This document shows positions 1 to 64,000 of a stretch of 64,000 bases of DNA, piece by piece; the first letter of the stretch is position 1, and each line of letters starts with the position of its first letter. This stretch comes from an uncultured Methanomicrobiales archaeon (GTDB lineage: Archaea > Halobacteriota > Methanomicrobia > Methanomicrobiales > Methanospirillaceae). The translations under genes were made by a program, and so were the position numbers. Below the pieces are notes generated by a model. The model was not told the origin of the DNA. It ran no database searches and saw only the letters and a list, made by a program, of their open reading frames with translations. The stretch covers positions 96,001 to 160,000 of the forward strand of contig OY969100.1 in assembly GCA_963697895.1 (NCBI GenBank), written 5' to 3'.

Positions 1-348
1 GTATCAGTCCCACTCGATTATGTTTATATTAAAAATCTTAACAAAATAAAATCGGATTTAAATATAAAATTTGGTTCAACTGGAAAAGGATTTTATAGAA
101 AACAGGATATCGGTTTTTTATTGGAAACTACAGGATTTGAAATAATCGAAGTTGAATATGCTCCAAAAAGATGGGGATCATTTGTTTATGAATTATGGTT
201 ATATCTTTGTTATCGGTCTGGATTTCCCTTATTTCACTCTGCCTATTTTTTTTTGCTATATCCGATAGCATACTGTGATCGTTTTGAAAAAAAAGATAAA
301 ACGGGATGTGAAATTATAATTAAAGCAAAAAGAATTACTATTCCTTAA
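1..348 (+). CDS. Partial gene (C-terminal part), probably a class I SAM-dependent methyltransferase
   Basis: Frame 1 is open from base 1 (VSVPLDY...LLETTGFEIIEVEY). 'LL..xGFEI.E' is typical of methyltransferase C-termini in glycan loci. The start lies outside the window. Confidence 0.5.
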   Translation, partial: VSVPLDYVYIKNLNKIKSDLNIKFGSTGKGFYRKQDIGFLLETTGFEIIEVEYAPKRWGSFVYELWLYLCYRSGFPLFHSAYFFLLYPIAYCDRFEKKDKTGCEIIIKAKRITIP

Positions 349-1511
349 ATATTTTTCAATACCAATTCATTAAATAAAATTGCATAATTTGAAGAAATTA
401 TTTTCCAATCATAATGTTGTTGAACCAATGAATAATTTAATTGAGCAAAATTTTTAATTAATTCCTCATTTTCAAACGAATAAATCATTAATTCGGAGAG
501 TTGTTTATAATTCCCCACTTCGAATAAAAAACCATTCTCCCCATTTTTAATTAAATCCTTAGGTCCCCCGTTAATGTTTGTGGCAATTATTGGGATTTTG
601 AAAAGCATGGCCTCCAATATCGTAATGGGGAATGATTCTTGGTAGGATGTCAGAATGAATAAATCGCATGACTTGTAATATTGATAAACTTCCGGGGGAT
701 TTACAAATCCTTCAAATTTGATATAATCAAAAATCCCCAATTCTTTTGATAATTGTTCTAAGTTCTCCCTTTCCGGACCTTCTCCGATAATATATAAACG
801 AGATAATGGATATTTTTTTATGAAAATCCCAAATGCTTGTAATATTTGTTCAATTCCCTTAATTTTCACTAATCTGCCAACAAATAGAATTTTGGGGGAA
901 CCAGTTAATTGAATATATTTAATATTCTTTTCAATATCAATATCAATACCGTTTGGAATAATTTTAATTATTGATTTTTTAAAACCAAAATGCTCAGGGA
1001 TAACCAAAGAATACTTACTTGAAACAATAACTCTATCAAAAAAATTTCTTTGTAATTTAACCAAGAATCGACCAAATCGATGGAATAAATTCTTGCTATC
1101 GTATATACCTCCATATCCATGAAAAATTAAGACTTGTTTCACTCCCATAATTTTATAGCACAATGGTGACAGTAGAGTAATATCAATAGGAGGAGAATTA
1201 TAAAAAATAATATCAACTTTTTCATGAACAATCATTTTTGTTAATAATATAATCTTAAACAAAATTTGAGGGAAATTCAAAAACAAATTTTTATCATAAT
1301 TGATCATAATTGGAATTATTTTGATATTATTTATTTTAAATTCCTGATTATTCTGAATTTGTAAAAGTTGTTTTCTATTCATTACACGAACAAAAAGAAT
1401 TACTTCACACTTTTCTTTTATTAGCCCTTTTGCCAAAAAATATCCAACATTGGCCGGACCACCTATTTCAATGGGGTAAATGCCAGATGTCGCAATAATT
1501 CCTACTTTCAT
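345..1511 (-). CDS. GT4 family glycosyltransferase
   Basis: GGPAN N-terminus, IPNGID, LFVGRLVKIKG and ESFPITILEAM motifs. Confidence 0.93.
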   Translation of the reverse strand: MKVGIIATSGIYPIEIGGPANVGYFLAKGLIKEKCEVILFVRVMNRKQLLQIQNNQEFKINNIKIIPIMINYDKNLFLNFPQILFKIILLTKMIVHEKVDIIFYNSPPIDITLLSPLCYKIMGVKQVLIFHGYGGIYDSKNLFHRFGRFLVKLQRNFFDRVIVSSKYSLVIPEHFGFKKSIIKIIPNGIDIDIEKNIKYIQLTGSPKILFVGRLVKIKGIEQILQAFGIFIKKYPLSRLYIIGEGPERENLEQLSKELGIFDYIKFEGFVNPPEVYQYYKSCDLFILTSYQESFPITILEAMLFKIPIIATNINGGPKDLIKNGENGFLFEVGNYKQLSELMIYSFENEELIKNFAQLNYSLVQQHYDWKIISSNYAILFNELVLKNI

Positions 1512-1559
1512 ATAAAATCTTCTTCCTCTTACCGAGAATTCATTGATTTTTTTTAGATT

Positions 1560-2609
1560 TTATTTTTTATCAATATTCAACCCGTGACGATCTCCACGTT
1601 TGTTTCTGACATAATATCCAAATGAATTATACAGATTCCGACAGACCTGTGAAGTCAAGAAAAATTCATAAAACCGGCTTTTCATTAGTTCGTGAGTTAT
1701 CCTATCTATATCTAAGGAGATATTAAAAAAAATTCTCTCTTTCGTTGTCATTTTAATATCATCAATTGAATTGATTCCTTGAAGCATGAATTCTCGGTCA
1801 AACAGATGGGGAAATTCAACAGGCTTGCCGTCGATATAAATCATTTTTTTGATTGCTAATAATCGTTCAAGACCCAGATTGAACAAATCTCCCCACCCCA
1901 TTCTTTCGGCATATTTCTTACATGTATCAATATCTATTGTATTCATAAGAGATTTAAATTGCAAAAAATCCAATAAAGTCATCCTCCTATGGCCAAATAT
2001 ACTATGAACAAGAAGAATTAAAAAATTTGCTTCATCATTGAGACTCCGATAATTAATTCCGAATACATTGTCCCGTTCTGAACATTTCCACAAAAATTCG
2101 GGTTCAATAAATTCTTTTGAGAGGTAACTAATTTTACAATAAATATCTAATTTTAAACACCCTGATTTTCTGAAGGAGCTTTCTACTTCATTTGAATATA
2201 TAATCTGCATATTTTCACTTTTAAGGATATGAAATATTTTTTCTTTTTCATTTTCATGAACGAAAATATCAATATCTCGAGGGATATGCGAAATTTTGTT
2301 ACAGCTTTTAATTACGAAAAAGTCTATTCCATATTGGTTTTCGAGATAATTTAAAAAATTTAAGGAATTTTTAAAATTTTCGAATCTTTTGTTTTCGATT
2401 GCCCAACGATTTTTATTATGTGGTTGAAAATGAAAATCTTCAGAAAGTCTGTTCATTAATCCAAAGTATAATCCATTAATATCGGAAAATTTGATAATTT
2501 CATTCAACAATTTTCTATCTCCGATAATCATTCCTGGATCAATTTTTTTAGAATAGTCATAATCTAATATTGACAAGACAAAATCAGTTAAACTGAATTT
2601 ATTTGTCAT
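1560..2609 (-). CDS. Nucleotidyltransferase-family protein (glycan-locus associated)
   Basis: IK...HIPRDIDIFV DxD motif; 349-aa ORF in the operon. Confidence 0.65.
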   Translation of the reverse strand: MTNKFSLTDFVLSILDYDYSKKIDPGMIIGDRKLLNEIIKFSDINGLYFGLMNRLSEDFHFQPHNKNRWAIENKRFENFKNSLNFLNYLENQYGIDFFVIKSCNKISHIPRDIDIFVHENEKEKIFHILKSENMQIIYSNEVESSFRKSGCLKLDIYCKISYLSKEFIEPEFLWKCSERDNVFGINYRSLNDEANFLILLVHSIFGHRRMTLLDFLQFKSLMNTIDIDTCKKYAERMGWGDLFNLGLERLLAIKKMIYIDGKPVEFPHLFDREFMLQGINSIDDIKMTTKERIFFNISLDIDRITHELMKSRFYEFFLTSQVCRNLYNSFGYYVRNKRGDRHGLNIDKK

Positions 2610-2613
2610 ACAA

Positions 2614-3268
2614 TCACATTTTCTTGTAACTTTGGATACTATACTGATATATTATATCATGGATTTCGTCTTTGTTAAGACTTGCCTCAATTTTAATGAA
2701 TTTCTGCGTTTCTGCAATGATCTTATAATAATTCATTATTTTAATATAATATGTCATAGAAATTGCTTTATCCTCTGAATTCGTCATTCTTGAATAGAAT
2801 AAATCTATATCCCCTTCCAAAAAAAAAGTCAAATCAGGTTTTGGAAAAAATCTAACGATTCTTATAAGCTCTATCATCGAAAATATCAAAAAAAAATTGA
2901 TAAAAATATCTATCACAAACAACGATTTTGTTCTGGAATGCTATTTTTATGAAAATAAATGTAGTTATTCCATAAGAAAAACCTATTAAACCAAACACCA
3001 TTTTACTAAATCGAGAAATTGTTTTTTTTTGAAATTTTTCATTTGTTTTCTGTCTTCTCGGACTCATATTATTGGAAATCAGATTACTCAAGTTGAATAA
3101 ATCAGACAAAAAATAAATTGGTCTCACATATTCAACGGAATAGCCTGCTTTTTTTAACCGATCATATAATCTTTGTGATTGAGTAGTTTTTCCACAACCA
3201 TCAATGCCTTCAATGGCGATAATAATTTGAGATCTCCTCCTGATATAATTTCGCAAATTTTCTCGCAA
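2614..3268 (-). pseudogene. Thymidylate-kinase-like P-loop kinase, split by one frameshift
   Basis: 2852-3268 has IEGIDGCGKTT (P-loop) and CDRY. The overlapping ORF 2614-2922 continues with PKPDLTFFL. The frame switch is near 2860-2896, where there is an A9 run at 2888-2896. Confidence 0.8.
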
Positions 3269-4436
3269 GATAATTTATACTATTATTTTCAGAGATAAAG
3301 CATGAACCATTTATTCCCATAATTTTTGCCTCATTCTGATGTTCAATAAGATATTTCAAAGCATGTCTAATTTCTTCAACATTATTCGGTGCGATCAGTA
3401 TTCCATTATGCTTATTAAAAATTATCTCCGGGATGCCGCCTACCGATGTCGCAATAATAGGTTTTCCGCAAGACATGGCTTCTAAAATCGACAACGGTTG
3501 ATCAGCAACACCATCTGTGTTTCGGAAGGGAGCTACAAATACATCACAAGCCGCCATTAAAAAATTAATATCCTTAATAATTCCTAATTCGATAACATAT
3601 TCCGTTAGATTAAGATTTTGAATTGCGTTCGAAATCTTGCACTTTTCTTCATCGTACCAATTATACGGTTCTCCCCAAGCTAGGATCAATTTTATGTTTT
3701 TGTGATTTTGAATTAATTGCGCAACTGCTGAAATTAATAGATCAACTCCCTTCCATGTCGCCCAGTTTCCGCAATAAAGAATAATAAATAAATCATTACC
3801 CAATTTTAATTTATTTTTACAACGATCTTTTGATAAGTCCAGATTAAAGACACGACTATCAACGATGGGTGGAGTGTATTCAATAAAATTATTGTCTAAT
3901 CCAATTTTTTTTAGGGAAGATAGTATGTTCTTACTCAAAACTGTAATTTTTCCTGCATTGGAAATCAGAATCTTTGAAAGAAAAACTGACGAAAATAATT
4001 GATACATCCCTTTTCTATCCCTCAATGGTGTAATTTGGATGGGGGAATATAAGGTAAAAAAAAAAGGGACATCTAAAAATAGTTTTAATAAGGCAGGTAT
4101 AATCCCAAAAATAGAGTATCCCGAGTGAAAATGAATGATCTCAAAATCACTTTTATTTTGTTCTGAAATAATTTTTGGTATGATCTTTAACAAGAATTCA
4201 ATATTATTAATAAAAGATCCATATCTAAAATGTATACGGATTGGAATAATAATAATACCATTATAGGTATAGTGTTTTCCTTGTAAATTATTATTGACAT
4301 CCGAAGTAATTATCGTTATCTGATGACCATTTTCAAATAACCCCTGTGCTAGTCTTATCGTATTATTAACCAAACCTCCAGTAAATGCACCACCTTGTGA
4401 AGGAACAATTTCAGTACCAACAATGCATATTCTCAA
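3210..4436 (-). CDS. GT4 family glycosyltransferase
   Basis: KGVDLLI, PLSILEAMSCGKPIIATSVGGIPE motifs. Confidence 0.93.
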   Translation of the reverse strand: MRICIVGTEIVPSQGGAFTGGLVNNTIRLAQGLFENGHQITIITSDVNNNLQGKHYTYNGIIIIPIRIHFRYGSFINNIEFLLKIIPKIISEQNKSDFEIIHFHSGYSIFGIIPALLKLFLDVPFFFTLYSPIQITPLRDRKGMYQLFSSVFLSKILISNAGKITVLSKNILSSLKKIGLDNNFIEYTPPIVDSRVFNLDLSKDRCKNKLKLGNDLFIILYCGNWATWKGVDLLISAVAQLIQNHKNIKLILAWGEPYNWYDEEKCKISNAIQNLNLTEYVIELGIIKDINFLMAACDVFVAPFRNTDGVADQPLSILEAMSCGKPIIATSVGGIPEIIFNKHNGILIAPNNVEEIRHALKYLIEHQNEAKIMGINGSCFISENNSINYLARKFAKLYQEEISNYYRH

Positions 4437-5382
4437 GCAAAATTCCCCGAATGATTCTTAAAAATTTTTCACATATCCCCCTCCAAAATCCAAGTGCATA
4501 TGCAGAATGTTCTATCAGATATACAATTGGAATTGTAATTAAAAATCTTAAATCACGTTTCACTACGACTCCATGAATTCCCATTATAAAAATCAAAAAT
4601 AGATATAGTATAAAAAATGCAACAAAGATAATAGGTGATACAATCAAGGATAAAACCAAAAAAAGAATCAATATTGGAGGGACAATCTGAAAATTTAGTG
4701 TATTGACATTTGCTCTTCCCTGTCCATATTGATACATTCTTTTACAAAAGTCACTCAATCCTCTTTGATGTTTATGAAAAATAATTGCATGAGGAGTATA
4801 CAACAATTTTCCGAGAGCCAATAATCTTTTATTTAATTCCGTATCTTCTGCTGTCTTTAAATAAACATTAAATTTTCCCACTTTGATGAGATCTCTTTTT
4901 CTATAGATACTATTGCTACCGCTGATACTGCTAACAAATTTTTTATTTTCAAAAATTCGACCTTGAACAGAATTTGCACTACCAAGAAACGTATTATAAA
5001 CAAAATTTATGGAATTCTCCCAAATTCCGTAGCCAATATTAATCACCCTTCCACCAACACCAACTATTTCTTCATTGAATTCTTTAATCAGATTCTGCAG
5101 CCAATTTTTATCAGGTATGCAATCAGCATCGGTAAATGCAATTAATTCTCCTCGTGCATTTTCAATTCCAATATTATTTGCTCCTGCTCTTGTATGATAT
5201 TCTTCAAAAAAAAGATTAATCGGATATTTCTTCGCATTAGCAACAGTATTATCCGTTGAATGACCATCAACTACAATTATTTCAATTGGTAAAACGCTTT
5301 GACATAAAATCGCTTCAAGACATGTACAAATCTTTGATTCTTCATTTCTCACTGGAATGATCACAGAAATTGACGAATTCAT
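4411..5382 (-). CDS. GT2 family glycosyltransferase with C-terminal transmembrane helices
   Basis: SVIIPVRNEE, VVDGHSTD, FTDAD, AEDTEL motifs; hydrophobic C-terminus. Confidence 0.93.
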   Translation of the reverse strand: MNSSISVIIPVRNEESKICTCLEAILCQSVLPIEIIVVDGHSTDNTVANAKKYPINLFFEEYHTRAGANNIGIENARGELIAFTDADCIPDKNWLQNLIKEFNEEIVGVGGRVINIGYGIWENSINFVYNTFLGSANSVQGRIFENKKFVSSISGSNSIYRKRDLIKVGKFNVYLKTAEDTELNKRLLALGKLLYTPHAIIFHKHQRGLSDFCKRMYQYGQGRANVNTLNFQIVPPILILFLVLSLIVSPIIFVAFFILYLFLIFIMGIHGVVVKRDLRFLITIPIVYLIEHSAYALGFWRGICEKFLRIIRGILLENMHCWY

Positions 5383-5469
5383 TTTAATGCCTCACATTCG
5401 GTACTCCTGTGAAGGGACCTCCTAAAACATCTGCATCATCCCGATTCCAGCACTTAGCAACCCATATTA

Positions 5470-5873
5470 ATAACACGGTTGATCTCATCAGTCATGCTCC
5501 GGTCAAAATAATGGAACAACCCTCCTTCAACATGGCCGAAAGTGCTTATGAAGTATTACTGCCTCAAGGGCACCGACCATGACTGTGTTGGTGTCGCCCT
5601 TGATCAACACCATATCGGTATGTTCCTTTTCCAGGACCCGCTCGACACCCATCATGATCTTTCCTGTCTGCTCAGTATGAGTCCCGGACCCGACATCGAT
5701 TTTATATTGGGCTCCTGGGAGCGCAAGTTCATCAAAGAATACCCGATGCATCTCGTAGAAATAGTGCTGACCAGTAGGAATATGATACTAAGGGATATCC
5801 CGGTCCTTACACCGGATGATTGGAAACGGGTTTTAATGATCTCGGGTCGAGTCCCATGGACAATTGCAATCAA
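5470..5873 (-). pseudogene. wecB: UDP-N-acetylglucosamine 2-epimerase remnant (N-terminal third, frameshifted)
   Basis: Fragments GTRPEIIK, VGSGTHTEQTG, GDTNTV and GHVEGG..DRSMTDEINRV occur across frames. The gene is truncated where the AT-rich cassette begins. Confidence 0.85.
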
Positions 5874-5877
5874 TGCA

Positions 5878-7180
5878 CTACCCCTCTCTTCGTCTCTCCA
5901 TCTTTATTATATGCACCAGCGAATTCAGGATCAACCCGGTAGTCACCAGCAGTAGTCCCAATATTAGGCAAATGAGACCCCCGAAAAAGATGATATAATG
6001 GAAACTCCCGTCCACGTAATATTCTGATAGAGTCCCAATTCCAGTCAGGACACCGAAAAGGGTTAGAATTATTCCTGGGATTCCAAATGACAGAAGCGGT
6101 CTCCGGTAACTCACCAGCCCAACAATTTTGGATAATACTCCTATCCCATGAGATACCGGGTTCTGTGTGGACGTATGTTCAAGATCATAACGGACGGTTA
6201 TGGGAACCTCGGCAACCTTCAGTTCGTTATCGATGTATTTGAAATCAGTCGGATTCGATCGGAACCCGCCGACATGCCATTCCCGGATACTTTGATCTTT
6301 TCGATTGCTCTTTTCCCGTATGCACGATAACCGCTCTGGGAATCTGAAACGTTATGATCTCCTGCAAGATTTGTCGCGGCGTCGAGGACCTTCATGGCCC
6401 GACATCACGGTAACCGGGATAATATTCTTCTTGTTTCCGGAGATGAAGCGGGAACCGATCACAACGTCCACACCATCATCCGAGGCGGTTTTAATACATC
6501 CGGGATCAATCTCGGGTCATGCTGACCGTCGGCATCAAGGATGACGAGGGCATCGACATCTAATGCTCGTGGCAGTAATGCAAATCGTCTGAGAGGTGCA
6601 CCTCCGTATCCCTTGTTCTGCGTATGTTTTACGACGTATGCACCGAGGGCCTCGGCAATCTGCTACTGTGGCGTCGGTCGAACCATCATCGACAACGATG
6701 ACTTTGTCGACATAGTTCTGGGCTTTAGGACAATGGTCCGTGGCGATCTGCTTCTCTTCGTTGAAGGCGGGCATGATGCTGCAAGGGTTACTATCTGGGG
6801 ATCCTTTTGGGATCCCGGAAAGAAGAACAGGAACATTGGAAACAATATCGCTATGGGGTCCGACCTTTTGCAGGGGTATCTGATCGGGGGACTGGGATCT
6901 TTTCCGGACGACCGGCTCCACCATGCCGACCGCCGAGTTCGCCTTCAGGGTCTCGCTGAATGCCGCGTACTGCTTGATCAGCGATAACGTGCCGGATGAA
7001 AAGCCGCGGGTATCCGGGACCGCCAGCTGGTCTTCGTCGATCTGGTCTGTCTCAGCGATATCTTCGAATTCGCCGGTGTCGTCGGTGTCGTCGTAGATTT
7101 CCGTAAGAGCTGCCACCTCGGGAATGTGCACGGGAATGAGCGGAAGGTGAAAAGAAGATACCCCAAATATCCTCCCCACC
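5878..7180 (-). pseudogene. GT2 (dolichol-phosphate mannose synthase-like) glycosyltransferase with multiple frameshifts
   Basis: MPAFNEE, VIVVDDGSTDAT, GVDVVIGSRF and SYRRPLLSFGIPG plus two TM helices are spread over several frames; acidic N-terminal extension. The 5' end is approximate. Confidence 0.8.
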
Positions 7181-7659
7181 AAATATATATATGACGATAT
7201 TCGGCTCAGGGAATATAAAAGGTTCCGTTTCGCAGGGAGATGGTAAAGAATCGTTGACATTCGTTGGTGAACGGAAACGCGGTCATGATAGTTTTTTGGG
7301 AACCGGGATCGTCATTGTCGCTCCACAATTCTCATCGCGATCCGGGGTAAAAATGCATCAGACCCGGCGCACCCGGACGGGAGAGTTCACCATGGTGCCC
7401 CGGATCGACTCAGAAACCATCAGGAGGCTGAAAAACTACCGTGACCTTCGCTTCTTTCCTCCTTTCCCCGTCCGTCCCCCCGCTCTACCCGGGGGGTTCA
7501 CAGATGGAACATTGCGTACCGGATATTGTCACCTGGCATAGGGAGTTTTGTCATTGCCGCGACGAGCAGCGAGTAGTAAGGTTGCCGGCGGATGAACCCC
7601 CTGTCAAGTGTCCCCCTCCCACATGAATATCGGCGAGACCAAACGATTTGATCCTTTTG

Positions 7660-7902
7660 GTAAGCACTTACGTTATCTGTGTCATGGACTGGAGACTCCG
7701 CCTTCACCGGTCAAGAAGGGGATGGAGCACCTGCGTGACCGGGTGAACTGGAACGAAGAGAATCCGGCAGTTCATCGGGAGAAAGATCGAGGAGGAGCGA
7801 AAACGGGACCTCCTCCAGAAACTGGAAGCCCGTATCACGCACTCCCCAGCCCCCAGAGGGACTGCATCCCGACTGGTGAGGGAGGATCGTGACCGTCATT
7901 GA
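7660..7902 (+). pseudogene. vapB: Archaeal VapB-type antitoxin remnant
   Basis: Across a frameshift it reads MEHLRDRVNWNEE/IRQFIGRKIEEERKRDLLQKLEARITHSPAPRGTASRLVREDRDRH*. The 'NW.EEIR' and 'LVREDRD' signatures are present and it overlaps a PIN gene start. Confidence 0.7.
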
Positions 7903-8350
7903 CGGCGCGGCATACATCGCATTTCTGATTGGTGAAGAAGGCGGGGAGGCTGTCCGGCCCTGGCTTGATCCGGAGAGGGCTCCCCGTTCGGTTTTCCCTC
8001 CTCCTGACAGAAAGCGGCAACGTTCTCTGGAAATACTTCCGTGCAGGTGCTATTCCGGAGGAACGGGCGATTGACGGCTCTATACCATGACAGGGGATAT
8101 CTGCCGTGAGGTAACGAGTGATCAATCGCAGATCGAACCGCTGACGAGAGAATTATCAGACATGGCGGCAGCTCTGGATGACATTAAATGCGGCGGACGT
8201 CTCGCAGCATAAAACACGCCCATCCCTTCTATGATCATGCTGTTTGTCGCTCAGGCGATGGAAACGCATGAAGGGCTGGTAACGGGAGATACCCTGCAGG
8301 CTCCGCAGGTTGGACCGACAAAAAAGTGTGAAATTGACGTCTTTTTTATC
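7889..8350 (+). pseudogene. vapC: VapC PIN-domain toxin remnant
   Basis: Fragments MTVIDGAAYIAFLIGEEG, LLLTESGNVLWKY and FYD.MLFVAQA...LVTGD are found in different frames. Confidence 0.72.
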
Positions 8351-8548
8351 GGATGGAGAGGCATCCCGGGCAATCCAGGATACCGGATCATCGTATCGCC
8401 AACCTGACGGAAACACACCGCGTCTCTCCGGCGGTACCCCGATCACGACCGCCCCGGCGAATCATCCACGATCGAAACGTGATCGATCCGTGCATAATAT
8501 ATTGTTCATCGAGCCGGAGGAAACGCAATCTGGTCGGAAGCACCCATC

Positions 8549-8641
8549 CTCACCCCGCGACCGGTCACACCGCACCGGTCATCCGGGCACGGATGTGTTG
8601 TTCATGGAGGAGGAGCCGGCCGAAGAAAACGCGAAGAAGAT
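8549..8641 (-). repeat. Degenerate copy C of the EamA gene 3' end
   Basis: ctcaccccgcga...ccggtcatccgggc...gagccggccgaagaaaacgcgaagaagat aligns to 11161-11278, with an internal deletion. Confidence 0.8.
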
Positions 8642-8663
8642 CATCTGGCGGGGAAATAATCGG

Positions 8664-9044
8664 TCAGTACGGAAGGACCGTCAACCCCGGGACAGCAGTG
8701 AAATGGGTGTCCCGGGAGACGATCGCATCGTTCTGCCGGAGTGCAATGGCGGCGATCAGCTCGTCGAACGATGAGACCCTGTTTCGACTTTGCCTGAGCT
8801 CCGCTGCTATATCTGCGTAGATCATCGCCGATTCGGTATCGAAAGGAAGGATAGGAAAATGGGCGAGAAATGTCCGGGCGGCATCGAAGAGACCGGGCCG
8901 GGTACTGATCCGTGCGCCATAGAGGAATTCAGCGGCTGAAACCGAGGTCGTTCTTAACAAGGGCTCATTTTCCGCAAACCGGATCGCTCCCGGATCTTCC
9001 CGGATCAGGTCGATCAGAAAGCAGGTATCGACGATGCTCACCAT
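8664..9044 (-). CDS. vapC: VapC PIN-domain ribonuclease toxin
   Basis: VDTCFLID, SAAEFLYG, FDELIAAIA, SRDTHF: PIN acidic catalytic residues are present. Confidence 0.93.
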   Translation of the reverse strand: MVSIVDTCFLIDLIREDPGAIRFAENEPLLRTTSVSAAEFLYGARISTRPGLFDAARTFLAHFPILPFDTESAMIYADIAAELRQSRNRVSSFDELIAAIALRQNDAIVSRDTHFTAVPGLTVLPY

Positions 9045-9271
9045 CCCACCTCCCGCGGCCGGGCCTCGTCGAGCTCCTTCTTTACTCTGGTGACCGAGAG
9101 AGCCAGCTCTTCCCGGAGGTCGGGGGAGAGCGACCGGACAAATTCGGTCACCGATTTCCGTTCTCCCTGGGATAGACGGAGGATAACGTCAGAGAAACTT
9201 TCCCCCTCATGCTTCATTGATTTCAAAGCCTGGTATGCGGATTCCTTTATGTTGATCGTCTTCGTTGCCAT
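9038..9271 (-). CDS. vapB: Archaeal VapB antitoxin (DUF217-like)
   Basis: MATKTINIKESAYQALKSMKHEGESFSDVILRL; overlaps the vapC start. Confidence 0.9.
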   Translation of the reverse strand: MATKTINIKESAYQALKSMKHEGESFSDVILRLSQGERKSVTEFVRSLSPDLREELALSVTRVKKELDEARPREVGW

Positions 9272-9291
9272 ATACTGTGTATACACAGTAT
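9272..9291. promoter_or_regulatory. Perfect 20-bp palindrome, probable vapBC operator
   Basis: atactgtgtatacacagtat is its own reverse complement and abuts the vapB ATG. Confidence 0.7.
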
Positions 9292-9530
9292 GTGAGGAAA
9301 GAACATAGAGATTACGTATAGGCGAGGAGGAAGCCGGTTCAGGTAACTCACGGAGTCACCCCGCAGATAGATCCATCCCCCCATGAAAAGCAGGAGAACG
9401 TTTTAGTAGTTTTTGCAGGATAATACCGAGCACCTGAGAAGATTTCCGTTTCCCCCACCTGCCACCACCGGTTGCGATGCCCCGGGAATACCTCTTGCTT
9501 ATTCTCACATTCCCGTTAAAACCCCCATCC

Positions 9531-9639
9531 CTCACCCCGCGAGCCCGGTCACCACCGCCCCGCCGATCATCACCACCGCACCGGTCTCCCGGGCCCGGAT
9601 GTGGAGGAGGAGCCGGGCGAAGAGGACGGCGAAGAAGAT
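9531..9639 (-). repeat. Degenerate copy B of the EamA gene 3' end
   Basis: ctcaccccgcgagcccggtcaccaccgccccgccgatcatcac...gaagaggacggcgaagaagat closely matches 11161-11278. Confidence 0.88.
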
Positions 9640-9725
9640 CGCCAGACCCGGTACCGTTCACACCGGTGTTATTCAAAACCGGCATAGGTAATTTTTATCT
9701 GGTGATTTACCCAATGTCTGGTCAT

Positions 9726-10028
9726 ATGAGGCTTGCAGGAGGTCGAATCCGGGCTCTCCGGGATAACCGGGAGGAGATCCTCCGGATTGCAGCGGCGCAT
9801 GGGGCGCGAAACATCCGTCTCTTTGGATCGGTCGGCAGAGGCGAGGACTCGGAAGAGAGTGACATCGATTTCCTGGTGGAGTTTGATCCGGGGAGAAGCC
9901 TCCTCGAGCATGTCGGGTTGATCCAGGACCTTGAGGATCTGCTCGGGTGCCCGGTGGACGTGGTCACAGAACGTGGCCTGCACTGGTATATCAGGGACCG
10001 GGTGGTGAAGGAGGCTATGCCGCTGTGA
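9726..10028 (+). CDS. Minimal nucleotidyltransferase (MNT) antitoxin
   Basis: LFGSVGRGEDSEESDIDFLVEF (GS...DxD). Alternative start at 9714. Confidence 0.92.
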   Translation: MRLAGGRIRALRDNREEILRIAAAHGARNIRLFGSVGRGEDSEESDIDFLVEFDPGRSLLEHVGLIQDLEDLLGCPVDVVTERGLHWYIRDRVVKEAMPL

Positions 10029-10360
10029 AAGATGACCGGCTCTACCTGATTCATATCAGGGAATGCATCCGGAAAATTGAATCATACACCTCCGGAGGCC
10101 GCGAGTCATTCATGACATCACCGATCCAGCAGGATGCGGTGATCAGGAACCCTGAGATCATCGGTGAAGCGGTTAAAAATATCTCCGGACATACATTGGC
10201 ATCCTACCCGGAGATACCCTGGCGGAGGGTCTCCGGACTCCGTGATCTGCTTATCCACCGGTATATGGGAGTCGACCCGGAGGAGGTCTGGAGCATTGTC
10301 GTACAGGATATACCTGCCCTGAAAGAGGTTGTTCTTCAGATGTGTGACGCACAGGAATGA
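10025..10360 (+). CDS. HEPN/DUF86 ribonuclease toxin
   Basis: GTGA overlap with MNT; EIIGEAVK, IPW and RDLLIHRY (Rx4HxY) motifs. Confidence 0.92.
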   Translation: MKDDRLYLIHIRECIRKIESYTSGGRESFMTSPIQQDAVIRNPEIIGEAVKNISGHTLASYPEIPWRRVSGLRDLLIHRYMGVDPEEVWSIVVQDIPALKEVVLQMCDAQE

Positions 10361-10379
10361 ACCTGATTATCTGGAGTGA

Positions 10380-10540
10380 CCGGATGATCTCCGGGACCAG
10401 GATAATCCTATATCTATGCATCCCAGACACGATAGCCCCGGAACCGAACCGCCTCTGACTGAAGAAGAATATAAAACCGCAGTCTTTACTGCTGAATCTG
10501 TTATTGAGTGGGCGGAAAGGATCGCTCACACCCCGATAGC
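10380..10540 (+). pseudogene. C-terminal remnant of a second HEPN-domain gene
   Basis: YASQTR*.../PGTEPPLTEEEYKTAVFTAESVIEWAER resembles the YA..RYP...T.EE...A...A..V..W HEPN C-terminus. Confidence 0.55.
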
Positions 10541-10554
10541 GCAGGCGATAAACC

Positions 10555-10713
10555 CGTTCGTGCGGTAAATATCCGGCTGTATCGTATGGGCTTTCCGCTT
10601 AGGGGGTCGTTGACGATCTTCGCAATCTGTTTTTTTACCCGTTCCCTGAGTCTGGCATCCTTGATCTTCCGGATGGTCTCTTCAAACTGCTCGCCGCAGG
10701 GGACGGTCACCAT
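10555..10713 (-). pseudogene. Truncated RelE/ParE-family toxin
   Basis: FEETIRKIKDARLRERVKKQIAKIVNDPLSGKPIRY is a RelE N-terminus; similarity is lost after about 50 aa. Confidence 0.7.
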
Positions 10714-10862
10714 ACTGCCAGCTCTTCAAGAAAGTCGCTCCCGCTTTTTGTGGAATATGTTCCCGATTTATATTCTGCAAATGCTTTTTCGGTCTGTTCC
10801 GCGAAGAGAATATCTTCACGCAGGGCCGGTTCCCGTTCATCGAGAGGTTTGAGCATAAATCG
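10707..10862 (-). pseudogene. C-terminal remnant of the antitoxin partnered with the RelE fragment
   Basis: FMLKPLDEREPALREDILFAEQTEKAFAEYKSGTYSTKSGSDFLEELAVW* overlaps the RelE start (ATGGTGA); no N-terminal DNA-binding domain. Confidence 0.6.
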
Positions 10863-10867
10863 TTCTA

Positions 10868-11092
10868 TCAATACGCAGGGGCGGTCTGCTCATCCCGCAC
10901 CTCTTCATCATGCTCTTCATGGATCCGGTTGAGGTCCAGCTCAGGTATGGTACCAAAAAGGTCGGAGAGCGGCTTTATCGGCCGAAGTTCTATCCGGTTT
11001 TCATCCGCATCAAGGGTGAAGAGGGCGGAAAAGCGTTTCCGGATCTTACCCCGGATCCTCCCATTTTTATCCATTTTTACTAACTCTGCCAT
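10868..11092 (-). CDS. AbrB/MazE-family antitoxin, possibly degenerate, with its toxin deleted
   Basis: MAELVKMDKNGRI...IELRPIKPLSDLFGT; the AbrB core appears shortened. Confidence 0.6.
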   Translation of the reverse strand: MAELVKMDKNGRIRGKIRKRFSALFTLDADENRIELRPIKPLSDLFGTIPELDLNRIHEEHDEEVRDEQTAPAY

Positions 11093-11161
11093 ATTGATCA
11101 ACATATGGCATAATACTAATTCAGGAAGACCACAGCGATTCGACGGATACACTCCTCTCCC

Positions 11162-12256
11162 TCACCCCACGAGCCCGATCACCACCGCCCCGGCGATCAT
11201 CACGATCGCCCCGGTCATCCGGGCGCTGATGTGCCGTTCGTGGAGGATGAGCCAGCCGAAGAGGACGGCGAAGAAGATGGAGAGGCGCTTCACGGTGATC
11301 ACGTAGGGGACGATCGAGAGGGTGTACGCGGTGTTGATCGAGATCCCCTCGAGGGCGAGCATCGCCCCGACGGCCGCGAACGCGAGGGGGGCGGGATAGG
11401 GGAACGGGGTATCGGGCTGGTTCCGTGTTATGGATGAGTCCTGGCTGTCCGGTGTGCTCCGCGGATCCGCCGGTGAGATCTCCCGTTCAGGCTTCAGTTC
11501 GTCCGGTGTGCTCCGCGGATCCGCCGGTGAGATCTCCCGTTCAGGCTTCAGTTCGTCCGGTGCGTTCCGCGGATCCGCCGGTGAAGTGATCTCCGGTTTC
11601 GGTTCGTCCCGTGCCCCGCCTCCCCGTGACAGGAATGTGCCTTTCCTCCCGGCAACGACCGCGATGAGGAGGAAGGAGACGGCGAGGAAGAGGGACGTCA
11701 GCCCGGCGCCGAAGATCGGGCCCGAGTTGGTCACCACCTCCTTGTCGTAGTTGACCGAGATGCTGTAGAGGAACGCGACGAGGATCATGAGCTGTACCCC
11801 GCGTTCGGAGCGGAGCGTGTGGAACGGGGTGAGCAGGGAGGCGTCCCCGGGTACCCGGGCGAGGAGGAAGGCCCCGGCGGTGACGAGGAGGATCCCCGCG
11901 GCGCCGGCCGCGGAGGGGAGCTCCCCGAGGATGACGAACGAGGTGAGGATGAGGAAGACCGGGGTGAAGGCGAGCATCGGCACGCAGAGGGAGAGGTCGG
12001 TGGTGGAGAGTGCCCGGAGGAAGAGGATCGTTGCCGCGATGTTGATCGCGACGGTGACCGCCAGGGCCGGAAAGAGCCCCGGGCCGAGGGGCGGGATGCC
12101 GGAGAAGAAGGCGACGAGGAGGAGGATCGCGGAGGCGGCGAGGTACGAGAACCCGGCGAGCACGTAGGGGGAGAACCAGCGGAGGAGGACCTTGAAGGAG
12201 AGGCTTTCCGCCGCCTGGCTTACGGCACCGATCAGCGCGAGGGGGAACCAGAGCAT
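11162..12256 (-). CDS. EamA/DMT-family transporter with a repetitive loop insertion
   Basis: About 10 hydrophobic segments; DLSLCVPMLAFTPVF, YVITVKRLSIFFAVLFG...E. Likely start MLWFPLAL at 12256. Confidence 0.9.
   Translation of the reverse strand: MLWFPLALIGAVSQAAESLSFKVLLRWFSPYVLAGFSYLAASAILLLVAFFSGIPPLGPGLFPALAVTVAINIAATILFLRALSTTDLSLCVPMLAFTPVFLILTSFVILGELPSAAGAAGILLVTAGAFLLARVPGDASLLTPFHTLRSERGVQLMILVAFLYSISVNYDKEVVTNSGPIFGAGLTSLFLAVSFLLIAVVAGRKGTFLSRGGGARDEPKPEITSPADPRNAPDELKPEREISPADPRSTPDELKPEREISPADPRSTPDSQDSSITRNQPDTPFPYPAPLAFAAVGAMLALEGISINTAYTLSIVPYVITVKRLSIFFAVLFGWLILHERHISARMTGAIVMIAGAVVIGLVG
11447..11609. repeat. 54-bp coding tandem repeat x3 (DELKPEREISPADPRSTP)
   Basis: Units start near 11448, 11502 and 11556, in frame within EamA. 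Confidence 0.92.
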
Positions 12257-12421
12257 GTGCACCGGAAGGTAGGGAGGACGGGTGGATAAGGGTGCGGCCT
12301 CCTCCGGACATTCGCGCTCTTCGCATACATGAGTATGATGGACGGGGTTCCCAAACACCGCCTATTCCTGCCGGAGAGAACATTTTTCAGGAGAAAGCAC
12401 GATATAGTCTCACGAGGGTAT

Positions 12422-12646
12422 ATGCAGATCCTACGATTTTCTGTCGTTATCGAGAAAGATGCCGACGGCTATGTCGCATTCGTTCCCGACCTCCCGGGAT
12501 GTTATACCCAGGGCGACACCTATGAAGAGGTCGTTCTCCAGATACGTGACGCCATCAGGCTCCACATCGAGGACCGGATGAGCAGGGATGAGCAGATCCC
12601 ACAGCCCGAACTGGTGAGCTTCACCACGGTGGAAATTCCGGTATGA
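12422..12646 (+). CDS. hicB: HicB-family antitoxin
   Basis: VIEKDADGYVAFVPDLPGCYTQGDTYEE. Confidence 0.92.
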   Translation: MQILRFSVVIEKDADGYVAFVPDLPGCYTQGDTYEEVVLQIRDAIRLHIEDRMSRDEQIPQPELVSFTTVEIPV

Positions 12647-12858
12647 AAGAGAAGCTGCCACGGGTTGAGGCGGTGGTGGTGATATCAGCCCTCGAAAGGA
12701 AGGGTTTTGTCCTTGTCCGCCAGAGCGGAAGCCATAAGATATTCCGGAATGAGCAGGGTATACGGGTTACCGTACCCTGTCACGCGGGAAAGATCCTGCA
12801 TCCGAAAATTCTTCGTGCGATCCTCACTGACGCAGATCTTTCCCCCGAAGATCTCTAA
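12643..12858 (+). CDS. hicA: HicA-family mRNA interferase toxin
   Basis: GFVLVRQSGSHKIF, VTVPCH; ATGA overlap with hicB. Confidence 0.92.
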   Translation: MKEKLPRVEAVVVISALERKGFVLVRQSGSHKIFRNEQGIRVTVPCHAGKILHPKILRAILTDADLSPEDL

Positions 12859-13126
12859 AAAAAAACATCAGTAACCGGCGCCCGATTCGTGACCCGATCC
12901 AAGACTGCACCCCCCCTTCGCAGACATTCCTCCTTCCCGCCGTCTGGCCACCCCGCTACCCACCCCGGTCCACTGGCGGGAGAAAGGTCGCCGGTTTCTG
13001 CGGGAACCCCGGTGATGCACCTGCACGATGCGGATCCGGGTCCCGATTCACGGTGAGCCTGCCTGTTTCCTTCGGTGGATCTCTCTCATGAGAAAATAGC
13101 AGACGGACCGGGACCGGTGCCGACGT

Positions 13127-13558
13127 TCATCCCCGACCGGGATACGACTCCCCTGCCTGCTGCTCCGCATACGCCATCGAGAAATGGACCATCCCGAAGC
13201 GCCACCGGTCATCGGTCTTTTGGAGCACGGCGGTCACCCGGCCGGCAAGGGTATGCCGTTCTTCCCCGATCATTACCGCGAAGGTGGCGCCGGCCATGAT
13301 CCAGGCGACCGGCATCGCACCGTGGATCCGGATGTCCGTAAAACGAAGTGCGATCTGGTCGGCCTGGACAAAGTCCCGGGTAACCTGGGCGACGAACGCG
13401 TCGTAGCCGGTGATCACCTCGTCCGGGCCGCTCCCGAACCCGCAGATATCCGGCGAGACCAGGGAACAGATCCCCCCCAAATCTTTCTCCGCGTAAGCGC
13501 GTGCGTAGCTCTCGAGCATCTCCTGGATCTCCGCGTTCACCGGTGAACTAAGTGCCAT
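13127..13558 (-). CDS. NTF2/SnoaL-like domain protein
   Basis: YARAYAEKD, GSGPDE, GRVTAVLQKTDDRWRFGMVHFS. Confidence 0.82.
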   Translation of the reverse strand: MALSSPVNAEIQEMLESYARAYAEKDLGGICSLVSPDICGFGSGPDEVITGYDAFVAQVTRDFVQADQIALRFTDIRIHGAMPVAWIMAGATFAVMIGEERHTLAGRVTAVLQKTDDRWRFGMVHFSMAYAEQQAGESYPGRG

Positions 13559-13783
13559 GGAGATGAGTGGATGCGCCGGGGTATAGAGAATGTGGTCCGG
13601 TTCGTGATGGCCCGAATCGGGGTCAAACATGGATGGGATCTCCGTGGGACCCGGTGCCGGGGATCCCTTTGTTTAAGCGATCATCCCGAGTGGACGATTC
13701 CCGGTACGATAACGATAACGAAACTAATTATAAAAGAAACCCGTGAATCCGGTTGCAGGTTTTAAAAAAGAGGTTGTTATTTC

Positions 13784-14896
13784 CTAGAGATAGGGGAACG
13801 GGATATTCTTCGGGATAAGATTGTTGGGGTTCACGATCGAGGTCGGATATATGCCGCCGCCCGCGTACGGGGACAAAGGAATACTATAGGTAAGTGGTAC
13901 GTTCACCGGGAGGTTCACTGGGGCGGAGTATGCATTCGGGAACGGGATATAGGGAGACAGGGGGGTGAATACACCGGGAGTAGTCCCGGAACCGCCGGTA
14001 CCGGGCGCGGGGAAATTCGAAGGCGCGGTATAGCCGAGCGGCGCGAGGATCAGCTCGGCATAGACCGGGAAGACGAGGCCCGGGGTGGAGCCGATCGTCA
14101 GCTGCCGGGTGTACGGGTAGAACCCGGTCTTCTGGATGGTGATCACGCGGGTGCCCGTGGGGATCTTTGCGTACAGAGGCGTCTGGCCCGCGTAGACCCC
14201 GTCGACAAAGACCGATGCGCCGGCAGGAATCGACGTGGCGTGGATGTTCGCATCGGCAAATGCCGGGTTCCCGACCGTCAGGGTCTTTGCGGTAACCAGC
14301 TGGCCGTTCACAAAGACGGCGACCCGGATGACTCCGGTGTCGATGCCGGAGACGTACACGGGGATCTCGAAGTTCGGTGCGCCGACCGACTCCACCTTGA
14401 TAGTGACGGTGGCGATGACGCTCGTCGCGTCGCCGGCCGCAGTGCCGGAGAACAATGCAGCATGTTCCTGTCCCGGCTCGATATCGGTGCCCGTTTCAAG
14501 CCCGTCGATCTCCCGGGAGAAGACGCCTCCTTCGGAGATCCCTTCGACGATATAACTCAGGTCGGACTCCGTGAGGACGATCCGGTTGGTCGCCGTGTGT
14601 TCGAGCGTGACGGTGGCATTGCTCTTCGTGAACTCTATCGGCCAGGTCATGTTCGTCAGGTTGAAGGCGAACTCCCCTCCCGGCAGGACGCCGAACTCTC
14701 CCTGGACCTGGAGGGAGATCGGGGTGTTGTTCGGAAGACCGGTCACGTCGACCGTGAACATGCCGCCGGGTGCGATGGAATCCGGCTGGACGGTGACCGT
14801 GGTCGCCATGCCGATACCCACAAAGATGCTTGCAAAAAGGATCAGGACACCCCATATCCTGAGATGTACAAATGGGTTTCCCCGCTTTGATCTCAT
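13784..14896 (-). CDS. Secreted PEGA-domain surface protein
   Basis: Signal peptide; PEGA motif TSIPAGASVFVDGVYAGQTP...KTGF; Pro-rich tail. N-terminal domain is paralogous to 15927-16844. Confidence 0.82.
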   Translation of the reverse strand: MRSKRGNPFVHLRIWGVLILFASIFVGIGMATTVTVQPDSIAPGGMFTVDVTGLPNNTPISLQVQGEFGVLPGGEFAFNLTNMTWPIEFTKSNATVTLEHTATNRIVLTESDLSYIVEGISEGGVFSREIDGLETGTDIEPGQEHAALFSGTAAGDATSVIATVTIKVESVGAPNFEIPVYVSGIDTGVIRVAVFVNGQLVTAKTLTVGNPAFADANIHATSIPAGASVFVDGVYAGQTPLYAKIPTGTRVITIQKTGFYPYTRQLTIGSTPGLVFPVYAELILAPLGYTAPSNFPAPGTGGSGTTPGVFTPLSPYIPFPNAYSAPVNLPVNVPLTYSIPLSPYAGGGIYPTSIVNPNNLIPKNIPFPYL

Positions 14897-15105
14897 GTGT
14901 TAAGGATGTGTGATTCTTCATATGAATCTTTGGGCAGGGAAACGGGGGATCAATCGCTCCGGATTATGCTCTTTTTGGAAAATAAAGGGAAATGGCCGGT
15001 TTTCTCCAGAAATATACAACGGGTTGGATAAAAAGGCGGAATATAATCGGGGGAATAGTGGTGCGCCGTTATCCCCTGTTCCAAAAAAAGGTTGAATGTT
15101 CCCGG

Positions 15106-15417
15106 TCAGAACAGGGACGGAATGGTCACCGGGAGAATGTCGTTCGGGTTCACGACATGCCCGGCGGACGGGGAGAGGATGGGAATCGCGTTGATGATCG
15201 GCTGGATGAAGAAGTTCCACAGGATCGCGTCGAGGATCGGGATGTTCACCTGGACGGCATTGCTGTCGCTGCCCGGGAGACCGCTCACGTCCACCGGGAG
15301 AATGTCGCCGGGAGCGACGATCTCCGCGGTACCGGCAGCCACAAATATGCTTGCAAAAAGGATCAGGACAATCCATACCCTGAGATGTGCAAATGGGTTT
15401 CCCCTGTTTGATCTCAT
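15106..15417 (-). CDS. Small secreted protein, internally deleted paralog of 13784-14896
   Basis: MRSNRGNPFAHLRVWIVLILFASIFV vs MRSKRGNPFVHLRIWGVLILFASIFV; shares APG..VDV.GLP and the C-terminal VNPN..P..IP. Confidence 0.7.
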   Translation of the reverse strand: MRSNRGNPFAHLRVWIVLILFASIFVAAGTAEIVAPGDILPVDVSGLPGSDSNAVQVNIPILDAILWNFFIQPIINAIPILSPSAGHVVNPNDILPVTIPSLF

Positions 15418-15926
15418 ACGTAAGGATATCGTGATTCGTCTTATGAATCTTTGGACAGAACACCAAAGATTAATCGCTCCGGCTTCTGCTCCATCGGGTG
15501 AATGGTGGGAAATGGTTGGTTTTTGCATACCCGGTGCCCGTCTGATGACGGGATCGGGGTGAGGATCGGCGGAATTGCCGTGCGCTAGCTCTCCGGAAAT
15601 TCTCCGGGCGATTTTTGATGAAGCGGGGATGTCAGGGGTTTTCCCGGGCGGCCTTGGGGATTCCGAGAACGGGGACGCATCCCGGTTGACAACCGTTGCC
15701 GGAGTGCAGAAAATTCCGGAGAACCGGGAGAACATTGCATGCAGCGGAGAACCGGGGGATGCAGGGGAACGGAAATGCTGCAGGGGAAAGCGGGGAAATT
15801 CCGGAGCACGGGAGAACATACGCCGGATGGTCAGATCGGTGAAGAGGAGATCGGAGGAACATTCCGTCTGATCGGGTACCGGTGAATACTTCTCCCTTCA
15901 GCAAGAACGGGTACTGTACCTGAGGG

Positions 15927-16844
15927 ATGGGAATGAAGAAGGGATTGAAGAGCATCATCGGCAGCCTGATCCTCGCAGCGATCTGCTGTCTCTGTGTTGC
16001 AGGCGGAGCAGCGGTCGCGGTCACCGCACCGGACCAGATCCAGCGGGGGGACACGGTCTCGATCACCCTGCAGAGCCTTCCGGATAATGCGACTTTTGCG
16101 CTCCGGATCACCGGCACGTTCGCCGTGACACCCGGAGGGGAGTTCAATTTCGAGGCGGATGACTTCCAGATGCCGTTCTCCCTGGTGGACAGCCAGATCA
16201 GCGCGACGATCCAGAACTCGGCCACGAACGTCCTTGCCGTGAAGAAGGGGGACGTCACGGTGCAGAAGTCAGGCAGTTCGACCAACGGACAGTACTCGAC
16301 CGCGCAGTCCGTCACGATCTCGAACGGGACTTATGATTATATGCGGCTCTCCGGGACCGCGTCACCGGATGCAACCACGGTGATCACGAACCTGGAACTT
16401 ACCGGGAAGAAGTCCGGGCCGGATACCGGCGTGATATCGTTCGTCGTGCAGGGGATCGACGCGGGGACCGTGGACGTGACCGCATCCGTTGACGGGTCGA
16501 CCGTGCTGACAAAGACCGTGACCGTCGGTACCGGGGTCACCGTCGTCCCGACGACCAGCATCCCGGCAACCACGTACTCGCAGCCGTCCACGGGAGGGGG
16601 CGGCGGTGGCGGTTCATCGGCAGCGACCACGACCACGGTGCCGACCGCGACGGTAAATGAATCCGCAAACGTTACCGCGACGGGAACACCCGGGCCGGTC
16701 TTCACCACGGAGACGATCACCCCGGAGCAGACCCCGAGCCCGACGACACCGGTCTCCACCCCCACCCAGACGGCGCTCGGGGTCCTGCCCCTGCTCGGTC
16801 TCGTGATCGCGTCGCTGCTCATGTACAACCGGTCCCAGAGATAA
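15927..16844 (+). CDS. Secreted surface glycoprotein with Thr/Pro/Gly linker and C-terminal membrane anchor
   Basis: Signal peptide, beta-rich domain, GGGGG and T/P-rich linker, then a hydrophobic helix and basic tail. This resembles an archaeosortase target, but there is no literal PGF. Confidence 0.8.
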   Translation: MGMKKGLKSIIGSLILAAICCLCVAGGAAVAVTAPDQIQRGDTVSITLQSLPDNATFALRITGTFAVTPGGEFNFEADDFQMPFSLVDSQISATIQNSATNVLAVKKGDVTVQKSGSSTNGQYSTAQSVTISNGTYDYMRLSGTASPDATTVITNLELTGKKSGPDTGVISFVVQGIDAGTVDVTASVDGSTVLTKTVTVGTGVTVVPTTSIPATTYSQPSTGGGGGGGSSAATTTTVPTATVNESANVTATGTPGPVFTTETITPEQTPSPTTPVSTPTQTALGVLPLLGLVIASLLMYNRSQR

Positions 16845-16849
16845 CCGCA

Positions 16850-16858
16850 TTTTTTTTT
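16850..16858 (+). terminator. Poly-T tract, putative archaeal terminator
   Basis: T9 run a few bases after the stop codon at 16844. Confidence 0.45.
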
Positions 16859-17097
16859 CGAATGAAAAATTCAGGGATAGTAGCCACGATCCGGATGAGG
16901 AATTACCCCGGAATCGGCCTTGGTCTCCTCCTGCTCTTTCATCCATATGCCCGATCGTGGCAGAATGATTCCCCCGGTTTCATCGATTCGGACGACCGGG
17001 AAACGATAGGACGAACCTGATGAACCGCTTTACCGCTCCCGGACTGCCCCCTCCCCCTCCCTTATAATCCCAGAAAATAACCTTTCTGTCAGTTGAC

Positions 17098-18090
17098 ATG
17101 AGCACCGATCCCGATACCCCGGCAGACCGTATCATCGGTGCATTTTCCGGGAAGAATTTTCCCACGGATCTGAAGATCGTCTATGTCTGGCTCTTCCTGG
17201 CGGTCGCCGGGATTTACGTGCCGGTCCTGAACGAGAGCCCGCTCCGGGTCGTTTTTGCGCTCCCCGTTGTCCTGTTCATCCCCGGGTACTGCCTGATCGC
17301 GGCGCTCTTCCCGGGGAACGGGGATATCGACGGGATCGAACGGGTCGCCCTCTCCTTCGGCCTCTCGATCGCGGTCGTTCCCCTGATCGGCCTCGCGCTG
17401 AACTATACCCCGTGGGGGATCCGGCTCGACCCGATCGTCGTCTCGCTCGTCATCTTCACCGTGGTGATGGCCCTCATCGCCCAGTACCGGCGATTCCTGC
17501 TCCCGGAGGAGGCCCGGTTCCGGGTGCCGTTCCGGTCGATGGCGGACGGGGTCAGGGAAGAGTTCTTCACAAAACAAGGGACCCGCCTGGACCGGGCACT
17601 CAGTATCATCCTCCTCGTCGCGATCGTCGCGGCGGTCGGTACCACCATCTTCGTGATCGCGGTCCCGAAGGAAGGCGAGAAGTTCACGGAGTTCTACATC
17701 CTCGGGGCGGAAGGGAAGGCGGCCGACTACCCGGAGGACCTCTTTGTCGGCCGGCCGGACCAGGTTATCATCGGCATCGGCAACCACGAGTACCGGAATG
17801 TCACCTACGTGACCGAGATCTGGCTGACGAACACGAGCTTCGATACCACGACCAATACGACCCTCGTGGACCGGATGGTGCTCCTCGACCGGTTCAACGC
17901 GACCCTGCCCCACAACGAGACCTACCAGGAGCCGCACCCGTTTACGGCACCGGCGACCGGGTACAACCAGCTCACCTTCCTCCTGTTCATGGATGCAGCC
18001 CCGCCGGATTCACTCACCGGCTACGAGCGGATCAACAGCAGCTACCGGGACCTCCACCTCTGGGTGACCGTCCGGCCGCCGAGAGCGTGA
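17098..18090 (+). CDS. DUF1616-family membrane protein
   Basis: LFIPGYCLIAALFP, ERVALSFGLSIAVVPLIG, EKFTEFYILG, YRDLHLWV. Confidence 0.9.
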   Translation: MSTDPDTPADRIIGAFSGKNFPTDLKIVYVWLFLAVAGIYVPVLNESPLRVVFALPVVLFIPGYCLIAALFPGNGDIDGIERVALSFGLSIAVVPLIGLALNYTPWGIRLDPIVVSLVIFTVVMALIAQYRRFLLPEEARFRVPFRSMADGVREEFFTKQGTRLDRALSIILLVAIVAAVGTTIFVIAVPKEGEKFTEFYILGAEGKAADYPEDLFVGRPDQVIIGIGNHEYRNVTYVTEIWLTNTSFDTTTNTTLVDRMVLLDRFNATLPHNETYQEPHPFTAPATGYNQLTFLLFMDAAPPDSLTGYERINSSYRDLHLWVTVRPPRA

Positions 18091-18308
18091 GGGGAGTTTT
18101 CAACGAATTCACAGGAACCCAGGATCTCTATGGGAGGGGGACACCACCTCCCCGTCCCTCCCCCGAATGGGATAGGACTGGATAGGGATATGATTCAATA
18201 AAGTTTTTTTTTCAACTGGTATCCTGGCTTTACCTCTGGTACTGTATCAGAATATCGTTGGATGGATTTGGGGTTCTTTTGAAAATTGATTATATTCCGG
18301 ATCAACCT

Positions 18309-18359
18309 CCTATCCCATTTGGGGCGCCGCAGCGGCGGGGCGAAGCCCCGGGAGCGTCA
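18309..18359. repeat. Dispersed REP-like repeat, copy 1
   Basis: cctatcccat..ggcgccgcagcggcggggcgaagccccgggagcgtc also occurs at 25731 and 25822; contains a ggggc-gaa-gcccc hairpin. Confidence 0.85.
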
Positions 18360-18406
18360 GAAATATACGAAACATTCAGCAATCGTTTCGAACCTAAAAA
18401 AAAAAT

Positions 18407-19222
18407 TTAATCCGGGAATTCCCCGCCCGCACCCGGAGGAACCGTTTCCCCTTCCTTCTTCCCCGGTATCGTCGGCTTCAGGAAGATCTTCACGTCCTTC
18501 TTCCCGACACTGACCCGTGATATCGTCACGGGTTGGTTCGTCCCCTTCGCGTACATGCACGCGATCAGGCTGCAGACCGGGCAGGGATGCATTGTGCAAC
18601 ACTTCGGGGACTCCTGCATCACCGTTTTGCAGCCGGATATGAGCCGGTATCCCTGGAGATCGACGATGACTGCATCCCCCTCGGCGGTTGTCTGCACCGT
18701 ATCGGCGATCTCGAGGACATCCGTGCAGACCTCACCGATCGCAGCGAGGAGTGCGTCGGGTTCGGAGGGGAGGCGGAGCCCATGGGTCTTTTCCAGGAAG
18801 GTGAGCAGGGGTATGCCGGCCGGGGTGACTATGACCCCGTTCCCCGTCTCCCCGGTGAGGTAGCTCCCGTTCTCCGGGAGTTCCTGCGGGATCGTGTCGG
18901 AGACCGGGATCACCTCTTTCACCGTGCCGTTGACCGGGACGAAGCAGGCATCCCCTCCGGCCCCGAGGTCCGCACACATCCGGGAGACGTTGATCGTCCC
19001 CGCGACCGGGAGAAGGCTCACCATCCGGGTATCGAGGGGCTCTCCCTTGGAGAGGGTCAGGAGGAAGATCCCGGCGATAAAACAGGACGTCCCGGCGAGG
19101 ACGATCGTCGCGGTCGTCAGGTCGCCCCGGCCGGAGAAGACCGTGATCACGAGGAGGACTGCTGCCGTGACGATGAGCACGCTCCCCCCCAGGAAGTAAT
19201 CGTTGAACGGTCTCGGTTTCAT
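18407..19222 (-). CDS. Membrane-anchored hypothetical protein with a Cys-rich C-terminal motif
   Basis: Likely start MKPRPFND at 19222; two TM helices; CCTMHPCPVCSLIAC motif. Confidence 0.7.
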   Translation of the reverse strand: MKPRPFNDYFLGGSVLIVTAAVLLVITVFSGRGDLTTATIVLAGTSCFIAGIFLLTLSKGEPLDTRMVSLLPVAGTINVSRMCADLGAGGDACFVPVNGTVKEVIPVSDTIPQELPENGSYLTGETGNGVIVTPAGIPLLTFLEKTHGLRLPSEPDALLAAIGEVCTDVLEIADTVQTTAEGDAVIVDLQGYRLISGCKTVMQESPKCCTMHPCPVCSLIACMYAKGTNQPVTISRVSVGKKDVKIFLKPTIPGKKEGETVPPGAGGEFPD

Positions 19223-19352
19223 GGATCCTCCACTCTGATGCCGGGAAGTAACCCTACATCGATATCTCCCCGGACAGGAATCGTGGTGCACTCCGTTTTC
19301 ACCGGGCGATCCCCGGTTCCGCCGAATGGGTTCACGGGGCAGGACAGGAATT

Positions 19353-19814
19353 TCATGTGACGTCCCTCCGGAAACGGGCGGTATACTGGTGCTCGGCGAG
19401 GAGACAGATCCCCACCACGGCCAGGCCTGCAATGACCAGCACGAAGAGCGGGGTGGACACATGCCGGAAAGCCAGGACAAAGCCTGTAACCGCAGCGGCG
19501 GCAAGGCAGAAGATACCGAAGACCGCCCCGTCCCGCACCGAGCGGAGGGACCCCGTTCCCTCGAGGAGAAGCGCGAGGAGGAGGAGCTGGAGCACGAGGG
19601 CCGCCCAGGGGCTGACCGCACCCGCCGCGACGACCGCCGGTTCCCCGGCGCAGAGGACGTAGAACCGGTTTATCTCCCGGATCAGCGCATAGAAGGCGAC
19701 GAGAAGGAAAATTCCGCATACGAGGGTCTGGATGTACCAGTATGGGGAGATCGGGACCAGGAGGATATTCCCGGCACCGAACAGGATGACAAGGATAACC
19801 GGCAGTGCCCGCAC
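19353..19814 (-). CDS. Hypothetical integral membrane protein
   Basis: Multiple hydrophobic helices; operonic position. The true start may be the ATG at 19868, reached across a frameshift. Confidence 0.6.
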   Translation of the reverse strand: MRALPVILVILFGAGNILLVPISPYWYIQTLVCGIFLLVAFYALIREINRFYVLCAGEPAVVAAGAVSPWAALVLQLLLLALLLEGTGSLRSVRDGAVFGIFCLAAAAVTGFVLAFRHVSTPLFVLVIAGLAVVGICLLAEHQYTARFRRDVT

Positions 19815-19874
19815 TCAGATCACCCCGGCACGAGGATCCGGTATAAGACACAAACTCCCGCGGATCATTTCAGA

Positions 19875-21155
19875 TCACCTCGATATCGGTCGCGCCGTAC
19901 CGGGTGACCGTACGTCGCACGTCCGGGTCGCTGAGGCGGCCGTTGTCCGTGCATGGACCAGCATCCCGCGTTTTCGTGCGGGAAGGATCAGCTTCCGGAT
20001 ATGGCTCTGGTCGCCGGAGAATCCGCTGAAGAGGTACAGATCGGTGGTCGGCAGGGCATGAAACACCCGGGCGACCTGGGCCTCGAACGTGGTCGGCTTC
20101 ATCGAGGCGGGAAAGGTCTGGTAAATACCGGTAAGTCCGGAGAGAAACTCCCGGTCCCGCGGGCCTGCCGCCGGGACCCCGTCGATCCGGCGGGCCAGGG
20201 ACCGGGCGGTGGCCGCATCCATGCTCCGGTAGAGGTGGACGAGCCGTTCGCCCGGTGTCAGGGAGGTGAGCAGGGCCCGCACCGGGGCGGTCTGCCGCCC
20301 GAAGGGAAGGTACCGGATGACATTTGCGCCCGAGATCACGAGCAGGTGCCCGGCGCCATGCCGGGCGGCGGCCTGTTCCACGAGGCCCGAGACCGCACCC
20401 TTCAGTGCATCGCCGGTCCCGTGCGGGGCGGAGGGATCCGGCATGTCGAGGACGATCAGCGGGGGGCTTCCCGCGATCCCCGTATATTCCCGCACGAAGA
20501 GGCGGTCGTGTTTTGCCGAGAGCTTCCAGTCGATATGCCGCGGGTCATCCCCGGTGATGTACGCCCGGAACGATCGGATCCCGTACCCGGGAAGCAGGTA
20601 CGGCCGCTCGTGCTCCGTCTCCCCTTCGAGGCGTGCGGACTCCGACAGCGCAAAGAGGGAGAACGGTTCGACATGCATGACCGGGCCCCGGAACCGGGCG
20701 GCCCGGCAGGGAATGGCGGTCCGGAAGAAGGCGTCCTTCAATGTGAGCGAGACACCCCCGAACCGGACTGCCCCGGTTTCCAGGAGAGTGATCTCGTAAG
20801 ACAGGGTGATCTCATCCCGGATTCGGCCCTGGGTCTCTCCGGTCGTGACACTCGCCCCCACCGGCACGAGGTCTTTTACCTGTGCAACCATCCGGACCGG
20901 GATACGCGTTCGCACGACCGTGGTAACTGCTACCGTCCTGCCCTGCCGGACGATCGTCTTGTCCGTCTCCCGGTGGACCGCGAGAGCGTCCCCGGCGATG
21001 CGGAGCCCCCGGAAGAAGAGCACGAACCGGAAGAGCAGGAAGACGAGCAGACCTGCGGCGAGCGAAAGGAGGAGGAGGTCGTCGAAGAGCCAGGATGCGA
21101 GGACCAGGGCAAGGGCGAGGACGGCAAGACCGGATGAGCATCGCGTCGTGTGCAC
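19875..21155 (-). CDS. DUF58-domain (vWA-like) protein
   Basis: FRAYITGDDPRHIDWKLSAKHDRLFVREY signature; follows MoxR. Confidence 0.9.
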   Translation of the reverse strand: MHTTRCSSGLAVLALALVLASWLFDDLLLLSLAAGLLVFLLFRFVLFFRGLRIAGDALAVHRETDKTIVRQGRTVAVTTVVRTRIPVRMVAQVKDLVPVGASVTTGETQGRIRDEITLSYEITLLETGAVRFGGVSLTLKDAFFRTAIPCRAARFRGPVMHVEPFSLFALSESARLEGETEHERPYLLPGYGIRSFRAYITGDDPRHIDWKLSAKHDRLFVREYTGIAGSPPLIVLDMPDPSAPHGTGDALKGAVSGLVEQAAARHGAGHLLVISGANVIRYLPFGRQTAPVRALLTSLTPGERLVHLYRSMDAATARSLARRIDGVPAAGPRDREFLSGLTGIYQTFPASMKPTTFEAQVARVFHALPTTDLYLFSGFSGDQSHIRKLILPARKRGMLVHARTTAASATRTCDVRSPGTARPISR

Positions 21156-21158
21156 GCC

Positions 21159-22133
21159 TTATGGCACCTCGGTCGCGTCCAGGATCTCGCGGACGACCTG
21201 CCCGGTCGTCACCCCGGCGATCTCCGCCTCCTTCTCGAGGATCAACCGGTGCGTGAAGGTGGCGGGGACAAGCTTCTTCACGTCGTCGGGGATGACGAAC
21301 CCCCGCTCCTGTAACGCCGCCACGACCCGGCTCCCCCGAACGAGCGCGATCGAGGCACGGGAGTTCGCGCCGACGCGCACGTCGCCGTGCTTCCGCGTCG
21401 CGATCACGAGGTCGCGGATGTACCGGAGCACCGGCTCCTCCACATGGACCTGGTCCATGAGCCGGATGAAGGACTCGATCGTCCCGCGGGTCATCGCCGG
21501 CTTCAGCGTGCATGAATATGCCTCCCAGTCGAGCCCGCCTTCGTATTCCCGCCGGATCAGGTCGAGCTCGTGGTCCGCGTCCAGGTGCCCCATCCGGATG
21601 CTGAACATGAACCGGTCCTTCTGCGCCTCGATCAGGGGAAAGACCCCCTCGAACTCGAAGGGGTTCTGGGTCGCGATCACGATGAACGGCGACTCGAGCG
21701 GCACCGTCTCCCCGTCGATCGTGACCTGGCGCTCGCTCATCGACTCGATGAATGCGCTCTGGGTCTTCGGGGAGAGCCGGTTGATCTCGTCGATCAGCAT
21801 GAAGTTCGCAAAGATCGGTCCCTTCCGGAGCGCAAACTCGCGCCGCTCGGGATCGAAGATCCGGACCCCGATGATATCGGCCGGCTGGCTGTCCACCGCA
21901 CACTGGAACCGGGAGAAGCGGCTCCCGGTGATCTGGGCGAGCGCCTTGACCATGGAGGTCTTCGCCGTCCCGGGGTACCCTTCTATGAGGAGATGTCCCC
22001 GGGAGAGGAGCCCGATCATCGCGAGCTCCTTCAATTCCCCGTACCCGACGATAAATTCCCCGATACGGTCCTGTATGGTCTGGTATATCGACGAAAGGTT
22101 TGAGAAATCAATGTCGGGATGCTCGCCGGTCAT
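21159..22133 (-). CDS. moxR: MoxR-family AAA+ ATPase
   Basis: HLLIEGYPGTAKT, GPIFANFMLIDEINR, IATQNP, EAQKDRF. Confidence 0.95.
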   Translation of the reverse strand: MTGEHPDIDFSNLSSIYQTIQDRIGEFIVGYGELKELAMIGLLSRGHLLIEGYPGTAKTSMVKALAQITGSRFSRFQCAVDSQPADIIGVRIFDPERREFALRKGPIFANFMLIDEINRLSPKTQSAFIESMSERQVTIDGETVPLESPFIVIATQNPFEFEGVFPLIEAQKDRFMFSIRMGHLDADHELDLIRREYEGGLDWEAYSCTLKPAMTRGTIESFIRLMDQVHVEEPVLRYIRDLVIATRKHGDVRVGANSRASIALVRGSRVVAALQERGFVIPDDVKKLVPATFTHRLILEKEAEIAGVTTGQVVREILDATEVP

Positions 22134-23014
22134 GCACGGTCTCCGCTGGTCTTTCCTCTCCTGAACAGGTATGCGACGATGACGATGAGAATACTTACGA
22201 TAAGAATCCGGGCCGGGAGCGACTCCGCAATCGCCCGGGAGATCCGGATGGAGAAGTCATCCGTGCTCGTCCGCCCGTGTGTCTGGTCGATCGCGATCCC
22301 TCCCGGACCGGGGACGAGTCGGTCCAGGAACACCCGGTTGTCCCCGCTCTCCTCCGCCATCGCATTGATGAAGATGCTCGGGTCGGAGAGGACGTACAGC
22401 GTCCCCCTTCCGATCTGCTCCCGGGACAGCACGGCATAACGGCCGAGTTCCTCATCGGGACCCGCCCGGCCGTCCCCGTCGGTATCCAGCCAGGAGAGGA
22501 GGGAGGTGGTGACGAGCTCCTCTCCTCCCTCCACCGCGGCCGGGTGGTTCAGGACCAGGGTGGAGACGTTCTCAATAAGGGTATCATTTACGACCGGATA
22601 CGTGATGACCGAAGAGGAGTCGGCATACTCGCGGTTGATGCTCGTAAGGTTTCCCGGCAGGATCCGGATACTGCTGCCGAGGCCGGAGAGGAGCTGGTTC
22701 CCGGTGCCGTAATCGTCGGCGAGGACCAGGGTATGCCCCTGTTCTAAAAATGCCCGGTACCGGGCGATATCTTCCCCAGTAAAATTACGGTACGGGGCGA
22801 TCACGAGCAGGCGCGATGCATGTGTCGTATCGAGAGCGGGAAGCTCCGTGATCTCGGTCCCCCCGGCCGCCTCGAAGCCGTCGAAGAATGCCGACGTCCC
22901 GTTCCACTGGATATTGTACCGGCTGAACTCCTCGTCCGTCGTCGAGAAGTGGACAGAGACGAGGACGACGACGAGCACGAGCAGGGCGCCGGTGAGCCAG
23001 AGTATCCGTCTCAT
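22130..23014 (-). CDS. DUF4350-like membrane-anchored protein
   Basis: Start MRRILWL; FSRYNIQWNGTS, LVLADDYG, LSDPSIFINAM; TM helices at both ends. Confidence 0.82.
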   Translation of the reverse strand: MRRILWLTGALLVLVVVLVSVHFSTTDEEFSRYNIQWNGTSAFFDGFEAAGGTEITELPALDTTHASRLLVIAPYRNFTGEDIARYRAFLEQGHTLVLADDYGTGNQLLSGLGSSIRILPGNLTSINREYADSSSVITYPVVNDTLIENVSTLVLNHPAAVEGGEELVTTSLLSWLDTDGDGRAGPDEELGRYAVLSREQIGRGTLYVLSDPSIFINAMAEESGDNRVFLDRLVPGPGGIAIDQTHGRTSTDDFSIRISRAIAESLPARILIVSILIVIVAYLFRRGKTSGDRA

Positions 23015-24774
23015 GCCTGCTCCTCCCGCTCGACCGCATCGGATGCCGCCGAGAACCGGGCCAGGATCGCATCCGCCCGTTCGGTATCCGGTACCCTTCC
23101 CCCGTACCGCACCGGCTCGTACGGGAGGATGAACGAGCGGACCGCATCGAAGAACGATCGCCCCCGGCTCTGCCGGCAGAGCTCCCGGGGGGTCAGGGAC
23201 CGGGGATTCCGGAGGGGGATCCGTTCCTGGCAGAGCGCGAGGAGGTGGAGGAAGAGCTGGCGGACCGCTTCCCGGGCGTCCTCCCCGACCGTCTCCCGGT
23301 ATGACGCGATCACCTGCTCCCGGCTCGGGGCGACCGGCGCTTCCGGGGCCAATTCCGCTTCGGGTACCTCGGGTATGGGAGCCGGCTGGTCCGTCGCGGG
23401 GTATTCTTCTCCCCGGGGAGAAGCGGGAGCCGGCCATACCCTTCGGCGGAGGTACCAGACCGCGGCGCCGATGAACGCGGCGATGATGAGGGCGGCGACG
23501 AGGAAAGACCCGGTGCCGGCGTCCGTCCCGGTGATCCCCGGGGATACATGGAACACAAACTCTTCCGATTCGGACGGCAGCAGGGGGTACCCCTCGCCGC
23601 TGAACACTGCCCGGAGCCGGGTGGTACCCGGAGAGAGGGCGATGACTGCGGAATAATGGCCGTCGTCGCCCGTCTCGATCATTTCCGTTCTTCCCGTCCC
23701 GCCTTCGTCGAGGCGGATCGACACCGGCGCCCGGGTGACCGGGATGTGGCCGCCCGCCACGAGCGTTCCCGAGACAGTGACCCGGTTCCCGTTCTGATCG
23801 GGAGCGAGCGTCAGCATGGTCGGGAGTTCATCGACCCGGAACAGCACGGGTGTGGAGAATGTCGCTGCCCCCGACTGGGCGAATGCGGTATGGTTCCCCG
23901 CACGGATCCGATCGATGAGGTACCCGTACCGGAATGCGCCGTCCGGCTGGACCGGGACGGACCGGGTTTCCTCCCCCCCGATCACGATCCGGAGATCCGG
24001 TGACAAGAGTGAGGGGCCCTTCAGCACCCCCGACATCGTGAGGGTGTCGTGGTAGACTCCGCGGTCGGGAATGACTGCGAGCGTCAGGTCGGGCCCCGAC
24101 GGCAGGAACTCCTGCTCGCGGGCGGCCTGCTCCGCGGTGAACTCGTCCACGATCGCGGCGAAGTCCGCGACACTCCCTTCGTACCGGGTCGTGTTCAGGT
24201 CGTATTTTTTGCTGATCCTGACCATCGGGTCCTCGTTCGCCTTGTAGTCCTGGTAGAGCTGCTGCAGTTTCTGTTTCAGCGCCCTCCCCTGTATCGTCAC
24301 CGCGTAGAGCTCCCCGGAATTCCCTTCGCTCCGGTACCGGATCTCCAGGGACCGGAGCTCCGAGAGGGCGGTCGTGCTGTTCACCAGTTCAGAGAGGATC
24401 GAAAGGTCGTCCTGGTTCAGCCGGCGCCACTCCTCGATATCGCTCTCCGACATGTCGAGGTTGATCACCAGGTTGTCGAGGTGGCCGCCCATCTGGATGA
24501 ACTCGCGGAGGTCCCGGGCGGCGATGTCGTAGTCCTCGAGCCGCACGTTCAGCGTGAGGGAACCGTGCTGGTCGAGGAGATCCCCCATGAGGGGCAGGAG
24601 GGAGGCGGCGTTCTCCGGGGATATCTCGGTGAGCACCCCGTTATTGGTATGAAACGGCGTGACCGCATCGTCCTTTGCGGAGTAGAGGAGGGGGGACGTG
24701 GCATGGAGGGCGAGGAGGATGACGACGGTCGCCGCTGCTGCGACGATGATCCCGTACCCATAGATGCGTTTCAT
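23011..24774 (-). CDS. Membrane protein with Ig-like domains and a C-terminal DUF4129-like domain
   Basis: N-terminal TM, coiled region, beta-rich domains, second TM, then SLTPRE...YEPVRYG. Confidence 0.75.
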   Translation of the reverse strand: MKRIYGYGIIVAAAATVVILLALHATSPLLYSAKDDAVTPFHTNNGVLTEISPENAASLLPLMGDLLDQHGSLTLNVRLEDYDIAARDLREFIQMGGHLDNLVINLDMSESDIEEWRRLNQDDLSILSELVNSTTALSELRSLEIRYRSEGNSGELYAVTIQGRALKQKLQQLYQDYKANEDPMVRISKKYDLNTTRYEGSVADFAAIVDEFTAEQAAREQEFLPSGPDLTLAVIPDRGVYHDTLTMSGVLKGPSLLSPDLRIVIGGEETRSVPVQPDGAFRYGYLIDRIRAGNHTAFAQSGAATFSTPVLFRVDELPTMLTLAPDQNGNRVTVSGTLVAGGHIPVTRAPVSIRLDEGGTGRTEMIETGDDGHYSAVIALSPGTTRLRAVFSGEGYPLLPSESEEFVFHVSPGITGTDAGTGSFLVAALIIAAFIGAAVWYLRRRVWPAPASPRGEEYPATDQPAPIPEVPEAELAPEAPVAPSREQVIASYRETVGEDAREAVRQLFLHLLALCQERIPLRNPRSLTPRELCRQSRGRSFFDAVRSFILPYEPVRYGGRVPDTERADAILARFSAASDAVEREEQA

Positions 24775-25031
24775 TGGCTGAGGATCTCCAGGACCTTGGT
24801 CGCGACGATCCAGCCGAAGATGACGACCCCGACCGCGATGATGTACCGGAGGTGCGAGAGGTACCGCGGGGTGGCCGATATCGTGTCGATCAGCTCGACG
24901 ACGATCAAAAGACCGATCAGGAAGAGGACAAAGTAGATTTCAAGATCGATAGACTGGGCGAGGATCATAAAACCCGTGACCGTAAGCACCCATGCGGCGA
25001 GTGCGACCGCGGCCACCTGTTTCTTCTTCAT
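24771..25031 (-). CDS. Small membrane protein, first gene of the MoxR operon
   Basis: Three hydrophobic helices; ATGA overlap with the next gene. Confidence 0.75.
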   Translation of the reverse strand: MKKKQVAAVALAAWVLTVTGFMILAQSIDLEIYFVLFLIGLLIVVELIDTISATPRYLSHLRYIIAVGVVIFGWIVATKVLEILSQ

Positions 25032-25082
25032 GGATAAGAGATGATGGGGCTCTTTCGTTATGATGGTTATGGAATTCCCGCC

Positions 25083-25096
25083 GGAAAGGATTTATA
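25083..25096 (+). promoter_or_regulatory. BRE/TATA-like promoter
   Basis: ggaaagga-tttata about 23 nt upstream of the ATG at 25119. Confidence 0.5.
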
Positions 25097-25118
25097 GAGC
25101 CATTCCGTCATTCTAGCT

Positions 25119-25616
25119 ATGAAATGGTGCTACGGGCTGGCCGCCCTGCTCCTCCTCGTCGCGCTCAGCATGCCGGTGCAGGCATTCACCGCCGACCGGC
25201 TGGATATCAGCGTCCGGGAGAACGGGGATGCGAATATCACCTTCGACTATACCTTAAACTGGCTGGAATACCTCGCGGTCTTCCTCCACGTGGCAGACCC
25301 GGCGGCCGAGCTGCAGAAGGCAGTACAAAGTAACACATACGCGAACGTGACGGTGAATTCCGTAACGCCCCGGGAAGTCTCCCTCGGCGTGGAGAAATTT
25401 GCGGTCGTCCAGGATCAGGCAATGGGACCGACACTAACAACCCCGACGATCTCCTTTGCACAGGCAGAACAGGTTCTGCAGCAGTACTGGTTCTCCCGGT
25501 ATATATCACCCGATTTCTCCCCGGCGACCACGGTGATCCAGTTCCCGGACGGGTATTCGCAGACCTTTTATGACCAGATCACCATCCCGTCGGTATCCCA
25601 TACCATCGGGCAATAA
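25119..25616 (+). CDS. Secreted hypothetical protein
   Basis: Signal peptide ending VQA; coherent 165-aa ORF with an upstream TATA box. Confidence 0.78.
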   Translation: MKWCYGLAALLLLVALSMPVQAFTADRLDISVRENGDANITFDYTLNWLEYLAVFLHVADPAAELQKAVQSNTYANVTVNSVTPREVSLGVEKFAVVQDQAMGPTLTTPTISFAQAEQVLQQYWFSRYISPDFSPATTVIQFPDGYSQTFYDQITIPSVSHTIGQ

Positions 25617-25716
25617 TAATTTTTCAATTATCGGTATTATCCCGGATTTTTTGCATTTCTTTTTGTTGATTTGGCCTTCTTGGTCGTTTTTGTGGGGGGA
25701 AAGATAAGGACCCGTT

Positions 25717-25869
25717 TGAGAATGAACACTCCTATCCCATCCGGGCGCCGCAGCGGCAGGGCGAAGCCCCGGGAGCGTCATCGGTTTTGATGAACCTCAA
25801 TAAGAATGAGAATGAACCCCTTATCCCATTGGGGACGCCGCAGCGGCGGGGCGAAGCCCCGGGAGCGTC
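25717..25869. repeat. REP-like repeat, two tandem copies
   Basis: tgagaatgaac...tatcccat...cgccgcagcggc.gggcgaagccccgggagcgtc at 25717-25780 and 25807-25869, between convergent genes. Confidence 0.88.
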
Positions 25870-25904
25870 TCCAAAATACTAAACCTATCTAGTCCGAAGA
25901 GCCA

Positions 25905-27368
25905 TTATCCTGAGAACAGGTGGGAGAACGACCCGAGGATACCGGATATCAGTTCCTCGATCCATGAATGGGGAGTTCCTGTATCGGGAGAAGGTGTTGT
26001 ATCCCCGTTGGTAGGGGTTGGGGTGTTGTCTGTTGTTCCCGTCCCGGTCGGGGTCACGGTGGGTACGGAGGCATTCGGTTTGGCCGCATTCGTTGAAGTC
26101 TTATTCGGCTTCGTGGCGTTAGTTCCTGTCCCTGTCGGGGTCACGGTGGGGACGGTGGTATTCGGTTTGGCCGCATTCGTCACCGTACTATTCGTTTTCG
26201 TGGTATTGGCGGGGCTGGCATTGCCCGGCAGGATCGTTTCCTCACGGACACCCGTGGAGAAATAATAGAGGGAGTGATCGGTTGCCGCGACCAGGCGGGT
26301 GCCATCGGCCGAGATCTTCATGCCTGCAATCCTTTCCGGTACGAAGCCCGGGACCTGGTAGTTCCAGAGTTCCGAGCCGTTCCGGTACCGGAACGATACC
26401 GATCCGTCTTCTGCACCGGTGGCAAGAAACGACCCGTTTTTGCTCATCGCAACACTCGTAAGCGGTGAATCGGAAGGAACGATCTGAGTCTGGTCCGGGG
26501 TCTGGTTCACCAGATAGAGACCGCTTCCCGATGCCCCGGCGATAAGGGAACCGTCGGCCGATATGGCCACGGCAGAGATCGCATCCGTCCGGTTCGTCCA
26601 GAGTTTTTTCCCGTTCCTGTCGAGGAGCGTGAGGCTTCCTGCCTTCCCTTCACCAAACCCGACAGCAATTTTCGATGCGTTTCCGGATATGGCAAGGACG
26701 CCTGCGGGGAGTTCGACGGTTATTTTGCTCCGGGTCTTCAGGTTCACAAGGACCACCGTCGGTTTGAAGTCGTTACAGGGGATATATGCCCCGGTGCTCC
26801 CGTCCGGGGACATGACGAACTCCAGCGCCATGATGGCGTCGAAGGGTCCCGGGGCGATTGTCACGTTCGACCCGGCGAGATCGGTGATGTACACCTGACC
26901 GTTCACGATCCCGGCCGCCACCCGTTTGGTATCGGAGGAGATCGCGATATCATTCACCGAACCGGTGATGATCTTCCACCCGTTCGTCCCGTTCCGGTAG
27001 TACAGCCGGGCCGCACCCTTGTTATTGAACCGGTCCTCCTGCGTCCCGGAAACCACCGACATGCCGTCGGGGGAGAGTGCGACGACGACCTCGCCGGGAT
27101 TGTCCCGGGTCCAGAGGGGGTCACCGGTTGTCTCGTTCAGGAGCACGAGGTGTCCTTCCTTCGTCCCGGCGGCGACGACCGATCCGTTTTCGGAGAGTGC
27201 CATGCTCGAGATACGCTCTACCCCGGCCGTATATTCCCAGCGGGGATCCATGGCATGGACGGATGAAATACAGGATATACAGCAGATAAGGAGCAGCAGG
27301 AAGACCCGGAGACCGATGGAACGCGATCCCGGCCCCGACCGCAGCCCCATCCGGATCCCGGGTCCCAT
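25905..27368 (-). CDS. Secreted WD40/PQQ-like beta-propeller protein with a Thr/Asn-rich tail
   Basis: Repeated 'AISxDG' blades and LW motifs; signal peptide; 29-aa repeat in the tail. Start codon uncertain. Confidence 0.85.
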   Translation of the reverse strand: MGPGIRMGLRSGPGSRSIGLRVFLLLLICCISCISSVHAMDPRWEYTAGVERISSMALSENGSVVAAGTKEGHLVLLNETTGDPLWTRDNPGEVVVALSPDGMSVVSGTQEDRFNNKGAARLYYRNGTNGWKIITGSVNDIAISSDTKRVAAGIVNGQVYITDLAGSNVTIAPGPFDAIMALEFVMSPDGSTGAYIPCNDFKPTVVLVNLKTRSKITVELPAGVLAISGNASKIAVGFGEGKAGSLTLLDRNGKKLWTNRTDAISAVAISADGSLIAGASGSGLYLVNQTPDQTQIVPSDSPLTSVAMSKNGSFLATGAEDGSVSFRYRNGSELWNYQVPGFVPERIAGMKISADGTRLVAATDHSLYYFSTGVREETILPGNASPANTTKTNSTVTNAAKPNTTVPTVTPTGTGTNATKPNKTSTNAAKPNASVPTVTPTGTGTTDNTPTPTNGDTTPSPDTGTPHSWIEELISGILGSFSHLFSG

Positions 27369-27530
27369 GAAGGAGAGCTGGGGCCGGCGCCACCATAAAG
27401 GTTGAGTTATCATCGGGCCGGGAGAGGGAGCAGGAGTATCCGGTTTCCCTGTCGGGGAGAGTCCCCGTCCGGAACACACCGGGCCCGGCTGGCATCACCT
27501 TTATCTCCCCCCGGGCGACAATGACGCACC

Positions 27531-28676
27531 ATGGACTGGAAGGCATGGCTGATCCTGGGAGTGGGACTGGTGATCATCGTCGCCTTCGCCCTGACGAACA
27601 TCCCCCTCATCTTCCCGCCCGGTGAGAATAACACGGGCGGCCTTCCGCTCTCGACGATCCGGCTCCCGCCCGGGTTCCATATCGCGGTCTACAGCGGGGA
27701 GGTCCCCGGGGCCCGCTCCCTGACCATCTCCCCGGACGGTACCGTGTACGTGGGGACCATGACGGCAGGGAAGGTATACGCACTCACCAACCGGCCGGGA
27801 AGTTACGACCACCCCACGGACGTCTTTACCATTGCGGAGCGGCTGAACGAGCCCAACGGGGTGGCCTTCCGGAATGGATCTCTGTATGTGGCAGAGATCA
27901 GCCGCATCATCCGGTATGACGGCATCGAGGCGAATCTCTCCTCCCCGCCTGAGCCCGTCGTGGTGAAAGCCGGCTATCCGCCCGGGGGCGAACATGGCTG
28001 GAAGTTTATCGCCTTCGGGCCGGACGGGAAACTCTATGTCCCGATCGCGTCTCCCTGCAACATCTGCACTCCCCCGGACCCGCTCGACCAGACGATCACC
28101 CGGATGAACCCCGACGGTACCGGCCTCGAGGTGTATGCGGAAGGGATCCGGAACAGCGTCGGGTTCGACTGGGACCCGAATACCGGGATCCTCTGGTTCA
28201 CCGACAACGGGAGGGACTTCCTCGGTGAGGACATTCCCCCCGACGAGCTGAACCGTGCCCCGGAACCCGGGATGAACTTCGGGTTCCCGTACTGCTATGA
28301 CGACAACGTGACCGACCCTGCCTTCACCGGCCATTCCTGTGCCGGGTACGTCCCGCCGGCGGTGGAACTGCAGGCCCACGTGGCACCGCTCGGGATGCGG
28401 TTCTATACAGGGACCATGTTCCCCCCCGAATATAAGGACCAGATCTTCATCGCCGAGCACGGCTCCTGGAACCGGGTGGTGCCGATCGGGTACCGGGTCG
28501 CGCTGGTCCGGCTGGAGAACGGGACCCCGGTGGGAACGGAGGTCTTTGCCGACGGATGGCTCCAGGGAACCGCGGCGTGGGGCCGGCCGGTGGACCTCCA
28601 GGTGATGCCCGACGGGTCCCTTCTCGTCAGCGACGACAAAGCGGGGGCTGTCTACCGGATTACCTACCAGGCGTAA
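27531..28676 (+). CDS. Glucose/sorbosone dehydrogenase-family (PQQ-dependent sugar dehydrogenase-like) protein
   Basis: HGWKFIAFGPDGKLY, GIRNSVGFDW, DNGRD, AEHGSWNR, GRPVD. Confidence 0.92.
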   Translation: MDWKAWLILGVGLVIIVAFALTNIPLIFPPGENNTGGLPLSTIRLPPGFHIAVYSGEVPGARSLTISPDGTVYVGTMTAGKVYALTNRPGSYDHPTDVFTIAERLNEPNGVAFRNGSLYVAEISRIIRYDGIEANLSSPPEPVVVKAGYPPGGEHGWKFIAFGPDGKLYVPIASPCNICTPPDPLDQTITRMNPDGTGLEVYAEGIRNSVGFDWDPNTGILWFTDNGRDFLGEDIPPDELNRAPEPGMNFGFPYCYDDNVTDPAFTGHSCAGYVPPAVELQAHVAPLGMRFYTGTMFPPEYKDQIFIAEHGSWNRVVPIGYRVALVRLENGTPVGTEVFADGWLQGTAAWGRPVDLQVMPDGSLLVSDDKAGAVYRITYQA

Positions 28677-29088
28677 GGGCGGCGACAAGCGGGGACTTTC
28701 AGATGAATTGCCAAGCAGGAGATGATCCATCGATCAAACGGTGCGACGATAATGCGTGTACCTGCTGGATAACCGAGGCTCCCTCAGATCATATGGTGCG
28801 ACAATACAGCATATCCATCAACCGTGTCCGATGCATGCGGGGCCGGTCTCCGTGATACGCATCGGGCACATACTCGTGATGAAAAGAACAACCCAATCTT
28901 CCGGATAGCCTGCCTTGACTTGATTTCGTTTTCACCCGTTCATTCAAAGAGATCCCTGTTGTGGTGATTAGGAAACACCGGGTCCCGGATATGGTGCAGC
29001 CTGGTGGGAAGATCCGGTCACGGAACATTTTTATGAGTTTATTGACGACGGTACTACCATTAGGTCTCTCCCAGGCAGGAATTTTCCC

Positions 29089-29559
29089 ATGACGATCGAC
29101 GGTGTCCAGATCAAACAGTTGAAAGTAGTCCCCGATGAACGCGGCTGGCTCATGGAGATCCTCCGCTGTGACGATCCCCTCTTCGAGCAGTTCGGACAGG
29201 TGTACGTGACCACCGCGTACCCGGGGGTGGTGAAAGCCTGGCACTACCATAAGATACAGACCGACAACTTCACCTGTATCCAGGGGATGATGAAGGTCGC
29301 CCTCTTCGATGCCCGGCCGGATTCGCCCACCCATCAATCCCTGATGGAGCTCTTCATCGGCGTCCGGAACCCCGTCCTCGTCCATGTCCCCCCGGGGGTA
29401 TACCACGGGTTCAAGGCGATCGGGACCGAAACGGCCTTCTTCCTGAGTATCCCGACGCATCCCTACAATCCTGCAGAACCGGACGAGTTCCGTATCCCGC
29501 CGAATGCACTGGAGATCCCGTACGACTGGGGTCTTGCACCCGGCCTGAAGCACGGCTGA
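29089..29559 (+). CDS. rfbC: dTDP-4-dehydrorhamnose 3,5-epimerase
   Basis: DERG, GVVKAWHYH, VPPGVYHGF. Confidence 0.9.
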   Translation: MTIDGVQIKQLKVVPDERGWLMEILRCDDPLFEQFGQVYVTTAYPGVVKAWHYHKIQTDNFTCIQGMMKVALFDARPDSPTHQSLMELFIGVRNPVLVHVPPGVYHGFKAIGTETAFFLSIPTHPYNPAEPDEFRIPPNALEIPYDWGLAPGLKHG

Positions 29560-29573
29560 GGAGAATTCGACAC

Positions 29574-30536
29574 ATGGCAGTTCTGGTAACCGGAGGATGC
29601 GGGTTCATCGGGAGCAACTTCGTCCGTGCACTGCTCGCAGGCGATCCCGGGACCGCAGTGGTCAACCTGGATAAGCTCACCTATGCGGGGAACCCGGCCA
29701 ACCTGCAGGATATGCAGGACATCCCCGGATATTCCTTCATACACGGCGACATCTGCGACACGACCGTGGTGAACGATATCTTTCGCACCTGCGGTATCGA
29801 CACCGTCGTGCATTTTGCCGCGGAGAGCCATGTCGACCGGTCCATCGAAGACGCCTCGGTCTTCGCACGGACGAACGTCCTCGGCACGCAGACCCTCCTC
29901 GACGCCGCGCATAAATACGGGGTGGAGAGGTTCATCCACGTCTCGACCGACGAGGTGTACGGGAGCATCGCGACGGGTTCGTTCACCGAGGACGACACAT
30001 TAAACCCTTCGAGCCCGTACTCCGCGAGCAAGGCGGGATCCGACCTTCTCGCCCGTTCCTATTTCATCACCCACCGGCTCCCGGTGATCGTCACCCGGTG
30101 CACGAACAACTTCGGGCCGTACCAGCATCCGGAGAAGCTGATCCCGCGGTTCATCACGAACCTTCTCTCGGGCGAGAAAGTCCCCCTCTATGGCACCGGC
30201 CGGAACGTCCGGGACTGGATCTACGTGACTGACCATTGCGACGCGATCCGCCACCTGATCGGGCACGGACAACCGGGCGGGATCTACAACATCGCGGGGG
30301 ATGCCGAGAGGTCCAACCAGGAGATCACCAAAACCCTCCTCCGCCTCCTCGGAAAGGACGAGTCGTGGATCGAGTATGTCCCGGACCGGCCGGGCCACGA
30401 CTTCCGGTACTCGCTCGACGCCGGGAAGCTTCACTGCCTCGGGTGGCAGCCGCGGCACTCGTTCGAGGAGGCGCTGGAGGCGACGGTCCGCTGGTACGAG
30501 GAGAATCCCTCGTGGTGGAGGCCGCTCCGGCAATGA
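29574..30536 (+). CDS. rfbB: dTDP-glucose 4,6-dehydratase
   Basis: TGGCGFIG, DKLTYAGN, HFAAESHVDRSI, STDEVYG, YSASK. Confidence 0.97.
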   Translation: MAVLVTGGCGFIGSNFVRALLAGDPGTAVVNLDKLTYAGNPANLQDMQDIPGYSFIHGDICDTTVVNDIFRTCGIDTVVHFAAESHVDRSIEDASVFARTNVLGTQTLLDAAHKYGVERFIHVSTDEVYGSIATGSFTEDDTLNPSSPYSASKAGSDLLARSYFITHRLPVIVTRCTNNFGPYQHPEKLIPRFITNLLSGEKVPLYGTGRNVRDWIYVTDHCDAIRHLIGHGQPGGIYNIAGDAERSNQEITKTLLRLLGKDESWIEYVPDRPGHDFRYSLDAGKLHCLGWQPRHSFEEALEATVRWYEENPSWWRPLRQ

Positions 30537-31333
30537 CGCGGCCGGTGGTGGTCCTCGGCGCTTCCGGGATGCTCGGGCATGCGCTGGTGGACGCGTTCCC
30601 GGGGGCGATCGCCCCGGGGCGGGACCTGGATATCACCGATGCCGTGTCGGTCCACACGTTTATCCTCGAGGCAGCCCCCGGCCTCGTGATCAATGCCGCC
30701 GCATATACCGACGTGGACGGGTGCGAGGATCACCCGGACCTCGCGATGGCGGTGAACGGGGAAGCGCCGGGATTCCTCGCCCGGGCATGCCGGGAGGCGG
30801 GAGCAGTCCTGGTCCATTACAGCACCGATTATGTCTTCGACGGATCCCGAGCCGGGTATCGCGAGGAGGATACCCCTGCCCCGATCAACCGGTACGGCAT
30901 ATCCAAGCTTCGCGGGGAGGAGCGGGTCCGGGAGGAGACGGACGACTACCGGATCATCCGGACCTCGTGGCTCTTCGGAAAACACGGGAAGAACTTTGTC
31001 GATACCGTGACCCGCCTCTCCCGGCAGCAGCGCCATGTCCCGGTCGTCGACGACCAGTACGGGAAGCCGACCTACACGGTCGACCTCGCCGGAAGGACGG
31101 CGGATGTGGTGAAGGCCCCGCCGGGGATCTACCACCTCACGAACGAAGGTGCATGTTCCTGGTTCGAGTTCGCCTCTGCAGCAATCCCGAATGCAGTACC
31201 CTGCACCTCGGACGAGTTCCCCCGGAAGGCACGCCGCCCGCGGTACTCGATCCTGGAAAATACCAAATTGCCCCCCATGCGCCACTGGCGGCTCGCACTG
31301 GCCGAGTATCTCGACGAACGGGAGACGGTATGA
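30533..31333 (+). CDS. rfbD: dTDP-4-dehydrorhamnose reductase
   Basis: GASGMLG, NAAAYTDVD, STDYVFDG, YGISK; ATGA overlap with rfbB. Confidence 0.95.
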   Translation: MTRPVVVLGASGMLGHALVDAFPGAIAPGRDLDITDAVSVHTFILEAAPGLVINAAAYTDVDGCEDHPDLAMAVNGEAPGFLARACREAGAVLVHYSTDYVFDGSRAGYREEDTPAPINRYGISKLRGEERVREETDDYRIIRTSWLFGKHGKNFVDTVTRLSRQQRHVPVVDDQYGKPTYTVDLAGRTADVVKAPPGIYHLTNEGACSWFEFASAAIPNAVPCTSDEFPRKARRPRYSILENTKLPPMRHWRLALAEYLDERETV

Positions 31334-31639
31334 TATGGAGCCACGGGAGATCGCGAAGAGAGGGAGAGAGCATTGACAGGGGCGGTCGATCGGAAGGAAG
31401 AGGAGAGACCATGATATGCCTGCTCGGTAAATATCATAAATAACCAGTGAGACCATGACAATCTGGCAGACAAACGGGGGAGATGGGAAGATCCTCATGA
31501 TACCTGTTCTGAAATTCCGGAATGACTTTCCGGTGGCACCTGTTCTCAGGATGTACGGAGTGAGCGTCCGATCCTGGCCATCCCCATACAGATATGGTGA
31601 CCACAGTATACCGGAGAACCGTAGCGGGGTGAACGATCC

Positions 31640-32359
31640 ATGAAAGGAATCGTCCTCGCGGGCGGGACCGGGTCCCGGCTCTACCCGCTCACCAAGGTGA
31701 CGAACAAGCACCTCCTGCCGGTGTACAACCAGCCGATGATCTTCTACCCGATCAATACGCTGATCGATGCGGGGATCACGGATATCCTGATCGTCTCCGG
31801 CCGCGGCCACGCCGGGCACTTCCTCGAGCTCCTCGGTTCGGGGTCGGACTGGGGTGCGAAATTCACCTACGAGATCCAGGAGCAGGCCGGCGGGATCGCA
31901 CAGGCGCTCGGCCTCGCGGAGTCATGGGCGGACGACGACCCGGTCTGCGTCATCCTCGGGGACAACATCTTCGAGGACCCGATCCGGGATGCGGTGACCG
32001 GCTTCTCATCCGGGGCACGGGTCTTTTTAAAGGCGGTCCCCGATGCGCACCGGTTCGGGGTGGCGGAGGTGCAGGGTGAGCGGATCGTCTCGATCGAAGA
32101 GAAACCAAAGATGCCGAAGTCGAACCTCGCCGTGACCGGCCTCTACCTGTACGACCGGGACGTCTTCCCGATCGTCCGGACGCTCAAACCCTCGCGAAGG
32201 GGGGAACTCGAGATCACCGACGTGAACAACGAGTACATCCGCCGGAAAGAGATGAAATTCACCGTTCTCTCCGGGTACTGGAGCGATGCCGGGACCTTCG
32301 AAAGCCTCCTCCGTGCCGGCATCCTCGTCCGGGACCACGAGGCGGGTGAGGGGAAATAG
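31640..32359 (+). CDS. rfbA: Glucose-1-phosphate thymidylyltransferase
   Basis: LAGGTGSRLYPLT, KHLLPVY, ILGDN, RGELEITD. Confidence 0.95.
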   Translation: MKGIVLAGGTGSRLYPLTKVTNKHLLPVYNQPMIFYPINTLIDAGITDILIVSGRGHAGHFLELLGSGSDWGAKFTYEIQEQAGGIAQALGLAESWADDDPVCVILGDNIFEDPIRDAVTGFSSGARVFLKAVPDAHRFGVAEVQGERIVSIEEKPKMPKSNLAVTGLYLYDRDVFPIVRTLKPSRRGELEITDVNNEYIRRKEMKFTVLSGYWSDAGTFESLLRAGILVRDHEAGEGK

Positions 32360-32634
32360 ACGGGATAACTCCGGGACGGGTGAGATCCCGGCGAATGAGG
32401 GGAAGGCGAAGACGGGATAGCTCCGGAACGGGAGGGATCCGGTGAATGAGGGGAAATAGACAGGATAACTCCGAGACTGGGAGAGATCCCGGTGAATGAG
32501 GGGAAGGCGAAGACGGGATAACTCCGAGACTGGGAGAGATCCCGATGAATGAGGGGAAGGCGAAGACGGGATAACTCCGAGACTGGGAGAGATCCCGATG
32601 AATGAGTGGGGAAGGCGAAGACGGGATAACTCCG
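32347..32634. repeat. Tandem array of about 6 units of 49-53 bp, each with a potential hairpin
   Basis: tgaggggaa(ggcga/at)agacgggataactccg..ggagagatcccg..gaa repeated; the first unit overlaps the rfbA stop. Confidence 0.92.
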
Positions 32635-32970
32635 GTGTTTTCGGTTGCCGAATCAGGATATATCGAAATATTCACGGTTCAGAAGTTCGGGCACGTCAGG
32701 AGAATGCCGGAGAGGGATTCCGGGATGAATCCTCACTGGAAGGAAGATGAATCTCCCGATGCAATGCCCCATCAAGGGGGAAGATCAGGTTCCGGACCGG
32801 ATGCGGGAAGCGGCTGATTCTGGCGATGAATGCCGTGGTGATGGCATTGTTCACCCGGAGCTCCGTTGTTTCGTCGTGATGTCAGGGTTTACTGGCCAAT
32901 GGGGAGGAAAGACAATGGATTCGTTTAACCAATCAGTATATTACTATAACCGTCGAGTTAATATCCGAAT

Positions 32971-33837
32971 ATGCAGAGCGTCCGCGCCTTCCTGAACGAT
33001 AAAACGATAGGGGCGACCCGGGTCCACACGGTAAAATTCAAGATTAACGGACGTTGTGTGAATAACTGCAGGTTCTGCCCGTTCCACAACGACCCGCATC
33101 TCCTCGAGGTCGGGGACATCGAACATTTCTTCGATATGGCCGGGAAAAAACCGTTCAGGTCCCTTGTCGTGAACGGCGGAGAACCGACCATTCATCCCCG
33201 GTTCATCGATATCTGCAGGTACCTGAAGGAACAGTTCAGGGACCGGATGTATCTTTCCCTCGGGACGAACCTCATACCGCTCTCCTGGGATCGCGGGCGA
33301 TATACCGACATCCGGAAGACGATCTATGAGACGTTCCACCGCATCGAAGTCGGGTGCGACGACGAGCACAAGAATATCCATCTTCTCGAGCGTTTCGCGC
33401 CCGAAATTGTGGCGGCGGGGATCGTCCTGGACGTCAACGTGATGCCCGATTACTGCAGTGAAGAGACGAAGGGAAGGATACTCGCGGTGAAAGATCGGTA
33501 CGACCTGGACGTAACCTTCTCGGAACTTCACCACTATTATGAATCCCGGCCCGTCATCAATGATGCATCGACGCCCTGCCGGAAACGGGCGCGGGACCTC
33601 CTGGTTAACTGCAACGGCGATCTCTTCTTCTGTTTCCACCAGGAGATGGAGACACCGGTCTGCAACCTCTTCACCGTAACCGGAAAAGAACTGGAGTATT
33701 ATCTGGAGCGGTACGATCCGCGGGAGTATCACTTCTGTGCCTGCTGCCCGAGATATATCCCCGAGCGTTCTCTGCATATCAGAAAACAGTTAAAAAAGAG
33801 TGCAGAGGGACTGAAGAGGTTATTGATCGAGAACTGA
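32971..33837 (+). CDS. Radical SAM protein with SPASM/twitch-like C-terminal cysteines
   Basis: CVNNCRFC, GGEPTIHP, C...NGDLFFC...CACC. Confidence 0.9.
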   Translation: MQSVRAFLNDKTIGATRVHTVKFKINGRCVNNCRFCPFHNDPHLLEVGDIEHFFDMAGKKPFRSLVVNGGEPTIHPRFIDICRYLKEQFRDRMYLSLGTNLIPLSWDRGRYTDIRKTIYETFHRIEVGCDDEHKNIHLLERFAPEIVAAGIVLDVNVMPDYCSEETKGRILAVKDRYDLDVTFSELHHYYESRPVINDASTPCRKRARDLLVNCNGDLFFCFHQEMETPVCNLFTVTGKELEYYLERYDPREYHFCACCPRYIPERSLHIRKQLKKSAEGLKRLLIEN

Positions 33838-34055
33838 TATATCCGGGATGGTCAGGACTTCTGATCTCCGGGGCGGATAAGGGCAACTGATCTTCGCATC
33901 TTCTCACCTGCACCAGTCAATACAGGCCTGCGTACAATTACATCCCGCACCCGTGAGGTGCACATGACAGAAGGTTTAGTACGGCCCCGACCCAAGAGGG
34001 ATATACCAGGGAGTGCATGAAGATTACTCTCCGTGCAGGGTGTTTTGTTGGAATG

Positions 34056-34184
34056 GGGGAAGCAGGGATACGCCGTACCACAACAGGAGGAGAAGGGAAG
34101 CAGGGATGCGCCGTATCTCAACAGGGACAGAAGGGGAGCATGGATGCGCCGTATCTCAACAGGGACAGAAGGGGAGCAGGGATG
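34056..34184. repeat. 38-bp tandem repeat, about 3.4 copies
   Basis: gaaggggagcagggatgcgccgtatctcaacagggaca at 34092, 34130 and 34168 (partial), plus a degenerate copy before. Confidence 0.88.
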
Positions 34185-34207
34185 AATAAAAAGAGCTTAT
34201 TACCGGG

Positions 34208-35152
34208 ATGTCCATGAAAAAACTGAGTGAGACGGGTGCGGATTTTCATTCTATTTCTGTCGTTATCCCGGTATACAACGATCCGGATGGCATAAAGGAT
34301 ACCCTGGACTCGCTCGTCATTCAGGACTATCCCCCGCATCATTTTGAGGTTATTGTCGTGGATAACGGATCGACCGATCATACTGCGGCGGTGATCGGGG
34401 AGTATGGAAGGGATAACCCGAAGATCCGGTTGGAAACGGAATATCCGGTCCACAGCTCGTACGCAGCCCGGAACAAGGGTATACTGTCGTCCCGGGGATC
34501 GGTTATCGCGTTCATGGATGCGGATATGTCGGTCGGTGCGGACTGGCTGACAAAGATCAACCAGTCGCTGCAGGAGAATAACGGGGACTATCTCGCCTGC
34601 GGAGTGGAAATAGTCGGGAGGAACAAGACCATCTATGAGCTATATGATAAAATAACCGGGTTTCCGGTAGGGTCCTACCTGCAGGACGACCACTTCGCGC
34701 CTACCTGTTGCCTGGTGGTGCGAAAAAGTCTGTTTATGGAACTCGGGTTATTTGATTCGAGACTGATCTCGGGCGGGGATCTCGAATTCGGAAACAGAGC
34801 GTACCGATCAGGGAAAAAACTCTGTTACGACCCGGAGATCGTGATGAGGCATCCTGCCCGTTCGTCGTTCAGGTCACACTATAACAAATTATTCCGTGTC
34901 GGAAGGGGACTTCGGCAGTTAACGGTCTATTATCCGGAGCGATTCCCTGTCCGGAAGTACAGTGCGTGGAATCCCCGGAATTACATCCCCCGCACCCCCT
35001 GGAATTTTTTCCGCTCCTATAAAGGGAACGAAACCTGGGATGAATTGCGGCTTACCGATAAAATCAGGCTCTACGGGATCAACTGGGTCCTCCAGCTGGC
35101 AAAGATGGGTGGATACCGGTACGAATCCCGCAGATCCGGCAGAGGCGGTTGA
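34208..35152 (+). CDS. GT2 family glycosyltransferase
   Basis: SVVIPVYN, VVDNGSTD, SYAARNKG, FMDAD, GGDLEF. Confidence 0.93.
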   Translation: MSMKKLSETGADFHSISVVIPVYNDPDGIKDTLDSLVIQDYPPHHFEVIVVDNGSTDHTAAVIGEYGRDNPKIRLETEYPVHSSYAARNKGILSSRGSVIAFMDADMSVGADWLTKINQSLQENNGDYLACGVEIVGRNKTIYELYDKITGFPVGSYLQDDHFAPTCCLVVRKSLFMELGLFDSRLISGGDLEFGNRAYRSGKKLCYDPEIVMRHPARSSFRSHYNKLFRVGRGLRQLTVYYPERFPVRKYSAWNPRNYIPRTPWNFFRSYKGNETWDELRLTDKIRLYGINWVLQLAKMGGYRYESRRSGRGG

Positions 35153-35304
35153 AATTTTCCCGCAGGAATACCATAACGTCTCGGTAATATGGGATGATAT
35201 CGCATTTTAACGGCAGGGAAATGGGCGGTCAGGACTTTTCCGAAGGAAAACGAACCGGAGACACTCCCATTCCCCCCGTCGGCCGGGATAGGCCAAGCAG
35301 AAGG

Positions 35305-35566
35305 GGTATCACGAAAACCCATGCCCGGACCCGGGTATCACCCCGGTGTATCGATTTGTCCTGAACGATTGTTCACGAGTATCCGCTCACCCGGTCATGG
35401 GGAGTATCACGAATACCCATGCCCTAACGCCCGGACCCGGGTATCACCCCGGTGTATCGATAAATTCCCGAACAGTTGTTCATAAGTACGGGTCACGACA
35501 ACCCAGCCCGTGACGCACGGATCCGGATGTCCCGGTGTATCGATACATCCGAACGATTGTTCGTGA
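35305..35566. repeat. Degenerate repeat x3 between convergent genes
   Basis: cccggtgtatcgat...gaacNNNNgttc occurs three times; gcccggacccgggtatcaccccggtgtatcgat occurs twice. Confidence 0.75.
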
Positions 35567-35574
35567 TTGCCCGC

Positions 35575-36415
35575 CTACCCGGTCCAGGAAGCCGGAGCGG
35601 ACCCCCCGGCCTCCTCCTCCTCCTTCCCGACCTCACGGAGGTACTGGCGGATCACCTCGTGCGGGGTGCCGGTCGTGACGATCCTTCCTTCACGGAACAA
35701 CATGCACTTTTTGCAGACCGCCCGGATCTGGTCGAGTTCGTGGGAGACGAAGAGGATCGTCTTTCCTGCCCGGCGGATCTCCTCGATCTTTTCCATGCAC
35801 TTATGCTGGAACGCCTCGTCCCCGACCGCCAGGATCTCGTCCACCAGGAGAATATCCGGGTTGGTATGAATCGCGACGGAGAACCCGAGCCGGAGATGCA
35901 TGCCGGAAGAGAAGTTCCGTATCTTCATGTCCTCGAACTTTTTTCAGCTCGGCGAAGTTCAGGATATCCCAGTATTTCCGGTCGATCTCCCTCCGGGTCA
36001 TCCCCATGATCGCCCCGTACAGGTAGATATTCTCCCGGGCGGTGAGCTCCGGCTCGAACCCGACACCCAGTTCGAGGAACGGGGCTACCCGTCCCTGGAC
36101 GAGGACGCATCCCCGGTCAGGGTACAATACCCCGGCGATCAGTTTCAGGAGTGTGCTCTTTCCCGACCCGTTCGGCCCGATCACCCCGACGGTATCCCCG
36201 TGGCGGATATGAAACGAGACGTCGTCGAGGGCGCTGAAGTCCCGGTACATTGCCGCCTTTCCCTGGAGCCGGGCTGCAAGGCGCGAGTAAATGGTCCGGC
36301 GCCGCTCGAGCGGGATCTGAAACTGCTTCGTCAGGTGCTGGACGGAGATGGCGATCGTTTCGTCCTCGCTCCCCGGTTCGAGGGTGCTCCCTTTGGCGCA
36401 CCGCATGAAGCGCAT
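35575..36415 (-). CDS. wzt: Polysaccharide ABC exporter ATP-binding subunit (Wzt-like) with one frameshift
   Basis: GPNGSGKST and LELGVGF in one frame; FSSGM.RLGFS, LLVDE and VSH in another. Removing one A from the A6 run near 35939-35944 restores ELKKFEDMKIRNFSSGM. Confidence 0.9.
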
Positions 36416-37177
36416 CTACATATCCTCCGCGAACCGGGGTTCCATCCGGTTGAATATCAGGGTTCCGATGAGGAGGACGATACCCGATGCGAGGATCGTA
36501 TATCCGAGCAGAGGGAGAGAAGGGAAGGTCGCATAGAGCATGATCTCGCGGAACATCACCATGATCGAGCTCACCGGGTTAAGCAGGTAGAGGGCCTGGT
36601 ACTGTTCGGGGATCAGCGTGACCTGGTAGAAGACCGGGGTGAGAAAGTACCCGATCTGCATGAGAACCGTCCATACATTCTCGAGATCCCGGTACCGGGG
36701 AAAGAGCGCCCCGAGGGCCAGACCCACCCCGTAGACCATCCCGAAATAGATCAGCATGAGCGGGGGGAACATCAGGAGATTGAGGGAAAACGGTGCACTG
36801 AAGATGATCAGGAACGCAAAGAGGATGACAAACTCGAGCAGGGAACTGATGAAGCCGGAGATCACGAGAGAAAAGACCAGTATCTGGCGTGGAATGTAGA
36901 TCTTCTTTACCAGCCCCGGTTTGCTGTAGATGGAGCGGACGGTGGAAGATGTGCCGTTCGCGAAGACCCGCCAGACGATGATCCCGACGAACAGGTAAAG
37001 GATCAGGCTGGTATCGGTAACATTTCGTACGTTCCGGAAGACCACGTAGAGGACGACGAGCCACAGGAGCGGGTTTAAGAGGGACCAGAGAAACCCGAGC
37101 ACCGAGGACTGGTACTTGATCCGGAGGTCGCTGATGACAAGGATCCGGATCAGGTCGTAATAATCACGCACCCACAT
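36416..37177 (-). CDS. wzm: Polysaccharide ABC exporter permease (Wzm-like)
   Basis: KYQSSVLGFLWSLLNPL, KKIYIPR, YRD, TPVFY, NP. Confidence 0.95.
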   Translation of the reverse strand: MWVRDYYDLIRILVISDLRIKYQSSVLGFLWSLLNPLLWLVVLYVVFRNVRNVTDTSLILYLFVGIIVWRVFANGTSSTVRSIYSKPGLVKKIYIPRQILVFSLVISGFISSLLEFVILFAFLIIFSAPFSLNLLMFPPLMLIYFGMVYGVGLALGALFPRYRDLENVWTVLMQIGYFLTPVFYQVTLIPEQYQALYLLNPVSSIMVMFREIMLYATFPSLPLLGYTILASGIVLLIGTLIFNRMEPRFAEDM

Positions 37178-38117
37178 AGGAAGCCTCCCCGCTGCCCCAG
37201 GTCCGGACGAACCGGGAAAAATCGTGATAGGTCCCCGACCGGATCACGCTCCGCCGTTCCCGCAGCATCCGCCCGAGCCCCGCGATCGCGTGGACCTTCG
37301 CCCGGAGGATGACCCTTCCCCGCCCCTGCAGCAGGTAAACGACCGTCACCCCGATATTCCGCCCAAGTATCCAGGGGAGAGAGGTGACGAGGAGCCGGAG
37401 GGGGAAGTCCCTGAACGTATACCAGAGGATGTTCCGGTTTCCATAGTACACCGCGAGGTCGGACCCCCGTCCCGCGCTCGCCCCGTTCGCGTGCACCACC
37501 ACGGCCTCCGGCACGTACCGGCACTTCCAGCCGGCAAGACGTCCGCGGACGGCGAGATCCACGTCTTCCATGTACAGGAAGAACGACGCATCGAAGGAGC
37601 CGACCTCCGCGAGCATCGCTCTCCGGTAGAGCGCGGCTCCTCCGCAGGGCCCGAGGACCTCTTCCGCAGGGGATTCCGGCCCGGGATCTCTCCTCCCCAT
37701 GTCCCGGTTCCAGGCGGCACCGCTCCGTGAGATGCAGATACCGGTGGAGTTCAGCCGCCCGTCCGGCAGGAGCATCTTCGGTGCGCACATCCCCGTCCGG
37801 GGATCCGCTTCCATCGCACGCGCAAGATGTTCCACGCAGGAGGGATCGAGGACGATGTCGTTATTCAGGGCAAGGATCGCATCCCCGGAAGCCGCCGCGA
37901 TCCCGGCGTTGATCCCCCCGCCGTACCCGAGATTTTCCGTGCTCCGTATCAGGCGCACCCGGGCCGCAAACTCGTCGGGGATCCGGTCGCTGCCGTCCGT
38001 CGAGGCGTTATCGACCACGATCACCTCGAGATCCGTCCAGGTCTGCGTGGCAAGGGACGAAAGGCAGGCGGAGAGGAACTCCGCGCCGTTGTAGTTGACG
38101 ACAATCGCGCTTATCAT
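37164..38117 (-). CDS. GT2 glycosyltransferase (rhamnosyltransferase-like)
   Basis: VVNYNG, VDNASTD, NLGYGGG.N, LNND, FFLYMEDVD. Confidence 0.93.
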   Translation of the reverse strand: MISAIVVNYNGAEFLSACLSSLATQTWTDLEVIVVDNASTDGSDRIPDEFAARVRLIRSTENLGYGGGINAGIAAASGDAILALNNDIVLDPSCVEHLARAMEADPRTGMCAPKMLLPDGRLNSTGICISRSGAAWNRDMGRRDPGPESPAEEVLGPCGGAALYRRAMLAEVGSFDASFFLYMEDVDLAVRGRLAGWKCRYVPEAVVVHANGASAGRGSDLAVYYGNRNILWYTFRDFPLRLLVTSLPWILGRNIGVTVVYLLQGRGRVILRAKVHAIAGLGRMLRERRSVIRSGTYHDFSRFVRTWGSGEASYVGA

Positions 38118-38215
38118 ATGCCAGAGGGCGCCATCCCGCCCAGATACCCGTCAGTACTTCTCGACGGGGAGTTTCTTATATACTTCCCCGATCCGGCTCC
38201 GCGTCCGGATGAATG

Positions 38216-39304
38216 TCACGGTTCGAACTCCCGGATCGCCGATTTCAGGTTCCCGGCAAACATCTGTTCCGAGAACTGTCCGGACCTGGCGACGCAGGTC
38301 TCCCTCATCTCCCGTGCCCGTGCCGGCGTCAGGTACCTGACCGCTCTCACGAGCTCGTCCACGGTCGCGTTCGGACAGAGACAGCCCGTTTCACCGTGGA
38401 CGATCGTCTCTTTCAGCCCGCCTTCGCGGACCCCGATACACGGCTTGCCCGCCGCCATCGATTCCACCGGCGACATCCCGAAGTCCTCGTCCACCGGGAT
38501 GTATATCGTCGCGATGCAGGTGCCGATCAGCCGTTCCAGGCTGGATTCCGAGACCCATCCCTCGATGCTGATGTTAGGGTATCCGTCGGCCATCTTTTGG
38601 ATCTTCTCCAGGTCCGGCCCGCCCGAGATCACGACCAGGTTCTTCTCCGGCATCCTCCGGAACGCATCCACGATCCGGTCTACCCTTTTTAAACCGTCCA
38701 GCCGTCCGGTGGAGAGGTAGAACTCCTCCTGCCCGAGCCAGGAATACCGGTCGGTCGCGATCGGGGGATAGACGACCGAACTCCGCCGGTATACCTCGTC
38801 CCCGTAGGAGGCTCTCACCCGATCCCGGACATTTTCGGAGTTGCAGAGGATTTTATCGAACTGCCGGACGTATTTCTGATCCTTTCTCCTCCAGTAGACC
38901 GAGAACGGCCTCACCAGGGCTTTCACGAGCGCTCTCTGCACCGGGTCCCCGATCGCCGCATCGATCGCCTCCGGGGAGTCGCGGAGGTGATAGAGCCATC
39001 GCGGCGGGGTGTGGCAGTACCAGACCGACGGATGATGGTGCGAAGCGGCGATCGCCCACGTACCCGAGCAGATCACGAGGTCATAGGGCGAAAAGTCATG
39101 GTTTTCAAATGCCCTCGCGATCTTCAAAAGGTTCGGGGATGAAGAGAGCGGAGTAACGGGCAGGTCCCGCAACTCCGGGTACGTATGCTCCCGGTCGACA
39201 AAACCGGTATAAATATCTGCACCGAGCGCCCGTGCCATGGTCATGACCACGCGTTCTCCTCCCCCCCGCTTGAGGAAATGATCGTGGCAGACGGCGATCT
39301 TCAT
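38216..39304 (-). CDS. GT4 glycosyltransferase
   Basis: RGGGERVV, YCHTPPR, EDFGMSPVESMAAGKP. Confidence 0.93.
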   Translation of the reverse strand: MKIAVCHDHFLKRGGGERVVMTMARALGADIYTGFVDREHTYPELRDLPVTPLSSSPNLLKIARAFENHDFSPYDLVICSGTWAIAASHHHPSVWYCHTPPRWLYHLRDSPEAIDAAIGDPVQRALVKALVRPFSVYWRRKDQKYVRQFDKILCNSENVRDRVRASYGDEVYRRSSVVYPPIATDRYSWLGQEEFYLSTGRLDGLKRVDRIVDAFRRMPEKNLVVISGGPDLEKIQKMADGYPNISIEGWVSESSLERLIGTCIATIYIPVDEDFGMSPVESMAAGKPCIGVREGGLKETIVHGETGCLCPNATVDELVRAVRYLTPARAREMRETCVARSGQFSEQMFAGNLKSAIREFEP

Positions 39305-39516
39305 ACAGGTACTCAGTGGGGAAAAATCCTATATATACTTATGAAAGGGAACAGCAGCCCGGAGTGCGGTTTGTGCCCGGGCTCCCCGTGCGGGCGACCG
39401 GATGATATACCCTTTCGCCCCGGCTGATCCTTTCCCCCGATATGACCGTCATGAATCCCTGGTTTTTTTCTTCGAAAGAATTAATCCGGTGGAATTGAGA
39501 ACCAATAAGGTACGCA

Positions 39517-40852
39517 ATGGGAAAATTTACCTTATATGATAATCCAGCGGTGGACCAGACGATTCAGAAGGATCTGGATCTCATATGCCACGAGATACTC
39601 GCGGCCTGTACGACCGAAGTCCATTTTACTGGCAGGAACTTTTGGGAGAGGTGAAGGGAGTGTGCTCATGGCGGATGGACAGGACGGCAGGATCGTTCCC
39701 GTTATGGATTATGACCTGCTCATCATCGGGGATGAACGGTCACTCCTCACCGCCGGAGAGCATTCCGATCTCAGGAGACGGTTACATGACCAGTGCCGGT
39801 CGGGAAAGATAGCGCAGCACGTAATCTCTGGCTGCGATCTCGATCTCTTCTGGTCTTCCCTCAACGAATTCGTCAGTAATGCACATTTAAGCATTTATGA
39901 TATGAAAGATGCAAGCATCGTGCTCTACGGGGAAGATATCAGAAACCTCGTCGCGATCGATATAGAAAAATTGGCTGTTTCGGCTTGTTACTACAGCCTG
40001 TTTCGAAGCATAAAGTCGTTTCTCAACCAATTTTCCATCGACTGCCTGAACTCGCCACCGACCGGAAAAAAACGGTTTTCCCTGATCTTCTATTGCAGCA
40101 AAGTATACCAGCATATGGGAACTCAGCTCACCCTCTGTCACCATCTCTATGATCCCTCATCCAAAGTCAGGGTGGAGCGGCTGCGAGAGAACTATTCCCG
40201 TCTCTATCCGAAACTCGCCGCAAAGGTTCCGAATTTACCCGATAAAATTTATTTTTATCAAAATTTGTCATTATTTCCCGACACCATATCAACCGGTGGA
40301 ATCGACCCGGTTGCTCTGTGGTTCGAAGCACGGGATGACTTCGAACTGGTTATGAAATACTGCCTTTCGACGCTGGGGAATCCGGATTCGGATGACATGA
40401 CGTTCCTCTCCGATGTACTATACCAGTCTCTCCGTCGGGATTACCACAGATACTTCATCGAATACTTTTTGAATGCACGATATGGCATTCGGAACCCCGC
40501 GGTCATCTCCTTTGTGAACCGGATGTACCACCTCTATTATACGCATATATTTGCCATGAATTATCGAAAAGTGCACAGGTCCGGTTTCAGACTATATGGA
40601 ATGTCCCCCCTCCCGAAACTCCTTGCAATCTCCCCCTTACTCCTGTTCTCTCTCCATCCGGACGGGAGTGTCGACGAGAAACTCTATTCTGCCTTCTGGG
40701 AACGATTTTCTCCCATATGTCCGGAAAGGGATCCCCACCTGCAGGTTCCGGATGCGCAAAACTGGGAAATTTCAAAAAATAAGCTCCTGGACACCATTCA
40801 ATTGAATAAGAAGCAGCAGAGGGAGGGAGGGAGCCCGCGAAAACGGTCATGA
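39517..40852 (+). CDS. Pol-beta-superfamily nucleotidyltransferase-like protein, frameshifted near the N-terminus
   Basis: MGKFTLYDNPAVDQTIQKDLDLICHEI from ATG 39517 switches frame near 39605 into SILLAGTFGRGEG...DYDLLII. Confidence 0.65.
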
Positions 40853-41046
40853 ACAGAGGTGTAACCGGCGGGATGGTCCTCATTTTCATAAGAAGCATAC
40901 CATTCCCGTATCCTGAAGACGATCTCCGCATCCCGGGCTGTGGAGTAACCCTTTAAGAGGTTTCTGCATACCAGTTCCGGAAAAAATAACGATACCGTTA
41001 AATTATTTCACCTTACAATAAAAACCAGTAATTTTGCGGGGGTTAG

Positions 41047-42768
41047 ATGAACAAAACGGTTGAACCCATCCTAATCGATCCGGATACCCCTATACGGAGA
41101 GTAATGGAAATAATCAACGAGGCACCTCATAAAGGTGCAGTTGCCGGAATAGCGTTGGTTGTGGACGAAGAAAAATATGTAAAGGGCGTGATCAGCGACG
41201 GGGATATCAGACGTGCCACCCTTCGGGGAGTGTCTCTTGACGCTCCGGCAGAGACCATCATGATAACGGATCCCATAACGGTCCTGCAGGGCCTGTCCGG
41301 CAGTGAAATGATCAAAGAAATCACCAGAAAACTGAATTCAACGGACAGGATAAAAAATAAGAAGATCGAAAAAGTCATTATCGTCGACGAATCCGGCAGG
41401 ATCGAAGATGTAATCACTATTTTCGATCTCTGGAAAAAAAATGAGATGAGTATAAAGAATATATGTGTCGTCGGTTTGGGATATGTCGGATTAACCCTTG
41501 CCGTATCCCTTGCAGACGTTGGTTTTACGGTCGTCGGCATCGATAAAAATTCCGCAGTCGTTCATACCCTGGGACAGGGAAAGCCCCATTTCCATGAACA
41601 AGGGCTCGATACCATCCTTAAATATCATATAAACAAGTCTTTCTCGGTACGTTCCACGTTTGATTCCATACAATCCGATGTCTATATCATCTGCGTCGAT
41701 ACCCCGGTCGATGAGTCCCATCGCCCCGATATGGAAAATCTGAAAAATGCGTGCGAATCGATAGGCAAAATAGTAAAAAGAGACGATCTGGTCATTTTGA
41801 GATCTACCGTCCCGATCGGGACATCGAGAGGCGTGATACCCCCCATTCTGGAAGAGGGATCGGGCATGACCTGTGGGACCGATTTCTTCCTGGCCTTTGC
41901 TCCCGAACGAACGCTGGCCGGCAAAGCGTTGGAGGAACTCAGGACACTCCCCCAGATAGTGGGAGGGTGGAACGAGATCAGTTCCGAGATGGCGTCCAAC
42001 ATCTTCAAAAGACTGACCCCGACCATTGTAACGGTAGACTCTCTCGAGGCCGCAGAAATGATCAAGTTAATGGACAACAGTTTCCGGGACCTCATCTTCG
42101 CGTTCTCGAATGAACTTGCACTGGTCTGCGACAAATTCAATCTGGACACCGTGAAAGCAATACGGGCGGCAAATGAAGGGTATTTAAGAAACCGGATACC
42201 GCTTCCCAGTCCGGGTGTCGGGGGCTCATGCCTGACCAAGGATCCTTATATCCTGATCCATAATGCCCTCCAAAAAGGGTATAATTTGAAATTAACCAGA
42301 AGTGCAAGGGAAATAAATGAATATATGCCTCTATTTATCGCAGAAAAAATTTTTGGTTTTTTAAAAGAGCACGAGATCGATATGTCCCGGGCAAAAATTT
42401 TTATCATGGGATTCGCGTTCAAGGGATCGGAAGAGACTTCGGATATTCGAAAGTCCCCCGCGATCGAGTTATTAGCGCACCTTCGCTCCATGAACCCGGG
42501 CTCAAACATCTTCGGGTACGATGCGGTCGTACAACAGGAGGTAATTCACCATCTCGGGGTGATCCCCTGTACTATCGATAAGGGGTTCGAGCAGGCCGAT
42601 GTCGTCGTGATAATGAATAACCACAAGTCCTTTTCGGGTATGGACATCTATGCCCACCTCGAGAAGATGAACAAACCCGGGCTCTTTTTCGACGGCTGGC
42701 ATACCTTTCCCAAGGAAGTCATCTCAAATGTCGAGGGCATTGTTTACGGAGGTCTGGGTGTTGAATGA
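41047..42768 (+). CDS. Nucleotide-sugar dehydrogenase (UDP-HexNAc/WecC-type) with an N-terminal CBS pair
   Basis: GVISDGDIRR CBS motif; GLGYVG, CVDTP, RSTVPIG, APER, GVGGSCLTKD, FKG..SDIRKSP. Confidence 0.92.
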   Translation: MNKTVEPILIDPDTPIRRVMEIINEAPHKGAVAGIALVVDEEKYVKGVISDGDIRRATLRGVSLDAPAETIMITDPITVLQGLSGSEMIKEITRKLNSTDRIKNKKIEKVIIVDESGRIEDVITIFDLWKKNEMSIKNICVVGLGYVGLTLAVSLADVGFTVVGIDKNSAVVHTLGQGKPHFHEQGLDTILKYHINKSFSVRSTFDSIQSDVYIICVDTPVDESHRPDMENLKNACESIGKIVKRDDLVILRSTVPIGTSRGVIPPILEEGSGMTCGTDFFLAFAPERTLAGKALEELRTLPQIVGGWNEISSEMASNIFKRLTPTIVTVDSLEAAEMIKLMDNSFRDLIFAFSNELALVCDKFNLDTVKAIRAANEGYLRNRIPLPSPGVGGSCLTKDPYILIHNALQKGYNLKLTRSAREINEYMPLFIAEKIFGFLKEHEIDMSRAKIFIMGFAFKGSEETSDIRKSPAIELLAHLRSMNPGSNIFGYDAVVQQEVIHHLGVIPCTIDKGFEQADVVVIMNNHKSFSGMDIYAHLEKMNKPGLFFDGWHTFPKEVISNVEGIVYGGLGVE

Positions 42769-43669
42769 TCCCTCCGGTCAGATCGGCGTCATAACGACCT
42801 TTTTTGGATATAAAGGAAAAATCCTCCCTAAGATTCGTTTATTATCGGAGATCTTCCTCTCCCTGGGCATCAGGCCGTACATCCAGCTCCACTCCGAGCC
42901 CTCTGAGGAGTTTGATCCTCTTGTTCACGAATTGATCTCGGTACAAAAAGAGTACGATATCAAGTACAGCATCCATCAGTCCCTGTGGCTGCCCCACAGC
43001 GATTTTTTCATCAATTTAGGAAGCAGCGACCCGGATATCAGGGAGGGTTCGATACGGGCTATGAAAAGGTCGATGGATCTTGCGGTCCTGATCGGTGCGA
43101 AGAATGTCAGTTTCCATGCAGGGTATGCAGCGAACGATATGCGACAAGGTTCCGAATTCGATACGCTCGTGCCGGTCGGTGAAATTCCCTATGAGATCGC
43201 GTATGAAAATGTAAACCGGGGACTTCGGGAGATAGTCGATTATCGTGATGAAGATATCCGGATCAGCATAGAAAATTTGTGCCATCGGCCCGGTAACCGG
43301 TATCTCTTTTCAGAACCCTCTGATTTTTTGCATCTGCCCGGCGGGGTGAATGTCCTCTTTGACATCGGTCATGCATATTATTCGGGTGCCCGGACGGACG
43401 ATCCCGGATACATCGACCGGTTTATACAGATAACCGGGGGAAAGATCTCGGAAATTCACGCGAGTGATAACGAGGGGATGGAGGACGAGCACAAGCTGGT
43501 CGGGTCTGGTTCCATTCCCTTTCCTGAAATATTCGGTACAATCAGAAAATTCCAGAGAATGCCGCCGGTCATCATCGAAGCGACCGGCCGGAGATATAAC
43601 TATTCGGATACCGACCTTAAAACCAGTATTATGCAGCTGAATGAGATGCTTTCAGGGGTGGGCGCATGA
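42728..43669 (+). CDS. Sugar-phosphate isomerase/epimerase, xylose-isomerase-like TIM barrel
   Basis: FHAG, SIENL, FDIGHA, IHASDN.G.DEH..G.G.I. The real start is probably near 42758-42761. Confidence 0.85.
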   Translation: MSRALFTEVWVLNDPSGQIGVITTFFGYKGKILPKIRLLSEIFLSLGIRPYIQLHSEPSEEFDPLVHELISVQKEYDIKYSIHQSLWLPHSDFFINLGSSDPDIREGSIRAMKRSMDLAVLIGAKNVSFHAGYAANDMRQGSEFDTLVPVGEIPYEIAYENVNRGLREIVDYRDEDIRISIENLCHRPGNRYLFSEPSDFLHLPGGVNVLFDIGHAYYSGARTDDPGYIDRFIQITGGKISEIHASDNEGMEDEHKLVGSGSIPFPEIFGTIRKFQRMPPVIIEATGRRYNYSDTDLKTSIMQLNEMLSGVGA

Positions 43670-44640
43670 ACCGGTCAGCAGATCCGCCGGTTACCATCAT
43701 CGCCGAACTCTGTCAGAATCACAAGGGGGATATCGATATCCTCAAAGAAATGGTGCGGGAATCAGCGAAGGCAGGCGCAACATATGCCAAAATACAGTCC
43801 ATGTATGCGGACGACCTCACGTTCAGGGAGAGGTTCGAGACAGGATTGATCAAAGACGGGAAAACCCTTACGATCAAGCGGCCGTTCCGGCAGGAATATG
43901 ACCGCCTCAGACCCATGGACCTCGATCCCGAAGCACACTGGATTTTTATCAGGGAATGTGAGCGGTATCACATAAAGCCCCTCACCACTGTTTTTTCCCG
44001 ATCGAGGATACCGTTTCTCGAACAATTCCCCTGGAACGAGATCAAAGTGGCAAGTTATGACTGTGCCAGTTTTCCCCTGATACGGGAATTAAAAGAGAGA
44101 TTCGGACACCTGTTCATCTCCACGGGTGCAACCTACGATCACGAGATCCGGAAAACCGCAGAGATACTGAAAAACCATGGTTATACGTTTCTTCACGGAG
44201 TGACCATTTATCCGACACCCCTCGATTCATTGAATCTTGCACGGATGGATTATTTGAGGCAATTCTCCCCGGCCGTCGGGTTCAGCGATCATACCCTGGT
44301 AGAAAGGGACGGGATAAACGCGTCCATTGTGGCGTTATATAGGGGAGCCGATCTTATTGAAAGACACTTCACCGTCCTCGACAAAACGGAAACCAAGGAC
44401 GGGCCCGTATCGATAAACCCGGACCAGCTGAAAGAACTGGTGGAATTTTCAAAAATGGATAAACATATGCTCAAATCTTATGTACAAAAAGAAATTCCGG
44501 ATTACCGGAGGATGATCGGTGACGGGAGATCGAACCTGACCCACGAGGAGTTATTGAACAGGGACTATTACCGGGGCCGTTTCGCCAGTAAGATCGATAA
44601 CGAGGTCGTGTACAACTATGACGAAAAAAGGGCCTTCTGA
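43666..44640 (+). CDS. neuB: NeuB-family (nonulosonic acid) synthase
   Basis: IIAELCQNHKG, KVAS, ISTG, YPT, GFSDHT, IERHFT. No evident C-terminal SAF domain. Confidence 0.9.
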   Translation: MNRSADPPVTIIAELCQNHKGDIDILKEMVRESAKAGATYAKIQSMYADDLTFRERFETGLIKDGKTLTIKRPFRQEYDRLRPMDLDPEAHWIFIRECERYHIKPLTTVFSRSRIPFLEQFPWNEIKVASYDCASFPLIRELKERFGHLFISTGATYDHEIRKTAEILKNHGYTFLHGVTIYPTPLDSLNLARMDYLRQFSPAVGFSDHTLVERDGINASIVALYRGADLIERHFTVLDKTETKDGPVSINPDQLKELVEFSKMDKHMLKSYVQKEIPDYRRMIGDGRSNLTHEELLNRDYYRGRFASKIDNEVVYNYDEKRAF

Positions 44641-45373
44641 CCGGAAAAACATCCTGGGGATCATTCCGGCACGCGGAGGGTCAAAAGGAGTTCCGAGAAA
44701 AAACATCAGGTTGTTGCATGGAATTCCTTTAATTGCGTATTCCATCTCTGAGGCAAAAAAATCACGGTATCTGAACCGGGTAGTCGTGTCGACCGAGGAC
44801 GCCGAGATTGCGGAGGTGGCGCAAAAGTGGGGGGCAGACATTGTTCTCCGCCCGGATGACCTTGCGGCTGATGATTCTCCGGTATTATTGGCATTAAAGC
44901 AGGTTGTCCTACACCTGTCGGAGAAGGAAGGATATGATGCGGATATCGTTGTCATGCTCCAGCCGACAACGCCATTCCGTAGAGCCCCCGATATTGATAA
45001 TGCTGTTGAATTGCTCTTAAAAACCAATGCGGATTCCGTGATCAGCGTTTGTGAGGCGCCCCATACCTGCAATCCCCACTGGGTAAGAAAAATCGTTGAC
45101 GGCAGGCTCCGTCCCTACACGGATCGGGACGAAGATCTTCACCCGATGAGACAGGATTTACCAAAGGTATACTGGCGGAACGGCCAGATATATGCGATGA
45201 AGAGATCGGTGCTGTTCGATAAAGACAGCCTGTACGGAGACGACTGCCGGCCGTATATCATGCCGAGGAATTTCCATATCAATATCGACGAGGAACTGGA
45301 CCTTCTGCTTGCCGGACTGATCATTGAAAAAGGACTGATTGAAATTGACAAACCGGAAATGGTTTCCCGGTAG
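44618..45373 (+). CDS. neuA: Acylneuraminate cytidylyltransferase
   Basis: IPARGGSKGVPRKN, VSTED, LQPTTPFR, RQDLP, NG.IY, NIDE. Confidence 0.94.
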   Translation: MTKKGPSDRKNILGIIPARGGSKGVPRKNIRLLHGIPLIAYSISEAKKSRYLNRVVVSTEDAEIAEVAQKWGADIVLRPDDLAADDSPVLLALKQVVLHLSEKEGYDADIVVMLQPTTPFRRAPDIDNAVELLLKTNADSVISVCEAPHTCNPHWVRKIVDGRLRPYTDRDEDLHPMRQDLPKVYWRNGQIYAMKRSVLFDKDSLYGDDCRPYIMPRNFHINIDEELDLLLAGLIIEKGLIEIDKPEMVSR

Positions 45374-45706
45374 GCCTCGAGGTCGAGGAGCGGCGAGGTG
45401 ATACGATACCGTATGAATCGATTTTGATATCTGACCGGAAATACGGATATTGCTCCTTCGCTTTCCTCTGTATTCTTCATCTGGGAACATATTGAGGGAA
45501 GAAAACCCCGTACCCCTTCACCGGCATTATACGAAAAACCAGGAGACCCGGGATGGAGGGTCCTGAATTCTCCGGCATAAAAAGGGTCTCAGGTCTCTCA
45601 GACCGGCGGGTAATACGTCCATCATAAGGTGAGAATGGTACCCCCCGGCTGAATGGAGGTGAGAAAGAGGGAGATGCGATAAAAGGAGATAAATCGCGAA
45701 CGCTCT

Positions 45707-46285
45707 TTAAGCCCGGTATCCGAGTATCTTTCCCGGGTTTCCTGCCACGATCGCATTGTCGGGAACTTCTTTCACCACTACCGCACCCGCGCCGATAACA
45801 GCATTTTTCCCTATCCTGCCGACGTTCGGAAGAATTATGCATCTCTCGAGTAATATTGCCCCTTCCTCGATCACGGTCTTCTTCAACAGGACCTCTTTTT
45901 CCGTCAGGGAACGGTACTGGTGATCGTGCGTGAGTATGGAGACATCATTCGTGATCAGGACATTGTCTTTTATCACCAGTTCTCCCCTGATGTCCAGTCG
46001 CACGTTATTCCGGATGGTCACCCCGTCTCCCAGGATAAGCGTACCGTTGCCATCGATCCGGACACCATCTCCGATCAATGCGAATTTCGATTCGATGGGA
46101 AGTTTGTAGGGGCTTCTCGGCAGGATCAGTCTGCCGCGTGCGTACACGGTTCCCCGTATCCGTGAACGTATCCAGGAATTCCGAAGCGTATTGAAGACGG
46201 GAAGATCCGGAGAGGTGAGCAGTTCCATGAATCCGTTATACAAACGGATCGAAAATAACCGGTAATTTCTTCCCCTGCTTTTCAT
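45707..46285 (-). CDS. Hexapeptide-repeat O-acyltransferase
   Basis: ILTHDH, IGKNAVIGAGAVVVKEVP, AGNPGK. Confidence 0.9.
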   Translation of the reverse strand: MKSRGRNYRLFSIRLYNGFMELLTSPDLPVFNTLRNSWIRSRIRGTVYARGRLILPRSPYKLPIESKFALIGDGVRIDGNGTLILGDGVTIRNNVRLDIRGELVIKDNVLITNDVSILTHDHQYRSLTEKEVLLKKTVIEEGAILLERCIILPNVGRIGKNAVIGAGAVVVKEVPDNAIVAGNPGKILGYRA

Positions 46286-46306
46286 CTTACCTCACTCTCG
46301 TAAACA

Positions 46307-47476
46307 TCAGTATCCACCATGTTCCGGTCTCCGGTCGGGCCCGCCTGGCGGTGACCCTCCGGCGACGCGCCGGTAATACGCCTCCGCGAGGTCGGTGATC
46401 CGCTCCCAGTCGTAGGGTCCGGTGAACGCGATCGCGTGCGGCCGCATCTCCGGTGCACGGGCCAATGCTTTACGGATGGCGACCGCGAGCGCCGGCGCCG
46501 TCGGGGCGCAGAGGACCCCCTGGTCCGCGGTGACAAAGTCCTTTGCCGCATTCTGCGGGTGATCCGCGGTGACCAGGACGAGGCCGCAGGCCAGGGCCTC
46601 GAGCGCCGCGATGCCGAACCCCTCGCGGGTGGAAGGGAATGCAAAGACGGTCGCGGATTTCATCCGGGAGATCACCGCGTCGTGGGTCGGAAGCATGCCG
46701 GTGAACGTGACCTGCCCTGCAACCTGCAACGTCCGGGCGAGCGCCTCCAGCCGTTCCCGTTCCGGACCGTCCCCGATGATCAGGCAGCGGATGCCGGGGA
46801 GTTCCGCCGCACACGACGCGACCGCCTCGATCAGGAGGTCGACATGCTTCTCCGGGATGAGCCGCCCGGCAAACAGGACATCGACCGGGTCCGGCGAGGC
46901 GGGCAGTGCGAGGATCCGTTCCCGGTCGATCCCGTTCGGGATGATCGCGCTCTCCTGCCCGGAGAGTTCCCAAAGAGCCCGGGCAGTGAGGGGGGAAGCC
47001 GAGACCGCATGGGGAGAGATACCCGCCACCACCCGTTCGATTGCTTTTCCAAACGCCCCCCATCTCCCGAGGTATTCGTACCAGTACTCCCCCCATACCT
47101 CGTGCCAGGTGATCACGAGGGGCGTCCTCCGGAGAACCGCACTCAGTTTCGCTCCGAATACCGAGAAGAAGGGAAAGTGCTGGCAGTCGATCAGGTCGAA
47201 TCTCCGGGAAACAAGCGGGATCACGACGGCCCACCCGAAGAGGATCGCTTCCCCGATGGACCGTCTCCCGTCGCGGTACAGGGGCATCTCCGGGCAGACC
47301 CCGTGGAGCGTCACCCCCTCACGGGTGATGGTTGTGGCGCCGACCCAGCAGTGCATCCCGAAGAGGTGCACCTCGTGCCCTCGTCCTGCGAGCCGCTTCG
47401 CCACCTCCCAGATCCGCAGCTGCACCCCGCCCGGTATCTCGGGATATACCGCATCGTAGACGTAGGCGATCCGCAT
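46307..47476 (-). CDS. GT4 glycosyltransferase
   Basis: YDAVYP..GG, IPNGID, FAGRLIPEK, REGFGIAALEA. Confidence 0.94.
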   Translation of the reverse strand: MRIAYVYDAVYPEIPGGVQLRIWEVAKRLAGRGHEVHLFGMHCWVGATTITREGVTLHGVCPEMPLYRDGRRSIGEAILFGWAVVIPLVSRRFDLIDCQHFPFFSVFGAKLSAVLRRTPLVITWHEVWGEYWYEYLGRWGAFGKAIERVVAGISPHAVSASPLTARALWELSGQESAIIPNGIDRERILALPASPDPVDVLFAGRLIPEKHVDLLIEAVASCAAELPGIRCLIIGDGPERERLEALARTLQVAGQVTFTGMLPTHDAVISRMKSATVFAFPSTREGFGIAALEALACGLVLVTADHPQNAAKDFVTADQGVLCAPTAPALAVAIRKALARAPEMRPHAIAFTGPYDWERITDLAEAYYRRVAGGSPPGGPDRRPEHGGY

Positions 47477-47488
47477 CGCTCCCCCCGT

Positions 47489-48655
47489 TCAGGACTCCGG
47501 CAGGTTCATCCGCATCATGCTCACAAAGATGGCAAAGAAGATGATCTGCACCCCGATGCTGATCCCGGCAAGGGAGAGGATCGCGTTTGCGATCTCGGAG
47601 AGAGACCCGTACCCGGACTGGATCCACTCGGAGATGATCGAGAACCCGAGCACGATCCCGAGCAGGATCAGCAGGCCCCCGAGGAGGAGAAACCGTTCCA
47701 GGTTATGATACCGGAGGATCACCTCCGTGACCCTGCTCCGCTCCCCGTACCCGTGGATCTCGGAATACACGTCGATCATCGCCCCGGTCAGGAACGCCTG
47801 GACGCCCGCCACCAGGAGAAAACCGCCGAGGATGACGGTGTGGGCGTGCGTCTCGGCCGATCCGAGGGCGAGAAGACTGATCAGGGCGATCCCGATGAGG
47901 GCGAAGATCAGCCCGGGGACCGCGATGAACGGGATCGGTTTTAGGAGCAGAATGAACCGCACGTGCCGCCACCCGTCGGCAAAGGAATGCAGATTTGACG
48001 GGCTCTTCCGGGGATGATAGTGAATCGGGACCTCCTCTATCCGGAGATGCTCCCGGTTCGCCGCGACGAGCATCTCAGATGCGAACTCCATCCCCGACGA
48101 AGTCAGGCGGAGCCGCTCCAGGGCCTCCCGCCGGATCGCCCGGTACCCGCTGTGGGTATCGGTAAACTGCGTGTGAAAGATCCGGTTCAGGAGCCAGGTG
48201 AGCAGGGGGTTTCCGATGTACCGGTGCAGCCATGTCATCGACCCCGGATCCATCTTCCCGGTGAAGCGGGACCCGATCACGAGGTCGGCTCCCCGGGAGA
48301 GCGGGGAGACGAGGGCGGGAAGTTCGGAGAAGTCGTACGTCCCGTCGGCGTCTCCCATGACGACGTAATCCCCCCGGGCACGCCCGAATCCCGCGATATA
48401 GGCGTTCCCGTACCCCCGTGCCCCGGGATGGATCACCACCGCCCCGAGCGATCGGGCGATCTCCGGGGTCCGGTCGGTGGAAGAATCGGCAACGATGATC
48501 TCCCCGGAGATCCCGTTCTCCCGGAACGCCTGCTGAATCGCCTGGATACAGGGACCGATCGTCTGCTCCTCGTTCAGCGACGGGAGGACGACCGATACGG
48601 TCCCTTTCATCCCTGCCGGGGCCGGCTGATCTCCTTCATGGTTCATCCGCACCAC
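47489..48655 (-). CDS. GT2 dolichol-phosphate glycosyltransferase (DPM1-like)
   Basis: VLPSLNEE, RGYGNA, MGDADGTY, IGSRF, GMEFASEM; C-terminal TM helices. Confidence 0.93.
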   Translation of the reverse strand: MVRMNHEGDQPAPAGMKGTVSVVLPSLNEEQTIGPCIQAIQQAFRENGISGEIIVADSSTDRTPEIARSLGAVVIHPGARGYGNAYIAGFGRARGDYVVMGDADGTYDFSELPALVSPLSRGADLVIGSRFTGKMDPGSMTWLHRYIGNPLLTWLLNRIFHTQFTDTHSGYRAIRREALERLRLTSSGMEFASEMLVAANREHLRIEEVPIHYHPRKSPSNLHSFADGWRHVRFILLLKPIPFIAVPGLIFALIGIALISLLALGSAETHAHTVILGGFLLVAGVQAFLTGAMIDVYSEIHGYGERSRVTEVILRYHNLERFLLLGGLLILLGIVLGFSIISEWIQSGYGSLSEIANAILSLAGISIGVQIIFFAIFVSMMRMNLPES

Positions 48656-48670
48656 CCGTGCCGGGAAGGA

Positions 48671-51235
48671 TCACGGGACCTGCAGCCCCTTCCGCACGTC
48701 GTCTTCCGTCACCTGGTACGTCGTCCCGGTGCCGGCGATCCGGTACGGCCCGAGCGCCCGCACCCCGGTCCCGGTATCGATGGTCGGGTACGGCACGATG
48801 AACTCCCCGTTCTCGCTCTGCTGCCGGTAGGTAAACTGCCTCCCCTCGTTCGTTTCCAGGGAGAGCTCGATGATGCCGTCCCCCCGGATGTGCGCCCCCT
48901 CCACGATCTCGAAGATCTTGACCGCCTGTATCGGCGCCAGCCCGGGCTGCCGTGCATTGGTCGGGGACTCGTAGACGAGGCGGAAATGCCTGAGCGCGGG
49001 AATCACGTCCACGGGCTGGTCCACGAACCCGCTGACCGCGATGGCTCCGGAATCCCCGGTAAGCCCCGACTGTACGGCCTTCGCACGCGCTTCTCCTGCC
49101 GGGAGCTTCTCCATCGTGGTGACAACCGGGTAGGGCACTCCGGCTTCCCGCGTATATTCAACATAGAACGCCGTGTCCGGAACGACCATGCTCCCGTCGA
49201 AGTTGTGGAGCCGGGTGGACATGGCGAGGAAGAACGGTTGCGCAAAGAACTGGAGAACTTTCGTATCCCCGGAAGCCTGAGGCTGGATCATGATGGGTGT
49301 AAAGTCCTCCCAGGTGAAGCCCCGCGGGATGGACTGATTCCCGAGGACCAGCGTCGTGACGTACCCGTAATCGGTGACCACGTAACGACTCCCGAGGGCG
49401 GATGAGACATTCAGGGCGGTATTCTCGTCCTGTGCGAAGAGGAACTGGTAGACGTTGTTCCGCCCCGTAACATGATCCTGGAACGGGTTTGCATTCGGGA
49501 TACGCTGCGCGATGTACGTGATCCAGTGCCCCGCCGGCCACCGGGCGAGTACGCCGTAGGCGGTATCCGGATACTGGAACGTGTCCTTATCGTAGATCCG
49601 GTAATAGTCGACCCCCGTCTCCGGGGTATGGGTACCCATCCACGTCGTCGCCGCGACCCAGTCGGCCGGGATCATATCGGATGCCTGCCCCTGGTGGTTC
49701 GCGATGATCACCGAGGTGGTGGCCGAGAGCACCGCAAAGAGCACCAGCAGGACCAGCGCGATGATCGCGACGGCCGCCCGGACCCCGGACGGCTTCTCCA
49801 CGGAGGGGGCCTCTTTCCGGGGCTTTCCCTTCTGCTTCGGGGTTTTCTCCCCCCCGGAACGCCGGAGGAGGCGGCGGATGTCTCCTCCCCCCCATGACCA
49901 TGCCGCAGTGACCGCGAGCGCGGAGAGGAGGACCACCGGCACGGCCAGGTAATATTCGTACCGGAGGTGCTGGATCGTCGAGAAGAGCACCACTGCGCCC
50001 CATACGAGCACGAACATGGCCTCCGCACGGCGGGTCCGGTATATTTCATACAGGAGGACGAAAAATCCCCCTGCCATAAGGATGAGACCGACGTTGAAGA
50101 CTGCCACGGCCCGGGTCAGGTCCCAGGGCTGGAGCTCCGCGACATAATACGGCTGCCCGATGTTCGCGAAGAAGACGCCTGCCGACTGGACCATCAGCTG
50201 CCCGAACTCCGGCAGGACCACGAGGGGGATGCCGATCGCAAGGAGCGCCGCCGCGATGAGGAATACGATAAAAAGGAGCTGTTTTTTCCGGAACACCCGG
50301 GTGAGGGCATACAGGACGGCCGTCACAACTATCAGGATCAGGTACACGTACACGTGCGCCATCGAATACAGGGAGAGGGAGAGCAAGGAACTCTTCGCGC
50401 CGAAGAGGAGGAACCCGATGATGACGATCCCGAAGATCGTCGCGTTCATGAAGAGGAGGTATGCGGTGGACCGCTCCCGGAAATAATCGGCGATCCCCTG
50501 GGCCAGGGTGAATATACCCACGATGAGGGCGAAGAGGACGATCGTCGGCATGTTCAGCAGACCGAGAAGGTAGGCGATACCCGCAAGGACAGAGAGGAGG
50601 AGGGGGGTCGTCAATGTCCGGAGGTCCTTTGTCGTCATCTCCTTCCAGCCGGGGTACCGGAGGAGGGCGATGTAGATGAGGGCAAAGATGGTGGAGAAGA
50701 GGACCTCCATGATATGGTGGTCCACGTACCCGAAGAAGCCCCGGTACATGTATTCCCCGGCGACCACGGCGATCAGGCCGGCCGCGATCAGGCCGGTCCA
50801 CTTGTCCCGGAGCACCCGCCCGGTCAGGTACATCACCGGGACCATCAGGGCCGCGAGGATGACCGGGAAGATCGAGGCGACATATGCCGCTTCAGGGCGG
50901 GTCGTTGCCCCGAACAGGAGACAGAACGCGGCGGCCGAGACCGGAAAGAGCGGCCCCCAGTCGATGATCTTCCCGTCGGGGTACGCAGTCATCGGGTCGA
51001 ACCAGGCATAACCCGGGAAGTTGTGGATCACCTGGTCGATCTGGCGCATCATGAACCAGGGATCGGTTGAGATGAGCCGCACCTGGCCGTCGATGACGAG
51101 CGAAGCGGCAGGGAGCATGCGGATCGCGACCGCCACGGCAATGAACAGGAGGAGCAGGAGGGGTACGATGTACTTCCGGAGCGCCGGAGATAAACCCGTT
51201 TTCGCGGGTTCCGGGGGTTTCGTCGGGTCGGGAAT
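48671..51235 (-). CDS. aglB: Oligosaccharyltransferase STT3/AglB-like with a non-canonical WWDYG motif
   Basis: STDPW, FDPMTAYP.G, DHH, VAE, RYEYY, W...TP and GHWITYIAQRIPNANPFQ; many TM helices. The frame extends upstream of GTG 51136 to ATT 51235. Confidence 0.93.
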   Translation of the reverse strand: MPDPTKPPEPAKTGLSPALRKYIVPLLLLLFIAVAVAIRMLPAASLVIDGQVRLISTDPWFMMRQIDQVIHNFPGYAWFDPMTAYPDGKIIDWGPLFPVSAAAFCLLFGATTRPEAAYVASIFPVILAALMVPVMYLTGRVLRDKWTGLIAAGLIAVVAGEYMYRGFFGYVDHHIMEVLFSTIFALIYIALLRYPGWKEMTTKDLRTLTTPLLLSVLAGIAYLLGLLNMPTIVLFALIVGIFTLAQGIADYFRERSTAYLLFMNATIFGIVIIGFLLFGAKSSLLSLSLYSMAHVYVYLILIVVTAVLYALTRVFRKKQLLFIVFLIAAALLAIGIPLVVLPEFGQLMVQSAGVFFANIGQPYYVAELQPWDLTRAVAVFNVGLILMAGGFFVLLYEIYRTRRAEAMFVLVWGAVVLFSTIQHLRYEYYLAVPVVLLSALAVTAAWSWGGGDIRRLLRRSGGEKTPKQKGKPRKEAPSVEKPSGVRAAVAIIALVLLVLFAVLSATTSVIIANHQGQASDMIPADWVAATTWMGTHTPETGVDYYRIYDKDTFQYPDTAYGVLARWPAGHWITYIAQRIPNANPFQDHVTGRNNVYQFLFAQDENTALNVSSALGSRYVVTDYGYVTTLVLGNQSIPRGFTWEDFTPIMIQPQASGDTKVLQFFAQPFFLAMSTRLHNFDGSMVVPDTAFYVEYTREAGVPYPVVTTMEKLPAGEARAKAVQSGLTGDSGAIAVSGFVDQPVDVIPALRHFRLVYESPTNARQPGLAPIQAVKIFEIVEGAHIRGDGIIELSLETNEGRQFTYRQQSENGEFIVPYPTIDTGTGVRALGPYRIAGTGTTYQVTEDDVRKGLQVP

Positions 51236-51573
51236 AATACTGTACTATTGCCGATCGTGAATCATAAACGTTCTCTTGCAGGATATCCGGGAAGCCGCCG
51301 GACGCTGTTTTCCGACCCCGGTGAGGTACCATAAAGAGGTGCCTGCCAGAAAATCCCGGTGTTCCGGCCGTTTTTTTTATCCGGAGAGGAAAAACCGGAC
51401 ATAAGGATCGGGAAGAAATTATAACAAAATCTATAGGAAGACACGACAATTCATTACCGGAGAGACCGGGGATGGTGGCTGGATGCCACAATACCGTGAT
51501 GAATAACGGTTTTTGGCCGCCTGTACATCGGTACAGGAGAAACTCGGAGAACGATTAGGGAAGGCACCAGTCC

Positions 51574-52704
51574 ATGTTCCATTTCTCAAATCCTGCCCGG
51601 GTGAGACTGAAGCAATTTTTTTCTCTCCCGGATTGTTATGTTAAAATCATAAGGAATGAAGAATTTAAAAAATCCCGGAATAAATCAGGATGGGAACTGG
51701 CACGGGATCTCTGGACCCTTTTTTTCAGCTATAAAATGTTTCCCAGGATTTATGTCTGGTGCCGGTTATGGGAAGTGGACCGATCGCAGTGGAAATATTA
51801 CTACGGATATCAAACCATCCAGAAGGCGAGATTGCGAAGTACCGTTGAACCCCGGGAATACGATATCCTCTTCGACGATAAAGCGGTTTGTGAACTTCTC
51901 TGCAGGGGGATCGGGGTAACGAATCTTCCGCATACCTATGGTCTCATTCGTCCCGATCAGGACTATACCGAGAGGATCAGATCGATCTTTCAACATGCAG
52001 CGACACCTTCCCTGATCATCAAGCCGGTACGGGGTCATGCGGGGCGGGACATAGTACTGGTCACGATGACCGACGGGACCATCAGGATCCGGTCCGGACG
52101 GGAACTCATACCGCTGGAGGATTTTACGTTAGCAAAACCTGCGATTGTCCAGGAACTGGTTAAGCAGGACCGGAGAATGGCCGCATATTCATCAGCGTCC
52201 GTGAACACGATACGGGTCCTGACAATGTTCACCAAAAACGAGTCTGTTATTGTCCTGGCTGCATCGATGCTCTGTGGTGTCGGGGATTCGTATGTCAGCA
52301 ACTGGTCCGCGGGAGGGGTCGGGATCGGTATCGATACGGCAACAGGACGACTCATGAAATATGCGCATGATAAAAATGCAACGAGATATACGGAACATCC
52401 GACATCGAAAATTACGTTTGAAGGTTTTCCGGTACCCGAATGGGAGCGGATCATCGACCTCGCCACGACAATTCAAAAAGCATTCCCCTTTTACCGGATG
52501 CTCGGCACGGATATCGCCCTTCGGGAAGGGGGGGAACCGGTCCTTATCGAGATAAACAACGATCCGGGGTTTTCGGGAATGGAACAAACACGCCCTTTGC
52601 TCCAGGCCGAACAGAATCTGAAAGCATTTGGGGAATACGATCTGTTCATCAACAAACACCAGAGGGAACTGTATGCTGATAAAGAGAATACCGCGGGCGT
52701 CTGA
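51574..52704 (+). CDS. Sugar-transfer-associated ATP-grasp protein, paralog 1
   Basis: FDDK, IIKPVRGHAG, IVQE..Q, SVNTIRV, SNW.GG, HPTS, G.DIA, IEIN. Confidence 0.88.
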   Translation: MFHFSNPARVRLKQFFSLPDCYVKIIRNEEFKKSRNKSGWELARDLWTLFFSYKMFPRIYVWCRLWEVDRSQWKYYYGYQTIQKARLRSTVEPREYDILFDDKAVCELLCRGIGVTNLPHTYGLIRPDQDYTERIRSIFQHAATPSLIIKPVRGHAGRDIVLVTMTDGTIRIRSGRELIPLEDFTLAKPAIVQELVKQDRRMAAYSSASVNTIRVLTMFTKNESVIVLAASMLCGVGDSYVSNWSAGGVGIGIDTATGRLMKYAHDKNATRYTEHPTSKITFEGFPVPEWERIIDLATTIQKAFPFYRMLGTDIALREGGEPVLIEINNDPGFSGMEQTRPLLQAEQNLKAFGEYDLFINKHQRELYADKENTAGV

Positions 52705-52755
52705 TCTGCGAAATAACCGGTAATCCGGGTGAAGAGAGGCAGGAGGCATTCAGTC

Positions 52756-53898
52756 ATGTTGCGCGTATCGAATCCAGCGGTTAACCGATTGACAGAATTT
52801 TTTTATCTCCCTGATTGTTATCGGAAAATAATAACCAGCAAAGAGTTTAAAAATTCAGGTAAAAGATTACGGGTGGGGGTGGCATTTGATCTTCTGATCC
52901 TTTTTTTCAGCTACAGATCGTTTCCCAGCCACTACGGTATGAACCGGTTATGGGAAATCGACAGATCTCAATGGAAATATTATTTTGGAGACGAACTGAC
53001 AACCTACCAGAGATCAAGGCTGGGGAGCACGGTGGAACCCCGGGAATATGAAATTCTCTTCGATGATAAGGCAGTCTGTGAAATTCTCTGCAGGGGAATC
53101 GGTGTGAGTAATCTTCCCCGTATGCATGGTCTCCTCAGCCCCGGTCAGAACTACCGGGAAAGAATCAGGGCATGGTTACAAAATTCAGCAACAGGTCCCC
53201 TGATCATCAAGCCGGTACGAGGTCATTCGGGGCGGGGTATCGTTCTGGTAAAGGAGATTGAGGGAATTATCATGATCCAATCCCTGTCGGGGTTGGTACC
53301 CCTGGAGGATTTTACGTTGGAGAGACCTGCGATCGTGCAGGAGCTGATAAAGCAGGACCCGAGGATGGCTGCATTTTCCCGATCGTCGGTGAACACCATC
53401 CGCGTCCTGACCATGTTTACCAGGGACGAGTCCGTCATTGTCCTCGCCGCATCGATGCTCTGTGGTATCGGGGATTCTTATGTCAGCAACTGGTCCAGAG
53501 GGGGGGTCGGTCTGGGTGTCGATCCGCTCACCGGGCGGTTAATGAAATACGCGTATGATAAGGACGCAAAAAGGTATTCAAAACATCCGACGTCCGATGT
53601 TCCGTTTGAAGGGTATCAGATACCCGGATGGGAGCGGATCATCGACCTCGCCATAACCATACAGAGGGCTTTTCCCTGTTACCGCATTCTCGGGATCGAT
53701 TTTGCGATCCGGGAAGACGGCGAACCGGTCATCGTTGAAATAAACAGCAATGCAAGTCTTCTCGGACAGGAACAATCCTGCGGACCATTGCTTCAGGCCG
53801 AACAGAATCTCAGAGCGTTCGGGGAATATGACCTGTTTATCAACAGGCACCAGAGGGAACTGTATAAAATTTATAAACGAAAAAACGAGAGGTCATAA
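52756..53898 (+). CDS. Sugar-transfer-associated ATP-grasp protein, paralog 2
   Basis: Same motifs as paralog 1, with long near-identical stretches. Confidence 0.88.
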   Translation: MLRVSNPAVNRLTEFFYLPDCYRKIITSKEFKNSGKRLRVGVAFDLLILFFSYRSFPSHYGMNRLWEIDRSQWKYYFGDELTTYQRSRLGSTVEPREYEILFDDKAVCEILCRGIGVSNLPRMHGLLSPGQNYRERIRAWLQNSATGPLIIKPVRGHSGRGIVLVKEIEGIIMIQSLSGLVPLEDFTLERPAIVQELIKQDPRMAAFSRSSVNTIRVLTMFTRDESVIVLAASMLCGIGDSYVSNWSRGGVGLGVDPLTGRLMKYAYDKDAKRYSKHPTSDVPFEGYQIPGWERIIDLAITIQRAFPCYRILGIDFAIREDGEPVIVEINSNASLLGQEQSCGPLLQAEQNLRAFGEYDLFINRHQRELYKIYKRKNERS

Positions 53899-53899
53899 C

Positions 53900-55804
53900 G
53901 TGTGCGGCATAACGGGCATCTGGTCCTATAATCAACCCGATATTTCAGACCGGGAGATGGACAGCTTCACCGATATTCTTGCGCACCGCGGACCGGACGG
54001 GAGAGGCACGTACCGCGATGGGGGATGCGATCTCCGGCTCGGGCACCGCCGGCTGGCAATACTCGATCTATCGGATGCCGGGCACCAACCGATGAGTTCT
54101 GCCGATGGAAGATATTGGATCGTCTTTAACGGCGAGATCTACAACTACCTTGAACTCAGAGCGGAACTGGAAGCTCTGGGGCATGTATTTACCAGTCACA
54201 CCGATACTGAAGTTCTTCTTGCCTCGTATATTCAGTGGGGGGAAGAATGTCAGCTCAAATGTAACGGGATGTGGGCGTTCGCGATCTGGGATGCGGATAC
54301 CCGGACCCTGTTCCTCTCGAGGGACCGGTTTGGAATAAAGCCCCTTTACTATATCGTGAATGACCGGTTTTTCTCTTTTTCTTCGGAGATGAAAGGATTT
54401 CTCGCGTTAAAGTGCTACAACTACGGATTTGATGACGAAAATATCATACGGACCCTCCGTGAGGTTGACGATCTCGAAGGAACCGAGGAGTGCCTCCTTC
54501 AGGGAGTGAAACGCCTGATCGGGGGGCATTGCCTGACAATCGGATCGAAAAGAAGTCCAAAGATCACCCGATGGTGGGATACCCGCGACCACCTTGTCGA
54601 GGTACCGGAGACCTTTGAAGAACAGGCGAAAAAATTCCGCGAACTTTTTCTGGATGCCTGTCGTATCCGGATGCGCAGCGACGTTTCGATCGCCACAAGC
54701 CTGAGCGGGGGGCTGGATTCCAGTTCCGTACTGGCAGCTGTTTATAAAATAGGGCAGGTCGAAGGGTTTACCACGGACTGGCAGAAGGCATTTGTAGCCT
54801 GCTATCCGGAAACCGGGCTGGACGAGAGTCATTATGCGGGCGTAATGATCGACGCGACCGGAGCATTCCCCGTCTTCACGGAGATCGGGTACGATCTCGT
54901 GAAGAAGCATATCCAGGATATTGTCTATCAAAACGAGGGGATCGATCGGATACTCCTGGAAGGTGCATGGCTCAATTATAAGGCAATGCGGGACAACAAG
55001 GTCGTCGTAAGCCTGGACGGGCACGGTGCCGACGAACTGCTCGCCGGTTACGCAACGATCGTAAACACGGAGAAAAATTATGCTGTCCAGCACGGCAACC
55101 TGTTCTATTATTCCGACCTGCGGAACGTATTGAAAAATCTCAGGGAAGGTTCACAATCCGTACAACTGTCGATCCATGACGACATGATCTATTTTTTTGC
55201 CGCGAATTTCTTCTCGATGGGGAAGAAACTCGCAAATATGCTCCCCAGAAACAACAGGCGAGATCTTTCGCCGGGGTATTCTGCGGTGGTACCCGATCCG
55301 GTCATACAATCACATCTGAATACGACGTTATACGATTATTTTCATTGCCGGAAACTCCAGACCATCCTTCGGATTTTTGATCGTCTGTCCATGGCCCACG
55401 GGATTGAAGTCAGGATGCCTTTCATGGACTGGCGACTGGTGACCTATGCTTTTTCTTTACCGGACAACTGCAAACTCTCGAAGGGGTATACAAAATGGAT
55501 CCTCCGTGCCTCGATGGACTCAATGTTACCCGAATCCATTCGTTTGCGGAAGAATAAAATCGGCTTTTCATCACCGATGACACAATTTTTTGAATCGGGG
55601 CTCGGTGATATCATCCTTCCCCTCATTACCGATTGTGTTCATCGGTACCCGCAATTTTACCCCGAGGGAGATCTGGTGGCGGATATTCAACGGTATACCG
55701 CCCAGAAAAACTGGCCGAAATTACGATCGTTATGGCCAATCCTGCAGATATATCTCTTAATCGATGCGTTTAATAAAAAGAGGGATTCGCTCTTGGCGCT
55801 CTAG
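53900..55804 (+). CDS. asnB: Asparagine synthase (glutamine-hydrolysing)-family amidotransferase
   Basis: GTG start then CGITG (catalytic Cys2); HRGPD, FNGEIYNY, LSGGLDSS, GHGADE, EVRMPF, KIGF. Confidence 0.95.
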   Translation: MCGITGIWSYNQPDISDREMDSFTDILAHRGPDGRGTYRDGGCDLRLGHRRLAILDLSDAGHQPMSSADGRYWIVFNGEIYNYLELRAELEALGHVFTSHTDTEVLLASYIQWGEECQLKCNGMWAFAIWDADTRTLFLSRDRFGIKPLYYIVNDRFFSFSSEMKGFLALKCYNYGFDDENIIRTLREVDDLEGTEECLLQGVKRLIGGHCLTIGSKRSPKITRWWDTRDHLVEVPETFEEQAKKFRELFLDACRIRMRSDVSIATSLSGGLDSSSVLAAVYKIGQVEGFTTDWQKAFVACYPETGLDESHYAGVMIDATGAFPVFTEIGYDLVKKHIQDIVYQNEGIDRILLEGAWLNYKAMRDNKVVVSLDGHGADELLAGYATIVNTEKNYAVQHGNLFYYSDLRNVLKNLREGSQSVQLSIHDDMIYFFAANFFSMGKKLANMLPRNNRRDLSPGYSAVVPDPVIQSHLNTTLYDYFHCRKLQTILRIFDRLSMAHGIEVRMPFMDWRLVTYAFSLPDNCKLSKGYTKWILRASMDSMLPESIRLRKNKIGFSSPMTQFFESGLGDIILPLITDCVHRYPQFYPEGDLVADIQRYTAQKNWPKLRSLWPILQIYLLIDAFNKKRDSLLAL

Positions 55805-55943
55805 TCGCTTGAGATTTTTCCCGGACGAATTATGGCTGTTCATCCGACAATATCAGTCTGAACGGTCGGTTATTCTTCGTGCATATTTTTCTATCCATCC
55901 CGGACACTTAACAGATTCCCGAATAATTCCAGGAGGCGGGAAA

Positions 55944-56705
55944 CTACTTTTTTCGTTTCAGCACATGTTTTTTCATTTCACCGATCTTATCCAGCGCGGT
56001 CGGTTGGTAAAAGGTGTATTCGATACCGGTGGCAGGAGCTATCTGACAGGGCCGGCACTTCCCACAGGGCAACCCCTGTTTTGGATAATGACAGAACCAG
56101 ATTAGTTCCATGATATCGAAGAAATCTTTTTCTTCCGATATCGTTCGCATCTCCGCTTTGGTCAGGTGGGAAACAGGGAACCGGAAATATTTAAACATCT
56201 CTACAGCCGGTTCTGGAAACGGGCCTTCAACCCGGCATTCGTGCCCCTTACCGTTCAGTGATGGCCCGACAAAATCACGAAATAATAACAATTCTGCGGA
56301 ATGATCTGCCATTAAATCAGAGGGGGGAATTGTCAGAAATGCGTCTTTCTCGACACATAATTCCAGCTCACACGAACAGTTCCTCGCAAAGTTCGCTAAA
56401 ATTTTATATTGTCCCCCGATATGGACCAATCCTGACAGTCGCTGAAACCACCTGTTTATTTCCTCATCCTTCGGGATCGATTCACCCCAGATCATGTTAA
56501 CGGGCAACAGTTCTGTTGCACGGGCGGGAAATTTGGTTTGAAGACGATCCCGGATCTTTGTCATTGCCATGACCTCCTGGGCGAGTGAGTGGTAAGGTCC
56601 GACAATATAATGAGGTTGCACCGTCCGGGTTTCCATTAAGAGCAATTCCAATATCCGGTAGGTCGAATCCCATCCGCCAGTCCAAAGGATATTGATTGCA
56701 TCCAC
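55944..56705 (-). CDS. QueC-like N-type ATP pyrophosphatase, copy 1
   Basis: PP-loop WTGGWDST; C-terminal WFCHYPKQGLPCGKCRPC zinc-type motif. Confidence 0.78.
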   Translation of the reverse strand: MDAINILWTGGWDSTYRILELLLMETRTVQPHYIVGPYHSLAQEVMAMTKIRDRLQTKFPARATELLPVNMIWGESIPKDEEINRWFQRLSGLVHIGGQYKILANFARNCSCELELCVEKDAFLTIPPSDLMADHSAELLLFRDFVGPSLNGKGHECRVEGPFPEPAVEMFKYFRFPVSHLTKAEMRTISEEKDFFDIMELIWFCHYPKQGLPCGKCRPCQIAPATGIEYTFYQPTALDKIGEMKKHVLKRKK

Positions 56706-56924
56706 CCGATTTACCCGGTATACTATTTGCCTTGATTTTTATAAATCAGTCTATGACTGAAAAGATTGGCGAGCAACGGATAAAAGGAGAACTTTCCTAT
56801 TATCTCACAAGAATTGGGGAAAAAAGTCCGTATTAAAACGTCTTTTCCCGAAATCTTGCTTAATTCTTTCCTCTTACCTTTAGCCAATTCTTGGTTTAGA
56901 GAACTGAAGGAAACACGATATTGA

Positions 56925-57623
56925 TTATAATATTCGAACAGCAACCTGTTCAAAGCGGGCATTATACGCTATATACTCAAAATTAACCTGATTTTTTTCA
57001 ATATACTCCTTGAACGCTTTATACTCATGGTTTTGCCAACCCGGATAATTAAAAAATTCATCAAAAACAATAATGGTATCTTTGGTAATTCGTGATTTTA
57101 ATAAGTCCAAAATTGTCTTTGTTGAAGAATACAGATCACAATCAACATGAATAAACGAACAAAAATCGGATTCCTCTGATAAAAAAATGGGTATTGTATC
57201 GGTAAACCATCCTTTTTTTAAAATTACAGTATCTCTGACAGATGGCAATTGCTCCATCGCGAAGATTCCCTGAGGTGCATCTCCTCTCCATTTTTCAGGT
57301 AAACCTTCAAATGAGTCAAATCCATAGATCGTATGATTTGTGTGAGAAGCAATATAGTTAATGGATTTTCCTTCAAAAACACCAAATTCCAGATATAAGC
57401 CATCAATTTTGGTGCATTCCAAACAATATTTTAAGAGTGAAAACCGATCTCTAAACGGCCTTGCCATATGCATATCTGTGACGTAAATAAGGTCCACGGT
57501 ATCCTGCAATGCCTTCCTTTGTAACGCCCTTTCAATATTTTTTGCATCTTTATCTGATGCGTAATTAAATAAAATAAAAAAGGGCTCTTTTAAAAAACTG
57601 GTTAATCGGCTTTTTAGACTCAT
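56925..57623 (-). CDS. TylF/MycF-like SAM-dependent O-methyltransferase
   Basis: LEFGVFEG, GFDSFEGLPE, KGWF, HVDCDLYSST, FDE. Confidence 0.9.
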   Translation of the reverse strand: MSLKSRLTSFLKEPFFILFNYASDKDAKNIERALQRKALQDTVDLIYVTDMHMARPFRDRFSLLKYCLECTKIDGLYLEFGVFEGKSINYIASHTNHTIYGFDSFEGLPEKWRGDAPQGIFAMEQLPSVRDTVILKKGWFTDTIPIFLSEESDFCSFIHVDCDLYSSTKTILDLLKSRITKDTIIVFDEFFNYPGWQNHEYKAFKEYIEKNQVNFEYIAYNARFEQVAVRIL

Positions 57624-57908
57624 GTTTAAATACTGAGTAGGGATAAAACATAAAGAATAGCACAATATTTTTATTATAAAATTCTTCTTTCGCTAATCCC
57701 TTTACGCAGTGATGGTTGCGACTGGAACAGAAGTCCTTGTGGATAAGCACTCAGATTTTCAGTGTAGAAACGACAAATTCTACGCAGTATCTCCAGAGTG
57801 CGCCGGAATTGGAAACGAGAATGGATAGAGATTTTTTTCTGGAAAACTGGTCGCAATTCTTGCTGTCATTCGTTTCAAGCTGACCCAGTTACTTGTTACC
57901 CGTGTCGA

Positions 57909-58812
57909 TTACCGGTTGCCTTGGTTTCTTTTTGCATAATTTTCATAGGCAATTTTCCATGTTTTTGATATTTTCGGTTTATCGATCTCTGGATCCACCA
58001 GACGTTTGAAATGTCCACAATATTGACAAAAAACATTCAACGAGCTGACCATGTCATCGGACGCCTCAGGCAATTGCGTGTACCCGAGGTTGAATTCAAG
58101 TACTCTGTCGATACCGCCGGCGATTGCACACGGATAGTATCCACGGGGAGTCAGACCCATTCCACACACTTTTGCGATCCAGCACGCATTCCGGTAATCT
58201 GCTACATGATAAACGAACTGATCTTTGGGAGCAACATTAAAGACTAAAAAAATACGGAGTTGAGTCTATCTTTTCGGTATTTATTATCTCGATACCTTCA
58301 GGCAGACTGGACAGCATTTTATTTACGAATGTTCCATAGCCATTTGTTGCAACCTCGATCTTTGTTTTAGGAGAATAGTTCTCCTTGTAACCGAGGATCA
58401 TTTTCACAACCTCAGGAAAATGCGGATGCAGTGTCGGCTCCCCGCCCAGGAGGCGAATTCTCTTCCAGCGGACCCCTTCTTTCATGCTCGCGTCAATAAA
58501 ATCCTGGATCTGGTTTAATGTGATATATTCTCTGGAGGGGGCCTGGCTGCATGATCTATTACAATTCGAACATTTTAAATTACAAAAGTACGTTAAATCA
58601 ATTTCTATCAATGTGCGGCTTCGCCTGTATTGAGGCCCGATGAGAGGGGTAATCAAACGGCTTATCCGGAGAAACTCAAGGAAACCCAGTGCTGTATACC
58701 GAAAACTCGGTGAGGTTTCAAATGGTCTCGTTACTCCGAATAACAGGGGGGCGGGGCGTAATTCATAATAAGGAAAAATGCGGTTTAATGCCCTTTCGAA
58801 AAATCTACGCAT
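57909..58812 (-). CDS. Radical SAM protein with one frameshift
   Basis: CNLKCSNC, LGGEPTLHP, TNG. After a shift at the A7 run (58246-58252) it continues FNVAPKD...CWIAKVCGMGLTPRGYYPC...CQYC. Confidence 0.82.
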
Positions 58813-59054
58813 CACGAATAATAATGGTATAAACGGGCAATAAATTTGGTTATAGTGACACATTTCGTGATTAAAAGCCGATGGTATTTTTTTAATATAA
58901 TGGTAAAATTTTCCGGCAGCAGAAAACCAATTGTTACCGGTGGAAATTCTTATATTCTCACAATTTCTATAGAAGGGTAATTTCTATTCCTGATTTAAGA
59001 AAATGCGCAATCTGACATAAATTTTTATGAGAAAACCCTCTAACCTAATTGCAA

Positions 59055-61313
59055 ATGCCAGGAAAAGCAATCTGCCTTGCGACCAATCAATTTGAGGGGA
59101 TAGATCAAATCGGTGGTATCGGTACATATTACCGGGAACTATCAATACTCCTCTCAAAAAACGGCTGGAGTGTTTTTGTGTTATATCTCCCCTATTACAG
59201 CCACGTCAGTGAAGACGAATTAAAGGCATTTTCAAATTCTTTTCTTGAAATCCATGGAATTCCCATTTACGATGCAAGGGTCCTGTGTAAGGGTATCGAA
59301 GATCAAAATGATTTAATAAACGCGTATGAGTTTATGGCACAATCCGATCGCCATCTTGCCCAAAGTCATATGTTACACGAAGCAATTCAAATCCTTCAGA
59401 AAAAATATGACTTCACATTCGATCTTATTGAATTTCATGAATGGCAGGGAATTGGCGCGATTCCCGTGAGGATGAAAAAAATCTGCAAGAGCTATGAAAA
59501 TACGAAAATGATTGTTAAGTTACATAGCCCGGATGCCTGGATAAGAGAAAGTTTTTTTGATCCTTCGTTGTGTCAGAGAGACGTAAAGATCGATTATTTA
59601 AACAGATATTCTTTCGAAAATGCCGACATACAGGTTTCGCCAACAGAATATCTCTTACACTGGTGTACATTTCATGGCTGGGATGTGAGAGATGATGCAT
59701 CTGTATGCAGAAATATAATATCTCTCCCAAAGGAAAAAATTCCTGAAGAATTGGTTAAGGAACATATAATTGCCTTTTTTGGGAGAATCGAAGAGAGAAA
59801 AGGGTTATTAGAATTTATGGATTCCTTATTGTATATTAAAAGAAATCACCCGGAATTTCAGGAAAAATATTCCATTGCTTTTGTCGGTACGAAAGGAAAA
59901 ATTACAAATGAAAGTATTAAGGAACGATTATCGGGATTCAATGTCGAATTTCATTCATTTATTAATAGAGATGATGCATTGGATTTCATAAAGAAAAAAC
60001 CCAGCCTGGTGGTCATACCGTCCTGGCAGGATAATTTCCCTAATACCGTTCTGGAATGCATGTCCCTTGCAGTTCCGTTTATTTCCTCCCGGGGAGGGGG
60101 AATCCCGGAGATGCTGGGAAAAGATAGCGAGTTGTATAATTCAATTTCATGCGACGTTACAGACCCAAAACAATTGGGAGACTTGATCATCAGCTATCTC
60201 AAAAATGAGCCTGAGACTACGATCAGGCTCCTTTCAATGGCACAAGACCGGCTGCAGGAACTCGTGGATCCTGATGTAATATTGAGATGGTACGAAAAAA
60301 ATGTGGAAAATGATGTGCCGTTTAATAATCTCCCCATCAATATCGGAAATCATGAATCAGAAGCTTTGGTTACCCTTTCCGTGCTGGTTAAGGATCAGGT
60401 TACCGAACGATACCTGGAAACGACCCTGCAATCTATTCTGATGCAGACGTACAAAAATATGAAAATTCTCATATACGATACCAGGAGCGACTCTCAGGCC
60501 CTCTTAAGGTTTGATCACCTTAAAAGAAGGTATCCGGACAGGGAAATTACCTTCCTCCACGCCGAGGCCTCTAAAGGGATTAATGAAATGATGACTCACA
60601 TCGATACAAAATATCTTTTGATTGTGGATGATAGGAATATCGCAAAACCTGAGATGGTGGACACTTTTGTCCGGTGTATGGAAAAACAGGATTCCATGGC
60701 CTCCCTGTCATGTTACTACAGGTTTTTTACTGATGAAGACGAGGCCACGATTATGAACCATGTAACAATGTCAAAAGATGGAATTCCAAAAATATCAAAC
60801 AATTCCTTGTTTTCGTCAATAGGTCCCTGCATTCCGTTAATCTTTACTGAAAATATTATGGGAGATTCAAATGCAATATACGTGACAGAGATTGTTAAAA
60901 AGGTCGGTGGATGGCCATATTCAAAAAGTGGTTACCGTGACTGGACGATGCGGGTAAAATTATTGGCATACGGGTATCATATGGATGTACTCCCCGAAGT
61001 CCTCTTCTATTCCCGCCAGGGCCCGGAAGATGAGAAAGCCAAATTAAATTTATTGTATGTTGATGATGTTAATATCAACAATATTAAGAAATTTTTAAAA
61101 ATGTATCCGGATACGTATTCTCAGTATTACTGGAATATTCATAGATTAATGAGATGTCCTCGTCAGGAAAGACGGAAGACCGGAGATGAAAAGAGTCCCT
61201 TGATCCTGATCGGTAAAAGACTGGGAGAATTTGCCGATCGAAATCCGGCATGGAAAAAGATTTTTACCGTTTCTGGTAATTTTTTAAGGAAGATTCTTAT
61301 AAAAAAGGAATAA
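59055..61313 (+). CDS. GT4-GT2 fusion glycosyltransferase
   Basis: GGIGTY, FFGRIEERKG, DNFPNTVLEC, GGIPE, followed by a degenerate GT2 domain (TLQSILMQTY, VDDRN, RDW). Confidence 0.88.
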   Translation: MPGKAICLATNQFEGIDQIGGIGTYYRELSILLSKNGWSVFVLYLPYYSHVSEDELKAFSNSFLEIHGIPIYDARVLCKGIEDQNDLINAYEFMAQSDRHLAQSHMLHEAIQILQKKYDFTFDLIEFHEWQGIGAIPVRMKKICKSYENTKMIVKLHSPDAWIRESFFDPSLCQRDVKIDYLNRYSFENADIQVSPTEYLLHWCTFHGWDVRDDASVCRNIISLPKEKIPEELVKEHIIAFFGRIEERKGLLEFMDSLLYIKRNHPEFQEKYSIAFVGTKGKITNESIKERLSGFNVEFHSFINRDDALDFIKKKPSLVVIPSWQDNFPNTVLECMSLAVPFISSRGGGIPEMLGKDSELYNSISCDVTDPKQLGDLIISYLKNEPETTIRLLSMAQDRLQELVDPDVILRWYEKNVENDVPFNNLPINIGNHESEALVTLSVLVKDQVTERYLETTLQSILMQTYKNMKILIYDTRSDSQALLRFDHLKRRYPDREITFLHAEASKGINEMMTHIDTKYLLIVDDRNIAKPEMVDTFVRCMEKQDSMASLSCYYRFFTDEDEATIMNHVTMSKDGIPKISNNSLFSSIGPCIPLIFTENIMGDSNAIYVTEIVKKVGGWPYSKSGYRDWTMRVKLLAYGYHMDVLPEVLFYSRQGPEDEKAKLNLLYVDDVNINNIKKFLKMYPDTYSQYYWNIHRLMRCPRQERRKTGDEKSPLILIGKRLGEFADRNPAWKKIFTVSGNFLRKILIKKE

Positions 61314-61564
61314 GGTGCATCTCGCATTCAATGGAAAGAAAACAGAGCAGATCTATTTCAAAAAAAAAGATTAAGGATCATTCTCTCGCCTGTATATTGA
61401 TCGTCGATATCGTTCGTCATAGGGATAACGATATCACCAGGTCCTGATTCAACATAATCTATCGTGCGTGAAGGGAATCCGATTTCCCCCGCGATATTTT
61501 GGTATCATCTCAGCAATCTTAAATTAACCGATCGATTTGATTTGAAAAAAGATCGGGATCATTC

Positions 61565-62290
61565 CTATTTCCGGCGTAATAATTGTTTTTTAACGGCACC
61601 GACCCTATCCCAGACGGTCGGCTGGTAAAAGGTGTATGTGATACCGGTGGCAGGGGCCATCAGACAGGGACGACACTTCCCGCAGGGCAACCCGTGTTTG
61701 GGATAATGACAAAACCAGGTCAGTTCCATGATATCGAAGAAGCCCTGTTCCTCCGATATTGCCCGCATCTCGGCTTTGGTGAGGTGGCAGACCGGGAACC
61801 GGAAATATTTGAACATCTCTATCGCAGGTTCCGGAATCGGTCCCTCTATCCGGCATTCATGGCCTTTTCCGGTCAGCAATGGCCGGATAAAATCCCGGAA
61901 CAGCAATAAATCTGCATTAAATCCCGATAATTTTTCGATACACAATTCCAGCCCGTTCCCGGAATACTTGGCAAAATACGCCAATAGCTCATATTGTCCT
62001 CCGATATGCACCAATGTTTTCAGTCGCTGAAAACACCGGGTTATCTCCTCGTCCCTCGGGATCGATTCGCCCCAGACCATGTTCACCGGCAACAGGTTCG
62101 CGGCCCGGGTGGGAAATGTGTCCCGGACGCGTTGCCGGATCCTCGTCATCGCAATGACCTCCTGGGCGAGCGAGTGGTACGGTCCGACAATATAATGGGG
62201 CTGCACCGTCCTGTTCTCGATCACTGCCAGTTCAAGAACCCGGTATGTGGAATCCCAGCCACCTGTCCAGAGGACATCGATTGCATCCAT
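61565..62290 (-). CDS. QueC-like N-type ATP pyrophosphatase, copy 2
   Basis: WTGGWDSTY and WFCHYPKHGLPCGKCRPC; closely similar to 55944-56705. Confidence 0.78.
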   Translation of the reverse strand: MDAIDVLWTGGWDSTYRVLELAVIENRTVQPHYIVGPYHSLAQEVIAMTRIRQRVRDTFPTRAANLLPVNMVWGESIPRDEEITRCFQRLKTLVHIGGQYELLAYFAKYSGNGLELCIEKLSGFNADLLLFRDFIRPLLTGKGHECRIEGPIPEPAIEMFKYFRFPVCHLTKAEMRAISEEQGFFDIMELTWFCHYPKHGLPCGKCRPCLMAPATGITYTFYQPTVWDRVGAVKKQLLRRK

Positions 62291-62831
62291 TCGATATGCC
62301 TATGACACTATTTTCCCTGGATTTTATAAAACATCCCGTACCCGAGACGAGAGGAGAGATCGGATAAACCACTTTCCCTGAGCCGTTCCTTTTCCTGAAG
62401 GTATGGGGAAGAATTCTTCCGCACGTATGCGAAAAGGCAGATCCTTTTAACCTAATCAACACGGGACCGTGAATAACAAACAAATCCAGGAGAGCGTGAT
62501 AGCTCTTTTATGTATCAGGATCTGGTGAATCACATGATTCAATCAAATTTCCGTCTTTCTACGCCACTAACTGCCTTGGCAGGAGGATCCATTCTTTAAG
62601 AAAAACGAACCCTTGTTCAGATTCGAAGGTCTGCGAACATATCCCTGGTATCGTGGGAACGGGTCCGAAGGGATTTGGACCGGGCCACAGGGTGAAAAAG
62701 CCGGGCACTTCTCCCGAACCGGGCTACAAGTCCCACCCGTGCGCCGAGCAGCCTTATTGCAATGCGGGAAACTGTTAAACATATCTTAAGGTATATGAAG
62801 CTCGGTACGTGGTACATGAATTGAGAAAGCG

Positions 62832-64000
62832 ATGAACCGGATTATCGATCGCGAACATTATCAGCAGACCCGGACGATCAAGCCACCGGAACCCGCCGCA
62901 ATCGTGCACTGGCTGAGAGAAAACCATCTGTTAACCACACCGTATTACCTGCATATCAACGGGGAAAATGCCGAAATTGGCTGGCAGGCGAAAGAACATA
63001 TTTCATTCCTGGATGGGCAGACCAGTGTTGCCGAAGACTGGGTTCCGGCAGTCAAGCGAATCGGCGATCAGGCTGCCGCCGCCGACAGCAAGGCATTCGG
63101 CTATCTTGGGTTTGACGTCTGTTGCGACAGTCCGCAGGGTTTTGCTCCCGATAACAGTTCTCCCTTCCCGCTTGTCCAGTTTTTTATTCCCGAACACAGA
63201 ATCTGCATCGAGGCCGGGAAGATTGAATACAGGGGTACCGACTCCGGCCTGCTTGAGAAGATCCTGAATGCCCCTGCCGTCTCCATACCCCTGCAACTGC
63301 CTCAGTCCCCCCCTGACGTGGAGTTCCCTGAACGGGCCTTCATGGAGGCGGTTGCCGCCGCGAAACGATCCATGACGGATGGTATCTCCAAAGTGGTCCT
63401 GTCACGTTACCTGGGATTTGATTACGATGCCGATCTGCTGGAGTTGTTCAGCGGCTATTGTCTGCATCAACAATATGCAGATGCCATTCTCATGGATTTC
63501 GGCTCAGTCGGTGCCGCTATTGCTTCCCCGGAACTTCTGATCGAGATCGACTCAGGGATGATTTTAGCCAATCCTCTCGCAGGTACCCGAGCCCTGGGCA
63601 GGGATGCTGCCGAAAACAACAAGTTGGCGCAGGAACTCCTCCGTGATCGCAAAGAACTTGCGGAGCACACGCTGGGTTTGCTGCAGATGCTGAAGGAACT
63701 GGAACCCTGCTGTGAGCCGGGGACGCTGGTGGTGAAAAAATTGCTGGACATCGTTCAAAGGAACAATATCATGCACCTGAGTTCTGAGTTGAGGGGACGG
63801 CTCGGTGCCGACAAGCATTGCATCGATGCAATGCTGTCGCTGTTCCCGAGCACCATGGTCAGTGGCGTGCCCAAGGCCGAATCCATCAAGCTCCTGCAGG
63901 ATCTGGAACCTTTTCCGAGGGGCTTGTTTGCCGGCACTGTAGGCTGGATATCCGGGCGTAACTGCCGGTTTCCCCTGACCATTCGCGGCATGTACAAATA
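62832..64000 (+). CDS. Chorismate-binding MST-family enzyme, salicylate-synthase-like (partial, runs off the window)
   Basis: Translated by hand; absent from the ORF track because no stop codon is in the window. Motifs FGYLGFD, KVVLSR, SPELL, NPLAGTRALG, DRKELAEH, HLSS, LFPSTMVSGVPK, LEPFPRGLFAG. Confidence 0.88.
   Translation, partial: MNRIIDREHYQQTRTIKPPEPAAIVHWLRENHLLTTPYYLHINGENAEIGWQAKEHISFLDGQTSVAEDWVPAVKRIGDQAAAADSKAFGYLGFDVCCDSPQGFAPDNSSPFPLVQFFIPEHRICIEAGKIEYRGTDSGLLEKILNAPAVSIPLQLPQSPPDVEFPERAFMEAVAAAKRSMTDGISKVVLSRYLGFDYDADLLELFSGYCLHQQYADAILMDFGSVGAAIASPELLIEIDSGMILANPLAGTRALGRDAAENNKLAQELLRDRKELAEHTLGLLQMLKELEPCCEPGTLVVKKLLDIVQRNNIMHLSSELRGRLGADKHCIDAMLSLFPSTMVSGVPKAESIKLLQDLEPFPRGLFAGTVGWISGRNCRFPLTIRGMYK

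What the first reader, a model, noticed from the sequence alone, without database searches (positions are those of the whole stretch)
48671..51235. AglB oligosaccharyltransferase with WWDYG replaced by RWPAG
Seen: at 49529-49543 the motif reads GVLA-RWPAG-HWITYIAQRIPNANPFQ. These are multiple in-frame substitutions, not an indel artefact, and the downstream DK-motif region appears to read DYGYVTT. The catalytic-side motifs (STDPW, DHH, VAE, RYEYY) are retained. Known: the WWD residues form the pocket that binds the +2 Ser/Thr of N-x-S/T and are near-invariant in STT3/PglB/AglB. Inference: a paralog that is still catalytic but has altered acceptor specificity (non-sequon, O-linked or non-protein acceptor), dedicated to this locus.
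Basis: partly seen in the sequence, partly recalled or inferred. Interest (0 to 1): 0.85.

Follow-up and report, generated by a model that had tools for sequence, protein, structure and literature searches.

The report
AglB paralogue lacking its sequon pocket
A methanogen that already has a normal protein-glycosylating enzyme (AglB) carries a second, conserved copy whose catalytic and sugar-donor parts are intact, but whose pocket for reading the Ser/Thr of the N-x-S/T signal has been replaced, so it probably attaches sugars by a different rule; this particular copy also lacks an ordinary start codon.

Summary
Window 49529-49543 (-) encodes RWPAG where AglB/STT3/PglB enzymes have WWDYG, and the DK-motif region reads DYGYVTTLVLGNQS.

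The gene is a true AglB homologue. It scores 709.7 bits on TIGR04154, and its model matches A. fulgidus AglB-L at Z 37.5. The same genome has a canonical AglB (WWDYG plus the DK motif) 1.76 Mb away.

The variant motif is not a one-off. Seventeen metagenomic relatives (64-86% identity) all carry (R/Q)W(P/T)AG, and the K of the DK motif survives in only two of them. The metal, Asn-activating and lipid-phosphate residues are invariant. Open frames, site-wise constraint and an excess of third-position differences indicate purifying selection.

The gene forms a compositionally distinct three-gene unit with an AglJ-like GT2 and a GT4, and these appear to travel with it.

My best reading (0.5) is an active, AglB-derived transferase that no longer reads Ser/Thr at +2.

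One caveat applies to the window's copy. It has no ATG, GTG or TTG ahead of transmembrane helix 1, and an upstream ATG is followed by TAG.

WWDXG variation among multi-copy AglBs is already noted in the literature, and this scan has noted WWDYG-less STT3-like genes on other DNA. I therefore rate it a new variant of a known kind.

The parts
48671..51136 (-). AglB-paralogue ORF counted from the first canonical start (GTG); 821 aa
   Evidence: ORF list. TIGR04154 709.7 bits against a cut-off of 450. Pfam STT3, AglB_core-like and AglB_L1. The AF2 model matches 3WAJ at Z 37.5.
51137..51244 (-). In-frame open extension of 36 codons that encodes TM1 (LRKYIVPLLLLLFIAVAVAIR, 51119-51181) but contains no ATG, GTG or TTG
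   Evidence: Translation and codon list. The hydropathy peak is 2.78 over open-frame residues 18-54.
51182..51184 (-). GCG (Ala) at the position where relatives have V or M, the likely GTG/ATG start before TM1
   Evidence: In alignment A1, V or M occupies this column in 10 of the 11 relatives that reach it, and it is the first residue in 7 of them. Coordinates.
51245..51247 (-). In-frame TAG, seventh codon after the upstream ATG (51263-51265)
   Evidence: P0002 has Tyr and P0011 has Trp at this position. No PylS was found in the genome (best 28.5 bits, cut-off 178).
51056..51070 (-). STDPW: first DXD-type motif; the Asp aligns with AfAglB-L Asp47
   Evidence: phmmer alignment to 5GMY. The Asp is 100% conserved in both the clade and the canonical set.
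50714..50722 (-). DHH: second DXD motif, equivalent to Asp161-His162-His163
50135..50146 (-). YVAE: the TIXE motif of external loop 5, with Glu (Glu360 equivalent) kept and Thr replaced by Tyr
   Evidence: Canonical T 94% and E 100%; clade Y 75% and E 100%.
49949..49963 (-). RYEYY: Arg426 equivalent (phosphate site)
   Evidence: 100% in both sets.
49529..49543 (-). RWPAG in place of WWDYG (Trp550->Arg, Trp551 kept, Asp552->Pro, Tyr553->Ala, Gly554 kept)
49478..49489 (-). NPFQ: Gln571 equivalent, in the segment that follows the WWDYG helix
   Evidence: 100% in both sets. Taking it as the DGGK-motif equivalent is my inference from its position.
49331..49372 (-). DYGYVTTLVLGNQS: the former DK-motif (kinked helix) region with the signature E..K...M lost
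   Evidence: At the canonical K column (97% K) the clade has L in 81%.
47489..48655 (-). AglJ-like GT2 with a C-terminal membrane domain, 15 nt downstream of the AglB paralogue
   Evidence: Pfam GT2. TIGR04182 AglJ 201 bits, below its cut-off of 325. Tight clade and shared contig lengths. GC3 0.843.
46307..47476 (-). GT4 glycosyltransferase, 12 nt further downstream
   Evidence: GC3 0.813.
45707..46285 (-). Hexapeptide-repeat acetyltransferase on the same strand, 21 nt downstream; not part of the compositional unit
   Evidence: GC3 0.606.

Best explanation
The gene is a second, diverged paralogue of the archaeal oligosaccharyltransferase AglB (STT3 family, TIGR04154 type). It lies in a Methanolinea-like Methanomicrobiales genome that also has a canonical AglB, and it belongs to a small unnamed clade.

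In this clade the donor and catalytic half of the enzyme is fully kept:
- the metal ligands (Asp47, Asp161 and His163 equivalents);
- the TIXE Glu;
- the Arg426 phosphate site;
- the NPFQ segment.

The Ser/Thr(+2)-binding pocket, however, has been dismantled. WWDYG has become (R/Q)W(P/T)AG and the DK signature residues are lost.

The most likely mechanism runs as follows. The adjacent AglJ-like GT2 and GT4 build a glycan on dolichol phosphate. After flipping, the paralogue transfers that glycan on the outer face of the membrane to an acceptor that is not selected through a +2 Ser/Thr. The acceptor is most probably still an Asn side chain held by the Asp/Glu pair and by the main-chain contacts of the TIXE loop, but in a non-N-x-S/T context.

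Shown here: homology, fold, residue retention and loss, clade conservation, constraint, and gene linkage. Inferred: catalytic activity, the donor, and the acceptor.

In this particular genome the copy may be impaired or N-terminally truncated, because no ordinary start codon precedes TM1.
For: Family and fold:
- TIGR04154 scores 709.7 bits. Pfam finds STT3, AglB_core-like and AglB_L1.
- phmmer to 5GMY gives E 2.8e-46.
- The AF2 model (pLDDT 77.8, pTM 0.71) aligns to 3WAJ at Z 37.5, rmsd 3.2 A over 667 residues.

Second canonical copy: an 867-aa ORF with WWDYG and DTLKFWAM lies at G000:C1:1902312-1904915 and scores 885 bits on TIGR04154.

Clade:
- 17 relatives at 64-86% identity are followed by a gap to 44%.
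- The clade collapses to one 50% representative among 1.84 billion proteins.
- It is monophyletic with support 1.0. The stem is 0.66 substitutions per site against a mean depth of 0.42 inside the clade.

Kept and lost (103 canonical and 16 clade sequences):
- D, DHH, E, RYEYY and NPFQ are 100% conserved in both sets.
- W-W-D is 100% in the canonical set. The clade has R 88%, W 100%, P 94%, A 100%.
- The canonical DK Lys is 97%. The clade has L in 81%.
- 27 of 229 columns that are at least 90% conserved in the canonical set are switched in the clade. They include positions 524-529, 591-597 and 318-338 in external loop 5.

Constraint:
- 66.5% of canonical-conserved columns are invariant within the clade, against 11-16% of variable columns (Mann-Whitney p 3e-31).
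- Of the 32 in-gene differences listed for related contigs, 20 are at third positions and 21 are synonymous (binomial p 0.0007).

Linkage:
- The gaps to the GT2 and GT4 are 15 and 12 nt.
- The three genes share GC3 of 0.81-0.85. Flanking genes have 0.55-0.61 and the genome median is 0.63.
- The GT2 and GT4 each have a matching tight clade. Their contig lengths coincide with those of AglB-clade members on 7 contigs.

Literature (passages read in PMC8342417 and PMC3703281):
- WWDYG and DK/MI form the Ser/Thr pocket.
- Asp47 and Glu360 activate the Asn amide.
- TIXE binds the sequon backbone.
Against: - No activity, donor or acceptor was tested, and no RNA data were available.
- The window's copy lacks ATG, GTG or TTG ahead of TM1. 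The upstream ATG is followed by TAG, so it may not make a full-length enzyme.
- Mutating WWD inactivates the canonical enzymes studied (recalled, not read here), so the changes could equally mean loss of transfer activity.
- The TIXE Thr is replaced by Tyr. In AfAglB the segment Leu356-Phe365 is sensitive to mutation (PMC8342417).
- Codon-level dN/dS could not be computed, because no DNA of the clade members could be fetched. The third-position test uses only the 32 in-gene rows among 40 shown; 345 further rows were not shown.
Confidence: 0.5

Rival explanations
1. It is still an ordinary N-x-S/T oligosaccharyltransferase. The pocket is rebuilt from other residues, and the paralogue differs mainly in which lipid-linked glycan it uses (donor specialisation for the glycan made by its own GT2 and GT4).
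For: - The second Trp, the Gly and the following His-Trp-Ile-Thr helix are kept.
- The two basal clade members, P0015 and P0016, still have Lys at the DK position.
- Columns just after NPFQ (G->H, G->N, A->Y), near the donor site, are also switched.
- PMC3703281 describes marked plasticity of the WWDYG motif.
- Multiple AglBs are generally thought to serve different glycans (PMC9128505 passage).
Against: - Asp552 and Trp550 equivalents are 100% conserved in 103 canonical relatives, yet are replaced by Pro and Arg.
- The DK signature is lost, and that region is poorly conserved inside the clade (38-88% per column, against 67-100% in the canonical set). This looks like release from constraint rather than a rebuilt pocket.
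Confidence: 0.15
2. It no longer glycosylates proteins. Either it hydrolyses the lipid-linked glycan to release free glycan, or it passes the glycan to a non-protein acceptor such as a lipid or a surface polymer.
For: - The donor, metal and phosphate sites are intact while peptide-reading elements are degraded.
- OSTs have an intrinsic LLO-hydrolysis activity that depends on the peptide-binding mode (PMC8342417 passage).
- The island also encodes a Wzm/Wzt-type glycan exporter.
Against: - Both carboxylates that activate the Asn amide (Asp47 and Glu360 equivalents) and the I/V-x-E of TIXE remain invariant or nearly so. This is not obviously needed for hydrolysis alone.
- RWPAG is itself strongly conserved, so the site is still under selection.
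Confidence: 0.15
3. It is a catalytically dead pseudoenzyme kept for a structural, regulatory or lipid-glycan-binding role.
For: WWD mutations abolish activity in the canonical enzymes studied (recalled, not read here). The TIXE Thr is changed.
Against: Every metal, phosphate and Asn-activating residue is 100% conserved across a clade that has diverged to 60% pairwise identity. Such conservation is hard to explain without catalysis.
Confidence: 0.08
4. This rival concerns this copy only and is compatible with any of the readings above. In this genome the gene has recently been inactivated or truncated. The usual start codon is mutated (GTG/ATG to GCG), a TAG interrupts the longer upstream frame, and only a TM1-less product from the GTG at 51136 or the ATG at 51118 can be made.
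For: - There is no ATG, GTG or TTG between the TAG (51245-51247) and 51136, although TM1 is encoded there.
- 12 of 17 relatives include TM1.
- P0002 reads Tyr and P0011 reads Trp where the window has TAG.
- The genome has no PylS.
Against: - The remaining 857-codon frame is intact and its composition is unchanged.
- Three relatives (P0007, P0015, P0016) are also called from a Met after TM1.
- A near-cognate start (ATT, ATC or CTG codons are present) or an assembly error cannot be excluded.
- The reads laid did not show these positions: the table was truncated and the near-identical contigs stop at 51152.
Confidence: 0.3

Closest known systems
Archaeoglobus fulgidus AglB-L (PDB 3WAJ, 3WAK, 5GMY, 7E9S)
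   Same: - The overall fold is the same: Z 37.5, 35.2 and 34.2, with 26% identity over 667-715 aligned residues.
- Asp47, Asp161/His163, Glu360, Arg426 and Gln571 equivalents are all present.
- It has the long-type C-terminal domain with AglB_L1.
   Different: - Trp550->Arg, Asp552->Pro and Tyr553->Ala.
- The DK signature residues (Glu613 and Lys618, as named in PMC3703281) have no counterpart.
- The TIXE Thr is replaced by Tyr.
Canonical TIGR04154 AglB of Methanomicrobiales, including this genome's own copy at G000:C1:1902312-1904915
   Same: - It belongs to the same NCBIfam subfamily (709.7 against 885.4 bits; cut-off 450) and has the same three Pfam domains.
- Identity to the own canonical copy is 41% by search and 39% in the alignments.
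- Both copies lie in glycosyltransferase clusters.
   Different: - W-W-D is 100% and the DK Lys 97% conserved in 103 canonical sequences, but both are replaced in the clade.
- The variant has atypical composition: GC3 of 0.85 against 0.66 for the canonical copy.
- It has a different partner gene. An AglJ-like GT2 lies next to it but not next to AglB in 29 relatives' loci with 1.5-kb flanks.
Other AglB-like lineages with departures from WWDYG (for example the VWEAG/VWDAG/TWEAG group P0140, P0142, P0189; LWDYG in P0125 and L028), and the multi-copy AglBs with WWDXG variation mentioned in PMC5131992
   Same: They are secondary paralogues in the same part of the AglB tree, with a degenerate first Trp or Asp. 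Several also lack a recognisable DK motif. The literature passage states that multiple aglB copies can differ in the WWDXG motif.
   Different: None of them has Pro at the Asp position, and none shares the (R/Q)W(P/T)AG word. Those lineages are only 38-42% identical to this protein. I found no description of this clade: the full-text search for RWPAG gave only unrelated hits.
Sequon-independent or non-canonical N-glycosylation reported in haloarchaea (Halobacterium salinarum S-layer Asn-2; non-canonical sites in Haloferax volcanii)
   Same: This is the kind of activity that a pocket-less AglB would be expected to give. Glycosylation of Asn-2 persists when the +2 Ser is changed to Val, Leu or Asn (Zeitler 1998, as described in PMC2952790). 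Three confident non-canonical sites are reported in Hfx. volcanii (PMC8241124).
   Different: Those organisms have a single AglB with WWDYG. The Hfx. volcanii sites carry the AglB-dependent glycan. No link to this clade is known. This is a functional analogy only.
Bacterial and Bathyarchaeial STT3-like families without WWDYG, noted earlier in this scan
   Same: They keep the catalytic residues and have lost the Ser/Thr-reading motif (unchecked notes).
   Different: Those are distant, unnamed families. This one is a close sister of canonical AglB, scores well above the TIGR04154 cut-off, and sits beside a canonical copy in the same genome.

Membership tests
AglB/STT3/PglB oligosaccharyltransferase (GT66), as defined by fold and motifs | STT3-type multi-span membrane domain plus C-terminal globular domain; overall fold | tested here: met
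   PF02516 66.5 bits, PF22627 97.5 bits, PF18079 47.4 bits. The AF2 model matches 3WAJ at Z 37.5, rmsd 3.2 A, 667 aligned.
AglB/STT3/PglB oligosaccharyltransferase (GT66), as defined by fold and motifs | First DXD-type motif on EL1 (Asp47 of AfAglB-L) | tested here: met
   STDPW aligns with GNDPW of 5GMY. The Asp is present in 100% of 16 clade and 103 canonical sequences.
AglB/STT3/PglB oligosaccharyltransferase (GT66), as defined by fold and motifs | Second DXD motif (Asp161-His-His163) | tested here: met
   DHH at 50714-50722.
AglB/STT3/PglB oligosaccharyltransferase (GT66), as defined by fold and motifs | TIXE/SVSE motif on EL5 | tested here: inconclusive
   The Glu is kept (100%) and the I/V is kept, but Thr becomes Tyr or Phe in most clade members (YVAE in the window).
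AglB/STT3/PglB oligosaccharyltransferase (GT66), as defined by fold and motifs | WWDYG (WWDXG) motif | tested here: not met
   RWPAG in the window. The 18 clade sequences, window included, carry RWPAG (14), QWPAG (2) or RWTAG (2).
AglB/STT3/PglB oligosaccharyltransferase (GT66), as defined by fold and motifs | DK or MI motif (Ser/Thr pocket, kinked helix) | tested here: not met
   DYGYVTTLVLGNQS stands against the canonical DIEMDTLKFWAMATW. The clade has L at the Lys column in 81%. A short helix is still predicted there (H584-593; pLDDT below 50 at 592-595).
AglB/STT3/PglB oligosaccharyltransferase (GT66), as defined by fold and motifs | Arg426 phosphate site and the Gln571 segment (NPFQ) | tested here: met
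   RYEYY and NPFQ are 100% conserved in both sets.
AglB/STT3/PglB oligosaccharyltransferase (GT66), as defined by fold and motifs | Complete 13-helix membrane domain including TM1 in the expressed product | tested here: inconclusive
   TM1 is encoded in frame, but no ATG, GTG or TTG precedes it in the window's copy. 12 of 17 relatives include it.
AglB/STT3/PglB oligosaccharyltransferase (GT66), as defined by fold and motifs | Transfer of a lipid-linked glycan to Asn in N-x-S/T | not testable with these tools
   This needs an enzyme assay or glycoproteomics.
NCBIfam TIGR04154 (oligosaccharyl transferase, archaeosortase A system-associated) | Score above the curated cut-off of 450 bits | tested here: met
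   709.7 bits over profile positions 11-831. The genome's canonical copy scores 885.4.
NCBIfam TIGR04154 (oligosaccharyl transferase, archaeosortase A system-associated) | Archaeosortase A present in the genome | tested here: met
   TIGR04125 scores 290.7 bits at G000:C1:273949-274731.

The most novel reading that the evidence does not exclude
The clade is a natural STT3-family oligosaccharyltransferase that N-glycosylates asparagine without needing Ser/Thr at +2. It would be a sequon-independent OST working beside a canonical AglB in the same cell and supplied by its own AglJ-like GT2/GT4 module. That would make it the first enzyme to account for the non-sequon N-glycosylation reported in archaea, and an exception to the published rule that OST paralogues in one organism share one type of Ser/Thr pocket.
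Probability: 0.3. Interest if true: 0.8.

Novelty: new variant of a known kind. Interest (0 to 1): 0.55.

Why it matters
How oligosaccharyltransferases read the N-x-S/T sequon is explained structurally by the WWDYG and DK/MI pocket. Here nature has removed that pocket and kept everything else, in a protein about 40% identical to a canonical AglB encoded in the same genome. The pair offers a clean comparison for asking what the pocket does, and whether an OST can work without it.

If the enzyme is active, it becomes a candidate type for the sequon-independent or non-canonical N-glycosylation seen in archaea. It could also be a tool for glycoengineering without sequon insertion.

If it is inactive or hydrolytic, it documents how OST paralogues are retired or repurposed.

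Tried and rejected
- Pyrrolysine read-through of the in-frame TAG is rejected. No PylS was found (best 28.5 bits, cut-off 178.15).
- Fetching DNA of clade members for dN/dS and synteny failed.
- An exact scan of the species-representative genomes for W-[PTAS]-A-G-H-W-I-T-Y found 0 matches. The window's own genome may be left out of that scan.
- The listing of cluster members gave no accession numbers.
- Expression: no RNA holder was listed for the stretch.
- Reads: the 'other letters' table showed 40 rows and withheld 345. I could not see whether related contigs differ at the motif, the GCG codon or the TAG.
- Earlier notes of this scan near the locus: none.
- Full-text search for 'RWPAG' gave three unrelated papers. 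A search combining WWDYG, AglB and Methanomicrobiales genus names gave only unrelated papers.
- I could not read Kaminski 2013, Nikolayev 2020 or Zeitler 1998. They are cited only through passages in PMC5131992, PMC11407970, PMC8241124 and PMC2952790. Supplements were not consulted, including the mutant activities of Asp552 and Lys618 in PMC8342417, which bear on the pseudoenzyme rival.
- Foldseek 'pdb' was busy on four tries, so 'pdb_via' was used instead.
- The AF2 model was built from the 815-aa form, so it contains no TM1. The tool returns no coordinates, so pocket geometry could not be examined.
- Loci L012 and L014 were dropped from the motif count, because their longest ORF was not the AglB.
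Full report
**Observation.** The ORF at 48671-51136 (-) is 821 aa from its first GTG. It encodes GVLA-RWPAG-HWITYIAQRIPNANPFQ, with RWPAG at 49529-49543. The region where relatives carry the DK motif reads DYGYVTTLVLGNQS (49331-49372). STDPW, DHH, YVAE and RYEYY are present at the coordinates listed under parts. The stated upper coordinate, 51235, is an ATT codon and not a start.

**Family and fold.**
- The protein scores 709.7 bits on NCBIfam TIGR04154, 'oligosaccharyl transferase, archaeosortase A system-associated' (cut-off 450).
- It carries Pfam STT3, AglB_core-like and AglB_L1.
- phmmer finds A. fulgidus AglB-L (5GMY) at E 2.8e-46. That alignment pairs the window's residues with Asp47, Asp161-His-His163, Glu360 of TIXE, Arg426 and Gln571. 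It places Arg-Trp-Pro-Ala-Gly on Trp550-Trp551-Asp552-Tyr553-Gly554.
- An AlphaFold2 model built on alignment A1 has pLDDT 77.8 and pTM 0.71. Confidence is low in EL5, in the loop after NPFQ and at 592-595.
- The model aligns to 3WAJ at Z 37.5 (rmsd 3.2 A, 667 residues), to 7E9S at Z 35.2 and to 5GMY at Z 34.2. These lie above eukaryotic STT3 (Z about 32) and PglB (Z about 21-22).
- The model starts at the ATG at 51118, so it lacks TM1.

**A canonical copy exists.** The genome is 2.09 Mb in one contig, and the window is C1:96001-160000. It has exactly two STT3/AglB_core matches. The other is an 867-aa ORF at C1:1902312-1904915. It carries GVMS-WWDYG-HMITFIAKRIPNANPFQ and DIEMDTLKFWAMATW and scores 885.4 bits on TIGR04154. 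It sits in its own cluster of GlmU-like, GlmS-like, GT2, GT4 and methyltransferase genes. Its nearest relatives in my tree include Methanolinea sequences. Archaeosortase A is present.

**The variant defines a clade.**
- In the 5.8-billion-protein collection, 17 proteins are 64-86% identical to the window's protein. The next hit drops to 44%.
- In the 50%-representative library the clade is a single representative (P0003); all others are 44% or less.
- All 17 carry the variant word: RWPAG in 13, QWPAG in 2, RWTAG in 2.
- Among 40 related genomes the best match to the window protein is 45%. Of the 27 relatives' AglB loci I could read, 26 have WWDYG and one has LWDYG. L012 and L014 were dropped because their longest ORF was another gene.
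- An exact scan of the species-representative genomes for W-[PTAS]-A-G-H-W-I-T-Y found nothing.

**What is kept and what is lost.** I compared 103 canonical relatives with 16 full-length clade members.
- The first-motif Asp, DHH, the TIXE Glu, R-Y-E-Y-Y and N-P-F-Q are 100% conserved in both sets.
- Canonical W-W-D-Y-G stands at 100/100/100/94/100%. The clade has R 88, W 100, P 94, A 100, G 100.
- In the DK region the canonical K (97%), F (100%), A (92%), M (75%) and W (100%) have no counterpart. The clade has L at the K column in 81%. That region is only 38-88% conserved per column inside the clade.
- The two basal members, P0015 and P0016, still have K there, which suggests stepwise dismantling.
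- Of 229 columns at least 90% conserved in the canonical set, 27 are switched in the clade. They include 524-529 (the motif and the two residues before it), 591-597 (DK), 318-338 (EL5, including TIXE Thr->Tyr), 549-557 (after NPFQ) and 394/396 (after the Arg motif).
- According to the passages I read in PMC8342417 and PMC3703281: WWDYG and DK/MI form the Ser/Thr(+2) pocket; Asp47, Asp161 and His163 bind the metal; Asp47 and Glu360 twist the Asn amide; and TIXE binds the sequon through main-chain hydrogen bonds.
- The pattern is therefore that the donor side and chemistry are kept while the side-chain reader for +2 is removed.

**Selection.**
- All 16 full-length clade sequences are open over about 812-895 residues at pairwise identities down to 60%.
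- Columns conserved in canonical AglBs are invariant within the clade in 66.5% of cases, against 11-16% for variable columns (Mann-Whitney p 3e-31). The same fold-wide constraints are therefore acting.
- Contigs of four runs were laid on the gene. X1 and X2 hold near-identical pieces, and X3 and X4 hold relatives 85-99% alike.
- Of the 40 difference rows shown (345 were not shown), 32 lie in the ORF. Twenty are at third codon positions, and 21 are synonymous when taken singly (binomial p 0.0007 against one third).
- Paired +1/-1 indels at 50195-50201 in X3 and X4 keep the frame.
- A codon-level dN/dS could not be computed for lack of DNA.

**Phylogeny.** I built a FastTree tree of 174 sequences over 863 columns, rooted on six distant representatives.
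- The clade is monophyletic with support 1.0. Its stem is 0.66 substitutions per site, and the mean depth inside is 0.42.
- Its sister is a group of eight sequences (support 0.97), one of them with LWDYG.
- It lies in a sub-tree rich in secondary paralogues, some with their own departures: WWDFG, LWDYG, VWEAG, VWDAG, PWDTG and NWDKG.
- Across 308 aligned rows from 268 proteins, 210 have W-W-D, 18 are this clade, 29 are other departures (16 of them without the Asp), and 51 rows do not cover the motif.
- Departures from WWDYG therefore recur in AglB-like paralogues. Pro at the Asp position is seen only in this clade.

**Context.**
- The window is a glycosylation island with GC content from 29% to 66% and many glycosyltransferase and sugar-nucleotide genes.
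- On the minus strand the AglB paralogue is followed after 15 nt by a GT2 with a C-terminal membrane domain. This GT2 is AglJ-like (TIGR04182 201 bits, below its cut-off of 325).
- After 12 nt comes a GT4, and after 21 nt a hexapeptide acetyltransferase.
- The first three genes share GC of 63-67% and GC3 of 0.81-0.85. Their neighbours have GC3 of 0.55-0.61, the genome median is 0.63, and 0.848 falls in the top 2.5% of 789 long ORFs.
- The GT2 has 12 relatives at 73-94% and then a gap to about 62%. The GT4 has 14 at 67-89% and then a gap to 56% or less.
- Contig lengths and sources coincide with those of AglB-clade members. For the GT2 these are 6384, 14259, 21317 and 6120. For the GT4 they are 12433, 21317, 8215, 57299 and 6120. 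That makes seven contigs in all, two of which carry all three genes. This is indirect, because no coordinates were available.
- The GT2 has no close second copy in the genome (next best 36%). No homologue of it lies within 1.5 kb of AglB in 29 relatives' loci.

**The start-codon problem.**
- The frame is open for 857 codons, from 51244. It encodes TM1 (LRKYIVPLLLLLFIAVAVAIR), but there is no ATG, GTG or TTG before the GTG at 51136, which lies inside TM1.
- Where 10 of the 11 relatives that reach this column have V or M (the first residue in seven of them), the window has GCG.
- An upstream ATG (51263-51265) opens MIHDRQ and then meets TAG. P0002 reads MIHDRQYY and P0011 has Trp at that position. 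The genome has no PylS.
- Twelve of 17 relatives include TM1. Three are called from a Met after it, and two are fragments.
- The copy in this genome may therefore be recently disabled, may be made without TM1, may start at a near-cognate codon (ATT, ATC and CTG are present), or the assembly may be wrong at these two bases. The near-identical contigs stop at 51152, so the reads do not settle the question.

**Reading.**
- The conservation of every residue needed to bind metal, lipid phosphate and an amide acceptor argues for a working enzyme whose acceptor rule has changed. So do the strong conservation of the new word RWPAG, the decay of the DK region, and the dedicated AglJ-like initiating transferase.
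- I put 0.5 on an active transferase that no longer reads Ser/Thr at +2, with protein Asn as the most likely acceptor.
- The rivals are: an ordinary sequon OST specialised on a donor (0.15), a hydrolase or non-protein transferase (0.15), and a pseudoenzyme (0.08).
- Independently of these, I put 0.3 on the window's own copy being impaired.

**Comparison with what is known.**
- That archaea with several aglB genes can have versions differing in WWDXG is stated in PMC5131992, citing Kaminski 2013, which I did not see.
[quoted passage not shown] This genome is an exception.
- Sequon-independent glycosylation of Asn-2 in Halobacterium salinarum (PMC2952790) and non-canonical sites in Haloferax volcanii (PMC8241124) show that such chemistry occurs in archaea, but nothing ties it to this clade.
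- Earlier unchecked notes of this scan describe WWDYG-less STT3-like families in bacteria and Bathyarchaeia on other DNA.
- I found no description of the RWPAG clade.
- By descent and fold the protein is an AglB. By the motif definition it fails two defining features. I therefore file it as a new variant of a known kind and not as a canonical AglB.

Noticed in passing
window 1-64000: The window is a compositional mosaic, consistent with a hypervariable, horizontally patched glycosylation island. GC is 29-36% at 1-6 kb, 60-66% at 16-32 kb and 46-50 kb, 48-50% at 40-46 kb, and 39-43% at 56-62 kb. The genome mean is 53.8%.
   Followed up: partly
window 51574-55804 (+): Two tandem 'sugar-transfer associated ATP-grasp' paralogues (376 and 389 aa) are followed by an asparagine-synthase-type amidotransferase. 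They are transcribed divergently from the AglB paralogue. Possibly they add amino-acid decoration to a sugar.
   Followed up: no
window 41047-45373 (+): A nonulosonic-acid-like gene set: an NDP-sugar dehydrogenase with an N-terminal CBS/KpsF-like extension (573 aa), a xylose-isomerase-like TIM barrel, a NeuB/PseI-type synthase and a cytidylyltransferase.
   Followed up: no
window 35801-37177 (-): A Wzm/Wzt-type ABC exporter pair for glycans (galactan or teichoic-acid exporter-like). This offers a route for exporting a lipid-linked glycan other than a flippase.
   Followed up: no
window 17098-18090 (+): A DUF1616 membrane protein (366 bits). A DUF1616 protein is one of the carriers of a non-canonical N-glycosite in Haloferax volcanii (PMC8241124 passage).
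   Followed up: no
window 49331-49372 (-) and clade proteins P0002-P0018: 16 of the 18 clade sequences carry an N-x-S/T sequon (GNQS, GNSS, DNES or GNQT) exactly where the DK motif used to be. P0015 and P0016 lack it. Canonical relatives have W-Y-N-[ST]-[ST] a few residues later. The site might itself be glycosylated.
   Followed up: partly
P0015, P0016: The two basal clade members keep Lys at the DK position (DFGFAPSKSASG) although they already have RWPAG. This suggests WWD was lost first and the DK helix decayed afterwards.
   Followed up: partly
P0133, P0140, P0142, P0156, P0180, P0189; L028 (G009:C43): Another AglB-like lineage has VWEAG, VWDAG, TWEAG, SADAG, PWDTG or NWDKG and no clear DK motif. 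One sequence from a same-family genome has LWDYG. Pocket erosion has happened more than once in this part of the tree.
   Followed up: partly
window 50195-50201: In contigs of runs X3 and X4, a one-base insertion (behind 50195 or 50197) is paired with a one-base deletion at 50201, which keeps the reading frame.
   Followed up: no
window 59049-61313 (+): A 754-aa fusion of a GT4 and a GT2 domain lies in a 39-43% GC segment, next to a TylF-type methyltransferase and a radical SAM gene.
   Followed up: no
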